Assembly (NCBI GenBank): GCA_019347805.1 | Contig: JAHWKR010000003.1 | Span: 1 to 64,000, forward strand | Length of the DNA: 64,000 nt | Direction of reading: 5' to 3' | DNA from: Methanobacteriota archaeon | Lineage (GTDB): Archaea > Thermoplasmatota > E2 > JACPAO01 > JAHWKR01 | In this document: in pieces, positions 1 through 64,000 of the stretch | How the letters are laid out: each line of letters begins with the position of its first letter | How positions within the stretch are numbered: the first letter of the stretch is position 1 | Made by a program: the position numbers and the translations under genes | The notes under the pieces: model-generated | What the model was told of the DNA's origin: nothing | Database searches by the model: none | The model's input: the letters and a program-made list of their open reading frames with translations, nothing else

Positions 1-395
1 AAAACGTCTTGAGGTGCTCTCTTCCGACTTACGACGATCCCTACAATAGAAAAAACGAACAGTCCTGCTAACAAAATAAGATTGTACTCAACAAGTTTAA
101 AAAAGGATTCATGGTAGTCAATTTGCCATCTATACATTTTATAATAGATTCCGACAATAAGTCCGACGCCTCCTGCCGGCAGAAAAACGCTCACGTCTTG
201 ATGGAAGTACACTAGACCGGCCGCGACGACCACGAAGGAGCAGAATGACCATAGAAGCAACCAAAGAGGCCAAGTGGTCTCAGGACTGCTCGGTAGGATC
301 GTCACGGCAGAGATCGCCAACAGCACGAAAACCCCGAGTGCATACCACTTCCTCCTCGTCGAATCGATCATGCGAGGAGTCACTGCACCGATCAT
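1..395 (-). CDS. partial CDS, hypothetical membrane protein (C-terminus runs off left window edge)
   Basis: Manual minus-strand translation gives an open frame from ATG at 395 (stop TGA just upstream at 405-407) through position 1: MIGAVTPRMIDSTRRKWYALGVFVLLAISAVTIL...GLIVGIY...FKLVEYNLILLAGLFVFSIVGIVVSRK..., with several hydrophobic helices. It is not in the ORF track because no stop falls inside the window. The 3' part (1-240) is unusually AT-rich for this genome. Confidence 0.35.
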   Translation of the reverse strand, partial: MIGAVTPRMIDSTRRKWYALGVFVLLAISAVTILPSSPETTWPLWLLLWSFCSFVVVAAGLVYFHQDVSVFLPAGGVGLIVGIYYKMYRWQIDYHESFFKLVEYNLILLAGLFVFSIVGIVVSRKRAPQDV

Positions 396-479
396 GCCTT
401 TTCTTCATATATTCATTTGGGCAGGCATAGCCGCAAAACCAACAACATGGGGCGGATGGGGTCGAAGAAGCGATAGGAC

Positions 480-1607
480 TCAGATCTTCTTCTTCGTCAC
501 GATGGTCAACACGTCCTGGTCTTCCAAGACGTGGTCCAAAGAGACATGCTGTCCGTCGAACTTGGCGCTCTTGCCCCACACCTGCGCATAGCGGAACAAC
601 TTACGGAACTCGCGGTGCAGGTGGTCGCAGACGTCGCCGACGGTGGAACCGCGCGTGATGACCAGGGGTTCCTCGTAATCGGTCTCGCCTTTGTGCGGGC
701 GGAGGTAGACGCGGATGAAGTCGAGGATCTCGAAGGCGGTGTCCTTGAGGAGGTCCATGTTCATGCCGGTGATGGCGGAGATAGGGACGACGCGGAAGCC
801 CTGCGCGGAGAGTTCCTTGACGTTCTCTTGCAGGTCCTCTTCGGGCAATAGGTCTGACTTGGTGAGCGCGATGAAGCCGCGCGTGTAGACGCGGTTGCCC
901 GCCAGCTTGTCGATGAGCTGGTCGATGGTGATGTCTTCCCGGATGACGATGTTGGCATTGACGACCTTGAACTCGCGGCAGATGTCCTCGATGTAGTCGT
1001 CGTCCATGTTGGTCAGTTCGACCGTCTTGTTGATCTTGAGGCCGCCGCGGTCCGATTTGACGATCTGGATGTCGGCCGGTTTCTGGTTGAGCCGGATGCC
1101 GGCGTCGTAGATCTCGCGCAGGACCACTTCGAGTTCGTTGGGGGAATAGGCGTTGACGGTGATGAAGATGAGGTCGGAACTGCGCGCCGCCGCCAAGACC
1201 TCCTTGCCGCGCCCTTTCCCCGATGCGGCACCCTTGATGATGCCGGGCATGTCAAGGATCTGGATGTTGGCGCCCTTGTACTCCATCGAGCCGGGGATGA
1301 CGTCCAGCGTCGTGAAGGCATAGGCGCCGACCTCCGACTCGGTGCCGGTGAGCTTGTTCATGAGGGTCGATTTACCGACCGAGGGCAACCCGACGAGCCC
1401 GACCGTGGCGTTGCCCGATTTCTTCACCGCGAAGGACTTGCCGCCCCCGCCGCCGCCCATGAGGCGCTGTTTTTCCTGTTCTTGCCGGAGCTTGGCGATC
1501 TTGGCCTTGAGCTTCCCGATGTGGAACTCGGTGGCCTTGTTCTTCTGCGTCTTGAGGATCTCTTCCTCGATCTCCTTGATCTGCTCCGCGATGGTCGCCA
1601 TGGGCAT
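480..1607 (-). CDS. DRG/Rbg1-family GTPase (OBG-HflX superfamily, C-terminal TGS domain)
   Basis: ORF 480..2000(-). The conserved protein begins at internal ATG (cat at 1605-1607): MPMATIAEQIKEIEEEIL...GGGGGGKSF..VGLVGLPSVGKSTLMNKLTG (G1/Walker A), DMPGII (G3), TKSD (G4), C-terminal TGS-like ...DVLTIVTKKKI. This is the archaeal/eukaryal DRG architecture; the 131-aa N-terminal extension in the ORF track is Arg/Pro-rich and overlaps the divergent upstream region. Confidence 0.9.
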   Translation of the reverse strand: MPMATIAEQIKEIEEEILKTQKNKATEFHIGKLKAKIAKLRQEQEKQRLMGGGGGGKSFAVKKSGNATVGLVGLPSVGKSTLMNKLTGTESEVGAYAFTTLDVIPGSMEYKGANIQILDMPGIIKGAASGKGRGKEVLAAARSSDLIFITVNAYSPNELEVVLREIYDAGIRLNQKPADIQIVKSDRGGLKINKTVELTNMDDDYIEDICREFKVVNANIVIREDITIDQLIDKLAGNRVYTRGFIALTKSDLLPEEDLQENVKELSAQGFRVVPISAITGMNMDLLKDTAFEILDFIRVYLRPHKGETDYEEPLVITRGSTVGDVCDHLHREFRKLFRYAQVWGKSAKFDGQHVSLDHVLEDQDVLTIVTKKKI

Positions 1608-1776
1608 CGTGTCCGTACGGACAGGCGGCGGACGGCGGGCGGACGGGTATAAACCCTTCGCGCATAGGCCGCTCCGGCTTCCCTTCCGGGGACCGGCTGA
1701 AATAGGCCGCCGTCGCGGCCGACCCGAGGCGCACTTCGCCCCCACGCTTTTCACGGCGTGCTCGCTCGGCCGCCCC

Positions 1777-3330
1777 GTGGAAGCCGAAGCGCCGGACGGC
1801 ACCGCATCCGCAGGTGTCCTGAGCGGGGCGCCCGCGGTCCGGGCCGAGCGGCTGTCGTTCGGTCCGTCGGGCGGTTCGGGTCCGGTGCCGATCGACCGGT
1901 TGTCCTTCACCGTCGAACCAGGCGAGACGCTCCTCGTCGCAGGGCCTTCGGGGACCGGCAAGAGCATGCTGTTGTCACTCGTCGCCGGGCTCGGGTCCAC
2001 CTATTCCGACCCGCAAGTCGGTGGGCACCTTGTCGTCGCATGGCCGGAAGGTGTCGACCCCGGGCCACTGCCCCGGCCGCGGCCGGGCCGTGTCGGGTTC
2101 CTGCAGCAGGAACCGGGGGACGGTCTTCTCGGTGTCGACCTCCTTTCGGCGCTCGCGTTGCCGCTCGAACTCCTCGGCCTGGGCCGTGACGAGACCGCCG
2201 ACCGGGTCGGACATGCGCTCGAGACGTCCGGTCTCATGGAGATGGCCGAGCGCGAGGTGTCGACGCTCTCGGTCGGAGAACGCAAACGCGCCGCGCTCGC
2301 CGGCATCGAGGCGCTCGACCCTCCCCTTGTGCTCTTGGACGAGCCGCTCGCCGACCTTGACCCGCCCGGCGTGCGGCACCTCCTCGACGACCTTGCGCGC
2401 ATCCACACAGCGCGCACGGTCCTCGTCGCCGAGCACCGCATCGGCCCGCTGCGCGCCCTCGCCGACCGGGAACTCCATCTTGTCCCGAGCGCCGCCAGAC
2501 CTCCTCCACGTATCTGGACCCCTGCCATCGCCCGCGGCCCCGGCGGCGCGGAACCGGCCGTGGTCGCCAACAGCCTCAGTATCGACCGCGGCGGACGGCG
2601 GCTCATCGATGATGCGACGTTCCGGCTTGGGCCGGGTGTGTGGGGACTCCTCGGCCGCAACGGTGCGGGCAAGAGCACCCTGCTTTCGGTGCTCGCCGGT
2701 CTCGTCGCACCGACCTCCGGAGCGGTGACGGTCGCCGGCCGGCCCGTCTGGTCGAGGGGCCTCCGCGTGTCGCGGCGCGAGACGCACGAGGTCGGCCTGC
2801 GGCGGACGTTGCAGGTCTGTTTCCAGGAACCACGCGAGGCGTTCTTCGCCGCGTCGGTGAAGGAGGAGCTCACGGCCCCCATCGAACGGCTCGGACTGCT
2901 GCTCGGCCATCGTGCCCGCAGCAAGGTCGAGAACGGATTGGAGCAAGCAGGATTGACTCATCTTGCCGAGGTGTCGCCGCAACGACTCTCGGGCGGCGAG
3001 GCGCGACGGGTGCAGACCTTGGGCGCCCTCCTCGTCTCCCCGTCGGTGCTCTTCCTGGATGAGCCGACGCACGGATTGGACCCGGTGGCGCGGGACGCCT
3101 TGCGGGCGAACATCGCGGCGTTCGGCCGCGCGGGCGGCGTCGTCATCGTCGCCACGCATGAACCCGCTTTCCTCCCCGCGGGTGCGGAGTGGATCCATCT
3201 GCCGGGCGACGGGCGGGTCATGGTCGGCGACGCGGCACGACCGGGCGAACCGGGACCCGCCAAGGACGGCTACGTCGTCCCGGATCCGCTCGCCCCGGAG
3301 ACCACCGCCCTCCCGGAAGTGCGGCCGTGA
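1777..3330 (+). CDS. ECF-type transporter ATPase, duplicated ABC domains (EcfA1-EcfA2 fusion, CbiO-like)
   Basis: Two Walker A motifs (GPSGTGKS, GRNGAGKS), two signature motifs (LSVGERKRAAL, LSGGEARRVQ), two Walker B motifs (LLDEPLADLD, LFLDEPTHGLD). Start is uncertain: there is no in-frame ATG after the divergent DRG gene, so GTG at 1777 is proposed. The ORF-track start at 1342 lies inside the DRG gene. Confidence 0.8.
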   Translation: MEAEAPDGTASAGVLSGAPAVRAERLSFGPSGGSGPVPIDRLSFTVEPGETLLVAGPSGTGKSMLLSLVAGLGSTYSDPQVGGHLVVAWPEGVDPGPLPRPRPGRVGFLQQEPGDGLLGVDLLSALALPLELLGLGRDETADRVGHALETSGLMEMAEREVSTLSVGERKRAALAGIEALDPPLVLLDEPLADLDPPGVRHLLDDLARIHTARTVLVAEHRIGPLRALADRELHLVPSAARPPPRIWTPAIARGPGGAEPAVVANSLSIDRGGRRLIDDATFRLGPGVWGLLGRNGAGKSTLLSVLAGLVAPTSGAVTVAGRPVWSRGLRVSRRETHEVGLRRTLQVCFQEPREAFFAASVKEELTAPIERLGLLLGHRARSKVENGLEQAGLTHLAEVSPQRLSGGEARRVQTLGALLVSPSVLFLDEPTHGLDPVARDALRANIAAFGRAGGVVIVATHEPAFLPAGAEWIHLPGDGRVMVGDAARPGEPGPAKDGYVVPDPLAPETTALPEVRP

Positions 3331-4013
3331 CCGGTCCCCACGCAGCCCCTTACCACACGCCGACGGTCTTCCCGCGCATCCTCTTGGCCGCGGCCGCGAC
3401 GCTCGTCGCCCTCATCGGCCCGGCCTGGGGCGTGGCGGTGGTCGCGGCGGCGGCCGGTATCGGGCTCGTCCGAAGCGGTGCCCACGCGACGGCGCGGACG
3501 ACCGGTTGGATGGTCTTGGGGCTCGTCGCGGCGACCATCGTCTTCCAGGCGGCGATCCTCGTGCCGTTCGTCGGCCTCGGTTGGTTGGAGGCCCTCGGGG
3601 TCGGTGCGGCCTTCTCGGCGCGGCTCGGCACGGTCCTTCTTGTCACCTCGCTGCTCGCGGTCGCGTTGCCGCCGCGCGCTTGGCTCGCCTCGCTGGCGCG
3701 CTTCCCCCGTCTGGGGCTTCTCTTCACCCTGGTCTTCCGTCAGGTGCCCGACATGGCCGCCGAGGCCGAGCGGGTGCGGCGCGCGCAGCGGGCACGCGGC
3801 CTGCTCATCGGGCGTCTGGTGCCGGCCCTCGCCACGGTCGTGCCTGTGATGTCGCGCACGCTCGAGCGGGCCGACCGCATGGGCCGGGTGCTCCTCCTTG
3901 CCGGCTGGGGACGACCCAGAAGAGAACCGCTCGTCCGCCCGCGCTTCCACGTGGTGGACATCGTCTGGATGGGGCTCGCCGTCGCCCTCCTCGCCGGCCT
4001 TTTCCTGTTCTGA
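3327..4013 (+). CDS. ECF transporter transmembrane (T) component, EcfT/CbiQ family
   Basis: Multi-pass membrane protein directly downstream of the ATPase. GTG at 3327 overlaps the ATPase stop (GTGA), consistent with translational coupling. Arg-rich loop ...RVRRAQRARGL... is typical of CbiQ/EcfT. Confidence 0.7.
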   Translation: MTGPHAAPYHTPTVFPRILLAAAATLVALIGPAWGVAVVAAAAGIGLVRSGAHATARTTGWMVLGLVAATIVFQAAILVPFVGLGWLEALGVGAAFSARLGTVLLVTSLLAVALPPRAWLASLARFPRLGLLFTLVFRQVPDMAAEAERVRRAQRARGLLIGRLVPALATVVPVMSRTLERADRMGRVLLLAGWGRPRREPLVRPRFHVVDIVWMGLAVALLAGLFLF

Positions 4014-4082
4014 CCCCCACATCTCAAGCCGACTTGATTCTCTTCAAACAAACTTGAAGACCCCTCGCCCTCTGCCACCGCC

Positions 4083-4808
4083 ATGGCCCCCCTTCGGCCC
4101 CTTGCGTCCCCCCCGCTCCGGGACGACCCGAGGCGCCTCACGCTCATCGCGGCCTTCACCGCGCTCGCCATCGCCGGCCGTATCGCCTTCCTCTGGGCCC
4201 CCAACATCGCCCTCACCTATTACGTGGTCTTCTTCGCCGGGGTCGTCCTCTGCACCCGCGCCGGGGCCCTCGTCGGACTCCTCGCCATGACGGTGACCAA
4301 CCTCATGCTCTCCGGCCTCCACCCGGTGCTCTTCGCGAACGCCCCCGCCATGGCGCTACTCGGCGTCGCCGGTGGTCTCCTCCGACCGCTCTTCGTCCGC
4401 CCGGCAAAAGACCGCACCGGAAAGGCGCTCCGCGTCACCGTGCTCGCCTGCGTCGGCCTCTGGGGCACCCTGCTCTTCTCCCTCACCACAGACCTGCTTG
4501 GCTATGCCCTGCAATATGGCGCTACCCCCGAAGGACGCGCGATCGGCACCGCCGCCCTCGTCCCCTACCTGGTCGCGGGGCTTCTCTTCAACCTCGTCCC
4601 TGCCGTCGTGAACGCCCTCCTCTTCGCCACCCTCACGCCCTCGCTCCTCGATGTCCTCAGACGCGCCGGCCACCTCGGCCCCGTGCCCGCCACCGACACC
4701 CGCACCGTCCTCGTCGAATCCTCCCCGGGTCGCCACACCCGTCTGGTCGACCACCAGCCATATGAGGAGCCGCCTGTCTCGCCCGCCCGTGGCCCTGCCG
4801 CCCCATGA
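4083..4808 (+). CDS. integral membrane protein, putative ECF transporter substrate-capture (S) component
   Basis: ATG at 4083; about 6 predicted TM helices in 241 aa, 70 bp downstream of EcfT in A-T-S order. The family assignment rests on context only. Confidence 0.45.
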   Translation: MAPLRPLASPPLRDDPRRLTLIAAFTALAIAGRIAFLWAPNIALTYYVVFFAGVVLCTRAGALVGLLAMTVTNLMLSGLHPVLFANAPAMALLGVAGGLLRPLFVRPAKDRTGKALRVTVLACVGLWGTLLFSLTTDLLGYALQYGATPEGRAIGTAALVPYLVAGLLFNLVPAVVNALLFATLTPSLLDVLRRAGHLGPVPATDTRTVLVESSPGRHTRLVDHQPYEEPPVSPARGPAAP

Positions 4809-5955
4809 CCGGCTCCTGCTTCGTTACGGCGAGGTCGGGCTGAAGAGCCGCGCGGTGCGCGTCCGCATGGAGAAGACCCTGCAGCGGCAGCTCGAGGACG
4901 CCCTTCTGCGCGAACGCTCGGAAGGCCTCGTGCGGCGCGGACAAGGACGGCTCTTCATCGAGACCGGCGACATCGCCACCGCCTCGAAGATCGCGGAGCA
5001 CACCTTCGGCATCACGACGTTCAGCCCGTGCGTGCGCATCCCGACCGATTACGATCTCATTCTCAAGACCGCGGGCGAATACGCCGCCGAACATTGGCCC
5101 GAGGGGGCGAAGCGGTTCGCACTCCGTCCGCGAAGAAGCGGCACCCATCCCTTCACCAGCCAGGACGTCGCCATCAATGCCGGCTCGGCGGTCTATGTCG
5201 CCGCGAAAAACAAGGGCGTCGATGTCTCGGTCGACCTCGACAAGTCCGAATGGGAGCTTTTCATCGAGGTGCGCGAACGGGACACCTACCTCTACCACGA
5301 ACGCGTCCCCGGCCCCGGTGGCCTGCCCATGGGCACGCAGGGCCGCATGGTGGTGCTCCTCGATTCCGCCGACGCCGCGGCGGCCGCCTACCTCATGATG
5401 CGGCGTGGTGCGGCGATGCATCCCATCTATTTCCCGCAGATCGTCGGCACGAAGGCGCGGCTGGACGCCCCGAAGAGCGTCGATGACGACGACCATCCGG
5501 CGCTCCACCTCCATCGCGCGTTGCGCGAATGGAACGCACCCGCCTTCATCAAGCAGTGGTGGCTGGACGACGAGACCGTCGAGAGCATCACCGGCGACCC
5601 TGTGCCGGACGATGGCGTCCCGCTCATCCGCACCATGCTCGCCGCCGCTTCGGCCCATGCCCATCGCGTCGGCGCGCAGGCCATCATGACCGGCGAGACG
5701 GCAAGAAGTCCGTGGGCGCCGCGTCTTCCCGAAACGGTAGGCGCGGCAGACCTTCCGATCCTGCGACCGGTGATGGGGTTGACCCGCCCGGTCATCGACG
5801 ACTTCCGTGAGATCCTCGACCTGCCACGGCTCTCCGGAACGAGAGAACGGGAAGAGGAACGTGCTTACACGGCAGGGGGACGACGCGAGGCGCGTTCGCG
5901 CAAGCGCGACGAGACCGTCAGGCCCGTGGAGGGGACGGCTTGGGACCCGTGGTGA
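4762..5955 (+). CDS. ThiI-like THUMP-domain protein (tRNA 4-thiouridine synthase paralog) with degenerate PP-loop
   Basis: N-terminal ferredoxin-like plus THUMP region (LLLRYGEVGLKSRAVR..., RFALRPRRSGTHPFTSQDVAINAGSAVY). Where ThiI carries the PP-loop LLSGGIDSPVAAYLMMKRG, this protein has VVLLDSADAAAAAYLMMRRG, so the SGGxDS ATP-binding loop is lost. Start is ATG at 4762 or GTG at 4789; either overlaps the upstream stop. Confidence 0.65.
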   Translation: MRSRLSRPPVALPPHDRLLLRYGEVGLKSRAVRVRMEKTLQRQLEDALLRERSEGLVRRGQGRLFIETGDIATASKIAEHTFGITTFSPCVRIPTDYDLILKTAGEYAAEHWPEGAKRFALRPRRSGTHPFTSQDVAINAGSAVYVAAKNKGVDVSVDLDKSEWELFIEVRERDTYLYHERVPGPGGLPMGTQGRMVVLLDSADAAAAAYLMMRRGAAMHPIYFPQIVGTKARLDAPKSVDDDDHPALHLHRALREWNAPAFIKQWWLDDETVESITGDPVPDDGVPLIRTMLAAASAHAHRVGAQAIMTGETARSPWAPRLPETVGAADLPILRPVMGLTRPVIDDFREILDLPRLSGTREREEERAYTAGGRREARSRKRDETVRPVEGTAWDPW

Positions 5956-6890
5956 TCGTCGGCGCGGGGGCCATCGGCCTCTGGTCGGCGGCCCGGCTCG
6001 CACCGGTCACCGAGGTGTGGCTCTTGACGCGGCCCTCGCGCCTGCTCGGACTCGAAGGTGGCATCCGGCTCGAGACGCTCCCGGACGCCGACCCGGACGG
6101 GCAAGGCGGCGACACGACGGTCCCCCCGGAGCGCTTCCGAGCGGTCGGTGACCCCGCCGACCTTCCCACCGAACCGGATCTCATCCTGGTGGCGACCCGC
6201 GCCTATCAGACCCGCGATGCCGTCGAGGCGCTCAAGGAGGCCGGCATCCGGCCCCGCATCGCCATGACCCTGCAGAACGGCCTCGGCAACGCCGAGGCGC
6301 TCGCCGCCGCCTTCGGCGCCGAACGTGTCGTGGTGGGGACGACCACGCATGGAGTGACCCTCCTGGGACCGGACCATGCCCGGCATGCCGGAGCGGGCGA
6401 CACCCGGGTCGGCCCGTGGGTCCCGGCGGCGGCCGAGGCCACCAGGAAGATCGCCGCTCTCCTCGACGCGGCCGGCGTCCCCACCGAGGTCGTCGACGAC
6501 CCGCGTCGCATGCTTTGGCTCAAGGTGGCGGTGAACGCCGCCATTAACCCCCCGACCGCCATCCATCGCATCGAGAACGGGGTCCTCCTGGACGGTGGCC
6601 CTTTGGAGGCGGACCTGCGTGCTGCCGCCCGTGAAGTGGCCGACGTGGCACAGGCCGAAGGGGTGGACCTCGCCCCGGAAGAGGCCGAAGCGGCGGCCGT
6701 CTCAGTGGCGCGCCGCACGGCGCGCAACCGCTCGAGCATGCTGCAGGCCTTGCTCGCCGGACGGCCGCTCGAGACCGATGCGATCACCGGCGAGGTGGTC
6801 CGGCGCGCGGCCCGGCATGGCATCGATGTACCCATCAATCGGCGCCTCCTCAGCGAGCTTGAGATGTCGATGCGAAGCCGTGGCCATTGA
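5940..6890 (+). CDS. panE: 2-dehydropantoate 2-reductase (ketopantoate reductase, PanE/ApbA family)
   Basis: N-terminal Rossmann motif VVIVGAGAIGLW and C-terminal ApbA domain (...LWLKVAVNAAINPPTAI..SSMLQAL..GRPLETDAITG). The start overlaps the ThiI-like stop. Confidence 0.8.
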   Translation: MGPVVIVGAGAIGLWSAARLAPVTEVWLLTRPSRLLGLEGGIRLETLPDADPDGQGGDTTVPPERFRAVGDPADLPTEPDLILVATRAYQTRDAVEALKEAGIRPRIAMTLQNGLGNAEALAAAFGAERVVVGTTTHGVTLLGPDHARHAGAGDTRVGPWVPAAAEATRKIAALLDAAGVPTEVVDDPRRMLWLKVAVNAAINPPTAIHRIENGVLLDGGPLEADLRAAAREVADVAQAEGVDLAPEEAEAAAVSVARRTARNRSSMLQALLAGRPLETDAITGEVVRRAARHGIDVPINRRLLSELEMSMRSRGH

Positions 6891-7003
6891 CGCGGTTTGG
6901 ACAAGACTGCCCCTCCCCGGGGCCACGATGGCGCTCCACGACGCCAAAGGTTCTTGACTGGTTGCCCCATGTTCGCATGCGACACCCTGGTCGGACGTTT
7001 CCC

Positions 7004-7255
7004 ATGTCACTGCCCGAGCTTGACCGCATGAAGAGCATCCAATACAAGGAAGGGAAGACCACGATGGAGGAGCAGGCGTGGGCCGGTTCCCTGTTCCGCC
7101 GGCTCGTCTCGGAATGTCCCCATGTCGACGACCGCGACATCGTCTCCTTGTTCCGCTTCGGCAACGAGGAGCTCATCACCGCGACCGCGCACCGGCTCGA
7201 GTACAACGCCACCCACCCTCCTGACGGTCCCGGCCGGACCTCTGAGGACGCGTGA
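7004..7255 (+). CDS. small hypothetical protein (~83 aa)
   Basis: In-frame ATG at 7004 (MSLPELDRMKSIQYKEGKTTMEEQAWAGSLFRRLVSECPHVDDRDIV...). Third-position GC is high and typical of coding sequence here; no homology recognised. Confidence 0.3.
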   Translation: MSLPELDRMKSIQYKEGKTTMEEQAWAGSLFRRLVSECPHVDDRDIVSLFRFGNEELITATAHRLEYNATHPPDGPGRTSEDA

Positions 7256-7372
7256 AGCGCGCGCTTTGCGTGCCATGACGGCTGACGGCCCGCTTATATC
7301 CCACGAAACGGTCTTTCCCCCTGAGACCGGCCGAACGGGTAGGACCTTCGCCGGACCAGAGGGTAGGAACCA

Positions 7373-7903
7373 ATGTCTCACGAACATCTCCAGCACGCGC
7401 GCCGGCTCGCCGTCGTCGCGCTCGTCGTCCTCGGACTCGTACCGCTCGGCACCCCGGTCCTCGCCGGCGACAAGGAGGGGGGCCCCGAGGTGCCGAACAC
7501 CGAACTGCACGATGGATGGATCCACGTCCCCACCCATCCACTCTCGCGTGTCTTCTCCGCCACCACGTTGACCGGCATCACGCACGACATCCTTCCCGTG
7601 CGCGGCCAGTCGCCGTTCGAGCTGAAGCCCTGGAGTGGCTCCGGCCTCGGCACCTGTATCGGCGCCACTTGTGTGCAGACCGGTGACTTCGACCTGGTCT
7701 TCCTGCGCGAGAACAGCGACGGGACGACGACGCTCGTGGAGCGTCATGTCAATGTCGGGGACGAATCGGGCTACGTCCCGAAGGACGCCACGCTCGCCAT
7801 CGTCTTCCTCACCACGCCGACCCTCGACCCGGGCGTGCGCGGCCATCACTATCTCTACGCGGAAGGCAACCCCGGCAGCGATGTGGTGCCGCAGCGCTCC
7901 TAG
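7373..7903 (+). CDS. secreted hypothetical protein
   Basis: N-terminal signal-like segment RRLAVVALVVLGLVPLGTPVLAGD. Preferred over the overlapping antisense ORF 7007..7849 because it fills the gap before the convergent UbiX gene. Confidence 0.4.
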   Translation: MSHEHLQHARRLAVVALVVLGLVPLGTPVLAGDKEGGPEVPNTELHDGWIHVPTHPLSRVFSATTLTGITHDILPVRGQSPFELKPWSGSGLGTCIGATCVQTGDFDLVFLRENSDGTTTLVERHVNVGDESGYVPKDATLAIVFLTTPTLDPGVRGHHYLYAEGNPGSDVVPQRS

Positions 7904-7909
7904 ACGACA

Positions 7910-8509
7910 CTATCGCGACGCCGCGCTCTTCTTCGGCCGCAGCTCGGGCCCCCAGCGCGTAAAAAGGTCGTGCGCGACGTCGAGCTGGTCGAGCGCCTTC
8001 CCGACCACATGGTCGACGAGGTCCTCGATGGTGCTCGGCCGATGATAGAACCCGGGCATCGCCGGGACGAGGCGCGCCCCCGCTTCCTTGAGCGTCGCCC
8101 AATTGCGCAGCGTGATGAGGTCGAGCGGCGTCTCGCGCGGCACGATCACCAGGCGGCGTGATTCCTTGAGGCAGACGATCGCCGAACGGGTCAGCAGGCT
8201 GTCTGCGTAGCCATGGGCGATGGCCGCGGTGGTCTTCAAGGACGCCGGGACGATAAGCATCCCGTCATGCCGGAACGAACCGGAGGCGGGCCAACCGGCC
8301 GTGTCGCTCTCCGCATGCAGGACGACGTCTCCTGCGACCTGTTCGACGCGCCCGTCGAGGTCGAGGGCCATCTCGTGCCGCGCCACATGGCGCGCGCCGT
8401 CGGAGACGATGAGATGGATCGTGTGGCCCGCCTGGGCCAGCACCTCGAGGGCACGCACGCCGTAGAGGACCCCGGAGGCACCGGAGATCCCGAGCACATA
8501 GACACCCAT
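7910..8509 (-). CDS. ubiX: flavin prenyltransferase UbiX/Pad1 family (MqnL-like)
   Basis: MGVYVLGISGASGVLYG...LIVSDGAR...MLIVPASLKTTAAIAHGYADSLLTRS...VIVPRETP. Start ATG at 8509 overlaps the UbiA stop (ATGA). The ORF-track N-terminal extension is a spurious Arg-rich read-through. Confidence 0.85.
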   Translation of the reverse strand: MGVYVLGISGASGVLYGVRALEVLAQAGHTIHLIVSDGARHVARHEMALDLDGRVEQVAGDVVLHAESDTAGWPASGSFRHDGMLIVPASLKTTAAIAHGYADSLLTRSAIVCLKESRRLVIVPRETPLDLITLRNWATLKEAGARLVPAMPGFYHRPSTIEDLVDHVVGKALDQLDVAHDLFTRWGPELRPKKSAASR

Positions 8510-9369
8510 CACAACACCCCCCACTCGCTCGCCGCGGCGACGGCCGCGAGGAGCACGAAGCCGGTGTAGCCGTTGAACGTGAAGGCGGCGCGGTTCACCG
8601 AAGCGGGATCGGTCGGCACCAGGGTGGCATGCTCGTAGAGGAGCAGAAGGCTGACCCCGGCGAGGCCGACCCAATACCAGGCGCCGAGCCCGGCGATGAA
8701 ACCGACCGCCGCGAAACAGCCGGCGGTGGCGATGTGGAAAAGCGACGAGACGACGAGCGCGGTCCGTTCGCCGAGGTCGGCGGGGATGCTGTGGACGCCG
8801 TTCGCGCGGTCGAAAGGGACGTCGAGGAGCGCGTAGATGATATCGAACCCGGCGACCCAGAACATGACGCCGAAAGCCAGCAACAAAGGCACCGTCATCT
8901 CGACCCACCCACCCGTCACGGCAAGCCACGCGCCGACCGGCGCGATGCCGAGCGAGACACCGAGGACGATGTGGCAGGCCCAGGTGAACCGCTTGGTGTA
9001 GGGGTAGAGCAGGAAGACCGCGAGCGGGATGGGCGACAGACGGAACACGTAGGGATTGATGAGGTGGGTGCTCGTGAAATAGAGCAGGGCGAAACCGACC
9101 GTGAGACCCCAGGCGACGGCCAATCCCAATCGCCCGGATGGCAGTTCGCGTCCTGCGGTGCGCGGGTTGCGCGCGTCGATCGCGCGGTCGACGATGCGGT
9201 TGAGGCTCATCGCCGTCCCGCGGGCGCCGACCGCCGTGAGGGTCACAAGGAGCGCGAGCGACCAGGTCGCCTGCCCCGGGGCGAGCAGGATGCCGATGTA
9301 GACGAACGGGAGCGCGAAGACCGAGTGCTCGACGCGGATGTAGCGCAGGACGTCACGCAGGGTCGCCAT
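8509..9369 (-). CDS. UbiA-family aromatic prenyltransferase (4-hydroxybenzoate polyprenyltransferase / MqnP-like)
   Basis: About 9 TM helices. UbiA motifs: NRIVDRAIDARNPRTAGRELPSG (first Asp-rich motif) and a second motif near DVPFDRANGVHS. Confidence 0.85.
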   Translation of the reverse strand: MATLRDVLRYIRVEHSVFALPFVYIGILLAPGQATWSLALLVTLTAVGARGTAMSLNRIVDRAIDARNPRTAGRELPSGRLGLAVAWGLTVGFALLYFTSTHLINPYVFRLSPIPLAVFLLYPYTKRFTWACHIVLGVSLGIAPVGAWLAVTGGWVEMTVPLLLAFGVMFWVAGFDIIYALLDVPFDRANGVHSIPADLGERTALVVSSLFHIATAGCFAAVGFIAGLGAWYWVGLAGVSLLLLYEHATLVPTDPASVNRAAFTFNGYTGFVLLAAVAAASEWGVL

Positions 9370-9424
9370 GGGGACGAGGGGACGACGAGGCTCTGGCGCT
9401 GATAAGGGCGTCGGTGGACGGCGA

Positions 9425-10648
9425 CTATTCCGTGCCGGTCTCGCTCTCCTGGGTGGGCAGGTCCTTGGCGGTCAGCTCGTACTGGACCTCCTTGATGGCC
9501 GTGAGGACCGCCACGACGCCTCCGAAGAAAGCTGCCGGGGCGACCGTGATCTTCCACTCGCCGGGCACGGCTGGCTCATCGTAGAAGTTGATCGTGTAGA
9601 GGGCCGGATCGAATCCACCCGCGTCCCGACAATAGGCCGGGTCGTCGTGGGCGTGGCTGTAGTCGGTCTTCTTGTTGGCCGGGTCGATGAGACTCACGTG
9701 CGACTGACCGCCGCAGGCGACCGGCACGATGACGCCTTTCAGGTAGGTGGCGTCCTCGGGGACGGTGAATTGGCGCACCGGCGGCGTCGGTGTCACGACG
9801 TTCTGTTGGAAGGCCGCCTGGAAGATGAAACCGGTCGGGAAGAGCTCCGCCTCCACCCCGCCGACCGACTCGTCGACGTAGTAGGGGCCGACATACCCGC
9901 TCGACCGGCCCATGCTCATGGCATGGAAGATGACGTCCTCGGAGACGTCCGTCGTCAGGTCGTAGATCCAGAAGTGGCTGAACCAGCCCACCGCGGGGAC
10001 GTAGTTGTAGCGCAGGAGTTCTTCCCCTTCCGCGGTGACACCGGTGATGACAAAACCGGGGAAATCCCCTTTCTCTGTATCGATCTTCGACGCGTAGGCC
10101 GCCGTCAGCGTGAATTCGTAGTTGAGGATGCCGTTGTCGTTCCAGTTGAAGAGGAAATCGAGCTTGCCGTCCCAGGTCTTCCCGTCGGTGAGGGGGAAGT
10201 CGTACATCCAGTCCCAGTCGGTATCGAACGCCGAGGTCTGCAGATGCTCCTTCTCGATACAGCCGAGGATGGGCAGGTCGAAGACCACCTCGAACTTGGC
10301 GGCGTTCTGGCTCGTCGTGGCGACCGTGTAGCAATCGCCGCCGTCATCGACGACCATGGTGACGATGTGCTCGCCGTTCTGATCGGCGTTGCCGTAGTAG
10401 ATGTGCTGCTCGAAGACGTCACCGACCTCCCATGTCGGGGCAGGGAGTTCGTCCTCGGCGGTCAGGTCGGTACGGAGGTCACGGCCGGTCTCATCGAGGA
10501 CCGCCTTGGCGCCGCAGACATCGGTGGCGACGCACTTGTCGGCCTGGGCCTTCACCTCGTCCATCGGCGCGTCCTCTTCACCGACGCAGCCGGAGAGGGC
10601 GACAAGGGCCAGGACGAGGACGGCCAAGAGAGGGCGCACGCGGGACAT
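9425..10648 (-). CDS. secreted lipoprotein, hypothetical
   Basis: Internal start MSRVRPLLAVLVLALVALSGC (lipobox LSGC) at ATG 10648. Mature protein is acidic and Asp/Trp/Tyr-rich with two Cys pairs. Confidence 0.55.
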   Translation of the reverse strand: MSRVRPLLAVLVLALVALSGCVGEEDAPMDEVKAQADKCVATDVCGAKAVLDETGRDLRTDLTAEDELPAPTWEVGDVFEQHIYYGNADQNGEHIVTMVVDDGGDCYTVATTSQNAAKFEVVFDLPILGCIEKEHLQTSAFDTDWDWMYDFPLTDGKTWDGKLDFLFNWNDNGILNYEFTLTAAYASKIDTEKGDFPGFVITGVTAEGEELLRYNYVPAVGWFSHFWIYDLTTDVSEDVIFHAMSMGRSSGYVGPYYVDESVGGVEAELFPTGFIFQAAFQQNVVTPTPPVRQFTVPEDATYLKGVIVPVACGGQSHVSLIDPANKKTDYSHAHDDPAYCRDAGGFDPALYTINFYDEPAVPGEWKITVAPAAFFGGVVAVLTAIKEVQYELTAKDLPTQESETGTE

Positions 10649-11064
10649 AGGGCGCGAAGGGAGGACGGTAGGAGAAAAGCGTTGTGCCTGGACAGAAGTA
10701 CAGGGCAGCGGGTCTGCGGGAGGTGAATGGATGGCGCCCATGCTCGGGACGAACGGTTCAGAGGTCATTGCCGTCGTGGGTCTCTGCCGGCCAAAGTCAG
10801 GTCCATAAGGGCGCGCCAGAGAGGACTGAACGTCTTCCCGCACCTCGTCGCCGACCGACACCAGGGACGCGATGCTTCCGGACTCCCATTACCATCGGCC
10901 GTGCGTGGACTCCCGCGACCAGTCTGCGGAGCGACGCTGCAAAGGTTTTTGAATAGCTGAGAACACCAGGGTGCGCCGATAGTCCACCCGGGTGGTCGCA
11001 TGGTGTGCACGTTCAGACGCAAGGCCATAGAGGTCGTTCCGGACAGGTCGCCGGGGGTCGTCTG

Positions 11065-12660
11065 ATGCCGCCCATCACCTCTAGGGGGTCTCTGACCGTC
11101 TGCGGCATCGTCCTTGTGATGCTCATCGCCGGTTGCACATCGCCCGCGGCCAAGCCCTCTGCACCACCCGGTCAGGACGCGCCTCTCGATTGGGTCGAGC
11201 GCGCCCTTCCTAACGGCGACAACCACGATCACCTCGACCACACGCATCACGTCGGTCTCTCGACACCCAACTTCGAGATCCTCGGCTGGGATCCTCTCCT
11301 CACCGATCACATGAGCGCCCAGGCGGGCGGATACGAGTGCGGCGACCTGGCGACGAAGGACGGTCGCACGCTCGCGGTGGTGCATTCTTTCACCAGCGAC
11401 GTCGCTTTCGTGCTCATGGATGTGACAGAGCCGACCAAGCCCGAAAAGATCGGTGAGCTCGTCATGGAGAACACGCATGTCTACGATGTCGTGATGACGC
11501 CAGACCAGAAGTACGTCCTCCTCGCGACGAGCCCCCTGGGCCAAGTGGACGACGGCACCCTATTCCGTAGGCCGATCGAGACGGGGTACACCGCGCGTGC
11601 TTCTTTCGTTGACGCGTGCACGGGAACCACCCGCCCCGTCGGCGGCCCGGCGGCCGCCCTGCCGTACCACTCTGGTGTGGTCCTCGTCGACATCAGCGAT
11701 CCGGGGACACCCGCCATCACGGACTTCCGGCCGCTCCCCCTCCTGGGCGGCCACAGCATCGTCGTCCGGGATTTGGGCGGCGAAACGATCGCGCTTGTCT
11801 CGGTCTCGAGCGGGGATCCGGTGACGAACTACTACGCCTTCCTCGGCATCCAGGCCACAGCGCTCGGTGATCGGCTGGAGACCTACTCGATCTACGAGAC
11901 CGACCCTGTGGTCGAACCCTTGGACGGCATCCCCTATGTCACCGGCAGGCCCTATGGCCACGAGGGATCCCTGCACGTCCATCCGGGGACCGGCGGTCAC
12001 ATCGCATACCTGGCCGACGGCACGTACGGGGTCACGCTCCTCGACATCACAGATCCGCGCGAACCCCATGCCATCGGCCACTGGAACGACGCTACCGAGA
12101 TTGCGAACCCGGACCCCTCGGAACACTTCGCCCACACAGTCCTCCCCATCGACACCCTGTGGGACGGCCGCCATTACTCGTTCGTGAGCGAGGAATGCAC
12201 CGCCAGGCCCTCCGAGACGCCCTCGTGCCTGGTCTACGTGCTCGATACGACGGACCCCGCCGCTCCAAAGCTCACGGGCGCGTGGACGCTCCCCACCGAG
12301 GTCGGCGGCTGGACATGGCCCACGTTCAGCCCGCACTACATGGCGGTCATCGACCGCACGCTCTTCGTCGCGCACTTCCACGCCGGCCTCTGGGCGTTCG
12401 ACGTGTCGAGCGCGGAAGCCATCGCCGACCTTACTCCCGTGGGCGTCTTCCTCCCCGAGCATGACACCGGCTACGAGCCTTCCGGGCGGTTGTTCGAGGA
12501 GGTCAACCAGCGCCCGCTCGTTGCTGACGTGCTCCCGTACGGTGAGAACCTCGTCACCTTCGATGCCACATCAGGTGTCTATGTCCTCCGCTTCGACCCC
12601 ACGAGGCCCGCGCCCGCTCCGGAGCCGTGGCCGCTGAGGATTCCCGACGCCAGAACATAA
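11065..12660 (+). CDS. LVIVD-repeat beta-propeller lipoprotein (paralog 1)
   Basis: Signal plus lipobox MLIAGC. Repeated blades of the form ...VxLVDISDPxxP..., VTLLDITDPREP, VYVLDTTDPAAP, GVYVLRFDP are characteristic of LVIVD repeats. Start ATG at 11065. Confidence 0.6.
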   Translation: MPPITSRGSLTVCGIVLVMLIAGCTSPAAKPSAPPGQDAPLDWVERALPNGDNHDHLDHTHHVGLSTPNFEILGWDPLLTDHMSAQAGGYECGDLATKDGRTLAVVHSFTSDVAFVLMDVTEPTKPEKIGELVMENTHVYDVVMTPDQKYVLLATSPLGQVDDGTLFRRPIETGYTARASFVDACTGTTRPVGGPAAALPYHSGVVLVDISDPGTPAITDFRPLPLLGGHSIVVRDLGGETIALVSVSSGDPVTNYYAFLGIQATALGDRLETYSIYETDPVVEPLDGIPYVTGRPYGHEGSLHVHPGTGGHIAYLADGTYGVTLLDITDPREPHAIGHWNDATEIANPDPSEHFAHTVLPIDTLWDGRHYSFVSEECTARPSETPSCLVYVLDTTDPAAPKLTGAWTLPTEVGGWTWPTFSPHYMAVIDRTLFVAHFHAGLWAFDVSSAEAIADLTPVGVFLPEHDTGYEPSGRLFEEVNQRPLVADVLPYGENLVTFDATSGVYVLRFDPTRPAPAPEPWPLRIPDART

Positions 12661-12682
12661 CGGACCGATCGGAGGACCTTGC

Positions 12683-14092
12683 ATGAACACGGCACGCCAA
12701 CTCCTGACCATCCTCATCCTCGGCGTGCTCTTCGCCGGCTGCCTATCTCCGGACAACACTCCACCTGACGACGACCCGGAACCGGCCGTCGACCCCCTCG
12801 ACCTCCTCGAATCCGCCTTGGCCGACGGGCATGACCACAGCGAGGTCGCGCTCCATCCGGAGGTCGCTTCCGGCTTCGAGGAAGTGACCCGCCTCTCGCT
12901 TGACGGAGACGGCGCGCAGCGGGTCCCGATCCTTGAGATGGACGCGACGCCAGGATTGGCGTTCGTGGCGACGCAGCGACCACATCCCGGATTCATCGTG
13001 CTCGACACCTCTTCACCGCGGGACCCGGAACAGATCGGCCGCTATTCGGCCGGCACCCCTTACGTCGCCGACGTGAAGACGACCCCCGACGGCCGATGGG
13101 TGTTCGTGGCGACCCAGCCGGAGACACTCTTCGCGACCGTGTTCGGCAAGCCCGGTGCCCCGACCCCGACGCCTGGAGAACCGGCGCCCTACGCGGGCGA
13201 TGTGGGCATCCACATCGTGGATACGAGCGACCCGACGGCGCCGAGCTTCGCCGGTCTATACGCGGGCGACGCGACCGGGTACCACATGCTGACCCTGACC
13301 GAGATCAGCGGTGCGACCTATGTCATGGGCACGACGTTGTTCGCGGGACACGTGGACATCCTCCGGTTCGAGACCACGCCAACGCCCCATCTGGTCCCGG
13401 TGTCGACGTTCCATCCGGCCGTCCATGACGCCGCCCTGACCGCCGAGAGCGCCGGACGCTCCTATATTCCGGAAGCCCATGATATGACCGTGGCGCCCGA
13501 CCCGCTGGAGGGGTTCCCCCTTTTGTCTGTGGCCCATGGTTCGTTCGGGCTGTTCTTCCTGGACCTAAGCGATCCGTCGGCGCCACGATATCTCGGTGGC
13601 TGGAACGACGGCCCGGGTGGCCCGTACGGCATCATGTTCGCCCATACCGTCCGCGTCGTGGAGGTCGAAGGGACGCGCGTCGCCTTCGTGGCCTCCGAGG
13701 CCCTGTCGCACGACAGACAAGCGCCGGCCTGGGTCGTGGACGTCACCGAATTCAATGCGCCCAAGCTGCTCCACACGTGGACGCTCCCGGGTGAGCACCC
13801 CATCACGGAACATTACCTCTACAGCACCCACAACATAGAGATCGTCGACGGTCGCGTGTACATGGCACATTACCATGCGGGCCTCCTGGTACTGGACATC
13901 TCGACGCGGGAGCGGGCCGCGGCGCCGGTCCTGGAGGCGTTCATCGTCCCCGGCGGCGTCGAGACCGTCCCGTTCTTCGCCATCGACTACAGTCCGATGG
14001 TGTTCGATGTCTTCCCGGTCGGGGACGTGTTCTACGTCACCGATGTCACAGGTGGGCTACGGGTCGTGGCTCGGACGGAGGCGGTGGGGTGA
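12683..14092 (+). CDS. LVIVD-repeat beta-propeller lipoprotein (paralog 2)
   Basis: Lipobox LFAGC. Repeats IVLDTSSPRDP, HIVDTSDPTAP, FFLDLSDPSAP, LVLDISTRE. Lies 23 bp downstream of paralog 1. Confidence 0.6.
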   Translation: MNTARQLLTILILGVLFAGCLSPDNTPPDDDPEPAVDPLDLLESALADGHDHSEVALHPEVASGFEEVTRLSLDGDGAQRVPILEMDATPGLAFVATQRPHPGFIVLDTSSPRDPEQIGRYSAGTPYVADVKTTPDGRWVFVATQPETLFATVFGKPGAPTPTPGEPAPYAGDVGIHIVDTSDPTAPSFAGLYAGDATGYHMLTLTEISGATYVMGTTLFAGHVDILRFETTPTPHLVPVSTFHPAVHDAALTAESAGRSYIPEAHDMTVAPDPLEGFPLLSVAHGSFGLFFLDLSDPSAPRYLGGWNDGPGGPYGIMFAHTVRVVEVEGTRVAFVASEALSHDRQAPAWVVDVTEFNAPKLLHTWTLPGEHPITEHYLYSTHNIEIVDGRVYMAHYHAGLLVLDISTRERAAAPVLEAFIVPGGVETVPFFAIDYSPMVFDVFPVGDVFYVTDVTGGLRVVARTEAVG

Positions 14093-15594
14093 TCGGCAGC
14101 CACTCCTCACCCCACCTCCTCATCTGCTTGCTCATGCTTGTCGTCGCCTTGGCGGGTTGCAATGCACCTGCGGAGAAACGGGACGCACCCGAAGTACCTG
14201 ACAAGGTCCTGCCTCCCGGCTGCGATCCTGAACACGCGGCGGTCCCGCACCTCGCGGACGGTCGCGTCGCGACCTCCGAGGTCGTCGTCATCCCATGCCT
14301 CCTCCGGCTCGGCGCGCGCTCCTTCGAGCCAACGATCGGCATCGCCTCCGATGGTTCGGTCTTCGTCTACCCGGTGCGGCATCCCTTCCCGGGCGAGACC
14401 GCACGCATGGCCCGAAGCACCGACGAAGGCGCGACATGGGAGATCCTGACCCCCAACACCAACGAAATTCCGACCCATCCGTACTCACTCGACCCATATC
14501 TCTACCTCGACCCGACGACGGATCGTATCTTCGCTGACGACCTGATGATGGCGCCTCCGACGTGCGGGATGATGTCCATATCCGACGACGACGGAACCAC
14601 CTGGAAGCATGGCCCGTCAGGCTGTGCGATCACCGACCACGTCACGATCTTCGCCGGTGTACCGACCGTGTCCACGACCTCTGACTATCCGAACGTCGTC
14701 TACCGCTGCGGGAACTCCGGCGGCGGATTGAACCGGTACTCGACGATGGTGTCCTGTCAACGCTCCCTCGACGGCGGCACGACCTGGATGCCGCCAGGTG
14801 AACCTGTTTTCACTTTCGGACCGGGATTGACGGGCAGGCTTCCGGAGGCTTCACCGATCGCTTCGTGCACAGGCGGCATCGGCCACGGTGCGACCGGCGC
14901 CTCCGGCACCGTGTTCATCCCGCGTGGTCACTGCGGCCAGCCTTGGCTCGCCATCTCGGACGACGAGGGCGCCACTTGGGAGCGCGTCCAGGTCTCCGAG
15001 CTCGGCTCGAGATGCACCCCGTTCGAAGGGCCCGGTGGTGATTGCGACCACGATGCCGCGGTCGCGGTAGATGCGGCAGGGAACGTCTTCTTCGCCTGGA
15101 TCACGGCCGAACGCTGGCTCGCCCTCACGCACTCGACAGACGGAGGCCATACTTGGAGCCCGGCTCAAAACATCACCGCACCCGGCGTGGAGGAAGCGGC
15201 CTTCGTCGAGCTTGCAGCAGGGACCGGCGGAAGGATCGCTGTCGCGTACCTCGGCACGGCCGACAGCCCACGACCGGACTTCGAACTTGACGCGTACGCC
15301 ACGACGGCATGGGACGGCTACCTCGCACTCAGCCACGACGCTCTGGCGGAAGTCCCTCTCTTCCACTCGGCGCGCCTCAACCCCATCGATGACCCGCTCA
15401 TCCGGGGTGACTGTGGACCAGGAGCTTGCGGCCGGCTCGGCGACTTCATCGACATCCGGATCGCGCCCGACGGCGCCCCTTGGGCGCCCTTCGTGGACGC
15501 TTGTTTCGAGGAATGCCGCGCCGGTGGGCCGCAGGACGGGAACGAGGGGCTCGTCGGGAGGTTGTGGGGTGGGCCAAGCCTCCGGCGGGTGTAG
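14089..15594 (+). CDS. BNR/Asp-box repeat lipoprotein (sialidase-fold beta-propeller)
   Basis: GTG start overlaps the upstream stop (GTGA). Lipobox ALAGC. Five Asp-box motifs SxDxGxTW: STDEGATW, SDDDGTTW, SLDGGTTW, SDDEGATW, STDGGHTW. Confidence 0.6.
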   Translation: MIGSHSSPHLLICLLMLVVALAGCNAPAEKRDAPEVPDKVLPPGCDPEHAAVPHLADGRVATSEVVVIPCLLRLGARSFEPTIGIASDGSVFVYPVRHPFPGETARMARSTDEGATWEILTPNTNEIPTHPYSLDPYLYLDPTTDRIFADDLMMAPPTCGMMSISDDDGTTWKHGPSGCAITDHVTIFAGVPTVSTTSDYPNVVYRCGNSGGGLNRYSTMVSCQRSLDGGTTWMPPGEPVFTFGPGLTGRLPEASPIASCTGGIGHGATGASGTVFIPRGHCGQPWLAISDDEGATWERVQVSELGSRCTPFEGPGGDCDHDAAVAVDAAGNVFFAWITAERWLALTHSTDGGHTWSPAQNITAPGVEEAAFVELAAGTGGRIAVAYLGTADSPRPDFELDAYATTAWDGYLALSHDALAEVPLFHSARLNPIDDPLIRGDCGPGACGRLGDFIDIRIAPDGAPWAPFVDACFEECRAGGPQDGNEGLVGRLWGGPSLRRV

Positions 15595-15698
15595 CGGAAT
15601 CGGGTTGCCTCCCAGGGCGCCAGTAGGGCCACGGGGCGTATACCTCAAAGCGCTTCTATCCGTTCTCGTTCTCTCGTGCGCCGTTGGCGTCCCGGGAC

Positions 15699-17192
15699 TT
15701 ACGGCCAGAACTTGCTCTTCTTCTCGGGGTATGCCCCCAACCCGAAGTCCTGCCACCGCGCCTTCACCTTCTCCCGTGTGCCGTCGTCCATGGCGATGAC
15801 ATCGGGCCATGGGCGTGGATGCCCTTCCTCGGGCCATTTGGTGGTGGCGTCGATGCCGATCTTCCCGCCGACGCGGTGCAACGGAGAGGCGTGTTCCAGG
15901 TCGTCGACGGGGAAGCCGTCCAAGAGGACGACGTCGCGGGCGGGGTCGTAGCAGTGCGAGGCCACCCACATGACCATCGACGGGTCGTGCACGTCGACCC
16001 AGTCGTCGACGACGACGATCATCTTGGTGAACATCATCTGGCCGGTGCCCCAGATGCTCTGCATGATCTTCTTCGCCTGCCCGGGGTAGCGTTTCTTGAT
16101 GCTGATGATCATGAGGTTGTGGAAGCCGCCCTCGATGGGCATGTTCATGTCCACGACCTCGGGTTGGGTGAACTTGAGAAGCGGCAGGAAGAGGCGTTCG
16201 ATGGATTTGCCCCACCAGGCGTCCTCTTGCGGCGGGACGCCCACGATCGTGGTGGGATAGATCGGGTCGTTCCGCATCGTCACGGCGGAGCAGTGGAAGA
16301 CGGGATATTCGTCGGCCAATGAATAGTATCCCGTGTGGTCGCCGAACGGACCCTCGGTGCGCAGCTCGCCGGGGATGACGTGGCCTTCAAGCACGATCTC
16401 GGCGTCGGCGGGGACCTCGAGCGGCACCGTCTTGCATTTGACGAGCGGCAACCGTTTCTTCCTCAGGAAGCCGGCGAAGATGTATTCGTCCAATCCCTCC
16501 GGCAGGGGGCATCCGGCCGCGAACATCGTGGCGGGGTCGCCGCCGAACGCCACCGCGACCGGCAAGGGCTTCACGTCTTTGCCGGCCTGGGCGGCCTCCC
16601 AAAGATGCTTGGCGCCGCCCTTGTGGAGGTGCCAGTGCATGCCGGTGGTTTTCTTGTCGTAGACCTGCATGCGGTAGAGTCCCACGTTGCGGTCGCCGCT
16701 TTTCGGGTCTCGGGTGACCACTTGCGGGAGCGTGATGAAGCGTCCGGCGTCCTGCGGCCAGCACTTCAACACCGGGAGTCGGGTGAGGTCGACGTCGTCG
16801 CCTTCCAGGACCACTTCCTGGCACGATGCCTTGCGCACCGTCTTGGGGGGGAACGACAGCACCTCCTTGACGACGGCGAGTTTCCCGACCGCCTCCTTGA
16901 AAGACTTGGGCGGCTTGGTCTTGACGAGCGAGACGAGATGCTCGCCGATGCCCTCGATGTCCTCCGTCCCCAAAGCCAGCTGCATGCGCTTCGGCGAACC
17001 GAACGTGTTGATGAGGACGGGGATCTCCGAGCCCCTGACGTTCTCGAAAAGCAGCGCCGGCCCGCGCGCCTTGGTCACGCGGTCGGTGATCTCGGCGATC
17101 TCCAACACCGGGTCGACCTCCGCCTGGACGCGGACGAGCTCACCGTTCTCTTCGAGGACGCGGATGAAATCCCGGAGGTCCGAATAGGCCAT
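15699..17192 (-). CDS. ubiD: UbiD-family decarboxylase (prFMN-dependent; MqnM/UbiD-like)
   Basis: 497 aa, ATG at 17192: MAYSDLRDFIRVLEENGELVRV...GPALLFENVRGS...NVGLYRMQV...GGKIGIDAT. Full-length UbiD architecture. Confidence 0.9.
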   Translation of the reverse strand: MAYSDLRDFIRVLEENGELVRVQAEVDPVLEIAEITDRVTKARGPALLFENVRGSEIPVLINTFGSPKRMQLALGTEDIEGIGEHLVSLVKTKPPKSFKEAVGKLAVVKEVLSFPPKTVRKASCQEVVLEGDDVDLTRLPVLKCWPQDAGRFITLPQVVTRDPKSGDRNVGLYRMQVYDKKTTGMHWHLHKGGAKHLWEAAQAGKDVKPLPVAVAFGGDPATMFAAGCPLPEGLDEYIFAGFLRKKRLPLVKCKTVPLEVPADAEIVLEGHVIPGELRTEGPFGDHTGYYSLADEYPVFHCSAVTMRNDPIYPTTIVGVPPQEDAWWGKSIERLFLPLLKFTQPEVVDMNMPIEGGFHNLMIISIKKRYPGQAKKIMQSIWGTGQMMFTKMIVVVDDWVDVHDPSMVMWVASHCYDPARDVVLLDGFPVDDLEHASPLHRVGGKIGIDATTKWPEEGHPRPWPDVIAMDDGTREKVKARWQDFGLGAYPEKKSKFWP

Positions 17193-17391
17193 GGGCAGGG
17201 CGCGCGACAGGTCGGCTCGTTAAATAGCTTGGTGGGGCTGAGACCATCCCTCTTCAGGACGGGGTGTTTCTCGTGGCCAAGCGGCGCCGGCTCGGGGTGA
17301 TAAGCACGTGGGGTCCTTCGGCCCCCGGCCGCTATCCGATTGACGAACCCTTATAGTACCTCCTGGGGAGAAGGTCACGTTGGACGGATAG

Positions 17392-19080
17392 ATGGAACGT
17401 TCTCATTCGGCCCTTGATGCGGTGGACCGGGCGCCTGCGCCCCAGTCCAGCGGAGGCCTCTCCGTCCGTGCGTCTCCGGTCCTTGTCACCACCGCTCCGG
17501 ACCCGTCCGTCCCGCGTCCTGATGGCGACCCCTCGACGTCGTTCGGTGTCCGGCTCCGGCGCACCTCGAAGAAGGTACGGCAGACCCTTCTTTCCGACAA
17601 GATGGCCGTGGCCCATGTCGTGATGTTCATCATCACCGCCGCCATCTTCCTGCCCGCCATCGCCGTCCTCTTCGTCTACCTCGACGACACCGGGGAGAAC
17701 CAGAAACCCCCCACGGGCGCCATCCACATGCGCGCCCAACAGACCCTTCTGCAACTCACTTCTTCGAAGGGTCTGACGGAGAGCGGGAAGACCGACTGGA
17801 ACAACTACGGTGAACCGTGGACCGGTGCGACCGACCACAAGCTCGACGAGGTCGGCCTGGTCTCCGATGACGGCCGGGTGCTCTCGTACGACAAGATCCG
17901 CATGATCCAGCAGGGGCGCATGCAGACCTCCGTGGCGAACGGCTTCCTCGATTATCCGGAACTCAAGTCCGTTCTCAACATGGGCGACCGGTACGACCTG
18001 CGCATCCGGTCCTATCCGGTCGTCACCTCCTCGGTCGGCAACCCGTACGGCTCGGACCCGATCCAGGGCAAGCACGTCGGTTATGTGGCTGCGCTCACGA
18101 ACAGCGAGATCTCGGTGGGCACCGACGACTTCGGGTTCCCGACCGCCCGCGCCACCGCCGAGATCGAGGCCCTCAAACTCCTCAAACTCACGACAGATCC
18201 TTCGAGCGAGACGAACGGCTTCGATGCCGATTGGTACCAGCCTTGTTGCACTTCCAGCTCCCCGAACGCTTATTCCGGTGCAGCGGTCATCGAGGGCGAT
18301 GTCATCGCCACCACGTCGCGCACCTATGCCACGATCGAAGAACCGCTGGTTCCTATCCCCTACCTCGACCACTTCTTCGATTCCTACTTCAAGCTCGAGG
18401 ACGGTTCCTACCGCTTCGACGCCCTCGTCTTCGGCTCTGACGTCGACCTCACCTTGTGGAACACCGACAAGGCGCGCGCCGCCCTGACCGCCTTCCTCGA
18501 TTCGGGTCGCGCCATCGTCTTCCTCGGGTCCACGACGACCGCCGAAGGGCTCGTCAACAAGTGCGGCGCCACCGCCGATTGCCTACTCCGGGACGAGGAC
18601 GCCCACGCGCCGTTCACCACCCCGGACAGCACGAACCCGATCCTCAGCACGCCGAACAAGCTGAACCACCAGTCGTACGACAGCAGCACCGCCGGCGGTG
18701 ACTGGCCGATCTGTGACGACGACCGCAACGGCTTCATTCCCATCCTCATGGTGAGCGGGTCCGCCTCGTCGCCCGGTTGCACGGAGGTCCAGAAGGTCAT
18801 GCTCGGCATCACCGCCGGTGACCGCTACGACAACGGCGGGACGCTCGTGCTGTCCGCCTACGACGTCACGAAGAGCACCATGGCCAACAAACACGAAGCG
18901 GCGCGCTATTATTCCAACATCCTCAACATCGCCCTCCTGCGCGCGGCCTACATCGATTTCGGCCCGTCGCTCCCGGACCAGGCGCCGGTCGAGCACGCGG
19001 AGCGGATCCTGCTCATCGAGTTCCCGGACGGCACCAAGATGGACCTCGCGCTGCAGGTCTATGTCTGGCGCACCGGGTGA
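17392..19080 (+). CDS. membrane-anchored extracellular protein, hypothetical
   Basis: Single N-terminal TM (MAVAHVVMFIITAAIFLPAIAVLFVYL) followed by a ~480-aa Cys-containing ectodomain. An alternative start is ATG at 17602; the upstream 70 codons are Pro/Ser-rich but keep a coding-like GC3. Confidence 0.5.
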   Translation: MERSHSALDAVDRAPAPQSSGGLSVRASPVLVTTAPDPSVPRPDGDPSTSFGVRLRRTSKKVRQTLLSDKMAVAHVVMFIITAAIFLPAIAVLFVYLDDTGENQKPPTGAIHMRAQQTLLQLTSSKGLTESGKTDWNNYGEPWTGATDHKLDEVGLVSDDGRVLSYDKIRMIQQGRMQTSVANGFLDYPELKSVLNMGDRYDLRIRSYPVVTSSVGNPYGSDPIQGKHVGYVAALTNSEISVGTDDFGFPTARATAEIEALKLLKLTTDPSSETNGFDADWYQPCCTSSSPNAYSGAAVIEGDVIATTSRTYATIEEPLVPIPYLDHFFDSYFKLEDGSYRFDALVFGSDVDLTLWNTDKARAALTAFLDSGRAIVFLGSTTTAEGLVNKCGATADCLLRDEDAHAPFTTPDSTNPILSTPNKLNHQSYDSSTAGGDWPICDDDRNGFIPILMVSGSASSPGCTEVQKVMLGITAGDRYDNGGTLVLSAYDVTKSTMANKHEAARYYSNILNIALLRAAYIDFGPSLPDQAPVEHAERILLIEFPDGTKMDLALQVYVWRTG

Positions 19081-19275
19081 GGAGGCGCCTTGGCGGCGGC
19101 CACCCTCGGTCTGTTCACCTTGCAGCTTTTCGGCCTTCGGCCTCGCACCGCACCGGACCGTCGCTTTCTGGAACGGCCACCCTTGCGCCACCGCACCGTC
19201 GGCCCCCTACTCTGAGGGACACGCCGGACACCCGCCACAAAACGTTAAACCCCACCCTCCGCTCCCCTCCCACAG

Positions 19276-20988
19276 GTGGACATCGTGCGGACCCCTTGGA
19301 GATTCTTCGTCAGCCTCGCCCTCGTCGCCGTGATGGCTCCGGCCTTGCCGTTCCCGGCCGGTGTCGAGGCGACGCATCCGATCGACTCGCGCTCGCTTTG
19401 GGGCGAGTGGGGGGAACCGTTCGACGGCGAGGTGCCGGCGGTGAACCTCGTGGTCCTGCACGATGGCCGTGTGCTCTATTGGTCGGGCGTCGAGGCCGAC
19501 GAGACCGACACCGACCCCGCCCATGCCACGTTCTTCACGAAGACCCCGAAGAGCGGCGAATCACGCATCCTCGACCTCTCCGGGACGACCCCCGTCGTCA
19601 CCACGCCGACGCCTTCCGACGGCGGCGCCGCCGACCTCTTCTGCTCGGGACAGATCGTTTTGCCCGACGGCCGCGTGGTCGTCGCCGGTTCGACCGAATG
19701 GCACACGTTGCCCGACATGACGACCCCCCTCGAGGGCGGTGTGGACGTGCGCGTCTTCGACCCCGCGACCGACACCTGGACGGTGGTCGACGACATGGAG
19801 TGGGGACGTTGGTATCCCTCGGTCATCCAGCTCCCGGACGGGAGCCCGCTTGCGATCTCGGGCATCACGAACCTCACGATGCCCCACACGCAGGTCCTGC
19901 CATGGGAACGCTATGACCATGTGCACGACCATTGGAGCGAGGTCGACGGCGCGGACCGCCTCCTGCCGCTCTATCCCCGCGTCTTCGTCGTCCCGGGCGG
20001 ACCGATGAAGGGCGAGGTCTTCTACAACACCGTCGGCACCCTGTGGGGCCCGTTCGGCGAACATCCCGCCGAGGCGACGTGGAGCCTGCAGCAATCATTC
20101 GACCCGGACACGAAGACCTGGCGCTTCCTCGGCCCCTCCGTCTTCGGCGCGCGCCAGCACGGCGCGAGCGTCATGCTGCCGCTCTCGAGCGACGACGGTT
20201 ACGCGCCGCGCTTCCTCACTTTCGGTGGCACGCTCCAGCGTGGTGTCGCCGCCGTCCCGTTCGCGGAGGTCAACGACCTTTCCACCGACCCGCCGACGAA
20301 CACCGCGGTCGCCACGATGGCGAACGGCCGCTGGCACCTCAACGGCGTCACCCTCCCCGATGGCAAGGTGCTCGCGGTGGGCGGCGCCGCCTACGACAAT
20401 GTGGTCGTGCACGGACAAGAGAACGTGCCGATCCTGAGCGCTGAGATCTATGACCCGGAGAAAGACCGCTGGCTGGAGACGCCCGAGATGGAGGTGGCGC
20501 GCATGTACCACTCGACGGCGGCGCTTCTTCCCGACGGCAGCGTGCTCCTGGGTGGCCACGTGCCGCTTCCGAACCCGTTCACACCGCTCCGGCAGGAGAT
20601 CCCCGGGACCGGCTTCGCGCCGAACCCGCAGACGGTGGAGACGCGCTTCGAGGTCTACCGGCCGCCCTACATGTTCCGTGGCGACCGGCCGACCATCGAC
20701 GACGCGCCGGACCACACCCATTATGGCGCGACGTTCACCGTGAACGTGACGACCGACGCCCCGGTCGACTCGGTGGTCCTTGTCCGCCCCGGCGCCACGA
20801 CGCACGCCTTCGACATGGCGCAGCGCAGTGTGGTGCTCAACGTCGTCCACCAGGCCGGCGGAACATTGACCGTGGAGGCACCGCCGGACGCCACTGTCGC
20901 CCAACCCGGACATTGGATGCTCTTCGTCAATGAGGAGCACCCGCTCGGTCCTGTGCCGAGCGAGGCGAGGTTCGTGCACGTGTCCTAG
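19276..20988 (+). CDS. secreted copper-radical oxidase, galactose oxidase/glyoxal oxidase-like (Kelch propeller plus C-terminal DUF1929 Ig-like domain)
   Basis: Signal peptide. Kelch-like blades. Motifs typical of the glyoxal-oxidase family: RMYHSTAALLPDGSVLLGG, EVYRPPYMF, GHWMLFV. Confidence 0.7.
   Translation: MDIVRTPWRFFVSLALVAVMAPALPFPAGVEATHPIDSRSLWGEWGEPFDGEVPAVNLVVLHDGRVLYWSGVEADETDTDPAHATFFTKTPKSGESRILDLSGTTPVVTTPTPSDGGAADLFCSGQIVLPDGRVVVAGSTEWHTLPDMTTPLEGGVDVRVFDPATDTWTVVDDMEWGRWYPSVIQLPDGSPLAISGITNLTMPHTQVLPWERYDHVHDHWSEVDGADRLLPLYPRVFVVPGGPMKGEVFYNTVGTLWGPFGEHPAEATWSLQQSFDPDTKTWRFLGPSVFGARQHGASVMLPLSSDDGYAPRFLTFGGTLQRGVAAVPFAEVNDLSTDPPTNTAVATMANGRWHLNGVTLPDGKVLAVGGAAYDNVVVHGQENVPILSAEIYDPEKDRWLETPEMEVARMYHSTAALLPDGSVLLGGHVPLPNPFTPLRQEIPGTGFAPNPQTVETRFEVYRPPYMFRGDRPTIDDAPDHTHYGATFTVNVTTDAPVDSVVLVRPGATTHAFDMAQRSVVLNVVHQAGGTLTVEAPPDATVAQPGHWMLFVNEEHPLGPVPSEARFVHVS
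20950..20988. repeat. direct repeat copy 1 (3' end of oxidase gene including its TAG stop)
   Basis: cctgtgccgagcgaggcgaggttcgtgcacgtgtcctag matches 21779..21817 at 34 of 39 positions, with a perfect 24-nt core ccgagcgaggcgaggttcgtgcac. Confidence 0.8.
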
Positions 20989-21778
20989 GAACCGCCATCG
21001 ACCACAGGTGCGTACCGGCGACCAACTCACCGACCGCGACCTCCAACATCGACCTGCTCAAGCCATCAGGGGGCCCGCCAGGGCACAAAGGCTTAAGAAA
21101 AAGGCACGGCCATTTCGATACGATGACCGCGGACAGGATTCCGACCGAGCGTCGTAAGGTCCGCCTTACACTTCAAGAGGAGAAGGCCATCAGGCGCTGG
21201 GGCTCGATAATCGTCTCCACGCGCGACTGATCACCGAGTTGCCGCTCGACGCATTCCCGCGTCATCTTTATGTGCTGGTCCTTCACCTGTTGCCGACCGT
21301 AGCCGAACTCGCTCTGCCGGTCGATCAATCGATGCGACGCATCGGAGAAGTTGTCCACCGCGACCCGGAAATCGATCCTCGGCGTCCGGTTCGTCGCCAT
21401 ACCAGGGGAAGGCGATTCCCAGCGCGGTAAGGATCCCTTCGAGAAAGAGCATCGAGGTGCGGTGGTTCCCGTTTCCGAGGCACTGTGCCCAGACCAGAGA
21501 ATGAAGGACCTCCGCGACCAGGTCGGCGCCCCGAGCATCTGAGGCCAGCACTCCGCGGAACACCGCCGCCAGACGGTCCGGCTCCGTCGGCTTGTATTCC
21601 TCAAGGGCGACCCCCCGGTCGGTCAGATGGATCTGTCGCCGAATAGTACTCCAAGAACCGATCAACGGCTCGTTCGGCGGCGTCAGCCACGGCACATGCC
21701 ACTCCCGCAGCCCAGAAAACCCTTACCTCACCGCCCTAGGCGCATCTGACAGCCTTACCTAGTATGTATCGACCAGCG
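20989..21778. mobile_element. ~790-bp putative insertion/remnant element flanked by 39-bp direct repeats
   Basis: Bounded by the two repeat copies. Local GC is roughly 58%, against ~68% for the genome. It sits exactly between the convergent oxidase and ABC-2 permease stops and carries a Doc/Fic-like ORF on the minus strand. No integrase is present. Confidence 0.35.
21231..21695 (-). CDS. Fic/Doc-family-like protein with degenerate active-site motif
   Basis: ...LHSLVWAQCLGNGNHRTSMLFLEGILTALGI... aligns to the Doc core HxFxDxNKRTAxxxxxxFLxxNG. The catalytic His is replaced by Gln and the Asp by Gly/Asn. The gene lies entirely inside the insertion; an overlapping alternative frame is 21173..21604. 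Confidence 0.35.
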   Translation of the reverse strand: MPWLTPPNEPLIGSWSTIRRQIHLTDRGVALEEYKPTEPDRLAAVFRGVLASDARGADLVAEVLHSLVWAQCLGNGNHRTSMLFLEGILTALGIAFPWYGDEPDAEDRFPGRGGQLLRCVASIDRPAERVRLRSATGEGPAHKDDAGMRRAATR

Positions 21779-21817
21779 CTTGTCCCGAGCGAGGCGAGGT
21801 TCGTGCACCTTTCGTAG
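21779..21817. repeat. direct repeat copy 2
   Basis: cttgtcccgagcgaggcgaggttcgtgcacctttcgtag; ends 1 nt before the ABC-2 permease stop codon (tca at 21819-21821). Confidence 0.8.
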
Positions 21818-21818
21818 G

Positions 21819-22901
21819 TCACGACTCTCCGGCCGCCATCCATCTGCCGGCCCGCCTCAGCGCCGACCTAAGGAGCCCCCAGCCGACGAGCGACGCGACG
21901 AGGCTGCCAAGGACGACAAGGTGGACCCCTCGGTGCACGGAGTCGGCGGCGAGGAGCGTCACGGCGTTCACTGGTGAGACCGGCAAGAGCATCGCCAGGC
22001 CGAGGACGAGGAAGAAGGCGAGCGCGAAGAGCACCTGCGCCCGGTCGCGGTCGCGGACGGCGAGGGCGATGGCCGCCGCGAGAATACCGCCGATCCACGC
22101 GAGCGCGGTGGCGAGGACGGTGATGAAGAAGAGGCCGCTCCATGGGATGGAGAAGCCGTTCAGGGCCAGGAGCCCGAACCAGGCGACGACGAGGAGCGGC
22201 GTGATGGCGGTGTTGGCAAGGATCTTCCCTTCCACCACCTGCGTCGCGTTCGCCGGCGTCACCAAAAGCAGCGGCAGTGTCCCCCGTTGCACCTCCTCGG
22301 TCAACGAGTCGGCGCTGAGGCCGCCGGAGATGATGACCGGCAGGAAGACGAGGAGTGGGATGAGGAGGGCGTAGACGAACGAGAACTGGCCGGCGGCGAT
22401 GTCGCCCTCGACGTAGAGCGGTTCCTGGACGAGACGTCCGTCGCGCTCTTCGCGCAGCTCCTTCTCGTACACTTCAAGCGCGTTCTTGACCTGGGTGAGC
22501 GTCAGGGTGGCGAGCATGTCCGATTCGGGCAGCACCAGTTCGACGTCGAACGTGCCGTTCTCGTCCAGTGGCCCGCGTACGAGCATCAAGGCGTCGGCCG
22601 CCCCTTGGGTGAAGGCGGCGCGGGCGTTCTCGTCGCTGTCGTAGTAACGCACGTCGAGGCCTTCGGCGGCGAGCACCTCGGCCGCGCGGCTCGTACCGTT
22701 CGTCGCCACCACCGGCTCGGTGTAATCGGGGATGGCGGACGGGTCCACCAGCGCAGAGAGGCCGACGACAAGGAAGCTGGAGAAGGCGGCGACGAAGACC
22801 TGGATGACGATGGCGAGGAGGATGGTGCGTTCGCGGAAGATGCCGACGAACTCCTTCTTGGCGATGGCCCCTAGTGCGCTAAAGGAGACCACCTCCTCCA
22901 A
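21819..22901 (-). CDS. ABC-2 type transporter permease
   Basis: N-terminal cytoplasmic helix, a large extracytoplasmic loop, then 5 C-terminal TM helices; last gene of a three-gene minus-strand operon. Confidence 0.65.
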   Translation of the reverse strand: MEEVVSFSALGAIAKKEFVGIFRERTILLAIVIQVFVAAFSSFLVVGLSALVDPSAIPDYTEPVVATNGTSRAAEVLAAEGLDVRYYDSDENARAAFTQGAADALMLVRGPLDENGTFDVELVLPESDMLATLTLTQVKNALEVYEKELREERDGRLVQEPLYVEGDIAAGQFSFVYALLIPLLVFLPVIISGGLSADSLTEEVQRGTLPLLLVTPANATQVVEGKILANTAITPLLVVAWFGLLALNGFSIPWSGLFFITVLATALAWIGGILAAAIALAVRDRDRAQVLFALAFFLVLGLAMLLPVSPVNAVTLLAADSVHRGVHLVVLGSLVASLVGWGLLRSALRRAGRWMAAGES

Positions 22902-24738
22902 GGACCTTCAGGATGGCGAGGTTGTAGGCGGCGTGCAGGAGCACCGCGGAGGTGAAGGCGACGACGAAGTCGGCGCGGCCGCGGCGGGCACCCCAGGCCG
23001 AGATGCAGGCGGTCACGACATGCAGCAGCAGTGGGAAGAGGAGCAGCACACCGACGACGAGCCAGGGGATCCCCGCGTCCAAGGCCCCGGCGCCGGCGCT
23101 CCCGAAGACGGCGGCCCCGGCGGGCACCTGGAACAGCCCGGTGAGCGAGGCGAAAAGGAACGCCTTCTCGGCGACGAAGAACCCGACCCCGACGAGGGCG
23201 CCGAAGAGGAGCATCCGCTTCATCGGCACACGGCCGCGCTGCGCGGCGGCGTAGCTGGGGGCGCCCTTGAACAACTCCTCGACGAACGCGATGGCGACGA
23301 GCGTACCCAGGACGCCGGTCTGGACCGGCCAGGCGAAGAGGAACGCGACCAGGAAGAGCTCGGCGACGAGGACGAACGGGATGAACAGCGCCGCCAGCCA
23401 GAATCCGCTGCCGAGGCCGTGCACCTGGCGCGCCACGGCGTCGACCGCCTTCGACAGGACCGGCTTCTGGTGGAAGAGGTCCTCTTCGCGGAAGAGCGCC
23501 ACGCCGAGAAGGAAGAGCACCATGGCGACGAGTGTGAGTGGCACAGTGGCGTAGAGCATCTCGATGAGGGAGATCTCGGAGCCGCGCAGGTCGAGGACGA
23601 TGAGCGAGATGGGGGAGACCAGGGCGACCGGATGGACCTCGGTGAAGGCCGCCGGAAGGAAGGCGTACATGGTCAGCAGCACGCTCGCGAAGACGGTGAG
23701 GAAGGTGAGTTCGCGGAACGAGCGCGCGAACATGGCGGCGATGAACTCCAAAGCCAGGAAGACCAGGACGAGCGGGACGACGGCGACGAGCGACACCCAG
23801 CCGGCGCCGATCCAGAGCGCGATGGCCGCCGAGATGCCGAGCATCAGGACGAGGTAAGGCAGGGTCTTGCCGATGAGGATCTCCATCGGTGTGACCGGGG
23901 AGGCGAGGAGCGCTTCGCCTTGGCGGCCGAGGCGTTCGCGCAATATGGCGCCGGCGTAGACCTGGACGATGAAGTTCATCGGCAGGAGGAACGCGTAGGC
24001 GAGAAGCAGCGAACGGAACGGGAACGGCGGTTGCAGCGTCCCCGGTGTGTTCGGTTCGTCCCCTTGCGGCATGTAGGAGAAACCGCCGTCGATGTCCCCG
24101 GATGGTGGCGGAGCCGACGCGTCGCCGCTTGGCGTATCCGTGCCATCGCCCCCTTCGCCTTCCAGCCGGGACTCTTCCTCGTCGGCGGTCTCCCCTGCAC
24201 GTGGGTCGATCGGCTCGGGAAGGGCACCCGATGTCCCCCCACCGAACGCACCGGGTGCCTGCTCTTCGTAGCTGAGGGTGATGCGCACGGGGAACGCCGC
24301 CGTCTGGTCGGGCTCGGAGCGCATGATGAGGTGCGTGTGCGCCTTGACGGCGTCGTCGAGGGCGACGAGCGACGCCTTTCCCTTGTCGGTCGGTTTGGCG
24401 AACGCGTTCATGCGGTCGACACCGAGGTCGGCCTCGTCCGCATCCACGAAGGGAGCAGGGTCATCGACGATGAAGACACGGAAGACGGGGTCGGCCTCGA
24501 GCGCAGGCCGGAGCGGTGAGTCGGCGGTGACGGCGGCGCGGTAGATGTCGTGGTCGAAGTCGAATCCCGCGCCGAGGACGAACGGCGACAAGAGGGCGCC
24601 GAGGACGCCGAAGAGAAGAAGCCCGAGGAGGGTCTTGCGGTCGAGCTGTTTGCGCGTGCGGCCGAGCTCCCCTTTGGCGATGGTGGCGACGCGTCGGAGA
24701 CGCGCGGCGCTTCGCATGGGTCCGGCGGCGCGGGGCAA
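22879..24738 (-). CDS. ABC-2 family permease fused to a C-terminal CPBP (CAAX protease/bacteriocin-processing)-like intramembrane domain
   Basis: 619 aa with more than 10 TM helices. The C-terminal region carries CPBP-like motifs FVEELFKG (EExxxR-like), LLLHVVTAC (FxxxH-like) and LLHAAYNLAI (HxxxN). An acidic Gly/Asp-rich loop lies in the middle. Confidence 0.55.
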   Translation of the reverse strand: MPRAAGPMRSAARLRRVATIAKGELGRTRKQLDRKTLLGLLLFGVLGALLSPFVLGAGFDFDHDIYRAAVTADSPLRPALEADPVFRVFIVDDPAPFVDADEADLGVDRMNAFAKPTDKGKASLVALDDAVKAHTHLIMRSEPDQTAAFPVRITLSYEEQAPGAFGGGTSGALPEPIDPRAGETADEEESRLEGEGGDGTDTPSGDASAPPPSGDIDGGFSYMPQGDEPNTPGTLQPPFPFRSLLLAYAFLLPMNFIVQVYAGAILRERLGRQGEALLASPVTPMEILIGKTLPYLVLMLGISAAIALWIGAGWVSLVAVVPLVLVFLALEFIAAMFARSFRELTFLTVFASVLLTMYAFLPAAFTEVHPVALVSPISLIVLDLRGSEISLIEMLYATVPLTLVAMVLFLLGVALFREEDLFHQKPVLSKAVDAVARQVHGLGSGFWLAALFIPFVLVAELFLVAFLFAWPVQTGVLGTLVAIAFVEELFKGAPSYAAAQRGRVPMKRMLLFGALVGVGFFVAEKAFLFASLTGLFQVPAGAAVFGSAGAGALDAGIPWLVVGVLLLFPLLLHVVTACISAWGARRGRADFVVAFTSAVLLHAAYNLAILKVLGGGGLL

Positions 24739-24749
24739 GCCATGTCCTC

Positions 24750-25667
24750 CTAGTTGGCGGCGTGGCGCAGGAAGATCTCTTCCAGCGAGACCTCTTCCTC
24801 GCGGACGTCGATGATGCGGCCCCCTTTGTCCTTGACCTGTTCTTCGATGCCATGCACCTCGGCGAAATCGGTCACCGTCATCGCGAAACCGCGCGCGGTC
24901 TCCTCGGCGCCCATGAACGGCACGTCGGTGGTCACGGTGTAGCGGGTGCTGCGGGTCGAGGCACGGATCTCGGCCATCGTCCCTTGGGCGATGACACTGC
25001 CTTGCCGGACGATGAGGACGCGGTCGCAGATGCGTTCGACGTGGTAGAGGTTGTGCGCGCTGAAGACGACGGTCTTGCCGCGTCGGCTCAGCTCTTGGAC
25101 CAGGTCGAGGATGTAGGCAGAGGCGACCGGGTCGAGCCCGGAGGCGGGTTCGTCGTAGATGAGGAGGTCGGGGTCGTTGATGAGGCTGCGGGCGATGGCG
25201 ACCTTGCGCCGCATGCCCTTGGAAAGGTCGCCGATCTTCTTCTCGTCCCGGACATCGAGCTTGAGGGCGGCGAGGCTGTCGTCGATGCGGCGGTCGGCGA
25301 CGTCGCGTGGGACTTCGTAGAGTTCGGCGAAGAAGCGCAGGTACGACAACGGGGTCATGTCCTCGTAGAGGGGGGATTCCTCGGGGAGGTAGCCGATGCG
25401 CATCTTGTGCACCGGGTCCTCGACCTGGAGGCCCCCGACGGTCACCGTGCCGGTGGTCGGCGCGATGAGCCCGGCGAGGATCTTGATGGTTGTCGATTTT
25501 CCGGCGCCGTTCGGTCCGATGATGCCGAAGATCTCTCCGGGTCGGACATCGAAGGTGAGTTCCTTCATGGCCCAGTTGGCGCCATAGCGCTTGCCGAGGC
25601 CTTCGACCACCACGAACGGGTCGCCGGGCGTCGTCTGGGCATGGCTCGTCGTCGCCCTCGCCATCAT
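24750..25667 (-). CDS. ABC transporter ATP-binding protein (ABC-2 exporter ATPase)
   Basis: Internal start MMARATTS... at ATG 25667. Walker A GPNGAGKST, signature LSKGMRRKVAIA, Walker B LLIYDEPASGLD, H-loop. The upstream part of the ORF-track ORF is spurious. Confidence 0.85.
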   Translation of the reverse strand: MMARATTSHAQTTPGDPFVVVEGLGKRYGANWAMKELTFDVRPGEIFGIIGPNGAGKSTTIKILAGLIAPTTGTVTVGGLQVEDPVHKMRIGYLPEESPLYEDMTPLSYLRFFAELYEVPRDVADRRIDDSLAALKLDVRDEKKIGDLSKGMRRKVAIARSLINDPDLLIYDEPASGLDPVASAYILDLVQELSRRGKTVVFSAHNLYHVERICDRVLIVRQGSVIAQGTMAEIRASTRSTRYTVTTDVPFMGAEETARGFAMTVTDFAEVHGIEEQVKDKGGRIIDVREEEVSLEEIFLRHAAN

Positions 25668-25851
25668 GGCGCGACTTGCCGGGAGGAGGCTAATAAAGCA
25701 GCGGGGAGGGGTGGAGGTCCGGGGACGGCAGGGGTCCGCCGTGACGGAAGAAGGCCCGTGGGTCCGTTGTGGCCAAGGCCCTAAGAACGTGCGGCGGCCA
25801 GACACGGCCCGGACCGAACGCTTTAGGCCACGGCCCGGTTCACCGCATCCC

Positions 25852-26880
25852 ATGCCCATGGCCACCGCGACCGAGCACGACGACCCTGCTCCCGACGTGC
25901 ACCGGATCCCGGTCGACATCCCGTTCCCGCTCCCGCCGGCGAACGCCACTTACCTGAAGGGGGCGGTGCCGACCCTTGTCGATACCGGCGCGAAGACCGA
26001 CACGAGCTGGGAATCGTTCGAGCGACAGGCGCGGCGTCGCGGGATCGAGGTCGCGCGCATCGAGCAGGTGCTCGTCACGCATGTCCACCTCGACCATGCC
26101 GGCAACGCGGCGCGCATCCATGAGGCGTCGGGGGCCGAGGTGATGGTGCACGAGGCCGAGGCGGACATCCTGGAGAACTGGTCCTCGCTCACCGAAGGAC
26201 GCAACCGTTCGTATGAGGAGGGATTGCGGCGGGCGGGGCTCCCGGAGCGTCTGCGGCTCGCGCTTTCGCAGCGGGGTACCGATGTCGATGTCATGCTCGA
26301 TGATTGTCCGGTGGCGCGGCGGCTCAAGGACGGCGACAAGATCGAGGCGGGCGACCGCACGCTCACGGTCCTCCACACGCCGGGCCACACGCCGGGGTCG
26401 GTCATCTATTGGGACGAGGAGGATCAGGACCTCTCGCTCGCCATGACCGGCGACACGATCCTGGAGCGTATCACTCCGAACGCGTTGCAGGTGCGGCGCG
26501 AGGAGGACGGGGCGCTCGCCACCTATCTCAAGACGCTCGAGCGCCTGAAGAGCATGCCCATCGGGACGATGATCCCGGGCCATGGCCTGCCGGTGACAGG
26601 ACTCGACGGCATCATCGAGCGGGCGCTCAGGCTCTACGAGGAGCGCAGGGGACGCCTCGTCGGTTTCCTGAAGGACGCGGACGGACCGGTGACGGTGTGG
26701 CGGCTTGTCACCCGGGAATGGCCGGATGTGGATGCGGGCAAGGCGTTCCTCGCCACTTCGGAGGTGCTCGGTCATGTCGGCATCCTCGCCAAGGAGGGTG
26801 TCATTGAGATCACAGAGCCCGAGGAACGGGAAGACGACGAAGAGGCGGCGCTTCTTCGCCTGGCCGCGCCTGAGGCGTGA
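25852..26880 (+). CDS. MBL-fold metallo-hydrolase
   Basis: Start ATG at 25852 (MPMATATEHDD). Metal-binding motif THVHLDHAGN, later HTPGHTPG and PGHG. Confidence 0.7.
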   Translation: MPMATATEHDDPAPDVHRIPVDIPFPLPPANATYLKGAVPTLVDTGAKTDTSWESFERQARRRGIEVARIEQVLVTHVHLDHAGNAARIHEASGAEVMVHEAEADILENWSSLTEGRNRSYEEGLRRAGLPERLRLALSQRGTDVDVMLDDCPVARRLKDGDKIEAGDRTLTVLHTPGHTPGSVIYWDEEDQDLSLAMTGDTILERITPNALQVRREEDGALATYLKTLERLKSMPIGTMIPGHGLPVTGLDGIIERALRLYEERRGRLVGFLKDADGPVTVWRLVTREWPDVDAGKAFLATSEVLGHVGILAKEGVIEITEPEEREDDEEAALLRLAAPEA

Positions 26881-26895
26881 CGACGGCCTGACCGA

Positions 26896-26965
26896 CCGCT
26901 CGGACGCTCACTTCGCCGACAACTGCACGACCGCTCGGACGCTCACTTCGCCGACAACTGCACGA
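26896..26965. repeat. perfect 35-bp tandem duplication (x2) spanning the encapsulin stop codon
   Basis: ccgctcggacgctcacttcgccgacaactgcacga at 26896-26930 and 26931-26965. The second copy encodes the encapsulin C-terminus ...VQLSAK plus stop on the minus strand; the first copy repeats this in the 62-bp convergent intergenic space. Confidence 0.85.
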
Positions 26966-27749
26966 CCGCGTCCGGCTCGAGTACGCGGAACGTGAACGAC
27001 TCGGTGATGTAGAACTCCACTTGGTCCTTGTCGTGGTAGGCGTAGCCGACCGACAGGTCCTGTCCGACGGTGAGGATGAAGTCGCCGCCGCGTTGCGACA
27101 AGAGCAGACCGCCTTCCAGTCCGGGCGCCATGACGATGGGCCCATCGACGATCTGTCGTTCGATGTGCTTGCGGATGGGATATCCGCCTTCCCCGGCGAC
27201 GCGTGCCAGTTGGTTGTATTCCTTGACGCCGAGGGCGAGGGCGTAGGGTCCGGCGACGCCCGCTTCGCGCAGCTTGCCGGCCGCCTCCGCGATGGAGTCC
27301 GGATAGCCGGTGCCGTCCTTGGGCAGGCGGACCGGTTTGTGGCTGGAGGAATCGACGAGGCCTTTGATGCCCGCCTCGGGGTGTCCGTTGAAGATGGCGG
27401 AATCCTCGGCGAGGGCGATGCGTTTGGCCGCCTCGGCGACCGGTTCGAGGTGCGCCTCGGCGCCACGGGCGATGTAGTCGAGCTCGAGCATCGGCATGAC
27501 GATGGGGGTGCGGAACTCGACGAGGGGCTGCACCTGCCGGAGGCCGCCCTTGACGCCCTTGACGCGGTCCTTGTCGAAGAGCGCGAGCCGCCCGGTGTTG
27601 TAGGCGCTGTATTTCCAGCCGTGGGGTCCGTCGAAGTCGACGAGCTTGCGCGCGGCCAGGTAGACCTGGAACACGCTCTTCGCTTCCTGGTCGATCTGTT
27701 CCCACGCGTCTGGCGTGACAGGTGCGATGTTGCGTTTGAGGAGGTCCAT
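26943..27749 (-). CDS. encapsulin nanocompartment shell protein (family 1, HK97-fold)
   Basis: Start ATG at 27749: MDLLKRNIAPVTPDAWEQIDQEAKSVFQVYLAARKLVDFDGPHGWKYSAYNTGRL..., 268 aa, canonical encapsulin N-terminus and length. The 40-codon ORF-track extension overlaps the cargo gene. Confidence 0.85.
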   Translation of the reverse strand: MDLLKRNIAPVTPDAWEQIDQEAKSVFQVYLAARKLVDFDGPHGWKYSAYNTGRLALFDKDRVKGVKGGLRQVQPLVEFRTPIVMPMLELDYIARGAEAHLEPVAEAAKRIALAEDSAIFNGHPEAGIKGLVDSSSHKPVRLPKDGTGYPDSIAEAAGKLREAGVAGPYALALGVKEYNQLARVAGEGGYPIRKHIERQIVDGPIVMAPGLEGGLLLSQRGGDFILTVGQDLSVGYAYHDKDQVEFYITESFTFRVLEPDAVVQLSAK

Positions 27750-27753
27750 ATGA

Positions 27754-28248
27754 TCAGGTCCTGAGGCTGCGGATGCGGAGGGAGTGGTCTTCTTCGGTGT
27801 GCTTGTCGGACGCGGAGGCGTCCCGTTCGGCCCGGGCACCGGGCGCCTTGGCGGTATCTTCCGCGGCACCGTCTTCGCCGGTCGCCCCTTTCGCCTCTTC
27901 TTCGGCCCGCAGTATGGGCACGTCGGTGAAAAGGTAGGTGCGCATCTCGTGGTCGAACTCGGGACTTCTGCGGCGGATCCATTCCAAGGTCATCATGGCG
28001 TGCTCGATCTCCTCGTCCTTGTTGTGGCGGAGGATCTCGCGCAGCTCGTCGTCCGTGCAGCCGTCCATGCGTTGTTGGTACCAGTCGATGGCCTCGAGCT
28101 CCTCCATGAGGGAGACGATGGCGCGGTGCATCTCGCGCGTTTCGGCGGAGAGGACCTCGTAGGGTTCGTGGTACGTTTCGCTACCGATGGGGTCCACCCC
28201 GTGTCGTTCCCTGTCCGCGCATGTGCAGCGGGTGGCGACGACGGGCAT
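27754..28248 (-). CDS. encapsulated ferritin-like protein (EncFtn/Flp cargo) with C-terminal encapsulin-targeting peptide
   Basis: Ferritin-like di-iron motifs ETREMHRA and EEIEHAMMTLEW. The C-terminal tail ...HSLRIRSLRT matches the LxIxSLK/R cargo-loading peptide. The stop lies 4 nt before the encapsulin start. Confidence 0.75.
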   Translation of the reverse strand: MPVVATRCTCADRERHGVDPIGSETYHEPYEVLSAETREMHRAIVSLMEELEAIDWYQQRMDGCTDDELREILRHNKDEEIEHAMMTLEWIRRRSPEFDHEMRTYLFTDVPILRAEEEAKGATGEDGAAEDTAKAPGARAERDASASDKHTEEDHSLRIRSLRT

Positions 28249-28350
28249 CTACTTGACCGCTTTGAGGGGGGAAAAGGAAAGGGGATTGACATGGATTGGA
28301 GTGCCAAAGCGACGCAAACCCTAATTTAGGGCGCCCTTTGAGGGGCCTCT

Positions 28351-29916
28351 ATGCGCGCCCCGACCCTTGCGGTCCTCCTCGTCTCGGTCCTGTTCGCCGG
28401 TTGCGTCTCGGACGCCCCGGCCAAGGTCGATGGCGATGCCACCGCATTCCTGCCGGACTGGTCGGAACGCGCCCTGCCGTTCGGAGACGACCACGACCAC
28501 ACCGACCCGTTGCAGCATGCGAACCTGTCGACGCGCAACTTCGAGGTCATCGGCCGCGACCCGCTCGCGAGCCCGCATTATGACGGCAAGAGCGCCGGGG
28601 GGTACCTGTGCGGGGACGGCGGCGAGACGATCGACGGCCGTCGCCTCGCCATCGTCGAGAGCCGCTCGGAGGTCGGCTTCGCGGTCGCGGACGTCACCGA
28701 TGCCACGGCACCGAAATGGCTCGGCGAGTTGGTGATGAAGTCGACCTATGTCTATGATGTCGGCGTCGTGCCCGATGGCCGTCATGTCGCGCTCGTCACC
28801 TCGAACGCCAAGACACCGTCTGCGCCGGCCACCGCATCGACCGCGGACCTGCTTCGGGAGACCCCCGAGGGCCTGGTCTACGATGGTGTCGTCTGGCAGG
28901 CGCGCTGTGCCGACGCGCCGGTCCCGCTGCGCTGGGCGGTCACCGAGGACCCGCTTCCCCGCCCGGTCAGTCTTCTCCTTGTCGACATCTCGGACCCGAC
29001 GCAGCCGACCGTCGTCGACCAACGACCGCTTCCCGGCTTCGGCCACTCGGTCGTCTCCAAGATCATGGACGGCCGTACTTTGCTCCTTGTCGGCACCGTG
29101 GCGAGCCCGAACGCACAGCAATGGCAGTTCTACGAGGTCTTGCAGACGCCGCTCGGCGGCCGGCTCCATCATGTCTCGACCTATACGGCGCCCCCGGAGC
29201 CGGACCCGCAGAGGCGGGCGTCGGCCATCGGCGGCCACACGGACGGCTGGATGCAGAAGCATCCGGCGACCGGACAGAGCTTGGCCTACCTGGTGGGCGG
29301 TCCTTGGTTCATCGTGCTCGACATCTCCGACCCGGAGACGCCGAAACGGCTCGGCATGTGGAGCGATGTGGTCGCGGGCCGCGAAGGGGCGGTCGGCAAT
29401 CTCCACTCGGCCTTCCCGCTCCGCGAGCTGGTGAACGGCCGCCACTATACGGTCATCGGTCCCGAGTTCGGTGGCCATCCGGATGGCATGCCGTCAGGCG
29501 TCGTCTGGGTGCTCGACACGACCGACCCGAACCATGTGTTCGAGGTGGCGGCGTGGACGCTTCCGCACGAGGTCGACTGGTCGGGGACCTACATGTTCTC
29601 GAACCACTATCTCACCGCGTGGAACGGGACCGTCTTCGTCAGTATGTACCATGGGGGCGTCTGGGCGCTCGACCTGTCCGTGATCACACCCGGTGCGTTC
29701 GTGCAGTTGCCCTCCGTGGGGGTCTTCATGCCGGTCGACCCGGAGCTGGAGAGCGCCATCACGTTCCGCTGGACGCCGACCTTGGAGGAGGCGTTGTCGT
29801 TCGACGACGGGACGCTTCTGACGTTCGATTCCATGACCGGACTGTGGACGTTCCGCTTCGACCCGTCCGACCCGGCACCGCCGCCCGCGCCTTGGGAAGT
29901 GCCGCCGGTCGACTGA
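28351..29916 (+). CDS. LVIVD-repeat beta-propeller lipoprotein (paralog 3)
   Basis: Lipobox LFAGC. Collinear with 11065..12660: DHDHTDPLQHANLSTRNFEVIGRDPL..., LLLVDISDPTQP, FIVLDISDPETP, VWVLDTTDPNHV, GLWTFRFDPSDPAP. Confidence 0.6.
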   Translation: MRAPTLAVLLVSVLFAGCVSDAPAKVDGDATAFLPDWSERALPFGDDHDHTDPLQHANLSTRNFEVIGRDPLASPHYDGKSAGGYLCGDGGETIDGRRLAIVESRSEVGFAVADVTDATAPKWLGELVMKSTYVYDVGVVPDGRHVALVTSNAKTPSAPATASTADLLRETPEGLVYDGVVWQARCADAPVPLRWAVTEDPLPRPVSLLLVDISDPTQPTVVDQRPLPGFGHSVVSKIMDGRTLLLVGTVASPNAQQWQFYEVLQTPLGGRLHHVSTYTAPPEPDPQRRASAIGGHTDGWMQKHPATGQSLAYLVGGPWFIVLDISDPETPKRLGMWSDVVAGREGAVGNLHSAFPLRELVNGRHYTVIGPEFGGHPDGMPSGVVWVLDTTDPNHVFEVAAWTLPHEVDWSGTYMFSNHYLTAWNGTVFVSMYHGGVWALDLSVITPGAFVQLPSVGVFMPVDPELESAITFRWTPTLEEALSFDDGTLLTFDSMTGLWTFRFDPSDPAPPPAPWEVPPVD

Positions 29917-29985
29917 GTCCGCTGGGTCGCTCGGCTGGGGCCGGCGGAAGAAGACGACGGGGGTCGGCCCGCCGGGGTCCGTCCA

Positions 29986-30771
29986 TCAGCCCCGCGTCTG
30001 GACCCCGTGCCGTTCCCCGCGCCGTTCGAGGAACGCGAGCCCGATGGCGCCGAGCGCCAGCGCCGGGCCGACCACGTAGAGTGAGAAGGTGAGGATGACG
30101 AGGACACCCGCACCGATTGCGGCGTCGGTCGCCTTCTCCTGCGCAAGACCGCCCGCGGCAGCGATGGCGATGACGCCGACAAGCGCCGAGAGGCCTCCGA
30201 AGAGCCATGCGGGCTGGATGTAGGGTTCGAACCCGACGAGGCCGAACATGATGGCGATGCCCCAGATGAGCGTCACGACACCTGCGGTCAGCATGAGGAG
30301 GCTCGAGGAAATCGGTTTGTCGGGGGCCTTTTGATGGGTGAGGGCGGCGTCCCGTGCGCGTCGCGTGCGCGGCATCATGATGAGGCCGAGGGCGACCAAT
30401 GAAAGGAGTGTGTTGGTCCCGTAGAACCCGAACGAAAGGATACCGAAGATGGCACCAAGAACTGCGAAGCCGGTGCTGCGCTGGGATACGGCCATGTAGG
30501 CGAACAGGCCCGTGAAGACCGAGAACGTAGCGACGTACCACGGCATTGTGAAAGCCAAGAACGCCGGTGCGTTCGCGCCGACACCGAGACCCGTCGTGAC
30601 CTCGAGGATCGCGGTGAGAAGACCCACCGCGGCGACCAGGTAGAGCATCATGGCGCCATAGAGCACTTTGCCCGGCCACAGGACGTTCGCGGAGCGCTCG
30701 ACCTTGCCGCTCTCGTGCTGTCCGGAGCGCGCGGCGGCGGTGCGATGTGCGAGATGCTCGGGGTCGGGCAT
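29986..30771 (-). CDS. integral membrane protein, hypothetical (6-7 TM)
   Basis: Hydrophobic helices throughout; start tentatively MPDPEHLA (ATG 30771) inside ORF 29986..30861. Confidence 0.4.
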   Translation of the reverse strand: MPDPEHLAHRTAAARSGQHESGKVERSANVLWPGKVLYGAMMLYLVAAVGLLTAILEVTTGLGVGANAPAFLAFTMPWYVATFSVFTGLFAYMAVSQRSTGFAVLGAIFGILSFGFYGTNTLLSLVALGLIMMPRTRRARDAALTHQKAPDKPISSSLLMLTAGVVTLIWGIAIMFGLVGFEPYIQPAWLFGGLSALVGVIAIAAAGGLAQEKATDAAIGAGVLVILTFSLYVVGPALALGAIGLAFLERRGERHGVQTRG

Positions 30772-30909
30772 TGGCCTTCGTCGTCTCTTGCCTTTCCGAG
30801 GACCAAGTAGGTTGCGGCCGCGCGCGGGTGGAGGCGTGGACATGGCATCGTACGTGGTCATGTCGCCCCGGTCCCGAACGTCTTATAGCGAATTCGCGGT
30901 CGCCGCCCT

Positions 30910-31332
30910 GTGCCCCCCGACCGCAGCGAGGCGGCCCCCCCGGAGGACGAGGCGGATCTCCGTGCGTCGGAGCGTCCATGGCCGGACCATGTCGCGCTCA
31001 AGTCGTGTCCGCATTGCGGTGCCGAGATCGGCGAGGGGCACTATGTCTGCTGGAACTGCTCGAACGATGTCCGTGCGCCGCCCGAGTCTGAGATGTACGC
31101 CGAGCTCGAGACGATGCTCGCCCGTCGGGAACTCGACCTGAAGGAGCGCGACCGGCGCTTCTGGGGCTGGGTCTTCGTCGGGCTCGTCATCGCCGGGGTC
31201 GGCTCGTTGTGGCTCTGGACCCGTTGGTGGGGGATGGCGGTGCTGTTCTTCGTGGCCGCTTTCTTCGTCGGCCGCGCGTGGTACCGGTCGCACCAGAGCG
31301 CCCGGCGGATCCGGAGCGCCCACGACGTCTGA
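30910..31332 (+). CDS. zinc-ribbon plus 2-TM small membrane protein
   Basis: CPHCGAEIGEGHYVCWNCSN (CxxC...CxxC) followed by two TM helices. Confidence 0.4.
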   Translation: MPPDRSEAAPPEDEADLRASERPWPDHVALKSCPHCGAEIGEGHYVCWNCSNDVRAPPESEMYAELETMLARRELDLKERDRRFWGWVFVGLVIAGVGSLWLWTRWWGMAVLFFVAAFFVGRAWYRSHQSARRIRSAHDV

Positions 31333-31403
31333 GGGATGGCAGACAGTGGCGAAGGGCGACGCCCCGCAGGGCCCGCTCGCCCGGGTCCACGACCACGACG
31401 GAA

Positions 31404-32063
31404 TCAGGTGTCAATGTGCCCGCGATGCCAGGCGAGGACCGTGTCGGCGATGTCGCGGTGGTCGTCGATGCGCTCGAAGACGAGATCGGCGGCGTCACGC
31501 ACGGCAGGCCCGGTCGGTTCCACGGCGACGCCGAGGCCGATGTTCTTCCAGACACCGGTGTCGTTCACGTCGTTCCCGATATGGGCGACCCGCCGGGGGT
31601 CGACGTCCTCGCGTTGCAGGAAGGCGTGCAGGTTGCGCCACTTGTCGAAGAGGGGGCGCACTTCCCCGGTCACCACGCCATCGCGGACGACGCCGTGGGA
31701 GGCGATCTGGTCCTCGATGCCGAAGGCGTCGGCGAGGTGCGCGGTGATGAAGTCGGGGTTGTCTGTCAGGACGGCGACGCGCAGTCCGGCCTCCTTGAGC
31801 ATCGAGACGGCGGGTCCGATACCAGGGAACCAGGTGCCCTGCCGGAGCGCCTCGCGCACCTCGCCGACGGTGCGGCCGGCGAGGAAGGCGAACTCGATCT
31901 CGAAGCATTCCTCGAGGGTGATCTCGCCGCTGCGGAAGCGCTTGTCGTGGTGGAGCACCTCTTCCTCGAAGCCGAAATGGCGCGCCACGAGGAGGAACGC
32001 GGTGCCGTCGATGAGCGTTCCGTCGAGGTCGTAGCAGACGAGGTCGAGTCGGCCGTCGGCCAT
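31404..32063 (-). CDS. HAD-superfamily hydrolase (phosphoserine-phosphatase-like subfamily IB)
   Basis: Motif I DLDGTL; motif III/IV ...HIGNDVNDTG. Confidence 0.65.
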   Translation of the reverse strand: MADGRLDLVCYDLDGTLIDGTAFLLVARHFGFEEEVLHHDKRFRSGEITLEECFEIEFAFLAGRTVGEVREALRQGTWFPGIGPAVSMLKEAGLRVAVLTDNPDFITAHLADAFGIEDQIASHGVVRDGVVTGEVRPLFDKWRNLHAFLQREDVDPRRVAHIGNDVNDTGVWKNIGLGVAVEPTGPAVRDAADLVFERIDDHRDIADTVLAWHRGHIDT

Positions 32064-32214
32064 CGGGCCGCCGATGGGGCGGACCATCAGGTGCCTTTCG
32101 GTCCTGTCGTTCGGGTCTCATGTCGCCGTTCCGGGTTCTTCCGGTGCCGATGTCACATACCTGGCGTCGTCCCGACCGGAAGGCATAACGCTTCCGCCGC
32201 GGAATCCTGGTGTC

Positions 32215-32910
32215 ATGGGTCCCGACCGCGGCGTCGAGCCGCTTCCCGTGGTGCTCGTCCACGGCGTTCTCGGTCAGGAGCTCCTCTACTGGAACCTGGT
32301 CCGCGCCCGGCTGGAGACGGAGGGTTTCCAGGTCCTCGAGGCACCGCTTCCCCGCCTGGCCCTGGGTCGGTTGACCGATGCGGGCGTGGCGTTCGGCGAC
32401 ATCATCGACGCGCTCCTGGACGACGTCGGGGCGGAGCAGGTCGACGTCGTCGCCCATAGCGCGGGAGGCCTTGCGGTCCGCCATGCCCTCATGCAGGACG
32501 GGCACCGCGACCGGGTGCGACGGCTCATGACGCTCGGTTCGCCGCACGGCGGCACGCGGCTCGCCCATCTCGTGCCCGGCTTCGGCATCGCCGCGGACGT
32601 GCGGCCGGGCAGTCCGTTCCTGGCGCATTTCCTCGACGACCCGACCCCGGGGCCGACCTGCTACTCGGCGTTCTGGACCCGCTTCGACGGCATCGTCATC
32701 CCGAGCGAACTGGCGCGCCTGCCGTCGGCGCCGAACGTCGAGAACGTCCGGCTCGACCGGGTCAGTCATTGGGGGTATCTCTACAAGCCACGGGTGGCAC
32801 GGGTCTTGGCCGACGAGCTCCGACGCGGCTTCGTGGGCGGGGAGCGGGAGATCGTGAACGGCCTTTTCACACCGCGCTCCGGGACGGGCGCGGACGCGGT
32901 ACCGGCCTGA
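32215..32910 (+). CDS. alpha/beta-hydrolase, lipase/esterase-like
   Basis: VVLVHGVLG, nucleophile elbow AHSAGG, LGSPHGG; resembles small bacterial lipases. Start ATG at 32215. Confidence 0.55.
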   Translation: MGPDRGVEPLPVVLVHGVLGQELLYWNLVRARLETEGFQVLEAPLPRLALGRLTDAGVAFGDIIDALLDDVGAEQVDVVAHSAGGLAVRHALMQDGHRDRVRRLMTLGSPHGGTRLAHLVPGFGIAADVRPGSPFLAHFLDDPTPGPTCYSAFWTRFDGIVIPSELARLPSAPNVENVRLDRVSHWGYLYKPRVARVLADELRRGFVGGEREIVNGLFTPRSGTGADAVPA

Positions 32911-32985
32911 GAATGGCCTTGCAGCCGTCCGGTTGCCCACGTGGAACACCTATCTACGAGACTACCGTGCGCCGTCGTGACGCAC

Positions 32986-34866
32986 ATGGGTGCGGTCGGA
33001 GGTACTTGTTTGCGACGGATAGCGGTCATCTTACTGTCAGGCCTGTTGGCGATCACATTCTTCCCGACCCAGGGTTCCGCCCATGAGGGCGCCTTCCCGG
33101 TCGTCCTCCTTCATGGTTGGACGGGCGATGGCGACTCGTTCCGTGAGATGGTGCCGAAACTGGAGGCGCAGGGGCTCGCCGTCCTCGATTTCGACCCGGC
33201 GACCGCCGGGACCCAGGCGCTCAGCTACGGACCGATGGCGGCAGGTCAGCATGTCTCCTACATCGCGGGAAAGGTCGTGGAGGAGGCGATCCTGGACGCG
33301 CTCGCGGCGGCCGGTTATCCGGCGGACCAGAAGGTCGACGTCATCGCGCACAGCATGGGCGGTCTCGTGGCGCGGTTCCTCATCGAGCAGCCGGGTGCCG
33401 ACGTCGACCATTGGTCCGCCTCGAGCGGCTGGTACGGGGACGGGACCCCGGATGTCCGCTCCGATTGGGCGGCGCGCGTGGACGACCTCATCATGACCGG
33501 GACGCCGAACCATGGCACCTGGGAAGCGTGGGTGCCGAGCACGATCGGCGGCTTCGGTGACTGGAACGCGGCAGGTTCCGACATGGTGCCGGGGAGCACG
33601 TTCCTCGAGCGCATGGGCTACGCGGCGCCCTCCGGCGAGCACTATCATGCCATCGGCGGGGACCCGGCCTACCTGAACTTCCTCAAGTGGGACTACGACG
33701 GCGACGGGTTCTCCCGCGGGTTCGATGGTGTCGTCCCGGCCGAATCACCCTACGTCACGGGTGCGACGATCGACTACGTGGACGGCCATCATGGCGCGCT
33801 GCTTTCGGACGACGACGCGCTCGACCTCATCATCGAGTTCCTCGGACAGACGAGCGTCGTCGACGGGATCGGTGGCGCGTCCCTTGCCGGGGACGCCGTC
33901 GTCCGGCTCGAGTACCTCGATGTCGTGCAGGACCACGACGGCGGTTCGTCCGACGAGATGGTCGTGGACGTCTATGTCGATGCGGACGGATCCTTGGGAC
34001 CCGCTGGTTACACGAACGCGGGCCGGCACACGTTCTCCAAGGACGGTCCGTTCACGGTCGACTGGGGGGACACCGGTCCCACCTTCGCATCGGTCAAGGT
34101 CCCCGGTACGTCGCCCCTTCTGGATGTCAAGGTCGTGGTCCTGGAGGACGACACCTCGTGGGGTGGCGGCTACGAGGCCGTCTCGACGCACTACGTCACG
34201 AACATCCTCCTGTCGGAGGACATCGACGGCATGGATTTCTATGCCAAGGGGGCGACCGACTCGAAAGGCGGCACGAACACGGTGCGCGTCAGCGTCAACG
34301 GCGTGACAAGCGACGTCGGCGAGACGCGCGCGGTCGAACTCGGCCTCGAGAGATCCTACGTGAAGGACGACCACGACTGGGGCAAGGGCGAGGTGACCTA
34401 CTACCTGAACGCGGGCCGCGTCGGCTACACCTCGCAATACAGCCGGGGTGAGATCGGGGGCACCCACTATTCGCGTGACTCAGGGAGCTGGGTCGACATC
34501 GGGTCGCACAGCAAGAACGACGGCACCGTCGAGGCGGAGCTGGTGTGGTCGGGACGCATGCTGGAGGACGCGACGCTGCGCTTCGACGTGACCTATTGGG
34601 AGGACGATGGTGGTTGGAGCGGTGCGGACGGCGGCAACATGTACTACCTGGAAAAGTCGCTCGCACAGTTGTCTGACGGCACGTCGCGCTACAAGGGCAC
34701 GAGCCTGTCGGATTACGACGTCTACATCTCCGTCGTGAAGTACGGTCCCGGGGAATCGCCTGCGCTCCAGATGGTGGAGGAGATGGACGCTGTGGAGAAC
34801 CCTGTCGGTCTCCTGCCCGACGGTCCGGATGACCCACCGTTCGGACCGATGGACCCGCCGCTCTGA
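32986..34866 (+). CDS. secreted alpha/beta-hydrolase (lipase-like) with large C-terminal beta-rich domain
   Basis: Signal peptide, VVLLHGWTGDG, nucleophile elbow AHSMGG, then a ~400-aa Asp/Gly/Thr-rich C-terminal region. Confidence 0.55.
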   Translation: MGAVGGTCLRRIAVILLSGLLAITFFPTQGSAHEGAFPVVLLHGWTGDGDSFREMVPKLEAQGLAVLDFDPATAGTQALSYGPMAAGQHVSYIAGKVVEEAILDALAAAGYPADQKVDVIAHSMGGLVARFLIEQPGADVDHWSASSGWYGDGTPDVRSDWAARVDDLIMTGTPNHGTWEAWVPSTIGGFGDWNAAGSDMVPGSTFLERMGYAAPSGEHYHAIGGDPAYLNFLKWDYDGDGFSRGFDGVVPAESPYVTGATIDYVDGHHGALLSDDDALDLIIEFLGQTSVVDGIGGASLAGDAVVRLEYLDVVQDHDGGSSDEMVVDVYVDADGSLGPAGYTNAGRHTFSKDGPFTVDWGDTGPTFASVKVPGTSPLLDVKVVVLEDDTSWGGGYEAVSTHYVTNILLSEDIDGMDFYAKGATDSKGGTNTVRVSVNGVTSDVGETRAVELGLERSYVKDDHDWGKGEVTYYLNAGRVGYTSQYSRGEIGGTHYSRDSGSWVDIGSHSKNDGTVEAELVWSGRMLEDATLRFDVTYWEDDGGWSGADGGNMYYLEKSLAQLSDGTSRYKGTSLSDYDVYISVVKYGPGESPALQMVEEMDAVENPVGLLPDGPDDPPFGPMDPPL

Positions 34867-34957
34867 GACCGACCTCCTCTCTTCCCCTTTCTCTCTCCTC
34901 TGCTCCTCTTTTCAGACCGCTCTCACGCCTTCTGTTCCGTGAGAAACGGAAAATCGC

Positions 34958-35830
34958 TCACAGGAACGGGTGTCCCCGCACCGAGAGCAGCCGTTGCAGT
35001 TCGTATTGGATGGCGGCGCGTACCCGGTCGTTCTCGCGATGGACGCGCTCGCTGTCCGCGGTGGCCTTCGGGTCCTTGCCGAGCTCGATGGGCTCGAGGA
35101 AGCTGATGCGCCATTTGGCGGGGCGCGGGAAGAAGTTGACCGGCATGGGGAGCGACAGGTCAAGAAGCTCCTCGTACGAGTCGATGCGCGCGCTCGAGGG
35201 GTTCGCCTCTTCGCCGCCGACGATGGCCACCGGGACGATGGGGGCGCCGGTCTCGAGCGCGACGCGGATGTAGCCGCGCGCGAAATCCTGCAAGAGGTAG
35301 CGTTCGTTCTGTCCTTTGAAGGCGCCGCGTTCGCCCTCGGGGAAGATGAGGATCGCTTCGCCGCGCTCGAGGAGCGTCCGCATGGTGTCCTTGCCGACCT
35401 CGAAGAGGCCCAATCGGGCGGCGAGGTCGCCGATCTGGGGTCTGCGGAACCAGGTCTTGTGGGCCAGTCCGCGCACGAAGCGCCCGCGGGCGTCCTTCAT
35501 GGCGAGCGCGGTGTAGGCGTAGTCGAGGCCGGTCCATCCGGTGTGGTTGGCGGCGAGGATGACGGGGCCGTCCGGCACACGCTCGATGCCTTCGACCTCG
35601 AGCCGGCTGTAGAGACGCAGGAGCTTGAAGAGCGGTGTGATGCGCGAGACGAAGGAGGGGTCGAGGCGGTCGTCGAGGTCGACCTCCCGGGTCGGCGAGG
35701 GCGTCTCGGGGCGTTCCGCTTGGTCGTGCGAGGTGGGAACGTGGGATGGGGCTCCGGTGGGCGTGCCGTTGGCACCGGGACGGGGCCGGTCCCGCGCCTT
35801 CGTCGCCTGCCTGCCTTCTGTCTTCTCCAT
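34958..35830 (-). CDS. PlsC-family acyltransferase (1-acyl-sn-glycerol-3-phosphate acyltransferase-like)
   Basis: Acyltransferase motif I NHTGWTGLD (HxxxxD) and motif III FPEGERG. ATG at 35830. Confidence 0.65.
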   Translation of the reverse strand: MEKTEGRQATKARDRPRPGANGTPTGAPSHVPTSHDQAERPETPSPTREVDLDDRLDPSFVSRITPLFKLLRLYSRLEVEGIERVPDGPVILAANHTGWTGLDYAYTALAMKDARGRFVRGLAHKTWFRRPQIGDLAARLGLFEVGKDTMRTLLERGEAILIFPEGERGAFKGQNERYLLQDFARGYIRVALETGAPIVPVAIVGGEEANPSSARIDSYEELLDLSLPMPVNFFPRPAKWRISFLEPIELGKDPKATADSERVHRENDRVRAAIQYELQRLLSVRGHPFL

Positions 35831-35920
35831 CGCGAGCGGGAACAGCCGGGGGCCTCCATATGGACTTTCCTGGCGCGGGTGATCGCGACGACAGACTCAC
35901 CAGCATGAGGACATATTGGC

Positions 35921-36841
35921 ATGGGTGAAACATGTCATATAGGTGGCCGCGGGAAATCCACCCGCGTGGTCCCAGGCGCCCCCAGGCGCACCTGGACCTT
36001 CCTGGCGTTCGCCGTCGTCGCGTCGATGCTGCTTTTCGCGGTCGGTCCGGCTTTTGCGGGGAACCATCAGGACAAGGGCCAGGGACGGTTCCGTGTCGAT
36101 GCCTTCACCGAGGTGCAGGTGACCGACGGGACCATCTCTCCGATCACAGTGGATCCCACCACCTCCGATCCCGGTCCTCGTGCGTTCGACAACATGGACC
36201 GGTTCCGTTTCAACACGCGCTACACGAACACGCGTCACGTCCTGTTCCTCGATGTACCGTCGGCGCAGACCGGCCAAGGGGCGTCGAGCCTCACCGTCCA
36301 GGGGGTCTCGCACCAGGTCGCGGATTGGATCCACATCCGGCAAGGCGGCGCCAGCGCGTTCGTGACGGTCGAACGCCAAGGGGTGTACGACAGTGATGCG
36401 GTTTCCTACACGGCACCAGGTGGGGCCACGCAGTCGAGCCAGGGTACGGTGGTCTTCAGGTCCTACGACAAGACGTCACCGAGCGATGGTGGGACGACGA
36501 GCACATGGTACTGGATCTATGATGCGGGACAGAACCGCTACTGGTTCGACCCCACGGACAAGGACTTCACCAACGGGAACGGTGAGGTGAGCGTCTGGCC
36601 GATCTCGAAATCGTCGGCGACCCACTACGTGTTCACCCATGGGACGAACACCTTCGGGGTGTCGGGTGTGGCGGGTTCGGCGACGGACTATGTCCCCACG
36701 GTCCGGCTCGGTTGGTTGGACCGCCCGGGACCGGGTGGGGGGCATGACCACGACGCCTATGTCCTCGTCGATTTTGCGAGCGGAACGCCTGCGGACACCT
36801 ATTCATACTCGGTACAGGGGACGATCTATGACACGGTGTAG
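35921..36841 (+). CDS. secreted protein, tandem paralog A of an uncharacterised family
   Basis: Signal RRTWTFLAFAVVASMLLFAVGPAFAG; mature protein is Thr/Ser/Gly/Tyr/Trp-rich and shares conserved blocks with the next two genes: V(Q/S)VTD.TI...T..P.TSDPGP, TNGNGE, DYVPT, AYVL(V/I)DF(A/P)SGTPADTY. Confidence 0.5.
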   Translation: MGETCHIGGRGKSTRVVPGAPRRTWTFLAFAVVASMLLFAVGPAFAGNHQDKGQGRFRVDAFTEVQVTDGTISPITVDPTTSDPGPRAFDNMDRFRFNTRYTNTRHVLFLDVPSAQTGQGASSLTVQGVSHQVADWIHIRQGGASAFVTVERQGVYDSDAVSYTAPGGATQSSQGTVVFRSYDKTSPSDGGTTSTWYWIYDAGQNRYWFDPTDKDFTNGNGEVSVWPISKSSATHYVFTHGTNTFGVSGVAGSATDYVPTVRLGWLDRPGPGGGHDHDAYVLVDFASGTPADTYSYSVQGTIYDTV

Positions 36842-37673
36842 GGAGACCCCTCTTGTCGTATCCAGACGGCGCAGGGCGCGCCCGACGCGGTGGAGCCGGA
36901 TCGCCATCGTCTTCCTTTTCCTGTTGCCGTTGTCGGCCTCACCGGGTCTGGCATTGCTCGATGTCTCTGTGACGGACGCGACCGTCGCGCAGGTGACCGC
37001 GACACCGACATCGAGCGACCCGGGCCCGGTCCTCCATTCCGCGGCGGACGGGCTCGAGTTCTCGAGCGGCCTGACGGATATCGCCGCGGCGTGGTATGCC
37101 GAATACTCGCTGGTGACGAACAACACGTCCGCCCAGGGCGCGACCGTCCAAGGCGTATCCCATACCTTCGCGGACTGGTTCTATGCCAAGCAGGACGACA
37201 ATCCGAAGTATTCGACGATGAACGTCACCGGGGTGTACGACGCGGACGCCGCGGCCTACACCGTGCCGTTGCTGTTCACCAAGTCGTCCCAAGGTACCCT
37301 CGCGCTGCGTTGGTACAACGGCACTTCCCCCACGTCTGGTGGGACGGATGTGACGATGTATTGGGCCTATGACGCGGTGGAGAACAAGTATGTCATCGGC
37401 GCCTCGAAGGACCTGTCCCTCGAGACCCAGGTCGCGCCGATCACGGCGACGCTCCAGACGACCTATGAGCGAACGATCCAAGGCAACGACTATATCGTGA
37501 AAAGCGTCGCCGCCGCCGGCTCCGATTATGTCCCCACCCTCATGCAGGGCCACCATCTGCCGCTCGTCTCCTTGCCACTCAGCCACACCTGGTATCCGCT
37601 CATGGACCCGCCGCCCGGCGTCCTGCAGGACGATTACGACTTCACGCTCCGCGTCACCGTGGTGGCGATCTGA
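36828..37673 (+). CDS. secreted protein, tandem paralog B
   Basis: Start ATG at 36828 overlaps paralog A by 14 nt. Signal RRRRARPTRWSRIAIVFLFLLPLSASPGLA; same blocks (SVTDATVAQVTATPTSSDPGP...). Confidence 0.5.
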   Translation: MTRCRETPLVVSRRRRARPTRWSRIAIVFLFLLPLSASPGLALLDVSVTDATVAQVTATPTSSDPGPVLHSAADGLEFSSGLTDIAAAWYAEYSLVTNNTSAQGATVQGVSHTFADWFYAKQDDNPKYSTMNVTGVYDADAAAYTVPLLFTKSSQGTLALRWYNGTSPTSGGTDVTMYWAYDAVENKYVIGASKDLSLETQVAPITATLQTTYERTIQGNDYIVKSVAAAGSDYVPTLMQGHHLPLVSLPLSHTWYPLMDPPPGVLQDDYDFTLRVTVVAI

Positions 37674-37836
37674 GGTGCGGGTCGTGGTCCGTCAGATCAT
37701 GTCGTGTGTTGCCGTGGCGACCATGGTTCCGGTCGCTCGGGGTCACCGCTGACGGCCCTTTCGGACGACGCTTCGTCGTCTCCTCTTCTGAGGACGTCTG
37801 AAAGCAGGGGTTTGTCGACTTCCCCGCGGCTTCGAG

Positions 37837-37852
37837 GATGCAGACGAAGGTT
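37837..37852 (+). promoter_or_regulatory. putative archaeal BRE/TATA promoter element (aaggttgatatatcga), copy 1
   Basis: AT-rich 16-mer inside a GC-rich spacer, ~60 nt upstream of ATG 37914; identical 16-mer at 42165. Confidence 0.4.
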
Positions 37853-37913
37853 GATATATCGAACGAGGAAAGTGACCGCTGTCCCGACCGGGTGGGTCGT
37901 CAGGAGATCAGCC

Positions 37914-38828
37914 ATGCACACCAAAAACGGCGTCGAACGGTCCTGCCGTCGCCTTTTCTCATCGCCCAAGAGCAGCTTGACGTTCCTCATGGCCCTCGCC
38001 ATCGCCTTCGGGCTGGCCCTCGCTCCGGCGACCCATGCGGCGACGAGTGGTACCGGGACGGTCTCGGCCACGGTGGGTAAGTTCGTCGAACTGTCCGTGA
38101 CGGACGCCACGATCGCCGCGTTCAGCGCCAGTCCGACCTCGAGCGACCCCGGGCCGGTGGTCAAGGACAACACCGACCATTTCCGTTTCTCGAACGTCTT
38201 CTCGAACACGCGCGCGATGTTCAGCATGGACATCACCTCCGCGACGGACGGTTCCGCATCCGCGACGAAGACGATCCAGGGCACGACACACACCATCGCC
38301 GATTGGGTCTACCTGCGCCAGGACGCGAACCAGAAGTATGGCACCTATGAGACGACCGGCGTCTACGACGCCTCCGCCGCCTCCTATACTGCGCCCGGTG
38401 GTTTCACCAAGGACTCCCAAGGGACCTTCCAGATCAAGACCTACGACAAGGACAGCCCCACCGACGGCGGCGACAGCACGATCACGGTCAACTGGATCTA
38501 TGAATCGGCTGGCAACCGCTACTATTTCGACGCCGTCGACAAGGACTTCACGAACGGCAACGGCGAGGCCCAGGTCAATCCGTCCTCGAAGACGGACCAG
38601 GCTTCGGGATACACCTACACCGCAGGGACCAACGCTTATGGTGTCACTTCGGTCGCGAACTCGGGCAGCAATTATGTGCCGACCGTGCGCATGGCGTGGC
38701 AGGTCGACTATTCGACCGCGGCGTCCGTCACGAAGGATGCCTACGTGCTCATCGATTTCCCGAGCGGCACTCCGGCGGACACCTACAGCATCACCTTGAC
38801 CGCCACGGTCACGCAGTTGACGTCGTGA
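37914..38828 (+). CDS. secreted protein, tandem paralog C
   Basis: Start ATG at 37914; signal LTFLMALAIAFGLALAPATHAA; blocks SVTDATIAAFSASPTSSDPGP, TNGNGEAQV, NYVPTVRM, AYVLIDFPSGTPADTYSITL. Preceded by the TATA-like motif at 37837. Confidence 0.5.
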   Translation: MHTKNGVERSCRRLFSSPKSSLTFLMALAIAFGLALAPATHAATSGTGTVSATVGKFVELSVTDATIAAFSASPTSSDPGPVVKDNTDHFRFSNVFSNTRAMFSMDITSATDGSASATKTIQGTTHTIADWVYLRQDANQKYGTYETTGVYDASAASYTAPGGFTKDSQGTFQIKTYDKDSPTDGGDSTITVNWIYESAGNRYYFDAVDKDFTNGNGEAQVNPSSKTDQASGYTYTAGTNAYGVTSVANSGSNYVPTVRMAWQVDYSTAASVTKDAYVLIDFPSGTPADTYSITLTATVTQLTS

Positions 38829-38886
38829 GGGCGTAGGACCCGGCGGGAACGATCGGGCACGGTCGACCGTCGGGACGAGGTCGACC

Positions 38887-40827
38887 ATGTCCCCACAACA
38901 TCGTCCGGCGCATCGGCCCCTGGCGCGACGCCAGGGCGGAGCGCCCGGACGGCGTGTCGCTTTCGCCTTCGTCCTCTTCCTCTTCTTCGGAGCCCTCGGA
39001 CTCGGTGTGCTCCCACCGACCCAGGCCCAGATCGGCACCACTCCAGGTAAGGTCGACGCGGGTCCATTGGTTCGCGGGGCGACCGCGACGGCGACCTTCG
39101 AGGTGCGCAACGGTGGCACGGAGGCGATCACCGTCGACCTTTCGACCGAGGGCGACCCGTATGGTGCCCTCACGGTCAGCCCGACCGAGGCGACCGTCGC
39201 GGCTGGCGGCACGACGACGATCACGGTGACCATCCATGTGCCCGCGAGCGCCGCACCGGGCCGCCACGAAGTCTCCGTCGTCGCCGCGGAGCGCCCCGAG
39301 CGGTCGGGCAACACGGCGTTCGCCGCCGCGCGGACGACGGTGGTCTATACGGTCGCGGCCGCCGACCTCGCCTATCTCGATGTGCTCGCTGACGGCACGG
39401 TGGTGAGCAGGCTGGTGAACGGCCACGGGACGGAACGGACGATGGACCTCCATGTGCGGACCTCGTCCAGTGGCTCGACGGTGCAGACGCTTCATGGTGC
39501 ACCTGCGTCCGTGGCGGCGGGCGCGTCGCATTTCCACGGACTCGTCCTCAATCCTTCTGCCCATGCCGAGGGGCCGTACACGCTCGCCGTGAACGGCACG
39601 GTGACCGGCGGCGATGGGCCCGTGACCTGGAGCCGGACCTATGCTCTCACCCGCACGTCGTCCGGCTTCATGCGCGGGAACGTCACTTCTTCGTCCGCGC
39701 CCAGTGGGGGCGGAGGGGGCGGAGGTGGAGGCGGCGGAGGGGGCGGTGCACCACCCACCACCCCGGATGTGAAGCACGAGAACAAGACACCGCTTCCCAC
39801 GACCAAGGTCTTCCAGCAGACCGTGACCGGGGTCGCCACACCACAAGGTACGACCTACACCTCCACATCCCAGACCCTTCGTGCGAACGACGTCCTCGCG
39901 GTCTCCGTCCTGGACGCCACCATCGAAGAGGTGCGCCTCGAGGTGCGACAGGATGTGGAAGATGCGCGTCTTGTCTTCACCGACCACACGACACCCCCGG
40001 AAGCGACCGACCTCCCTTCGACGGTCGGGTTCGCGCGGCATTTTCAGATCAAGGCCTACGACGGTGATGCGCTGCTCCCGAACGACGCTCTCGAACGGGT
40101 CCTCTTCCGTTTCGTGTTGGAGTCGGACGCGCTCGCCGAGGGCGGGCTCGACCCGGACGATGTCGTCCTGGTGCACGAGTTCCCGGGCCATGGCTGGTTC
40201 GACGAGCCGACGCGCTACAGCGTCGCACCGGACGGTCGGTACAGCTTCGAAGCGGAGATGCGGAGCCTGAGCGTCTTCGCCGCGGTCGACCGGAACACGG
40301 TCCCTGAGGCGTTCGTCACTCCGGCGCCGGGCGAGACGGGGTCGTCGCGCGACGTCGTGCCGCCGCGCGTCCTTGCTTTCGAGCTCCCCGAGGGGCCGCT
40401 CGAGGGGCCGGTCGACATCCGGTTCGTCGCCGAGGATCCTTCCGGTCTTGGTTCGGTGGTGCTTTTCGTCGATGATCGGCGCCAGACCAAGGTGCGTGCA
40501 CTGGATGGTCTCCTCGAGTTCGACACGACGCTGCTCACCGACGGCGCCCACACGTTCCACATCGTCGTCACCGATGGCGCGGGCAATCCAGCGAAGAGCG
40601 AGCGGCTCGAGCGGACGGTGCAGAACGATGCCGTCGTCCCTCCCGCTCCCGAAGTGTCGACATGGGCGGCGGCCATCATCATGGTGGTGACCTCATTCGT
40701 CTCGTTCGCCCTCTTCGTCGCGACCGGCTGGGTCTGGCACAAGGTGCGTCGGCCGAAGCGGTCGCGGCGCGGCGGGTCTGAGGAGCCCCGTCCGATGCCC
40801 GGGACCCTGGCAGACGAGGGACGTTAG
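38887..40827 (+). CDS. large cell-surface protein with C-terminal TM anchor and Arg-rich tail
   Basis: Signal peptide; N-terminal beta-sandwich-like domain (GKVDAGPLVRGATATATFEVRNGGTEAITVDL...); Gly14 linker (coding run gggggcggaggg... at ~39700-39760); C-terminal TM ...AAIIMVVTSFVSFALFVATGW followed by KVRRPKRSRRGG. Confidence 0.55.
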   Translation: MSPQHRPAHRPLARRQGGAPGRRVAFAFVLFLFFGALGLGVLPPTQAQIGTTPGKVDAGPLVRGATATATFEVRNGGTEAITVDLSTEGDPYGALTVSPTEATVAAGGTTTITVTIHVPASAAPGRHEVSVVAAERPERSGNTAFAAARTTVVYTVAAADLAYLDVLADGTVVSRLVNGHGTERTMDLHVRTSSSGSTVQTLHGAPASVAAGASHFHGLVLNPSAHAEGPYTLAVNGTVTGGDGPVTWSRTYALTRTSSGFMRGNVTSSSAPSGGGGGGGGGGGGGGAPPTTPDVKHENKTPLPTTKVFQQTVTGVATPQGTTYTSTSQTLRANDVLAVSVLDATIEEVRLEVRQDVEDARLVFTDHTTPPEATDLPSTVGFARHFQIKAYDGDALLPNDALERVLFRFVLESDALAEGGLDPDDVVLVHEFPGHGWFDEPTRYSVAPDGRYSFEAEMRSLSVFAAVDRNTVPEAFVTPAPGETGSSRDVVPPRVLAFELPEGPLEGPVDIRFVAEDPSGLGSVVLFVDDRRQTKVRALDGLLEFDTTLLTDGAHTFHIVVTDGAGNPAKSERLERTVQNDAVVPPAPEVSTWAAAIIMVVTSFVSFALFVATGWVWHKVRRPKRSRRGGSEEPRPMPGTLADEGR

Positions 40828-40864
40828 CGCAGCCTTTAGGAGTGGAAGCGCGCCATCCGCGCCC

Positions 40865-42097
40865 ATGGCCCGTCCCTCGGCCGTCGCCCTGGCCCTGACC
40901 CTCCTCGTGGGGCTCTTCGTCGTCCCGACCATCCATGCCGACCTTGGTGTGGACCGTCAGACGTTCCAGTTGGGTAAGGTCGACCCGGGTCTTGAGACGG
41001 TGCGCTTCGTCAATGTCACGAACAAGGGCACGAGCGAGACTTCGGTCGTCGCGCAGGTGGAGTGCGCCTGTGACAGGTGGGTGACGGTGGAGCCTGGTTC
41101 GTTCACGCTCGCTGCCGGAGCCACCCAGCAAGTACGGCTCGAGGTCGCGGTCGGTCTGGAACCGGACCCTGGTATCCACGATTATGATGTCCGCTTCACC
41201 GAGGTGACGGATGCAGCGAGCGGGGGGACGGCGAAAGGGGCCATCGGCGTCAAGCTCAACTTCTTCGTGCGGACAGCCGGTCTTTTCCTCACGCACACCG
41301 GCGCCCAGGGGGAGACGCTCTACGATTTGGCCGACGACGGCACGTTCGGGTTCAACCTGGTCAACGGGTTCGAGGAGGGGCTCGACGTCACGGTCTCCGG
41401 CGCGGTCTCCAGGGACGGCGACTCCTATGAGGTCGGTCCGGTACGTTTCGATGCGGAACCTGGAGGCGACGCGGCATCCTCCAACCGGCACCGTGTCCAG
41501 ACCGGGATCACGCCCGATTCGGAGCCAGGGATCTATGAGCTGCGGTTGATGGCCGAGTGGTCGAACAAGGAGACCGGGGAGACGGGCTCGGTCGGTCCGC
41601 GCACGGTCCACATCAACATCGGCACTTCGGCGGAGCTGAGGGATTTCACCGCCACGGTCGAAGGCGACGCGGTCCGCTTCACTGGCACGATCGTCAACAC
41701 GGGCGGCACGACCATCGAGGCACGTATGGTGGTCGAGGTGCGCGAGGGCGGGAACCCAGACCTGTCACGGCTCGAGAGCGACCTCGTCACCATCGCCCCG
41801 GATGGCGAGAACACGCGTGACCTGCTGTGGGAGAACGCCCGGGAGTCGACATACTCGGCGACCGCTTATGCTGTTTTCAAGACCGCAGGGGAGGGAAGTG
41901 CCTTCTTCGCCGAAGGCCCAAGGAGCGGCGAGACGGGCTTTGTCGTCGGTGACCCTGAGGCCGACGGGTCGCCCGAGGGGACGGAGGGCCCTGCCGACGA
42001 CGGACGCGACTTGACGACGACGATCCTGGTCGCTGCGGGTGTCGGACTTCTGGTGGGCGCCGCGGTGGCGTTCGTGGCGCTGCGAAAACGGGGATGA
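40865..42097 (+). CDS. cell-surface protein with C-terminal TM anchor (paralogous N-domain to 38887..40827)
   Basis: Signal peptide; N-domain LGKVDPGLETVRFVNVTNKGTSETSVV resembles the N-domain of the previous gene; C-terminal TTTILVAAGVGLLVGAAVAFVALRKRG. Confidence 0.55.
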   Translation: MARPSAVALALTLLVGLFVVPTIHADLGVDRQTFQLGKVDPGLETVRFVNVTNKGTSETSVVAQVECACDRWVTVEPGSFTLAAGATQQVRLEVAVGLEPDPGIHDYDVRFTEVTDAASGGTAKGAIGVKLNFFVRTAGLFLTHTGAQGETLYDLADDGTFGFNLVNGFEEGLDVTVSGAVSRDGDSYEVGPVRFDAEPGGDAASSNRHRVQTGITPDSEPGIYELRLMAEWSNKETGETGSVGPRTVHINIGTSAELRDFTATVEGDAVRFTGTIVNTGGTTIEARMVVEVREGGNPDLSRLESDLVTIAPDGENTRDLLWENARESTYSATAYAVFKTAGEGSAFFAEGPRSGETGFVVGDPEADGSPEGTEGPADDGRDLTTTILVAAGVGLLVGAAVAFVALRKRG

Positions 42098-42164
42098 ACC
42101 GCCTCGCCACCCGCGACATTGTCGACCGGTGCATCCGGCCCCTGCCCTGACGACACTCGCCCGT

Positions 42165-42180
42165 AAGGTTGATATATCGA
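42165..42180 (+). promoter_or_regulatory. putative BRE/TATA promoter element (aaggttgatatatcga), copy 2
   Basis: Exact copy of the 16-mer at 37837, ~95 nt upstream of ATG 42274. Followed by the direct half-repeats ccaaggttccc / cccaagggttgcc. Confidence 0.4.
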
Positions 42181-42273
42181 CCCTATCCAAGGTTCCCTTT
42201 CCCAAGGGTTGCCATGAGGATCTGACGGGTCCGAAGATCCGGCCTCCCGGTATTCCGACGACTGGCGGCGATC

Positions 42274-42867
42274 ATGATTCCTTTACTGGCGATACAAGGC
42301 GGCGGGGCGCTCCTGGTGATGTCCGGATGGCTCACTTTCTTGGCCAGCCGCTTTGAACTCGGACCGGTGTCGACGCTCGTCGCGGCGATGGGCCCCTTGC
42401 CTTTCTTGTCGTGGATCTTCTCGTCTTTTGTCGTGGGGATCGTACTGGTCGTGGCAGCGTCCCGACCGGGGACGGCTCGACATCAGGTCCGCTATGCGAC
42501 CGGTAGCACGTTACTGGCGTCAGCCGCAGAAGCGCGGACCGCCACGTCAACACGATCTGGCGCAGGTTCTCTGAACGACCCTTCGGCGGCGCTCCGGGTC
42601 TTCGAACGGGTCATGGCCGGCTCCATGCAGACGGTCCCCAACGGTGACACGTCGTTCGACATGGATCTCAAGGACATGGACCGGACATCTTCCGCGATCG
42701 AGCGCCGGATCGCGGACACAAAGATCCGTTTCGCCCTCGGCAAGATCTCGGTGGAAGCCTACCACCAGGAGATGGACACCTTGGACATCGAGTGGCGTCG
42801 CGCCCTCGGCCTCGTCGAACTGCGCGGACGACACGCGGGCGCCGATCTGATCCGGCCTCGGACGTAG
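42274..42867 (+). CDS. 2-TM membrane protein with C-terminal SHOCT-like domain
   Basis: Two N-terminal TM helices. The C-terminus RFALGKISVEAYHQEMDTLDIEWRRALGL resembles the SHOCT motif (GxIxxEEYxxxkxxL). Confidence 0.45.
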   Translation: MIPLLAIQGGGALLVMSGWLTFLASRFELGPVSTLVAAMGPLPFLSWIFSSFVVGIVLVVAASRPGTARHQVRYATGSTLLASAAEARTATSTRSGAGSLNDPSAALRVFERVMAGSMQTVPNGDTSFDMDLKDMDRTSSAIERRIADTKIRFALGKISVEAYHQEMDTLDIEWRRALGLVELRGRHAGADLIRPRT

Positions 42868-45708
42868 GTGTCCGGGACCGAAAGCTCATCAAGGCGACCC
42901 CGGCTCCCCCGGTCCGTGCGCCCCGGCACGCTGGTCGAGTTCAAGGACGGCCTGTTCGGCATCAAGGCCCCGCAGAACCTGGCGGTCTTCCTGGAGCGGA
43001 AGAAGCGAAAGAAGGATTTTTTCGTCGTCCTGCACACGGTGAAGGGGCGGAGGGAGGTCAAACCGCAGCAGGTCTCGGGCCGTCGTTTCACGGTCGAGGT
43101 CGACCCGGGTCTCGACGAGGAGGAGATGACGGCGCGGCTGAAGGCGCTCATGCAGGAGGCGACAGGCGGGACGTTCGAGGAGAAGCGGGGCTCGGAGGGG
43201 GAGTTGGACGAGCGCACGGTCTGGGAGCGCGTGGTCGGCAAGCTCGACGGCCCGGCGTCGGTGGAGGACGTCGCACGGGCGTGGCAGGGCGAGGAGCCGA
43301 CGAAAGGCGACGTGCGGCGCATGGGCGAGATGCTGGAGCGTTGCAAGCGCACCGGTGTCGGGTTCTTCGAAAGGCGGGAGCGGGGCCGTTGGGAGCCCAT
43401 CCCTGTGGCGGCGATGAAGGGCTTCCACGCCGCCATGGAGGCGGCCAATCGTTTGCGCAAGCGGCTCGTTCGGACCGTGGTGGTGGAGGACGATTCTGGG
43501 GAACCGTGGGAGCGGTTGGAGGGTGTGCCGATCGCTGCCGTCGAGTTGGAGGACGAGGAGCGAACGTTACTCGAGGCGTTCGTCGACGGCATGGAACGGT
43601 TCGTCCTGCATGACCAGTGGCCGGACGACGTCACGCCGCCCGGTGTGCCGGTGCACACGCTCCTTGGCCAGGGGTGGCATCGTTTTCTCGAATGGTTGGC
43701 GCGCGATTGGACGGGTGCCCAGCAGGTCACCGTCTCGTCGGCGATGGTGCAGTTCCTCGTCGACTCCGGGATGCGCACCACACAGGACACCATCCGGCTT
43801 ATCGCGCGCCGCAAGGTGCTCGCGGCCCCCGATTTCGATTGGGAGACGCCGGAGGAGATCGAGCGGTGGGCGGAGCGGTATCGTGAACCGGCCGTGGAGG
43901 CGTCGTCTGACCCGTCGTTCTACACCGTGCGGAGCGACCTGCGCGAACTGGAGACGTACACCATCGACCCGCCGGACGCCAAGGACTTCGATGACGCCGT
44001 CTCGCTCATCCGGCACGACGATGGCGCGGCGACGCTCTGGGTGCACATCGCGGATGTCTCCCATTATGTCGAGAAGGATTCACGGCTCGACCATCATGCC
44101 AGACGGCGGGCGACATCGGTCTACCTGCCGACCGGCGTCCTGCCCATGCTGCCCCATCGGCTCTCCGACGACCTTTGTTCGTTGCGCGAGAAGGTCGACC
44201 GGCTCGCCATGTCGGTGCGGCTCGAGATCGACCCGGCCGGGGACGTCGTGGCGTGGGAGCCGTGCGAGGCGGTCATCCGGGTCGACCGCAACCTTTCCTA
44301 TGGCGAGGTGGACCGCATGGTGGCAGACGGTGTGGAGCCGTTCGCGGGCCTCGAGGCGCTCGCGCGGCTCATGGGGACGCGCCGCAAGGGGCTCGACATC
44401 GAGACCGGCGAGTTGCGCATCCGGTTCGCCGAATCGGAGGCGATGCGTGTCGCGCGACGCGAGGGCCTGGAACCGGAGTCGGTGCCGGAACCCGCCGAGG
44501 CGACCCCTGCGCTGGAGGAACCGCCGGAGGACGATGTCGGGCTTTCCATCCAGATCAAGCGCAGCTCACCGGCGACGCGCATGATCGAGCAGTTCATGGT
44601 GGCGGCCAACGAGGCGGTGTCGCGCTTCGTCCATGGCGCCGACGTCGCGGTGCCCTATCGCTGCCATCCGCTTCCCGAGCGCGCCAAGGCGGAGCGGTTG
44701 AACGGCCAGGCCAAGACGATGGGTCTCGAGGTGCGCATCGATCTTCCCGAAGAGAGCGGAGGATCGGACGAGGCCGACGAGGACGCGGAAGAGGAAGAGT
44801 CGGGCCCGAGCATCCTGGACCAGTTGAAGGGCGGGAAACTGCAGCTCGGCGGTTTCGCGGCGACCGAGACGCTCGGCAAGAAAGAGGCGAAGGACGCAGA
44901 GGACGAAGAGGCAGAAGAGGAGGCGGACCTGGCACCGGCCATCCGCGGTCTCGCGCAACTTTCTGCGGAGGAACGCGCCGCTTGGCTGCGGCCGTTCCGG
45001 GCCGCGCTCGAGGTGGTCGAGGGCATCAAGGACGAACGCATGCGCGACCTTGCCTACTTCAAGGTGCTCTCGTCGCTCGGGCGCGCGTTCTACACGCCGC
45101 GCAACCTCGGCCACTTCGGGCTCGGGTCGACGAGTTATGCGCACTTCACGAGCCCCATCCGGCGTTATCCCGACCTCGTGCTGCATCGCCAGTTGCGCTG
45201 GGTGTTGCGGAAGGACAAAGGTCTTGATGTGTCCCAGGAACCGCCGCACATGGCCGCCTATCTCGAAGACCTCTGCGCCCACTCCAGTGCGCAGGGGGAA
45301 CGCGCGGAGCGCTTGGAACGCGACATCCTCTCCTGTTGTCTCACGTTCGAGTCACGCCGCCAGGAATGGAGCGGGGCGCTCGGTGGCATCGTGAGCGGCG
45401 TGACCGCCGGGGGTGCCTTCCTGACGCTTCCGGGCAACCTCGAGGCACGGGTCGCGGTGCGCGACATCCCCGGCGGGCCCTACGAGGTCGACGAGTATGA
45501 CTCGATGCTCTTCAAGGCGCGCTTCGGCGGGGACAACGTCGAGGAGGAGGAGCTTGATCTCCCGCTCGATTGGCGCGAGATGGAGGACCCCGCGACGGGC
45601 GAGATCCGTGAGGTTCGGCTCAAGCTCGGCGACCGCCTGCCGGTCACCATCTCGGAGCGGGATTTCGTCGACGGGAAGGTGCGGGTACGGTTGACATCGG
45701 GCGGATAG
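42868..45708 (+). CDS. rnr: RNB-domain 3'-5' exoribonuclease, RNase R/RNase II family, with ~300-aa N-terminal extension
   Basis: RNB catalytic core ...YTIDPPDAKDFDDAVSLIRHDDG..LWVHIADVSHYV......SVYLPTGVLPMLP..LSDDLCSL; C-terminal S1-like region with an acidic insert. GTG at 42868 directly abuts the upstream TAG; the true start may be an internal Met. Confidence 0.75.
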   Translation: MSGTESSSRRPRLPRSVRPGTLVEFKDGLFGIKAPQNLAVFLERKKRKKDFFVVLHTVKGRREVKPQQVSGRRFTVEVDPGLDEEEMTARLKALMQEATGGTFEEKRGSEGELDERTVWERVVGKLDGPASVEDVARAWQGEEPTKGDVRRMGEMLERCKRTGVGFFERRERGRWEPIPVAAMKGFHAAMEAANRLRKRLVRTVVVEDDSGEPWERLEGVPIAAVELEDEERTLLEAFVDGMERFVLHDQWPDDVTPPGVPVHTLLGQGWHRFLEWLARDWTGAQQVTVSSAMVQFLVDSGMRTTQDTIRLIARRKVLAAPDFDWETPEEIERWAERYREPAVEASSDPSFYTVRSDLRELETYTIDPPDAKDFDDAVSLIRHDDGAATLWVHIADVSHYVEKDSRLDHHARRRATSVYLPTGVLPMLPHRLSDDLCSLREKVDRLAMSVRLEIDPAGDVVAWEPCEAVIRVDRNLSYGEVDRMVADGVEPFAGLEALARLMGTRRKGLDIETGELRIRFAESEAMRVARREGLEPESVPEPAEATPALEEPPEDDVGLSIQIKRSSPATRMIEQFMVAANEAVSRFVHGADVAVPYRCHPLPERAKAERLNGQAKTMGLEVRIDLPEESGGSDEADEDAEEEESGPSILDQLKGGKLQLGGFAATETLGKKEAKDAEDEEAEEEADLAPAIRGLAQLSAEERAAWLRPFRAALEVVEGIKDERMRDLAYFKVLSSLGRAFYTPRNLGHFGLGSTSYAHFTSPIRRYPDLVLHRQLRWVLRKDKGLDVSQEPPHMAAYLEDLCAHSSAQGERAERLERDILSCCLTFESRRQEWSGALGGIVSGVTAGGAFLTLPGNLEARVAVRDIPGGPYEVDEYDSMLFKARFGGDNVEEEELDLPLDWREMEDPATGEIREVRLKLGDRLPVTISERDFVDGKVRVRLTSGG

Positions 45709-45750
45709 GCCGTCACCGTTTTCACCCACGAGCGGCTGCGCCGGTCGTCC

Positions 45751-46446
45751 ATGCCCGCCTATCCCGACCACGGCACGTTGGCGAAGGCGCACCTTCTCGC
45801 TTTGTTGTTCTTCATCGTGGTGGCGGCGGACGTGACCCTCGGGGGTCCGCTCCAGTCGACGGATCCGAAGGTGACGGCGTGGGCCTTGGAGGTGACCGAT
45901 GAGGGTTCCCGCGCCTTCGCCCGTGGTGTTTTGGCGGCCCCGGGACACACCGAGGTGGCGCTCGTCCTCCTGGGGATGGGGGTCGGCTTCTGTCTCTGGT
46001 TGGGCGTGTCGCGCAACGCCTGGTTCATGCTTTTTCCGGCGGTCGCGGGCATGCTCCTGATCCCGGCCTTGAAATTGGCGTTCCATCGTGCACGGCCGTC
46101 GACGATCATCGATACGGGGGCCTTCCCGTCGGGCCATGTCTTGAAGGCGGTCTTCGTCACCGGTCTCGTCTTCGCTTTGTCGTGGGACGCGTTCGTCCGG
46201 CGGAAAAAGGGCTTCGTGGGGGTCGAGCCGAGACCTTGGTGGCCGCGGCTCCTGGTCGGACTCTGGCTCTTCGGCGCGCTCATCACCATCCTCGGCCGCG
46301 TGCTCGGTCTCGTCCATTGGTGGACCGACACGTTGGGCGGAGCGCTCCTGGGGCTCGTCATGCTCACCGGCACGTTGTTCCTGCATGCGACGCTCCCTGA
46401 GACGGCGCGCGAGGCGGAGACGGACGAACTCGTCACCGGGCGTTGA
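45751..46446 (+). CDS. PAP2-family membrane phosphatase (phosphatidic acid/undecaprenyl-PP phosphatase-like)
   Basis: Three PAP2 motifs: KLAFHRARP (KxxxxxxRP), PSGH, GRVLGLVHWWTD (SRxxxxxHxxxD-like). Confidence 0.7.
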   Translation: MPAYPDHGTLAKAHLLALLFFIVVAADVTLGGPLQSTDPKVTAWALEVTDEGSRAFARGVLAAPGHTEVALVLLGMGVGFCLWLGVSRNAWFMLFPAVAGMLLIPALKLAFHRARPSTIIDTGAFPSGHVLKAVFVTGLVFALSWDAFVRRKKGFVGVEPRPWWPRLLVGLWLFGALITILGRVLGLVHWWTDTLGGALLGLVMLTGTLFLHATLPETAREAETDELVTGR

Positions 46447-46667
46447 TGAAGGCTTCCACACCCGCTACGGCTCATCCGTGCAGGAAATAGAGATGGTGCA
46501 TCCCGGCCGCGGCACCAGCGATGGTGGCCCAGAAGAGGAACAGGACGAGGCGGCCACGCCACTTGGGGTCCATCGGAGCGCGCGAGGTCCGGTCCGGTAT
46601 TTGAGCCTGGGGGCCGCTCGTCCGTCGGGGGGAACCCTTTTCCGGGGTCCACGCCGACCCTTGTGCG

Positions 46668-48152
46668 ATGGCCGGCCGTTCGCGCGCCCCACTCGTGGCC
46701 GCCATGGTATTGGTCGTGCTTCTTGCCGGTTGCACATCGGACCAGGACCGAAAGGGCGACGGGGCGGAAGGGGCGACACCCGATACCGACGGGTCCACCG
46801 GAGCGCCCCCTACGCCGCTCCCTTCGTCGCTGCCCGACCCGGACGGTTCGCGCCTCGACAGGGCATGGTTGCACAACGGTTCAGGCCTCATGGCGCCTTC
46901 GGATGGGGTCCTCATGGCGTTCGGTTATGCCGCACTGCCGAAGACCGTGGAGGTCCACACAGGCTACGACGGTGCCGAGCCGTCCATCGGGGTGACACCG
47001 GAGGGCAACCTGTTCGTCATCGCCGGCACGCAGACGCTCCGTTCATCGGACGGTGGCCTCTCCTGGGAGGTGGTCAAGCGCGACCCGATCACCGCCGACC
47101 CGCTCTTGTGGGTCGACCGCGACACGGGCCGTGTCTTCACCGTACAGCTCTATGTCGGCTGTTCCTATCTGCACCACAGTGACGACGAGGGCGAGGCGTG
47201 GGAGGTGAATCCGGTGGCGTGCGGCTTGCCGGTCAACGACCATCAGAAGATGACGACGGCCCCACGGACGGTGGCGAACCCCACGGCTTCCTACCCCAAT
47301 GTCGTCTATTATTGTGCCAGTCAGATCGCGGCCGCGCAATGCTCGGTCAGCCAGGACGGCGGCAAGACCTTCGTCGGCACCTTCGCGGTGCCACCGGGCC
47401 AGTGCGGCGGGGTGCATGGAATGCCCTGGGGGGCACAGGACGGGATGGTCTATCTGCCCTACATCTCTTGCTCGGGTCCGGCGGTCGCGGTGACCGAGGA
47501 CAACGGCGCCTCGTGGACGGTGCGCGAGGGCCCGCCCGGAAGAGGCGGGGGCGGCTTCGACCCCGATGCCGTCACCACCCCGGACGGCACGCTCTATCTC
47601 ATGTACACCGGCTCGGACCATCTGCCCTACCTGGTGCGGTCGAAGGACAAGGGGGCGACCTGGGACGGCCCGTTCGCGCTCGCTCCGGAAGGCGTCGGTT
47701 CGTCGGTCTTCGCCGCGCTCGCGGTCGGTGACGACGGCCGCCTCGCCGCGACCTATGTCGCGACAGATGACCACAAGGGGCGCCCGGATTCGGCGCCGGC
47801 GAACGCGACGTGGGACCTCTACATCGCGATGACCCTCGACGGTGATGCTGCCGATCCCTGGTTCCTGACCTTGCAGGCGAGCAAGGACCCCGTGCAGCGT
47901 GGGCGCGTCTGCACGGAGGGGGCGCAGTGCGACGATGCGCGCAACCTGCTCGATTTCATCGACGCGACGGTCGATCATGAGGGGCGGGTCTATGTCGCGT
48001 CGACCGACGGTTGCACGTCGCGCACCTGCACCGGTGCGGACGGGACGGCGGCCTCGAGCAAAGCGGGCGAGACGACGGTCTACCGCATCGACGAGGGGCC
48101 GAGTCTCTTGGCCAAGCGTCCGTGGCTCATGCCGCTCGGCGACGGCGAGTGA
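46668..48152 (+). CDS. BNR/Asp-box repeat lipoprotein (paralog of 14089..15594)
   Basis: Lipobox VLLAGC. Asp-boxes SSDGGLSW, SDDEGEAW, SQDGGKTF, TEDNGASW, SKDKGATW. Collinear with 14089..15594. Confidence 0.6.
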   Translation: MAGRSRAPLVAAMVLVVLLAGCTSDQDRKGDGAEGATPDTDGSTGAPPTPLPSSLPDPDGSRLDRAWLHNGSGLMAPSDGVLMAFGYAALPKTVEVHTGYDGAEPSIGVTPEGNLFVIAGTQTLRSSDGGLSWEVVKRDPITADPLLWVDRDTGRVFTVQLYVGCSYLHHSDDEGEAWEVNPVACGLPVNDHQKMTTAPRTVANPTASYPNVVYYCASQIAAAQCSVSQDGGKTFVGTFAVPPGQCGGVHGMPWGAQDGMVYLPYISCSGPAVAVTEDNGASWTVREGPPGRGGGGFDPDAVTTPDGTLYLMYTGSDHLPYLVRSKDKGATWDGPFALAPEGVGSSVFAALAVGDDGRLAATYVATDDHKGRPDSAPANATWDLYIAMTLDGDAADPWFLTLQASKDPVQRGRVCTEGAQCDDARNLLDFIDATVDHEGRVYVASTDGCTSRTCTGADGTAASSKAGETTVYRIDEGPSLLAKRPWLMPLGDGE

Positions 48153-48308
48153 GACGGCCAAGCATGCAGAGCCTGCTGGCCGACCGAACATCATCGATGG
48201 AAATAGGCCACCCAAGGCGCGGAAGGGCCAACGCCGATGAACGCCGACATCTCGACGTTCTCCACAAAAACCTTATAAACTTCCGTTCGGCCTCATAGCG
48301 TGGTCCCC

Positions 48309-49307
48309 ATGAAGTCCCTCTGGTCAGTCGGTATGGTGTCGCTCCTTGCGCTCGCGCTTTTTGTCGCCGCGCCGGTGCAGGCGATGTACGAAGACGTCGA
48401 GTTCACCGTGGTCCTTGAGGATGGCGAAGGCGACCAGGGCGCGGTCGCCGGAGATTTCTATGACGTCCGTGCGCTCGCCATCGGCGAACCGGGTGACGAG
48501 ACGCTCGTCTTCAAGACGACCGTCCAGGACGCGTCCGACAAGCAGGACCAGTTGTCGTCCGTCCGCGTCGACTTCGAGGTCAAGGGGGCGAGCTATTTCT
48601 TCAGTTTCAAACCGGACGGCACCAAGGCGGACGGCAAGGCGGACTCCTGCTCGCTCGCCGGCAATGATGTCTTCTGTGTGGTCAAGTACGCCGACATCGA
48701 CGGCGCCGAGCCCGGTGACACGGTCTCGAAGATCACGGTGGCGTCGAAGTTCGTCACCGACGCCGACACCGCGACCACGGAGACCACCTACACGATCACC
48801 GGTGGCGAGGTCGCCCCGACCGTCGAAGAGGTCGACCTGGACGACGCCGAGGCGGTCATCGACGAGACCTTCGAGGAGGCGGTCACCAAGACCGTCGTCT
48901 ACACCTGGGAGAACACCTTCGACGCCATCGAGATCGCGTTCAACGTGACGGTCGACAACGGCACCCTCGACGTCAAGATCGGGGCGAACAACACGACCCT
49001 CGCCGGCAAGTCGTTCGATGACGCAGAGAGCGGTGCCCTGCCGCTCGACGGCGCCCCGAAAGGCGAGTGGACCATCAGTTTCGCTTACACCGATTTCGTC
49101 GGCACGGTCGCGGTCTCCGTCACCGAACTGTCCGGAGCGGACCCCACGGACGGTACCGGTGAGCAGGTGGACACGACCGGTGGCGAGACCGCCACCAATG
49201 GCACGGCCGACCTCGGCGGCAAGGAGACCAAGGACTCACCCGCAGTGGGCCTGGTCCCGGTCGCGCTCGTCCTCGGCGGCCTTGTCGCCCTCAGGCGCCG
49301 CCGCTGA
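48309..49307 (+). CDS. highly acidic secreted cell-surface protein with PGF-CTERM-like C-terminal anchor
   Basis: ATG 48309 (MKSLWSVGMVSLLALALFVAAPVQA) lies ~32 nt after the TATA-like ccttataaac (48268-48277). Mature protein is Asp/Glu/Thr-rich. C-terminus ...DSPAVGLVPVALVLGGLVALRRRR has the Pro-small-hydrophobic, TM, poly-Arg layout of archaeosortase signals. Confidence 0.5.
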   Translation: MKSLWSVGMVSLLALALFVAAPVQAMYEDVEFTVVLEDGEGDQGAVAGDFYDVRALAIGEPGDETLVFKTTVQDASDKQDQLSSVRVDFEVKGASYFFSFKPDGTKADGKADSCSLAGNDVFCVVKYADIDGAEPGDTVSKITVASKFVTDADTATTETTYTITGGEVAPTVEEVDLDDAEAVIDETFEEAVTKTVVYTWENTFDAIEIAFNVTVDNGTLDVKIGANNTTLAGKSFDDAESGALPLDGAPKGEWTISFAYTDFVGTVAVSVTELSGADPTDGTGEQVDTTGGETATNGTADLGGKETKDSPAVGLVPVALVLGGLVALRRRR

Positions 49308-49332
49308 GACCCGCTCTGTCCCTCTTCCCTTC

Positions 49333-50757
49333 TCACCCTCTTTTCTGCGCTGCGATCTCGCCATATATGCGCGCCGCGGCCTCGGTCCCGCGGAACAGGT
49401 TCTTGAGACGGAAGCTCTCCTCGGGGGCGTGCATGTTCTCGTCCTTGTGGCCGAAGCCGACGAGGATCGGGACCACGCCGAGCCGCTTCTGCATGTCGGC
49501 GACCGCCGGGATCGATCCGCCTTCCGGCAGGAGCGCGGGCCGGTTGTCGAACGTGTCGACGAGCGCCTTCTCCACCGCGACGAACATGGGGTGGTCGGGG
49601 TCGGCGCGCACCGGATGGCCAAGGTTGTGCAGCTCCACCGACACGCGGACCCCTTCGGGTGCCACCTTCTTGAGGTGCGTCGCCACCAGTTCCTTCACGC
49701 GGTGCGGGTCCTGGTCGGCGACGAGGCGGCACGACACCTTGGCGTGCGCGGTGCGCGGGATGACCGTCTTGGAGCCTTCGCCGATGTAGCCGGCGCGGAT
49801 GCCGTTCACCTCGAAGGTCGGCCTGAGGCCGGTGCGTTCCGTGGGGGTCCAGCCTTCTTCGCCGAAGAGCGCCGATGCGCCGGTGTTCTTGAGGAAGACC
49901 GCGTCGGGGTCGGAGACCTCCTTCAGGCGTTCCCGTTCCTCGGCGGTCGGTTCGACGACATCGTCGTAGAACCCGTCGATGAGCACTTTTCCGCTCTTGG
50001 GATCCTTGCAGGTGGCGAGCATATGGGCGAGCGCTTCGGCGGGGTTCCACACGGTGCCGCCGAAGATGCCGGAATGCAGGTCGCTGCCGGGGCCGTCGAC
50101 ATCGACGAAGAAATAGGAGAGTCCGCGCAGGCTGTAGGTGATGGCGGGCTTGTCTTCGCCGCGCATCGGGGAATCAGAGACGATGAGGAGGTCCGCACGC
50201 AACCGGTCGCCGGTCTTGTCAAGGATCTCCGCGAAGTGGAACGAGCCGACCTCCTCTTCCCCCTCGAAGACCATCTTGAGGTTGATCGGCAGCCCCCCGC
50301 CCGACTTGAGCCATGCCTCGGCGGCGTTGATGTGGCAGATGAGCTGTCCCTTGTCGTCGGTGCTGCCGCGGCCCCAGATGCGGCCCCCTTCCAATGCGCC
50401 TTCGAACGGCTCGTGCACCCAGCCGTCGGACTTCTCGGCGGGTTGTGTGTCGTAATGGCCATAGACGAGAAGCGTCGGCGCGTCGGGCCCGGCGTGCAGG
50501 TGGTCGGCGACGATGCCGGGATGCCCGGAGGTCTCCACGAGGGTGACGTTCTCCATGCCGGCCTGCTCGAGGCGCCCCATCAGCCATTCGGCCGCCGCGC
50601 GGACGTCTTCCTTGTGCTTGGGATCGGCCGACACCGAAGGGATGCGGACGAACTCCTGCAGATCCGAGACGTAGCGGTCCTGTTCCTTCCCGATGTGCTC
50701 GAGGACGGCGGAAAGGGCCGCCTGCGGGGTCGAGGCCTGGGGCATGGGTGGGCGCAT
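49333..50757 (-). CDS. M20-family metallopeptidase (dipeptidase/ArgE-DapE-like)
   Basis: Start MRPPMPQAST at ATG 50757. Motifs GHYDTQP, GRGSTDDKG, FEGEEEVGS, plus a dimerisation-domain insert. The ORF-track N-terminus is extended spuriously. Confidence 0.8.
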   Translation of the reverse strand: MRPPMPQASTPQAALSAVLEHIGKEQDRYVSDLQEFVRIPSVSADPKHKEDVRAAAEWLMGRLEQAGMENVTLVETSGHPGIVADHLHAGPDAPTLLVYGHYDTQPAEKSDGWVHEPFEGALEGGRIWGRGSTDDKGQLICHINAAEAWLKSGGGLPINLKMVFEGEEEVGSFHFAEILDKTGDRLRADLLIVSDSPMRGEDKPAITYSLRGLSYFFVDVDGPGSDLHSGIFGGTVWNPAEALAHMLATCKDPKSGKVLIDGFYDDVVEPTAEERERLKEVSDPDAVFLKNTGASALFGEEGWTPTERTGLRPTFEVNGIRAGYIGEGSKTVIPRTAHAKVSCRLVADQDPHRVKELVATHLKKVAPEGVRVSVELHNLGHPVRADPDHPMFVAVEKALVDTFDNRPALLPEGGSIPAVADMQKRLGVVPILVGFGHKDENMHAPEESFRLKNLFRGTEAAARIYGEIAAQKRG

Positions 50758-50886
50758 TCCGGCACTTGGCTTGATGGTTGCGGAGGCGGCGGTCGCATCC
50801 CAGGCGTCCAGGATCGCCCGGCTCGACGACACAAGGAGCGCGACCCGGCCGAGAACCGCATATACCCGCCCCCCTATCGGCGCCCG

Positions 50887-51369
50887 ATGCCCGGCCTGTA
50901 CTACGAGGAGTTCGAGCCCGGCCGGACCTACCGGCACGAGCCGGGCCGGACCATCACGGAAGCGGACAACGTCCTCTTTTGCAGCCTCACCATGAACACC
51001 CAGCCGCTCCACCTGGACCATGAGTGGGCGAAGAACGAGAGCCCGTTCGGCAAGCCGGTTGTGAACGGCATCCTCACCTTCGCCCTCTCGGTCGGCCTGA
51101 GCGTGCGCGACCTCACCGAGGGGACGCTTGTCGCCAACATGGGCTACGAGGACCTGAAGCATCCCGCCCCGGTCTTCCATGGCGACACGGTGCGGGTCTC
51201 GAGCGAGGTGGAATCGAAAAGGCTCACCTCCAAGCCGGGCCGTGGGCTCGTGACGATCCGCCATGTCGTCACCAATCAGGACGGCACCGAGGTGTGCAGC
51301 TATCGCCGAACGGTGATGGTCAAGACCAAGGACCCGTCGCTGGTCAAGCAGGAGGGCAAGGCGCTATGA
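50887..51369 (+). CDS. MaoC-like (R)-specific hydratase/dehydratase, hot-dog fold
   Basis: 160 aa: MPGLYYEEFEPGRTY...EADNVLFCSLTMNTQPLHLDHEWA....GYEDLKHPAPVFHGDTV. Confidence 0.75.
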   Translation: MPGLYYEEFEPGRTYRHEPGRTITEADNVLFCSLTMNTQPLHLDHEWAKNESPFGKPVVNGILTFALSVGLSVRDLTEGTLVANMGYEDLKHPAPVFHGDTVRVSSEVESKRLTSKPGRGLVTIRHVVTNQDGTEVCSYRRTVMVKTKDPSLVKQEGKAL

Positions 51370-52298
51370 AAGAGGACCAGGCAGAAGGCACCGCCCTGCC
51401 GTTGCGGCTCCGCCGCACCATGCTCTACACGCCCGGGACGCGCGGCGACCGGCTCACGAAAGCGTTCGCGGGAGCGGCCGACATGGTGGTCGCCGACCTC
51501 GAGGACGCGGTCGCACCAGACGACAAGGAGCAGGCAAGAGAGACGGTGCGCGCGTGGCTCGATGACACCGCCGAAGAGTCGGCCAAGGCACACGGAGCCG
51601 GAAAACGCACCCCTGAGCGTTGTGTCCGCATCAATCCGTGGGGCACGCCGCTTGCGCGTCCGGACCTCGCCGCCGTCGTCCCCGGGCGCCCGGACACCGT
51701 CGTCGTCCCCAAAGCGGAACGCTGGACCGACCTGGTCGTACTCGACCTGACACTCGAACGGATGGAGCGGCAGAACGGCATCGAGGTGGGCACCATCGAG
51801 CTCGTCGCCATCATCGAGAGCGCAGCGGGCGTGCTTGCCGCAGAGCGGCTCTCCCGCGCGACCTCCCGCGTGACCGCCCTCGCGTTCGGCGCAGAGGACC
51901 TCGCGGCCGACATCGGCGCTGTCCGCAGCGCGGGCAACATGGAGGTCTGGTATGCCCGCAGCCATGTCGCGATCTGCGCAGCACGCGCCGGGCTTCAGGC
52001 CATCGACCAGGTATATGTCGACATCAAGGACACCGAGGGGCTCGCCCGTGAGACCGAAGAGGCGCGCGCCTTGGGCTATCGCGGCAAGATGATCATCCAT
52101 CCCGCCCAGGTCGCACCGGTCCATGACGCCTTTCGACCCAAGGAAGAAGAGGTCGCCGAGGCGCGTCGGCTGCTCGCCGTCGTCGAATCGAGCGGCATCG
52201 GCGCCGGGGGTGTCGTCGCCTTCGAGGGACGCATGGTCGACCGACCGCTCATCGAGCAGGCCCGCCGCACGGTCCGCAGCGCTGATTCGGTACGCTGA
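51366..52298 (+). CDS. CitE/HpcH-family CoA-ester lyase (citrate lyase beta / malyl-CoA / citramalyl-CoA lyase-like)
   Basis: ATG overlaps the MaoC stop (ATGA). LYTPGTRGDRLTKAFAGAADMVVADLEDAVAP, ALAFGAEDLAADIG, GKMIIHPAQV. Confidence 0.75.
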   Translation: MKEDQAEGTALPLRLRRTMLYTPGTRGDRLTKAFAGAADMVVADLEDAVAPDDKEQARETVRAWLDDTAEESAKAHGAGKRTPERCVRINPWGTPLARPDLAAVVPGRPDTVVVPKAERWTDLVVLDLTLERMERQNGIEVGTIELVAIIESAAGVLAAERLSRATSRVTALAFGAEDLAADIGAVRSAGNMEVWYARSHVAICAARAGLQAIDQVYVDIKDTEGLARETEEARALGYRGKMIIHPAQVAPVHDAFRPKEEEVAEARRLLAVVESSGIGAGGVVAFEGRMVDRPLIEQARRTVRSADSVR

Positions 52299-52349
52299 GC
52301 CCGCCCCCGGGCCATAGGACTCATCTACGACCCCCCCATCCCAGGGCCG

Positions 52350-53426
52350 ATGGCCGACGCCGACCGCGACGACCGCAACGTCGCGATCCTGATGGACTTC
52401 GAGAACACGAAGGACGCCAACCTGCAGAAGATCCTCTCCCATGCGGCAGCATACGGACAGGTCATCATCCGGCGCGCCTATGCCGACTGGACGCGCCACA
52501 TGAACGCGCAGAACCGGCTGCGCGAGTCGGGTTTTGAGGCGGTGCACCAGTTCACGACCGGCTCGGGGACGAAGAACGCCACCGACATCAACCTGACCGT
52601 GGAATGCATGGACCTGCTCTGGTCGCGCCCGGTCGACGTCTTCGTCCTCGTCACCGCCGATTCCGATTTCGCCAAACTCGCCATGCGTCTGCGTGAGGGC
52701 GGCAAGCAGGTCATCGGCATCGGCGCCAAGGCACGCGTCGGGCGCGCCCTCGTTCAGGCGTGCGACTCTTATCTCTATTATTCGGAAGGCCCGGAAGGCA
52801 AGGGGCGGGAGCGCGGACGTTCGCGCGAACGCAAGGGCAAGGAACCGAAGCCGAAGGAGACCGCCCAGCCGGCCGCCAAGAAGGCGGCGGTGCTCACCGA
52901 CAAGCACAAGGTGGTCCTCAACTCGCTCGAGGCGGCGGCCGACGAGGAGGGGTATGTCTACGGCAGTCCGCTGCACCGCAGCATCAAGCGGCTCTATCCC
53001 GATTTCTCGTACCGCGACTATGGTCATGGCACGTTCCGCGCCTATATCGACTCCCTTTCGCCGGTCATCCACACGGAGACCGACCCGGAGCGCAGCGATT
53101 TCCTGGTCTGGATCGACGAGGCCTACGAGGACATGGCGTGGGAGACCGTCGAGGGGGAGGAACCGGCGACGCCGGCCGCCGCCGCGGCCGAAGGCGTCGT
53201 CCTTGCCGAGGATGTGCAGGACCGCATCAATTCCGATTGGGCGCGTCTTGCCGGAAAGAGCGGCCGGTTGCCGGCGAGCCGCGCCGGCAAGGTCGTCGCC
53301 GAGGAGTATGGGGTCGACCGTCTGCAGGACACGCCGCTTGCGAGCCTCGATGCGGTGCTCGCGGCGGCGCCGAAACTCAAGAAGCGCTGGAAGCGTGAGA
53401 AGAACACGATGGTGCGCCTGTCGTGA
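52350..53426 (+). CDS. NYN-domain (LabA-like) protein with C-terminal OST-HTH/LOTUS domain
   Basis: NVAILMDFEN...RRAYADW...TGSGTKNATDINLTVECMDLLWSRPVDVFVLVTADSDFAKLAMRLREGGKQVIGIG (NYN/PIN-like fold); C-terminal VVLNSLEAAADEEGYVYGSPLHRSIKRLYPDFSYRDYGHGTFRAYIDSL (LOTUS-like). Confidence 0.65.
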   Translation: MADADRDDRNVAILMDFENTKDANLQKILSHAAAYGQVIIRRAYADWTRHMNAQNRLRESGFEAVHQFTTGSGTKNATDINLTVECMDLLWSRPVDVFVLVTADSDFAKLAMRLREGGKQVIGIGAKARVGRALVQACDSYLYYSEGPEGKGRERGRSRERKGKEPKPKETAQPAAKKAAVLTDKHKVVLNSLEAAADEEGYVYGSPLHRSIKRLYPDFSYRDYGHGTFRAYIDSLSPVIHTETDPERSDFLVWIDEAYEDMAWETVEGEEPATPAAAAAEGVVLAEDVQDRINSDWARLAGKSGRLPASRAGKVVAEEYGVDRLQDTPLASLDAVLAAAPKLKKRWKREKNTMVRLS

Positions 53427-54037
53427 AGATCGCGCGGGTCTCTACGGTACCCCCGTCGTCGCTCTTCGGCCTCTTGACGGTGGCGACCGCGTTCCTGTAC
53501 GACATCCGGTTCTTCGGTGAAGCGGGGTTCCTGGACATCCTCCCGGACGTGGTCGGATACACGCTGTTCCTCGTCGCCGGCCTGCGCCTGCGTCACCATG
53601 AGGGATCTGTCGCGCATCGCGTCGTGTGGTCCACCGCCCTTCTCGTCCCCCTCGGCCTCTTCGAGCTCGCCTTCGGGCTCTTGGCCGGCCACTTCGGGCT
53701 CACGAGCGGCGGGTGGCAACTGGGATTCTTCCTCGCCGGGACGGCGGCGGCCATCCTCGAGGTCGTCCTGGTCTGGTCGCTCGCCGGATATGTCGCCGAC
53801 CTCGCCCGGCAGAACGCCGCCTTCGGCCTCATCGGTCGCGCCGTCTTGCGTCGCAACCTCTTCATCGCCTATGTCGTCGTGGCGTGGCTCATGCCGCCGC
53901 CCCAGGTCTTCCGCCTCGGCGAGACCATCGTCCTCGTCCTGGGAGCGTTCGCCGTGGCCCTCTTGGCGCTGCTCTTCGACGAGACCCGCAAACGACTCAG
54001 CGCCGCGGAACCCCCGCCCGCGGAACGGGGCCGTTGA
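53423..54037 (+). CDS. integral membrane protein, hypothetical (5-6 TM)
   Basis: GTG start overlaps the NYN stop (GTGA); hydrophobic throughout. Confidence 0.4.
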   Translation: MKIARVSTVPPSSLFGLLTVATAFLYDIRFFGEAGFLDILPDVVGYTLFLVAGLRLRHHEGSVAHRVVWSTALLVPLGLFELAFGLLAGHFGLTSGGWQLGFFLAGTAAAILEVVLVWSLAGYVADLARQNAAFGLIGRAVLRRNLFIAYVVVAWLMPPPQVFRLGETIVLVLGAFAVALLALLFDETRKRLSAAEPPPAERGR

Positions 54038-54088
54038 GGCCCCCGGACCCGAAACGGCTTCAGCCTCTTCCCCTTGCCGCGCCGCAGG

Positions 54089-56722
54089 ATGCCCCCCGAC
54101 CCCCATGCTCCGCTCCGGGACAATGTCCGTCTGCTCGGCGACGTGCTCGGCCGGACCCTGCGCGAGCAGGAAGGCGCAGCGCTCTACGAGCTGGTCGAGG
54201 CGGTGCGCAAGGCGGCCAAGGAAGCGCGGACCACAGGCGGGCCGTCCGAGGCGCTCTTGGCGCGGCTCATGTCGTTGGACACTGACGATGCGGTCGCCGT
54301 CGCGCGCGCCTTCGCGCAGTTCCTGACGCTCGCCAACATCGCCGAACAGCACCACCGCGTCAGGCGACGGCGGGAGCACAGGCGTGCCGGTTCACCGCCA
54401 CAGCGCGCTTCCTTGCCGGAGGCGTTCGCGCGGCTCCTCGAGGCGGGTGTGGCGCCGGAGGCGTTGCATCGCGCCGCGGTCTCGATGCGGCTCGAACTGG
54501 TCTTGACGGCGCATCCGACCGAGATGACGCGGCGGACGCTCGTCCGCAAGCACCAGCGGGTGGCGCGGCTCCTTGCCGAGCTCGACCATGTCGACCTGGT
54601 GGCACCCGAACGGGCGGCGCTCCATGAGGCGCTCAGGCGCGAGGTGCTCGCCATGTGGCGCACCGACGAGTTGCGCCGCGACCGGCCCACACCGGAAGAC
54701 GAGGCGCGTGCCGGCTATGCGGTCATCGAGCAGACGCTCTGGGAGGTCCTGCCGCGCCATCTGCGCCTGCTCGATGCCGAGTTGCGCACCCTGGTCGGTG
54801 AAGGGCTGCCGATCGATGCCGCACCGTTCCGCATCGGTTCATGGATCGGTGGCGACCGCGACGGCAATCCTCGTGTCACGCCCGAGGTGACGCGGCGGGT
54901 GCTGCTTCTGGCGCGGTGGCTCGCTGCGGACCTCTACCTGCGCGACCTCGACGCCCTTCGGGACGAACTGTCGTTCCAGGACGCGAGCGCGGAGTTGCGC
55001 GCGGTCGTGGGGGATGTGCACGAGCCCTACCGGGCGCTCTTGCGCACCTTGCGCCGGAAGCTCGTCGCGACACGGCGCGCCATCGAACGGCGCCTTGACG
55101 GCGAGGCGCCGGTCGCGGCGGAGACGGTGGAGCGGGCGGCGGACCTGTGGGAACCGCTCCATCTCGCTTGGCGTTCATTGCACGAGACCGGTGCGGGGCT
55201 CGTGGCGGACGCACGGCTCCTCGACGTCCTGCGTCGGATCGCCTGTTTCGGGACGACGCTCGTCTCGCTCGATGTGCGTCAGGAGTCGGACCGGCATGCC
55301 GAAGCGGTGGCGTGGCTCGCGGAAAAAAACGGAGTCCAGGATTATCTGGAACAAGACGAAGAAGGGCGGCAGACCTTCCTCGTCGAACGGCTCGGCACCC
55401 GTCCTGATGTCTCCTGGTCCGAGGCGCCGGACGAAGTGCGTGATGTCCTCGAAACGTGTCGCATCATCGCCGAGGACGGTCCGGAGGGTTTCGGCGCCTA
55501 TGTCATCTCGATGGCGCGGCGTCCGAGTGATGTCCTTGCGGTGGTGTGGTTGCAGGAGGTGGCAGGAGTGGCGCACCCCTTGCGGGTCGTACCGCTTTTC
55601 GAGACCGAGGACGACCTGCGTCATGCCGGCGGGACGCTCGATGCGCTGCTCTCGGTCCCGGCCTATCGCGACATCGTCCGACAGGCGGGTGACCATGTCG
55701 AGGTGATGATCGGCTATTCCGATTCGGCCAAGGACGCCGGCATCCTTGCGGCGTCGTGGGCGCTCTACCGGGCGCAGGAGGAGTTGGTGGCGGTGGCGCG
55801 GCGCCATGGGGTCCGTTTGACGTTGTTCCATGGGCGTGGGGGGACGGTCGGGCGTGGTGGCGGTCCGGCCCATGCCGCCATCTTGGCGCAACCGCCGGGC
55901 TCGGTGGACGGTACGTTGCGGGTCACGGAGCAGGGTGAGGTGGTGCAGTCGCGTTTCGGTCTGCCCGGCATCGCCATGCGTTCGCTCGAGACCTACACGA
56001 CCGCTGTCTTGGAGGCGACCCTCGCACCGGCCGATTCGCCGTCACCGGAGTGGCGCGCGGCCATGGAACGGCTCGCCGAATGGTCCCGTTCTGCCTATCG
56101 CGAGGTGTTGCGTTCGGACGGTTTCGTCGATTATTTCCGCGCCGCGACGCCGGTCGAGGAGTTGGACCGGCTCAACATCGGCAGTCGTCCGGCCAAGCGG
56201 CGCGGCGGCGGCCTGGAGAGCCTGCGCGCCATCCCGTGGGTCTTCGCCTGGACGCAGAACCGGCTCATGGTACCGGCGTGGCTCGGTGTCGGCGATGCAC
56301 TTGGGCGGGCGGAGGAGGAAGGGCTCGAGGGGACGGTGCGCGAGATGGCCGACGGCTGGCCGTTCTTCCGCACGCTCCTGGACCTTTTGGAGATGGGGCT
56401 TGCCAAGGCGGACCGTGGCGTGGCGCGGCTCTATGACACGCGGCTCGTCACGGACCCGACGCGCACCGTCGGCGCCGATCTCTTCGCTCGTTTCGACCAG
56501 ACGTTCGAGGCGGTGCAGAAGGCGGCGGGACATGGACGTGTCCTGGAGGACAATCCGGTCCTGGAGCGCAGCATCGCGGTGCGCAATCCCTACGTCGACC
56601 CGCTCAACCTCTTGCAGGTGGCGCTTCTGGAGCGTGTACGGGCGTCGGACGACCCGCGGCTCGTCGAGGCGCTCCTGCGCACGATGGGCGGTGTGGCGGC
56701 GGGGATGCGCAACACGGGTTGA
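54089..56722 (+). CDS. ppc: phosphoenolpyruvate carboxylase, bacterial/plant-type (Ppc)
   Basis: MPPDPHAPLRDNVRLLGDVLG (PEPC N-terminal motif), VLTAHPTE, ...GYSDSAKDAGILAA..., FHGRGGTVGRGGGP, C-terminal ...RNTG. ~877 aa. Confidence 0.9.
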   Translation: MPPDPHAPLRDNVRLLGDVLGRTLREQEGAALYELVEAVRKAAKEARTTGGPSEALLARLMSLDTDDAVAVARAFAQFLTLANIAEQHHRVRRRREHRRAGSPPQRASLPEAFARLLEAGVAPEALHRAAVSMRLELVLTAHPTEMTRRTLVRKHQRVARLLAELDHVDLVAPERAALHEALRREVLAMWRTDELRRDRPTPEDEARAGYAVIEQTLWEVLPRHLRLLDAELRTLVGEGLPIDAAPFRIGSWIGGDRDGNPRVTPEVTRRVLLLARWLAADLYLRDLDALRDELSFQDASAELRAVVGDVHEPYRALLRTLRRKLVATRRAIERRLDGEAPVAAETVERAADLWEPLHLAWRSLHETGAGLVADARLLDVLRRIACFGTTLVSLDVRQESDRHAEAVAWLAEKNGVQDYLEQDEEGRQTFLVERLGTRPDVSWSEAPDEVRDVLETCRIIAEDGPEGFGAYVISMARRPSDVLAVVWLQEVAGVAHPLRVVPLFETEDDLRHAGGTLDALLSVPAYRDIVRQAGDHVEVMIGYSDSAKDAGILAASWALYRAQEELVAVARRHGVRLTLFHGRGGTVGRGGGPAHAAILAQPPGSVDGTLRVTEQGEVVQSRFGLPGIAMRSLETYTTAVLEATLAPADSPSPEWRAAMERLAEWSRSAYREVLRSDGFVDYFRAATPVEELDRLNIGSRPAKRRGGGLESLRAIPWVFAWTQNRLMVPAWLGVGDALGRAEEEGLEGTVREMADGWPFFRTLLDLLEMGLAKADRGVARLYDTRLVTDPTRTVGADLFARFDQTFEAVQKAAGHGRVLEDNPVLERSIAVRNPYVDPLNLLQVALLERVRASDDPRLVEALLRTMGGVAAGMRNTG

Positions 56723-57574
56723 TCACGACGCCTGGACATCGGGGAACCAGCGGAACCGTCCTGTCCACTCGACGTCGGGGACGACGAGGCCGGCGGTCTG
56801 CGCGTCGGCACAATCGGTCACGCCGGTGACGAGAGCGGCCGGGCTGTCTTCGCGCAGGCTGCATTCGGCGATCCCGGCGAGGGCGGTGGTGTCGACGGTG
56901 TAGTCGATGTGGCCGACGCCGTACGCGTTCTGGTGCCAGAAGCGGTTGGTGCCGGTGATGCGGGACTCGACGGCGGCGTCGACCTTGAAGGCGTGGTCGA
57001 CCTGCGTCCGGTCGCGCGCGGTGCCGTGCGCGGTCGTGAGGCCAGCGGGGTTGGCACGTATGCCGAGGCTCTGTTCGCCTTTGACGACCGGCCAGTCCGC
57101 GAGGGTGAGGAGGACGGCGAGTTCACCCGGCATGGCATGGGCGATGGTCTGGTAGAAGTGGTTGTCCGCGTCGTCGTCGGCGCCGGGCACATCAGGGGCG
57201 TCGATGAGGATGTCGATCTCCCCGGCGGAAAGGGCCTCGCCTTCGATGGCCGCGTCTTCGCAGTGATAGAGGACCACGAGAATCGCCGCGCGGCCGCTCG
57301 CCACGGGCAGTCCGAAGAGCCCTTGGGCGTCGGCAGGGACATAGCCGCTCGGCAAGTGGCGCGCCGCCTGTTGCGGGTCGACGAAGAACAGGACACCGGC
57401 CTCGCGGCAACCGGTGGCGTCCAGCACCACATCGTCCGGGATCCCGGCCGTCGCGGACCGCTCATCCTCGTCACGCGCGTCCGACTGCGCCTCGGTGCAG
57501 CCTGAGAGCGGGAGGACAAGGAACACAAGAAGGACCGCCCGCAGCGGGTGGAACGGACCACGACACCCGACCAT
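56723..57574 (-). CDS. secreted lipoprotein, hypothetical
   Basis: Start MVGCRGPFHPLRAVLLVFLVLPLSGC (lipobox LSGC) at ATG 57574; acidic mature protein. Its stop abuts the ppc stop (tga-tca). Confidence 0.5.
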   Translation of the reverse strand: MVGCRGPFHPLRAVLLVFLVLPLSGCTEAQSDARDEDERSATAGIPDDVVLDATGCREAGVLFFVDPQQAARHLPSGYVPADAQGLFGLPVASGRAAILVVLYHCEDAAIEGEALSAGEIDILIDAPDVPGADDDADNHFYQTIAHAMPGELAVLLTLADWPVVKGEQSLGIRANPAGLTTAHGTARDRTQVDHAFKVDAAVESRITGTNRFWHQNAYGVGHIDYTVDTTALAGIAECSLREDSPAALVTGVTDCADAQTAGLVVPDVEWTGRFRWFPDVQAS

Positions 57575-57727
57575 GCCGGGGACCAGGCGGTCGCCTCTTC
57601 TTCCGGTTTTTGTCGCCGCCCCGGGTCCCGCCGCGCTTTTCCTCTTCTGTCGGGGAGGCCGGACCCTCCAAATGCTCATATACGATGGTACCGGTCTTGA
57701 GCCGCCGGCCGCGGTGGCGGCCAGGAG

Positions 57728-60700
57728 GTGCGTGTGCGCCGGAAAACGGTGGCGACCAGGACGGGGTCTGTGCTCCTCGTGCTCTTGTTCTTGGGCACAT
57801 CGCACGTCGCGTTCCAGACCGCCGCTCATCCCGGTTCGGAGGACGCCGGCTTCTCGGCCGCCTATCGGCTCGAGGGGGAGGCCTACGACTCTGCTCCGGC
57901 TTCGTGCGACCCGGACCCGTCCGGCCAGCACACGACGGTCGGCACGCGGGGCCCGTCGACGGTGGCGGTCCTGCCGCAGGACGGCTGCACGATCTTCTAT
58001 GACGCGGTCGACTTCCCGGTCGATCTCGCGCCCTCCGGTTTCTGGTTGGGGGTGGCGTACGCTTCTCCGGTCGAGGTCGATGTGCGCGTCGTCGCTGATG
58101 GGACACTGGTGGGCCGCGCCGTCGTGACGGTCGACCCGGCCGCACAACCGGACGAGGTCCTGCCGTTCGCCTTCTCGTACGCGGAACCGGTCCCGGCCGG
58201 TGTGCGCGCGCTCTACGTGACGTACCGTGTCGTCTCCGGTCAGGCGGACGCCGACCTGGAGCTCGACGCCCTCGATTGGGTGACGGTCTGCAATGCCGCG
58301 CCGCGTGTCTCGGCGCTCACCGCGAACGGCCTGGACGGGAGCACCTTCGGTTGGGCGGGTCATCCGTACACGCTCGGGGTGGCGGTGACGGACGCCGACG
58401 GGGACCCGGTGACGGTCACCTGGTCGTTCTCGAACGGCACCGTAGGCGGCACATCGGTCTCGCGTTCGTTCGCATCGGTGGGCACCGCGCGCTTCTCGAT
58501 CACGGCCACGGACGACCCGACGCCGCGCTGTCCGGCGGACGAGGCGCGTTCGACGACGTCGGAGGGATGGTTCGAGGTGTTGCCGGATTGGGTCGCCTCC
58601 TCGGACCTCGTGCCCGGGGTGAGTTGTCATGACGGGACCCGCATGGCGTCATGGTCGTCGACGGACACACTGGCGGGTGGTTGCACGTTCTCGGGGGCCG
58701 TGGACACGTCCGGGAACGACCGCTTTGTGAAGCGGTTCTGGTATGAGCGGGACGGCACGGAGCTGGCAGGCACGACGGGGACGACCCTTTCGCTGGATTA
58801 TGATGCGACGACGGTGCCGGACGGCACCCACATGCTGAGCGCCTGCGCCCGCGCGGTGGGCGACATCCACGGCCGGGTCTTCTGTTCCCCCGACTACGTC
58901 TATCTGGACACCGATTGCACGAACAGCCCACCGGTGCTTCTGGGCCTCTTGGCGGACGGGATGGGGTCGAACGGCACGAACGGTTGGCTCGATGTCGTCT
59001 ATTCGTTCTCGGCCAACGCGACGGACCCGGAGGGCGATCCGATCCAGGTCGAATGGACCTGGGACGACGGGCGCACCGGCTCGGGCGACCCGCTGTCGCG
59101 CTCGTTCGCCACGGTGGGGGACCACAACACCACGATCGGGCTGACGGATGACGTTTCGTTGCGCTGTCCGGAACTCTTCGACATGTCTTCTTCCGGGCCG
59201 GCAGGGCCTTTCCGGGTCCTGGACAACGTGACCGTGGTCCTCGATGATCTCGTGCCGGGCACGAGTTGCCATGCTGGCGAGGTGGTCGCTTCGTGGCAGC
59301 CCGACGATGTCATCGCGGGCTCGTGCCTGGTCCGTGCAAGCGTCTTGGGCGACAGCGAGGAGACCTCTTTCATCGATCGGTTGTCGTTGCGGGTCGACGG
59401 GGCCGTCGTGTCCGAGGTGGAGGGGCGCGAACTCGCCATGCCGTACGATGCGACCCTGGTCGCCGACGGCTTGCACTCGCTCCAGGCGTGTGCGTCGTCG
59501 TCCCAGGACAGCCAAGGCCGCCTCTTCTGCAGCGGCGGCTATGCCTATCTCGATGTGGACTGCACGAACCGAGCGCCCGCCTTCACGGGGTTCTCCAACA
59601 ACGGGCTCTTGGGGGGCTCCAAGGGCTGGGTGGGCCATGATTACGTCTTCTTGATGTCGGGGCTGTCGGACCCGGACGGCGATCCGATGTCGGTGGAATG
59701 GAGCTGGGACGACGGGCTCGTCCAGACGGGTCCCGAAGTGACGCGTTCCTTCCCGGCGCTCGGGACGACGACCGCCACGGTCCGCCTGGTCGACGACCCG
59801 AGCGTGCGCTGCCCGGAGATCCAGTCTTTGTCGGTCCAGGAGGACGCGCCCGCGTTCGAGGCGATCGGGGACCTCACGGCGGGTCTTCGTGACCTCGGCG
59901 CGGGGACGAGTTGCGACGACGGGCGGCTCGTGCCGTCATGGCGGGCCGAGGACGTTCTGGCCGTGCGGTGCGGGATCCAGGTCGTGACGGACCTGGCCGG
60001 TCAGGCGGAAGCGATCCTGTCCGAGGTGCGTGTGCGGATCGACGGGACGACGGTCGGGTCGACGACGGACCCGCTCGGTTCGGTGGCATACGACGCCGCC
60101 GTCGTCGCGGACGGTCCACACCGTATGGACGCGTGCGCGACCGCTGTCGGCGATGTGCATGGGAGGGTCTTCTGCGGAGGGGCCTATGACTACTGGGACG
60201 CCGATTGCACGAACCGGCCCCCCTCTGTGTCGGGGTTCGCCACGAACGGCATGGACGGGGGCCGGTTCGGCTGGACCGGTCATGACTACTCGTTCACGGC
60301 GTTCGACCCTGTCGACCCCGACGGAGACCCTGTGACGGTGGAATGGACGTGGAGCGACGGGACCGTGCAGAGCGGGGTGAGTGTGGTCCGGTCGTTCGTC
60401 TCCGGCGGGAGCCACACGGTGTCGGTGCGGCTCTCCGATGATCCGTCTGGCCGATGTCCGCTGTTCCCGTCGCAGACGCTGTCGCTCCATGGCCCGACCT
60501 TCGAGGCGATCCCGGAGTTGCGGCCGTCTCTCCTGGGTCTGGACCCCGGGACGAGTTGCGACCTCGATCACCTGCTCGCGTCGTGGGGGTCGCAGGACCG
60601 CATCCTCGTGCGTTGTCCCGTGGAGGCGGCGATCACGGCGGCGGACGCCCACCTCGGCCTCATCGATACGATCGATCTGCGGATCGACGGCACGCCGTTC

Positions 60701-61507
60701 GTGAACACGACCGGTGCGTCGTTCATCGGGGGGGCCTTCCGGACGGTGGACCACGGTGCGGGGCTGCATGTGCTCGAGGCGTGTGCGACCGCGACGGGGG
60801 ATGTGCACGGCCGGGTCATGTGCAGCGACCCGTACGCGTTCGAGGCGCTCGATTGCCGCAACGTCGAACCGCTCATGGGCGATGTCGTGGGCGACGGCAT
60901 GGGGCAGGGTTCCGTGGTCTGGCGCGGGCATCCCTACGGGTTCCGCATCGGAGCCTTCGGCGACCCGGAGGGCGACCCGGCGACGGTCGAGTGGCGGTGG
61001 TCCGATGGCCAGGTGTCGACCGGGACGTCGGTCACGCGCTCGTTCGCCGCGACAGGGACCTATACGGTCCTGGTGTCGGCCCGCGACGACCCGTCGGCCC
61101 GCTGTCCGGGCGCCCCGACCGGCGCGGTGCCGGTCCGGTCGTTCACGGTCTCCGTGGTCGACGATTGGCAGGTCGTCTGGTTGTCCCCGGGGGCCGATCA
61201 GAGTTGTGCGGCCACGCTCACCGTTCCGACGAACGGTATCGATGACGTCATCGCCGGACCGTGCGCGGTGCAGGTACGTGCCAACGTGGGGGACCTCGCG
61301 GTCTCCCCGTATGTGCGCGGATCGGTCTTCCTCGACGGGGTGACGGTCCACCATGAGGCCGACGGGGACCTTGGTTTCACCTACAACAGCTTCGACCATC
61401 GGTCGGGGGAACGCGTGCTGAAGGCGTGCTTCCGCGCCGAGGGTGATCGTTTCGGCCGCTCCTTCTGCAGTACCGACTACCCTTTCTTCAACGTCGGTTC
61501 CCCTTAG
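57728..61507 (+). CDS. giant secreted protein (1259 aa) with six tandem ~200-aa PKD-like plus Cys-rich modules
   Basis: GTG start preceded by ccaGGAGGtg. Signal peptide. Six repeats of: DCTN(S/R)PP...G...G..GW(L/V/T)GH.Y.F......DP(D/E)GDP..VEW.W(D/S)DG....G...(S/T)RSF...G.........DDPS.RCP (PKD-like W.DG motif), then ..GTSC.DG..V.SW...D..AG.C, then ..VDG..V........YDA..VADG.H...ACA...GD.HGR.FC...Y...D. No C-terminal anchor. Confidence 0.65.
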   Translation: MRVRRKTVATRTGSVLLVLLFLGTSHVAFQTAAHPGSEDAGFSAAYRLEGEAYDSAPASCDPDPSGQHTTVGTRGPSTVAVLPQDGCTIFYDAVDFPVDLAPSGFWLGVAYASPVEVDVRVVADGTLVGRAVVTVDPAAQPDEVLPFAFSYAEPVPAGVRALYVTYRVVSGQADADLELDALDWVTVCNAAPRVSALTANGLDGSTFGWAGHPYTLGVAVTDADGDPVTVTWSFSNGTVGGTSVSRSFASVGTARFSITATDDPTPRCPADEARSTTSEGWFEVLPDWVASSDLVPGVSCHDGTRMASWSSTDTLAGGCTFSGAVDTSGNDRFVKRFWYERDGTELAGTTGTTLSLDYDATTVPDGTHMLSACARAVGDIHGRVFCSPDYVYLDTDCTNSPPVLLGLLADGMGSNGTNGWLDVVYSFSANATDPEGDPIQVEWTWDDGRTGSGDPLSRSFATVGDHNTTIGLTDDVSLRCPELFDMSSSGPAGPFRVLDNVTVVLDDLVPGTSCHAGEVVASWQPDDVIAGSCLVRASVLGDSEETSFIDRLSLRVDGAVVSEVEGRELAMPYDATLVADGLHSLQACASSSQDSQGRLFCSGGYAYLDVDCTNRAPAFTGFSNNGLLGGSKGWVGHDYVFLMSGLSDPDGDPMSVEWSWDDGLVQTGPEVTRSFPALGTTTATVRLVDDPSVRCPEIQSLSVQEDAPAFEAIGDLTAGLRDLGAGTSCDDGRLVPSWRAEDVLAVRCGIQVVTDLAGQAEAILSEVRVRIDGTTVGSTTDPLGSVAYDAAVVADGPHRMDACATAVGDVHGRVFCGGAYDYWDADCTNRPPSVSGFATNGMDGGRFGWTGHDYSFTAFDPVDPDGDPVTVEWTWSDGTVQSGVSVVRSFVSGGSHTVSVRLSDDPSGRCPLFPSQTLSLHGPTFEAIPELRPSLLGLDPGTSCDLDHLLASWGSQDRILVRCPVEAAITAADAHLGLIDTIDLRIDGTPFVNTTGASFIGGAFRTVDHGAGLHVLEACATATGDVHGRVMCSDPYAFEALDCRNVEPLMGDVVGDGMGQGSVVWRGHPYGFRIGAFGDPEGDPATVEWRWSDGQVSTGTSVTRSFAATGTYTVLVSARDDPSARCPGAPTGAVPVRSFTVSVVDDWQVVWLSPGADQSCAATLTVPTNGIDDVIAGPCAVQVRANVGDLAVSPYVRGSVFLDGVTVHHEADGDLGFTYNSFDHRSGERVLKACFRAEGDRFGRSFCSTDYPFFNVGSP

Positions 61508-61598
61508 CGACAGGCCGCTTACCGAAGTCGGCTCGCCTCGGCGACAGAACGCTTTTCAACATGGTGTCGGATGCCCTTGTCCGGGGTGCGTCCCCAGG

Positions 61599-62798
61599 GT
61601 GGTCGTGCAGGTGCTCCGCAGCGTCGCGTTCGTATGTCTTGTCTTGATGTCCTCGGCCTTCGTCGCCGCGCCTTCTGGGGCGCACCTCGGCAACGACAAG
61701 GACCTGGACGACCTGGATCGCCTTCAGGGCGAGGATTACTCCACTCCGGACGCGGTGTGCGACCCGGCGGCCACGGATCACACCTATACCATGGTGCACG
61801 AAGGCGAGTGGGGGGTCCATATGCCCTATTCCGGTTGCGGCGTGACCTATGACACGGTGACGTTCGACGGTGACGCGAAGCCGACCTGGTTCCGGGTGGC
61901 ACGCAACAACGTCGATCCGCTCATCATCGAGCTTCGCGTGTTCGTCGCCGATCGCCTGGTCGCCCGGGGGGAGTTCCAAGGTTTCCAGTCGGGGGATTCG
62001 CCCCTTCTTCTCTACGGCTTCGCGGAATCGTCGACCATCGCGGCGGGGACGTACGAGGTGCGCATCGAGTACGAGGTCGTACGCGGGCCGCTGTGGCACA
62101 CGCTCTTCCTTGATTATGTGCAATGGGAAGTGGAGAACCCCTGCAAGAACGCCGCCCTGCCACCGCCCTCGCCCGAGGCGAACGGTGCGGGTGTCGACCG
62201 CAAGACCGGCTGGCGCGACCATGTCTACACGTTCTCGCTCGAGGCGTACAAGGACCCGGAAGGGGACCCGCTGACGTTCCAGTGGGTGTGGGACGACGGG
62301 GTCGTGCAGGAGGGCCGCATCGCCGTGCGCGCGTTCCAGGAGACCGGTCTCCGGACGGTGACGATCACGGTGTCCGACGACCCCATCGCCCGCTGCATCG
62401 ACGGCTCGCCGCGCGTCACGCAAGGGGCTTACGGCTTCACGGTCGTGTCGGAGGCATGGTCGACGTCGTGGAACGATCCCGACCCTGGCAACAGCTGCAT
62501 CAACATGGTGCAGGTGCGTTCGGCGACCCCCTATGACGTCATCGCCGGGTTGTGCCGGCTGCGCGGCTCGGTGACGGTCACACCGCTCGTCTCCAAGAGC
62601 GACGTGCGGGCGCAGTTCCGTCTCGACGGCTGGCCCTATGTGGGTGCCAGCTTCGGCACGGAAGCGGAACGGCTCTACATCTCACCGCTCGTCACGACCC
62701 AGTTCCACACCCTGGACGTCTGTTTCCGCCTCGTCTGGGACGTCTACGAGAGGGAGTACTGCTCGGAGGAGTACGTCTTCCTGAACGTCGGCCTCTAG
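61599..62798 (+). CDS. secreted single-module paralog of the giant repeat protein
   Basis: Same domain order: N-domain (CDPAATDHTY...WFRVARNNVDPLIIELRVFVADRLVARG), PKD-like (GWRDHVYTFSLEAYKDPEGDPLTFQWVWDDG...VSDDPIARC), Cys-rich end (...REYCSEEYVFLNVGL). Start at GTG 61599 or 61605 gives a signal peptide. Confidence 0.5.
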   Translation: MVVQVLRSVAFVCLVLMSSAFVAAPSGAHLGNDKDLDDLDRLQGEDYSTPDAVCDPAATDHTYTMVHEGEWGVHMPYSGCGVTYDTVTFDGDAKPTWFRVARNNVDPLIIELRVFVADRLVARGEFQGFQSGDSPLLLYGFAESSTIAAGTYEVRIEYEVVRGPLWHTLFLDYVQWEVENPCKNAALPPPSPEANGAGVDRKTGWRDHVYTFSLEAYKDPEGDPLTFQWVWDDGVVQEGRIAVRAFQETGLRTVTITVSDDPIARCIDGSPRVTQGAYGFTVVSEAWSTSWNDPDPGNSCINMVQVRSATPYDVIAGLCRLRGSVTVTPLVSKSDVRAQFRLDGWPYVGASFGTEAERLYISPLVTTQFHTLDVCFRLVWDVYEREYCSEEYVFLNVGL

Positions 62799-64000
62799 GC
62801 GGTATAGCGGATGTCCGCGCCGTCTGTCTGTGCGCGTGCGAGGAAGGGAGCGGCGACGTCGGAGCCTGTGGCGAGCCCTTGCCGGGTCTCGTGAGGGAGC
62901 GTGGTCCCGGCGTAGAGGCGGGCGTCGACGATATCGTCACGGATCGACGCCATGGCGTCGGCCTCGCCGGGGAAGAACCAGGCGACGGTGGTGGTGAGCG
63001 CACCGAACAGACAGCCGTGGCCGCCGGACCAGGCGGGTGTGGACGGCGTCGACATGAGCGGTTCCCACTGGGGGTCCCATAGACGCTGGATCGTGGTGAC
63101 AGGGCGTTCGCGCCAATAGGTGTACTTGGCGTCCCAGCAGGCGATGCCGGCATCGGTCACCGCGCCGGCGACGCTGGCGAGCACGCGTTGCGCGTGCATG
63201 CCGGTGAGTTCGTGGTCGATGACCGCGGCGAGCGCGATGCCGATGGCCCGACCGGGCGGGAGCTCGGTCCACGGTCCGAGGTCCCACTTCTCGGCGAGGG
63301 CGACCTGTGCGGGAGTGAGCGTCCGGGACGTGTTCCAGAGGTGTTCCAGTGCGGCGAGATGCTCGGCCCCCTCACATGCTGGAGGCGGCGGGACAAGATA
63401 GCTGGATGCATCGTCCAGAAGGAGGGGCCGGACGTCGCCCCAGACGACGTCGTCAGGTGGCTTGTAGGCGGGTGGGGTCTCTTCCCAGGCGCAGGGTACG
63501 ATGTCCGGGTCGGGACGTCCGGCCCCGTCCCAGATGGCGAGCGAACCGTCACCGGCGCGCATGTCGAGCACCTTGCGGCCGACGGCCGCGCCGAGGGCGT
63601 AGCCGGCGTCGACGTCGCTGCGGTAGTTGGCGCCTGCGACGAGGCGCGATTCGAGCGCGAGGGCGAGGATCTCCTCGGTGGTGCCGTTCGGTGTCACCTT
63701 GCCGGGGAAGAACTGGTCGAGGAGGAAAGCGGCGGCTCCGGCGGCCGCGGCGTGCTCGCTCGGGTAGGAGGGCACGTCGCGCTCGCGGACAAGCGGGCGC
63801 AATGTCGGGTCGATGTGGTAGGGGGCCGGCCGGAGGTGGCAATACTTGTGTTGCCAGGTGAGCACCATGGCGTCATGGATGGCGGTCTCGAGGATCCCGA
63901 GCATGTAGGCCATCCGGGGCGGGGTGCTCGTCTCGCGCAGGCTGAAGAGCCGGATCACCTCGATGGCCTTCTCGGTCCAGAAGCGGCCCGCGACGCCGTC
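62795..64000 (-). CDS. PAP2-superfamily protein, vanadium-haloperoxidase/acid-phosphatase-like (partial, N-terminus beyond window)
   Basis: PSYPSEHAAAAGAAAF (PAP2 PSGH-type motif), ...SGGHG..., large helical domain. The frame stays open to the window edge; the ORF-track M at 63958 is an internal GTG. Confidence 0.55.
   Translation of the reverse strand, partial: DGVAGRFWTEKAIEVIRLFSLRETSTPPRMAYMLGILETAIHDAMVLTWQHKYCHLRPAPYHIDPTLRPLVRERDVPSYPSEHAAAAGAAAFLLDQFFPGKVTPNGTTEEILALALESRLVAGANYRSDVDAGYALGAAVGRKVLDMRAGDGSLAIWDGAGRPDPDIVPCAWEETPPAYKPPDDVVWGDVRPLLLDDASSYLVPPPPACEGAEHLAALEHLWNTSRTLTPAQVALAEKWDLGPWTELPPGRAIGIALAAVIDHELTGMHAQRVLASVAGAVTDAGIACWDAKYTYWRERPVTTIQRLWDPQWEPLMSTPSTPAWSGGHGCLFGALTTTVAWFFPGEADAMASIRDDIVDARLYAGTTLPHETRQGLATGSDVAAPFLARAQTDGADIRYTA

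Follow-up and report, generated by a model that had tools for sequence, protein, structure and literature searches.

An acyltransferase gene and lip1, a gene for a small serine esterase, form the sole broadly conserved pair of a lipid gene set previously proposed for the window, the whole stretch of 64,000 nucleotides analyzed here. With middling confidence, we regard these genes as the conserved core, a two-gene acyl-ester turnover pair at a genuine Thermoplasmatota locus. A preliminary description had placed them in an ester-lipid gene set with a second lipase (lip2), a HAD phosphatase, and two PAP2 phosphatases. All of the named genes exist at or next to where it put them, with Pfam E-values far beyond chance and in agreement with public gene calls. 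As a set, the acyltransferase-lip1 pair was retained, while lip2, HAD, and both PAP2 genes were not.

Archaeal origin of the locus

The window is part of a 106.8-kb contig from an uncultured soil or groundwater archaeon of the Thermoplasmatota, and the source MAG is labelled "Euryarchaeota archaeon" in NCBI. The contig contains a gene for a DRG/Rbg-family GTPase (480..2000, minus strand; Pfam MMR_HSR1_Xtn and TGS), which matches yeast Rbg1 and Rbg2 with E-values of 1.5e-93 and 4e-81, versus 5e-17 for bacterial Obg. This family is an archaeal/eukaryotic-type marker, and its presence supports an archaeal origin. GC content is even along the whole window. Relatives of the acyltransferase gene were found on Thermoplasmatota contigs, and their loci include aRF1 and aIF-2B-family genes. 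The same gene order (RNase R, Ig-domain genes, a trio of paralogues, acyltransferase, lip1, HAD) was found in locus L044, assembled independently from another sample, and from the paralogue trio onward in locus L045. Many secreted or envelope proteins are encoded around the acyltransferase locus.

A bacterial, chimeric, or mis-binned contig would make these genes ordinary bacterial lipid genes. Such an origin could be suggested by the 50-57% identity of lip2 to Acidimicrobiia proteins, by the bacterial-type PEPC and RNase R also encoded in the window, and by the bacterial labels of two related MAGs. However, both loci of these MAGs nest inside the archaeal clade of the acyltransferase, and the GTPase gene, the uniform GC content, the recurring gene order, and the archaeal genes at related loci leave this reading largely refuted and extremely improbable. 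The archaeal assignment made in the preliminary description thus holds.

Acyltransferase

The acyltransferase gene (34958..35830, minus strand) encodes a protein of 290 aa (MBW3581728.1, named "acyltransferase family protein" in NCBI) that matches PF01553 with an E-value of 1.2e-18 (67.6 bits versus a cut-off of 23). Its catalytic motif NHTGWTGLD spans residues 95-103 (N95, H96, G98, D103), and motif III, FPEGERG, spans residues 163-169. The spacing is NHx6D, versus the canonical NHx4D, with an invariant Gly where the canonical Asp stands. D103 (H+7) is invariant and sits at a helix N-terminus, so a catalytic role for this residue can be inferred. The Arg of the FPEGTR motif, which we take to be phosphate-binding in AGPAT motifs, corresponds to a position that is variable in this clade, where R, K, H, Q, S, D, and A all occur. 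The approximately 55 N-terminal residues are disordered. The C-terminal extension of about 80 aa is family-specific, with P228, P235, and K239 invariant and W240 invariant within the archaeal clade. No membrane-spanning segment was predicted by a hydropathy scan.

All NCBIfam matches were far under their cut-offs, including the AGPAT model TIGR00530 (34.1 bits versus 103); the best was the Aas model, with an E-value of 1.1e-9. The DAGAT family PF03982 matches residues 126-206 above its gathering cut-off (26.7 bits versus 22), and this match is also precomputed for many homologues, but it spans only 85 of 297 profile positions in a region common to all LPLATs, and the HPHG motif of DGAT2 is not present. 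In the confident AF2 model (pLDDT 85), the top Foldseek match was Thermotoga maritima PlsC (5KYM; E 3.7e-8, TM 0.59; 17-18% identity in structural alignment). The same entry was the best PDB sequence match for the acyltransferase family profile (E 6e-6). All significant PDB neighbours are lipid acyltransferases: T. maritima PlsC, PatA, GPAT, and LpxM. The protein is thus a member of the LPLAT superfamily of lipid acyltransferases, in line with the preliminary description. Its more specific assignment as a PlsC or lysophospholipid acyltransferase was not upheld: judged by sequence, the protein is not demonstrable as a PlsC because of the NHx6D spacing, the unconserved motif-III Arg, and the score far under the AGPAT cut-off.

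About 100 homologues were found at E < 1e-45. All informative names among them are Thermoplasmatota or Methanobacteriota archaeon, and one is labelled just "bacterium". Past these homologues, scores drop to bacterial-like relatives. The acyltransferase forms a Thermoplasmatota clade, to which the bacterial-like relatives that were sampled are 36-41% identical. The gene was found in 39 GTDB loci, all but two with archaeal labels. The clade diverges deeply, with 41-92% identity between the loci compared; its MAGs are high in GC (60-73%) and, to judge by the names of isolates and by titles, seem to come from soil, groundwater, and sand.

Archaeal PlsC homologues as such are already known, including those of Thermoplasmata-related archaea. 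They were found in metagenome bins of Marine Group II/III, Asgard, and DPANN archaea (Villanueva et al., 2017, as cited in PMC6431249 and PMC6962369), and both the homologues and the speculation on mixed membranes have been under discussion since 2017.

lip1 and its pairing with the acyltransferase

The lip1 gene (32215..32910, plus strand) encodes a LipA-type serine esterase/lipase of 231 aa with an AHSAGG nucleophile elbow and a triad (S82, D158, H185) that is invariant across the lip1 family. No signal peptide was apparent in a hydropathy scan, and the protein is therefore predicted to be intracellular. Its PDB homologues are a Streptomyces secreted lipase (5H6B, E 3.8e-13) and Bacillus LipA/EstA (1e-8 to 1e-10). 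Both lipases of the window score just under the Lipase_2 gathering score of 20.3 (17.6 and 19.5), and one lip1 orthologue clears it (28.7). The alpha/beta hydrolases are thus homologues of true lipases, in line with the preliminary description. Weak Pfam matches to PGAP1 (GPI inositol deacylase) and palmitoyl-thioesterase were found in lip1 orthologues.

Convergent (tail-to-tail) lip1 genes at most 300 bp from the acyltransferase gene were found in 21 of the 37 related loci whose downstream DNA extends for 900 bp or more. In the subclade of the window, lip1 lies within 2 kb of the acyltransferase gene in 23 of 29 informative loci; in the deeper subclades, it was found near the gene in none of 7 loci. 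The two genes are often 0-76 bp apart; in both L044 and L045, a single bp separates them. By a clear margin, lip1 is the most often conserved neighbour, and the adjacency is still seen between loci whose acyltransferases are only about 41% identical, although all other surroundings change. Pairwise distances of the two genes correlate (Mantel r = 0.71; 0 of 2000 permutations as high); vertically inherited genes co-diverge anyway, so this correlation is no proof of a functional link. Convergent genes are not co-transcribed, and the pair is no operon.

Other partly conserved neighbours are an ACS-like AMP-forming ligase (14 loci), TrpE (8), a family with no Pfam match (8), and HisIE. Since the housekeeping neighbours TrpE and HisIE are also partly conserved, the pairing may partly reflect inherited gene order. 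The ligase, which is absent from the window, resembles short-chain (acetate/acetoacetate) rather than long-chain ligases. An MFS transporter is adjacent in one relative only, and no glycosyltransferase was found among the conserved neighbours.

lip2 and the phosphatases

The lip2 gene (33010..34866, plus strand; alternative ATG at 32986) encodes a secreted lipase of 618 aa, recognized by its AHSMGG elbow and by Pfam. Its N-terminus has a hydrophobic signal segment containing RR, and about 330 extra C-terminal residues follow the alpha/beta-hydrolase domain. In the AF2 model (pLDDT 80), this part forms two beta-sandwich domains of C2-like type, one at about residues 293-433 and one at about 439-600, with Foldseek matches to E-Syt2 C2A-C2B, cPLA2-delta, and ITCH C2. 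Thermoplasmatota homologues share 59-68% identity with lip2, and those of Acidimicrobiia/Actinomycetota share 50-57% along the full length. In the closest relatives (L002, L044, and L045), lip2 is not found between the acyltransferase gene and lip1. By these identities, an NJ tree, and the gene order of the relatives, lip2 is a lineage-specific insertion of actinobacterial type. Its absence from this junction and its similarity to Acidimicrobiia proteins indicate that it was probably transferred, apparently from actinobacteria.

The HAD-IB family phosphatase gene (31404..32087, minus strand) encodes a SerB-like protein of 227 aa (PF00702, E 3.8e-15; TIGR01488, 56.6 bits versus a cut-off of 45; SerB equivalog, 67 versus 144). 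It is divergent from lip1, lies just beyond the span that the preliminary description assigned to the set, and is adjacent in L002, L044, and L045 only; no specific lipid link was found for it. PAP2a (45751..46446, plus strand; PF01569, E 3e-12) is an integral-membrane phosphatase of 231 aa with about six membrane-spanning segments in a hydropathy scan. Its gene is located directly downstream of an RNase R-like gene, and all 39 related loci lack a homologue of it. PAP2b (62795..64000; PF01569, E 1.4e-9) is a soluble acid-phosphatase or haloperoxidase-like protein with weak VCPO_N, PhoC, and SepP matches and no membrane-spanning segment predicted by hydropathy. Its position agrees with the preliminary description, with the corrections that it is encoded on the minus strand and that the gene, incomplete here, runs past the window end. 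PAP2a is 10 kb and PAP2b 27 kb away from the acyltransferase gene, and PAP2 never co-occurs with it in related loci. We read the PAP2 genes as unrelated bystanders and HAD as a local neighbour.

Proposed function and alternatives

The pair would consist of a peripheral (non-transmembrane) O-acyltransferase and a cytoplasmic esterase. With the invariant His96 and a likely relay partner in Asp103, the acyltransferase would transfer a fatty acyl group to the hydroxyl of a lipid acceptor; acyl-CoA is the most plausible donor, and a lyso-glycerolipid is the leading candidate acceptor. Lip1, through Ser82/Asp158/His185, would hydrolyze such esters, and together the two may form an acylation/deacylation cycle for remodelling or turnover. 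Which way acyl groups would flow, and whether the pair affects membrane composition at all, are likewise matters of inference. The 64-kb window contains no gene for an acyl-activating enzyme or a GPAT, and none for fatty-acid synthesis or beta-oxidation. Lip2, inserted in the pair, may free fatty acids from external lipids, with its two C2-like domains possibly binding lipid surfaces.

A bona fide PlsC (LPA acyltransferase) would make diacyl or chimeric ether/ester phosphatidic acid for mixed membranes, with the lipases, HAD, and PAP2 in one pathway. PF01553 and the T. maritima PlsC matches agree with this, bacterial PlsC accepts both LPA stereoforms (PMC13400652), so that an archaeal-backbone lyso-lipid is conceivable, and chimeric lipids were proposed for MGII archaea (PMC6962369). 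We nevertheless find it doubtful, given the TIGR00530 score, the altered motifs, the lack of PlsY, PlsX, PlsB, and GpsA in the window, and HAD and PAP2 genes that are no conserved partners; archaeal PlsC/PlsY homologues were also considered unlikely to act in membrane synthesis (Coleman et al., in PMC6431249). The adjacency might instead be meaningless, with the acyltransferase, lip1, lip2, and HAD independent and kept together by slow rearrangement in one lineage. The convergent orientation, the other partly conserved neighbours, and the deeper subclades lacking adjacent lip1 fit such a history, which is unlikely in view of the frequency, persistence, and tight spacing of the lip1 adjacency and of products that both act on acyl esters.

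A DGAT2/MGAT-like enzyme would produce storage or neutral lipid (acylglycerol or wax-type ester), to be mobilized by lip1. It would explain the DAGAT match, the unconserved motif-III Arg (as expected with a phosphate-free acceptor), and a cytoplasmic partner with homology to true triacylglycerol lipases. It is decidedly unlikely given the shortness of that match, the missing HPHG motif, and the lack of a predicted membrane-spanning segment; moreover, we know of no report of neutral-lipid storage in archaea. Finally, the acceptor could be a glycolipid, lipoglycan, or other envelope molecule, with a PatA-like or lipid A late-acyltransferase-like enzyme and lip1 as deacylase. PatA and LpxM among the structural neighbours, the PGAP1 and palmitoyl-thioesterase matches, and the envelope proteins around the locus point that way. 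Yet T. maritima PlsC matches better in both sequence and structure, such weak matches are usual for any small GxSxG hydrolase, and glycosyltransferases are not among the conserved neighbours, which makes this very unlikely.

Comparison with known systems

The acyltransferase shares PF01553, the fold, the catalytic His after a conserved Asn, and the FPEG and GxP(I/V)VP blocks with T. maritima PlsC. It differs in the Hx6D spacing with Gly at the canonical Asp site, the unconserved motif-III Arg, the C-terminal extension, and the low overall identity. Like the homologues of MGII/III, Asgard, and DPANN archaea, as described in PMC6431249 and PMC6962369, it is a PF01553-type protein of uncultured archaea known from metagenomes only. 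It shares with them the inferred bacterial affinities and the speculation on mixed membranes and chimeric lipids, and with those of MGII/III also the Thermoplasmata lineage. By description, it differs from them in its high-GC MAGs, which seem to stem from soil, groundwater, and sand rather than marine plankton, its own deep clade, and its conserved esterase partner.

Lip1 and lip2 resemble Bacillus LipA/EstA and the small Streptomyces lipases (family I.4 / Lipase_2) in the A-H-S-x-G-G elbow and the minimal alpha/beta fold, and lip1 also in sequence (E 4e-13 to 1e-8) and the Ser/Asp/His triad. In contrast to these lipases, lip1 has no signal peptide, lip2 has two extra C2-like domains, and both score just below the family threshold. 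The proposed pair would follow the logic of lysophospholipid re-acylation by Escherichia coli Aas/LplT, the Lands cycle, and cardiolipin remodelling by the lipase Cld1 with tafazzin, where acyl chains are remodelled by a PF01553 acyltransferase together with a hydrolase that deacylates. Among NCBIfam models, that of Aas gave the best match, and the AMP-forming ligase beside the gene in 14 relatives echoes the fusion of acyltransferase and acyl-ACP synthetase in Aas. Unlike Aas, the acyltransferase of the window is unfused and the ligase of its relatives resembles short-chain types; unlike Aas/LplT, an MFS transporter neighbour is confined to one relative. The likeness to Aas/LplT, the Lands cycle, and cardiolipin remodelling is a functional analogy only, rather than membership in these systems.

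Genes of the Region

Genes were confirmed by a GC3-based ORF screen, Pfam and NCBIfam scans, and the public annotation of identical proteins. All three sources bore out the existence of every gene named in the preliminary description, where a PlsC-like acyltransferase, two lipases, a HAD phosphatase, and two PAP2 phosphatases had been presented as a bacterial-type ester-lipid gene set in an apparent archaeon. The acyltransferase gene (34958-35830, minus strand) encodes a protein of 290 aa with a PF01553 domain (E 1.2e-18; 67.6 bits vs. a cut-off of 23) and the motifs NHTGWTGLD and FPEGERG. Two genes for alpha/beta hydrolases are located on the plus strand: lip1 (32215-32910; 231 aa), having an AHSAGG elbow, and lip2 (33010-34866; 618 aa), having an AHSMGG elbow, an N-terminal hydrophobic segment, and about 330 extra C-terminal residues. 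Catalytic residues are intact in all three enzymes. The 91-bp spacer between the convergent stop codons of lip2 and the acyltransferase gene contains a short hairpin, ttccgtgagaaacggaa (34934-34950), which may be a terminator shared by both genes.

The HAD phosphatase (31404-32087, minus strand; 227 aa; PF00702, E 3.8e-15) belongs to the HAD-IB subfamily (TIGR01488, 56.6 bits vs. a cut-off of 45) but is not a SerB equivalog (TIGR00338, 67 vs. a cut-off of 144). The two PAP2 phosphatases are PAP2a (45751-46446, plus strand; 231 aa; PF01569, E 3e-12), with about six membrane-spanning segments by hydropathy, and PAP2b (62795-64000, minus strand; PF01569, E 1.4e-9), a partial gene that runs past the end of the window and has no membrane-spanning segment. 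Lipid specificity is not inferable for these two proteins. PAP2a directly follows a large gene for an RNase R/RNB-family exoribonuclease (42868-45708, plus strand). In two related loci, L008 and L044, the RNase R gene is again found in synteny with the region of the acyltransferase.

The suggestion of many secreted proteins fits the gene content. A protein of 521 aa without Pfam matches (28351-29916, plus strand) has a lipobox-like N-terminus (MRAPTLAVLLVSVLFAGC...), and several genes nearby likewise code for secreted proteins (PKD, Ig-like, BNR, LVIVD, and galactose-oxidase-like). Three tandem paralogs on the plus strand (35921-36841, 36828-37673, and 37959-38828) encode proteins of about 280-306 aa with 37-47% mutual identity, each with one N-terminal hydrophobic segment and none with a Pfam match. 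In L044 and L045, the corresponding position just upstream of the acyltransferase gene is taken by a row of three genes that lack annotation and are alike in size and orientation.

Archaeal Origin of the Contig

The genome is archaeal, as had been assumed, and four lines of evidence agree on this, so a bacterial origin of the contig can be set aside. Proteins of the window are identical to MBW3581725/26/28, which belong to an NCBI MAG labeled "Euryarchaeota archaeon" and are encoded on a contig of 106,839 bp. The contig also encodes a DRG/Rbg-type GTPase (Pfam MMR_HSR1_Xtn and TGS) that matches yeast Rbg1 (E 1.5e-93) and Rbg2 (E 4e-81) far better than bacterial Obg (5e-17). The DRG/Rbg family is archaeal and eukaryotic.

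Related acyltransferase loci were collected from one genome per GTDB species with a narrow alignment, A2, biased toward sequences with ANHTGW(L/T)GL and GGEE(A/S)NP. In total, 39 loci were found, and all but two have titles referring to Thermoplasmata, Thermoplasmatota, Methanobacteriota, or "uncultured Halobacteriales/Thermoplasmatales" archaea. The two exceptions, a "Proteobacteria bacterium" (L035, JAJPHT010000026.1) and a "bacterium" (L039, JAZJZE010000009.1), nest inside the archaeal clade, their acyltransferases clustering with those of Thermoplasmatota; the taxonomic labels of both MAGs are probably wrong or uninformative. In L039, lip1 adjoins the acyltransferase gene. Archaeal-type marker genes were also found in related loci: L028 carries aRF1, and both L031 and L032 carry genes of the aIF-2B family. 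Finally, L044, from another sample and an independent assembly, has the same gene order as the window (RNase R, Ig-domain genes, three paralogous secreted proteins, acyltransferase, lip1, HAD), and L045 shares this order from the paralog trio onward.

The window also contains genes of other kinds. The phosphoenolpyruvate carboxylase, PEPC, encoded at 54038-56722 (plus strand) is of the bacterial type (PF00311, 1035 bits) rather than the archaeal type (PF14010) and may be another gene of bacterial affinity in this archaeon. A family 1 encapsulin shell gene (NF041155, 296 bits) and an adjacent gene for an EncFtn-like ferritin cargo are present at 26943-28248 (minus strand) on this archaeal contig. 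They are located roughly where L044 has a gene of the fatty-acid hydroxylase superfamily (PF04116; 13749-14453 of L044, plus strand), about 5 kb from its acyltransferase gene. GC content is even along the window (about 60-72%); tRNA genes were searched for and none was found in the window, and rRNA and ribosomal protein genes are likewise absent from these 64 kb.

Family and Motifs of the Acyltransferase

About 100 database homologs were found at E < 1e-45; all informative names among them refer to Thermoplasmatota or Methanobacteriota archaea, one sequence being named just "bacterium." Below these, scores drop to bacterial-like relatives, sampled at 36-41% identity, and the contig of one such relative also encodes the NAD-dependent DNA ligase LigA. 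Sequence-cluster look-ups aimed at marine (Poseidoniales) members yielded no informative names. The preliminary description had left the choice between bacterial horizontal transfer and an archaeal clade to phylogeny. In a midpoint-rooted NJ tree, all archaeal acyltransferases form one clade, apart from the bacterial-like relatives. All the archaeal loci are high-GC (60-73%).

The AF2 model of the acyltransferase (pLDDT 85, core above 90) contains a disordered, variable N-terminal leader of about 55 aa followed by a long helix (residues 58-74); no membrane-spanning segment was found by a hydropathy scan. In a Foldseek search of the PDB, the significant neighbors of the model were lipid acyltransferases only, with PlsC of Thermotoga maritima (TmPlsC, 5KYM) at the top, followed by PatA, GPATs, and LpxM. 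The match to 5KYM (E 3.7e-8; TM 0.59, normalized to the target) indicates a PlsC-like fold for the modeled protein.

Motif I of the acyltransferase reads N95-H96-T-G-W-T-G-L-D103, that is Hx6D, and the canonical NHX4D spacing is absent. The pattern N95-H96-x-G98-x4-D103 is present in 37 of 37 aligned sequences, bacterial-like relatives included, with D103 invariant throughout. The position of the canonical HX4D aspartate is taken by G101, which is invariant within the archaeal clade. In motif III (FPEGERG), residues F163, P164, and E165 are invariant. The conserved Arg of the AGPAT motif III, FPEGTR, binds phosphate; its equivalent in the protein of the window is R168, and over the clade this position varies among R, K, H, Q, S, D, and A. 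The curated AGPAT model TIGR00530 (AGP_acyltrn) scores 34.1 bits vs. a cut-off of 102.95, and the best NCBIfam match, the Aas model, is far under its threshold. Because of the Hx6D spacing, the Gly at the Asp position, the variable motif III residue, and the low AGPAT score, the protein is not demonstrably a PlsC. Thus, of the earlier identification as PlsC-like, the PF01553 domain and the PlsC-like fold stand, but the NHX4D spacing and the TIGR00530 score do not support it, and the annotation "PlsC" is not justified.

Membership in the DGAT2/MGAT group was considered and seems unlikely. Enzymes of that group have an HPHG motif and an N-terminal membrane-spanning hairpin. At 26.7 bits, the DAGAT model (PF03982) passes its cut-off of 22, yet only the shared central blocks are matched (profile positions 106-190 of 297), and a full-length match is lacking; moreover, ANHTGW replaces HPHG and the membrane-spanning segment is absent. 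We conclude that the protein is a putative O-acyltransferase of the LPLAT (lipid acyltransferase) superfamily that looks active.

Genomic Context of the Acyltransferase

Three methods, tblastn, a profile search for lip1, and ORF clustering, were used to compare gene neighborhoods among the 39 loci. An ortholog of lip1 was found in convergent orientation immediately downstream (0-300 bp) of the acyltransferase gene in 21 of the 37 loci whose downstream DNA extends for 900 bp or more; in L013, the two genes are 1.8 kb apart. Mapping onto the tree placed lip1 at a distance of up to 2 kb in 23 of the 29 informative loci of the large subclade that includes the window (L013 and the window counted), and near the acyltransferase gene in none of the 7 loci of the deeper subclades. 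Among the closest relatives, at 70-74% identity, the stop codons of both genes are separated by 1 bp. Pairwise distances of the acyltransferase and lip1 are correlated (r = 0.71; none of 2000 permutations gave a value that high), which fits co-inheritance.

The product of lip1 is homologous to true lipases with solved structures, including a secreted Streptomyces lipase (5H6B, E 3.8e-13) and Bacillus LipA/EstA (1e-10 to 1e-8). Residues S82, D158, and H185 are invariant across 20 orthologs, and no signal peptide is apparent in lip1 of the window or in its orthologs. Both lip1 and lip2 carry the A-H-S-x-G-G nucleophile elbow of LipA-type (family I.4) lipases. Relative to the Pfam Lipase_2 gathering score of 20.3, lip1 scores 17.6, lip2 19.5, and the lip1 ortholog in L003 28.7. 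The conserved partner of the acyltransferase is lip1, and the conservation of a hydrolase partner points to active acylation/deacylation rather than to a decaying horizontally acquired gene.

The remaining members of the proposed set fared differently. The HAD gene adjoins the acyltransferase region only in L002, L044, and L045, the loci closest to the window, no PAP2 homologs were found in any of the 39 related loci, and lip2 is an insertion. Thus, the pairing with lip1 is the conserved part of the set; there is no ground for assigning the HAD and PAP2 genes to the pathway, and an ester-lipid set of five to six genes is for the most part a coincidence.

Other neighbors are more restricted. 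A gene for an AMP-binding enzyme resembling acetate/acetoacetate-CoA ligases is divergently oriented upstream of the acyltransferase gene in 14 loci (L004, L005, L008-L010, L012, L014, L015, L017, L018, L020, L023, L024, and L029). This protein of about 650 aa contains an ACAS_N domain; the models that match it best, those for acetoacetate/acetate-CoA ligases, score far below their cut-offs, and no homolog was found in the window. A role as a conserved fatty-acid activator was rejected for this ligase, as it is confined to a single sub-subclade and the enzymes it resembles are short-chain ligases. TrpE is located near the acyltransferase gene in 8 loci, as is an unannotated family. An MFS transporter, considered as a conserved LplT-like partner, was seen in L043 only. 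The UbiA-family protein (8509-9369, minus strand), considered as a DGGGP synthase, is MqnP-like instead, and therefore no ether-lipid gene is present in the window. Together with UbiD (15699-17192, minus strand), a futalosine-pathway decarboxylase of the SCO4490 type (TIGR03701, 625 bits), it belongs to the futalosine pathway of menaquinone synthesis.

Predicted Secreted Lipase lip2

In L002, L044, and L045, lip2 is missing from the junction between the acyltransferase gene and lip1, from which it follows that it was inserted in the lineage of the window; no convincing flanking repeats or mobile-element scars were found around it. Homologs of lip2 in Thermoplasmatota MAGs are 59-68% identical. 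Full-length homologs are numerous in Acidimicrobiia and other Actinomycetota (50-57% identical), and shorter forms of about 435 aa, without the last domain, were found in other bacteria, one named Frankiales. In an NJ tree, the archaeal sequences group in a single clade that lies among the actinobacterial ones, and transfer from bacteria to archaea is the parsimonious reading.

In the AF2 model (pLDDT 80), the alpha/beta hydrolase is followed by two all-beta domains. By Foldseek, the latter resemble C2 domains, including E-Syt2 C2A-C2B, cPLA2-delta, ferlins, copine BON1, and ITCH C2, with TM of 0.5-0.7 for single-domain C2 targets; bacterial and fungal lipases are also matched, with significance at the level of fold only. 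Among the invariant positions of the C2-like domains are several acidic residues, which would be compatible with Ca2+-dependent attachment to lipid surfaces. The hydrophobic segment is preceded by an Arg-Arg pair that is also part of the family consensus, making export by Tat or Sec likely. For an archaeal genome, lip2 is a clear case of a bacterial-type, predicted secreted lipase equipped with C2-like, putatively lipid-binding domains.

Proposed Function

The acyltransferase would transfer a fatty acyl group to a lipid hydroxyl. The donor would most plausibly be acyl-CoA, because archaea, to our knowledge, generally lack ACP. The ester formed could be reversed or edited inside the cell by lip1, and lip2 might free fatty acids from external lipids. 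Genes for PlsY/PlsX, PlsB, and G3P supply were not found within the 64-kb window. Remodeling of lyso-glycerolipids is favored over de novo synthesis of phosphatidic acid, on account of the deviant motifs, the lack of a first-step acyltransferase nearby, and the hydrolase partner. A neutral lipid or a glycoconjugate is a candidate for the acceptor instead. Since bacterial PlsC takes both LPA stereoforms (PMC13400652), an acceptor with an archaeal backbone stays conceivable.

Nothing here shows ester-lipid synthesis by this archaeon. It seems rather doubtful that a whole clade of high-GC terrestrial Thermoplasmatota has kept, by vertical descent, a dedicated module for acyl-ester lipids, made up of the NHx6D LPLAT and a cognate intracellular lipase, with which it really makes and turns over fatty-acyl ester lipids. 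If it has, these might be neutral storage lipids or chimeric ether/ester phospholipids with the archaeal lyso-intermediate as their base, and the clade would be a natural exception to the lipid divide with a defined genetic basis. The earlier interpretation as a whole is partly supported: the genes and the archaeal host stand, but synteny does not bear out the full gene set, nor do the motifs bear out the PlsC identity.

Comparison with Known Archaeal Homologs

Whether fatty acids are esterified into the lipids of any archaeon matters for the "lipid divide" as well as for models of the origin of eukaryotic membranes, and archaeal homologs of PlsC have been invoked in this context since 2017. 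Homologs of PlsC and PlsY in Thermoplasmata-related MGII/III, Asgard, and DPANN bins, as well as the proposal that membranes might be chimeric or mixed, are attributed to Villanueva et al. (2017) in the accounts of PMC6962369 and PMC6431249. According to Coleman et al. (PMC6431249), all such archaeal sequences come from metagenome bins only, transfer from Bacteria was inferred, and a role in membrane phospholipid synthesis was judged unlikely. In a 2022 review, the function of archaeal PlsC/PlsY homologs remains to be elucidated (PMC9385802). A limited literature search gave no mention of the Hx6D variant or of a pairing between this acyltransferase and a lipase, and nothing relevant on acyltransferases or lipases of Thermoplasmatota. 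The acyltransferase and its partner hydrolase, two small soluble proteins, would be easy to express and assay for this open question. Archaeal LPLAT/"PlsC" homologs have thus already been discussed, and the acyltransferase is a well-delimited addition to them: the locus contributes an orthologous group that is well defined, specific to Thermoplasmatota, and intact in its catalytic residues. Modestly new are the conserved esterase partner and the variant motif, with a predicted secreted C2-domain lipase of probable bacterial origin as a side finding.
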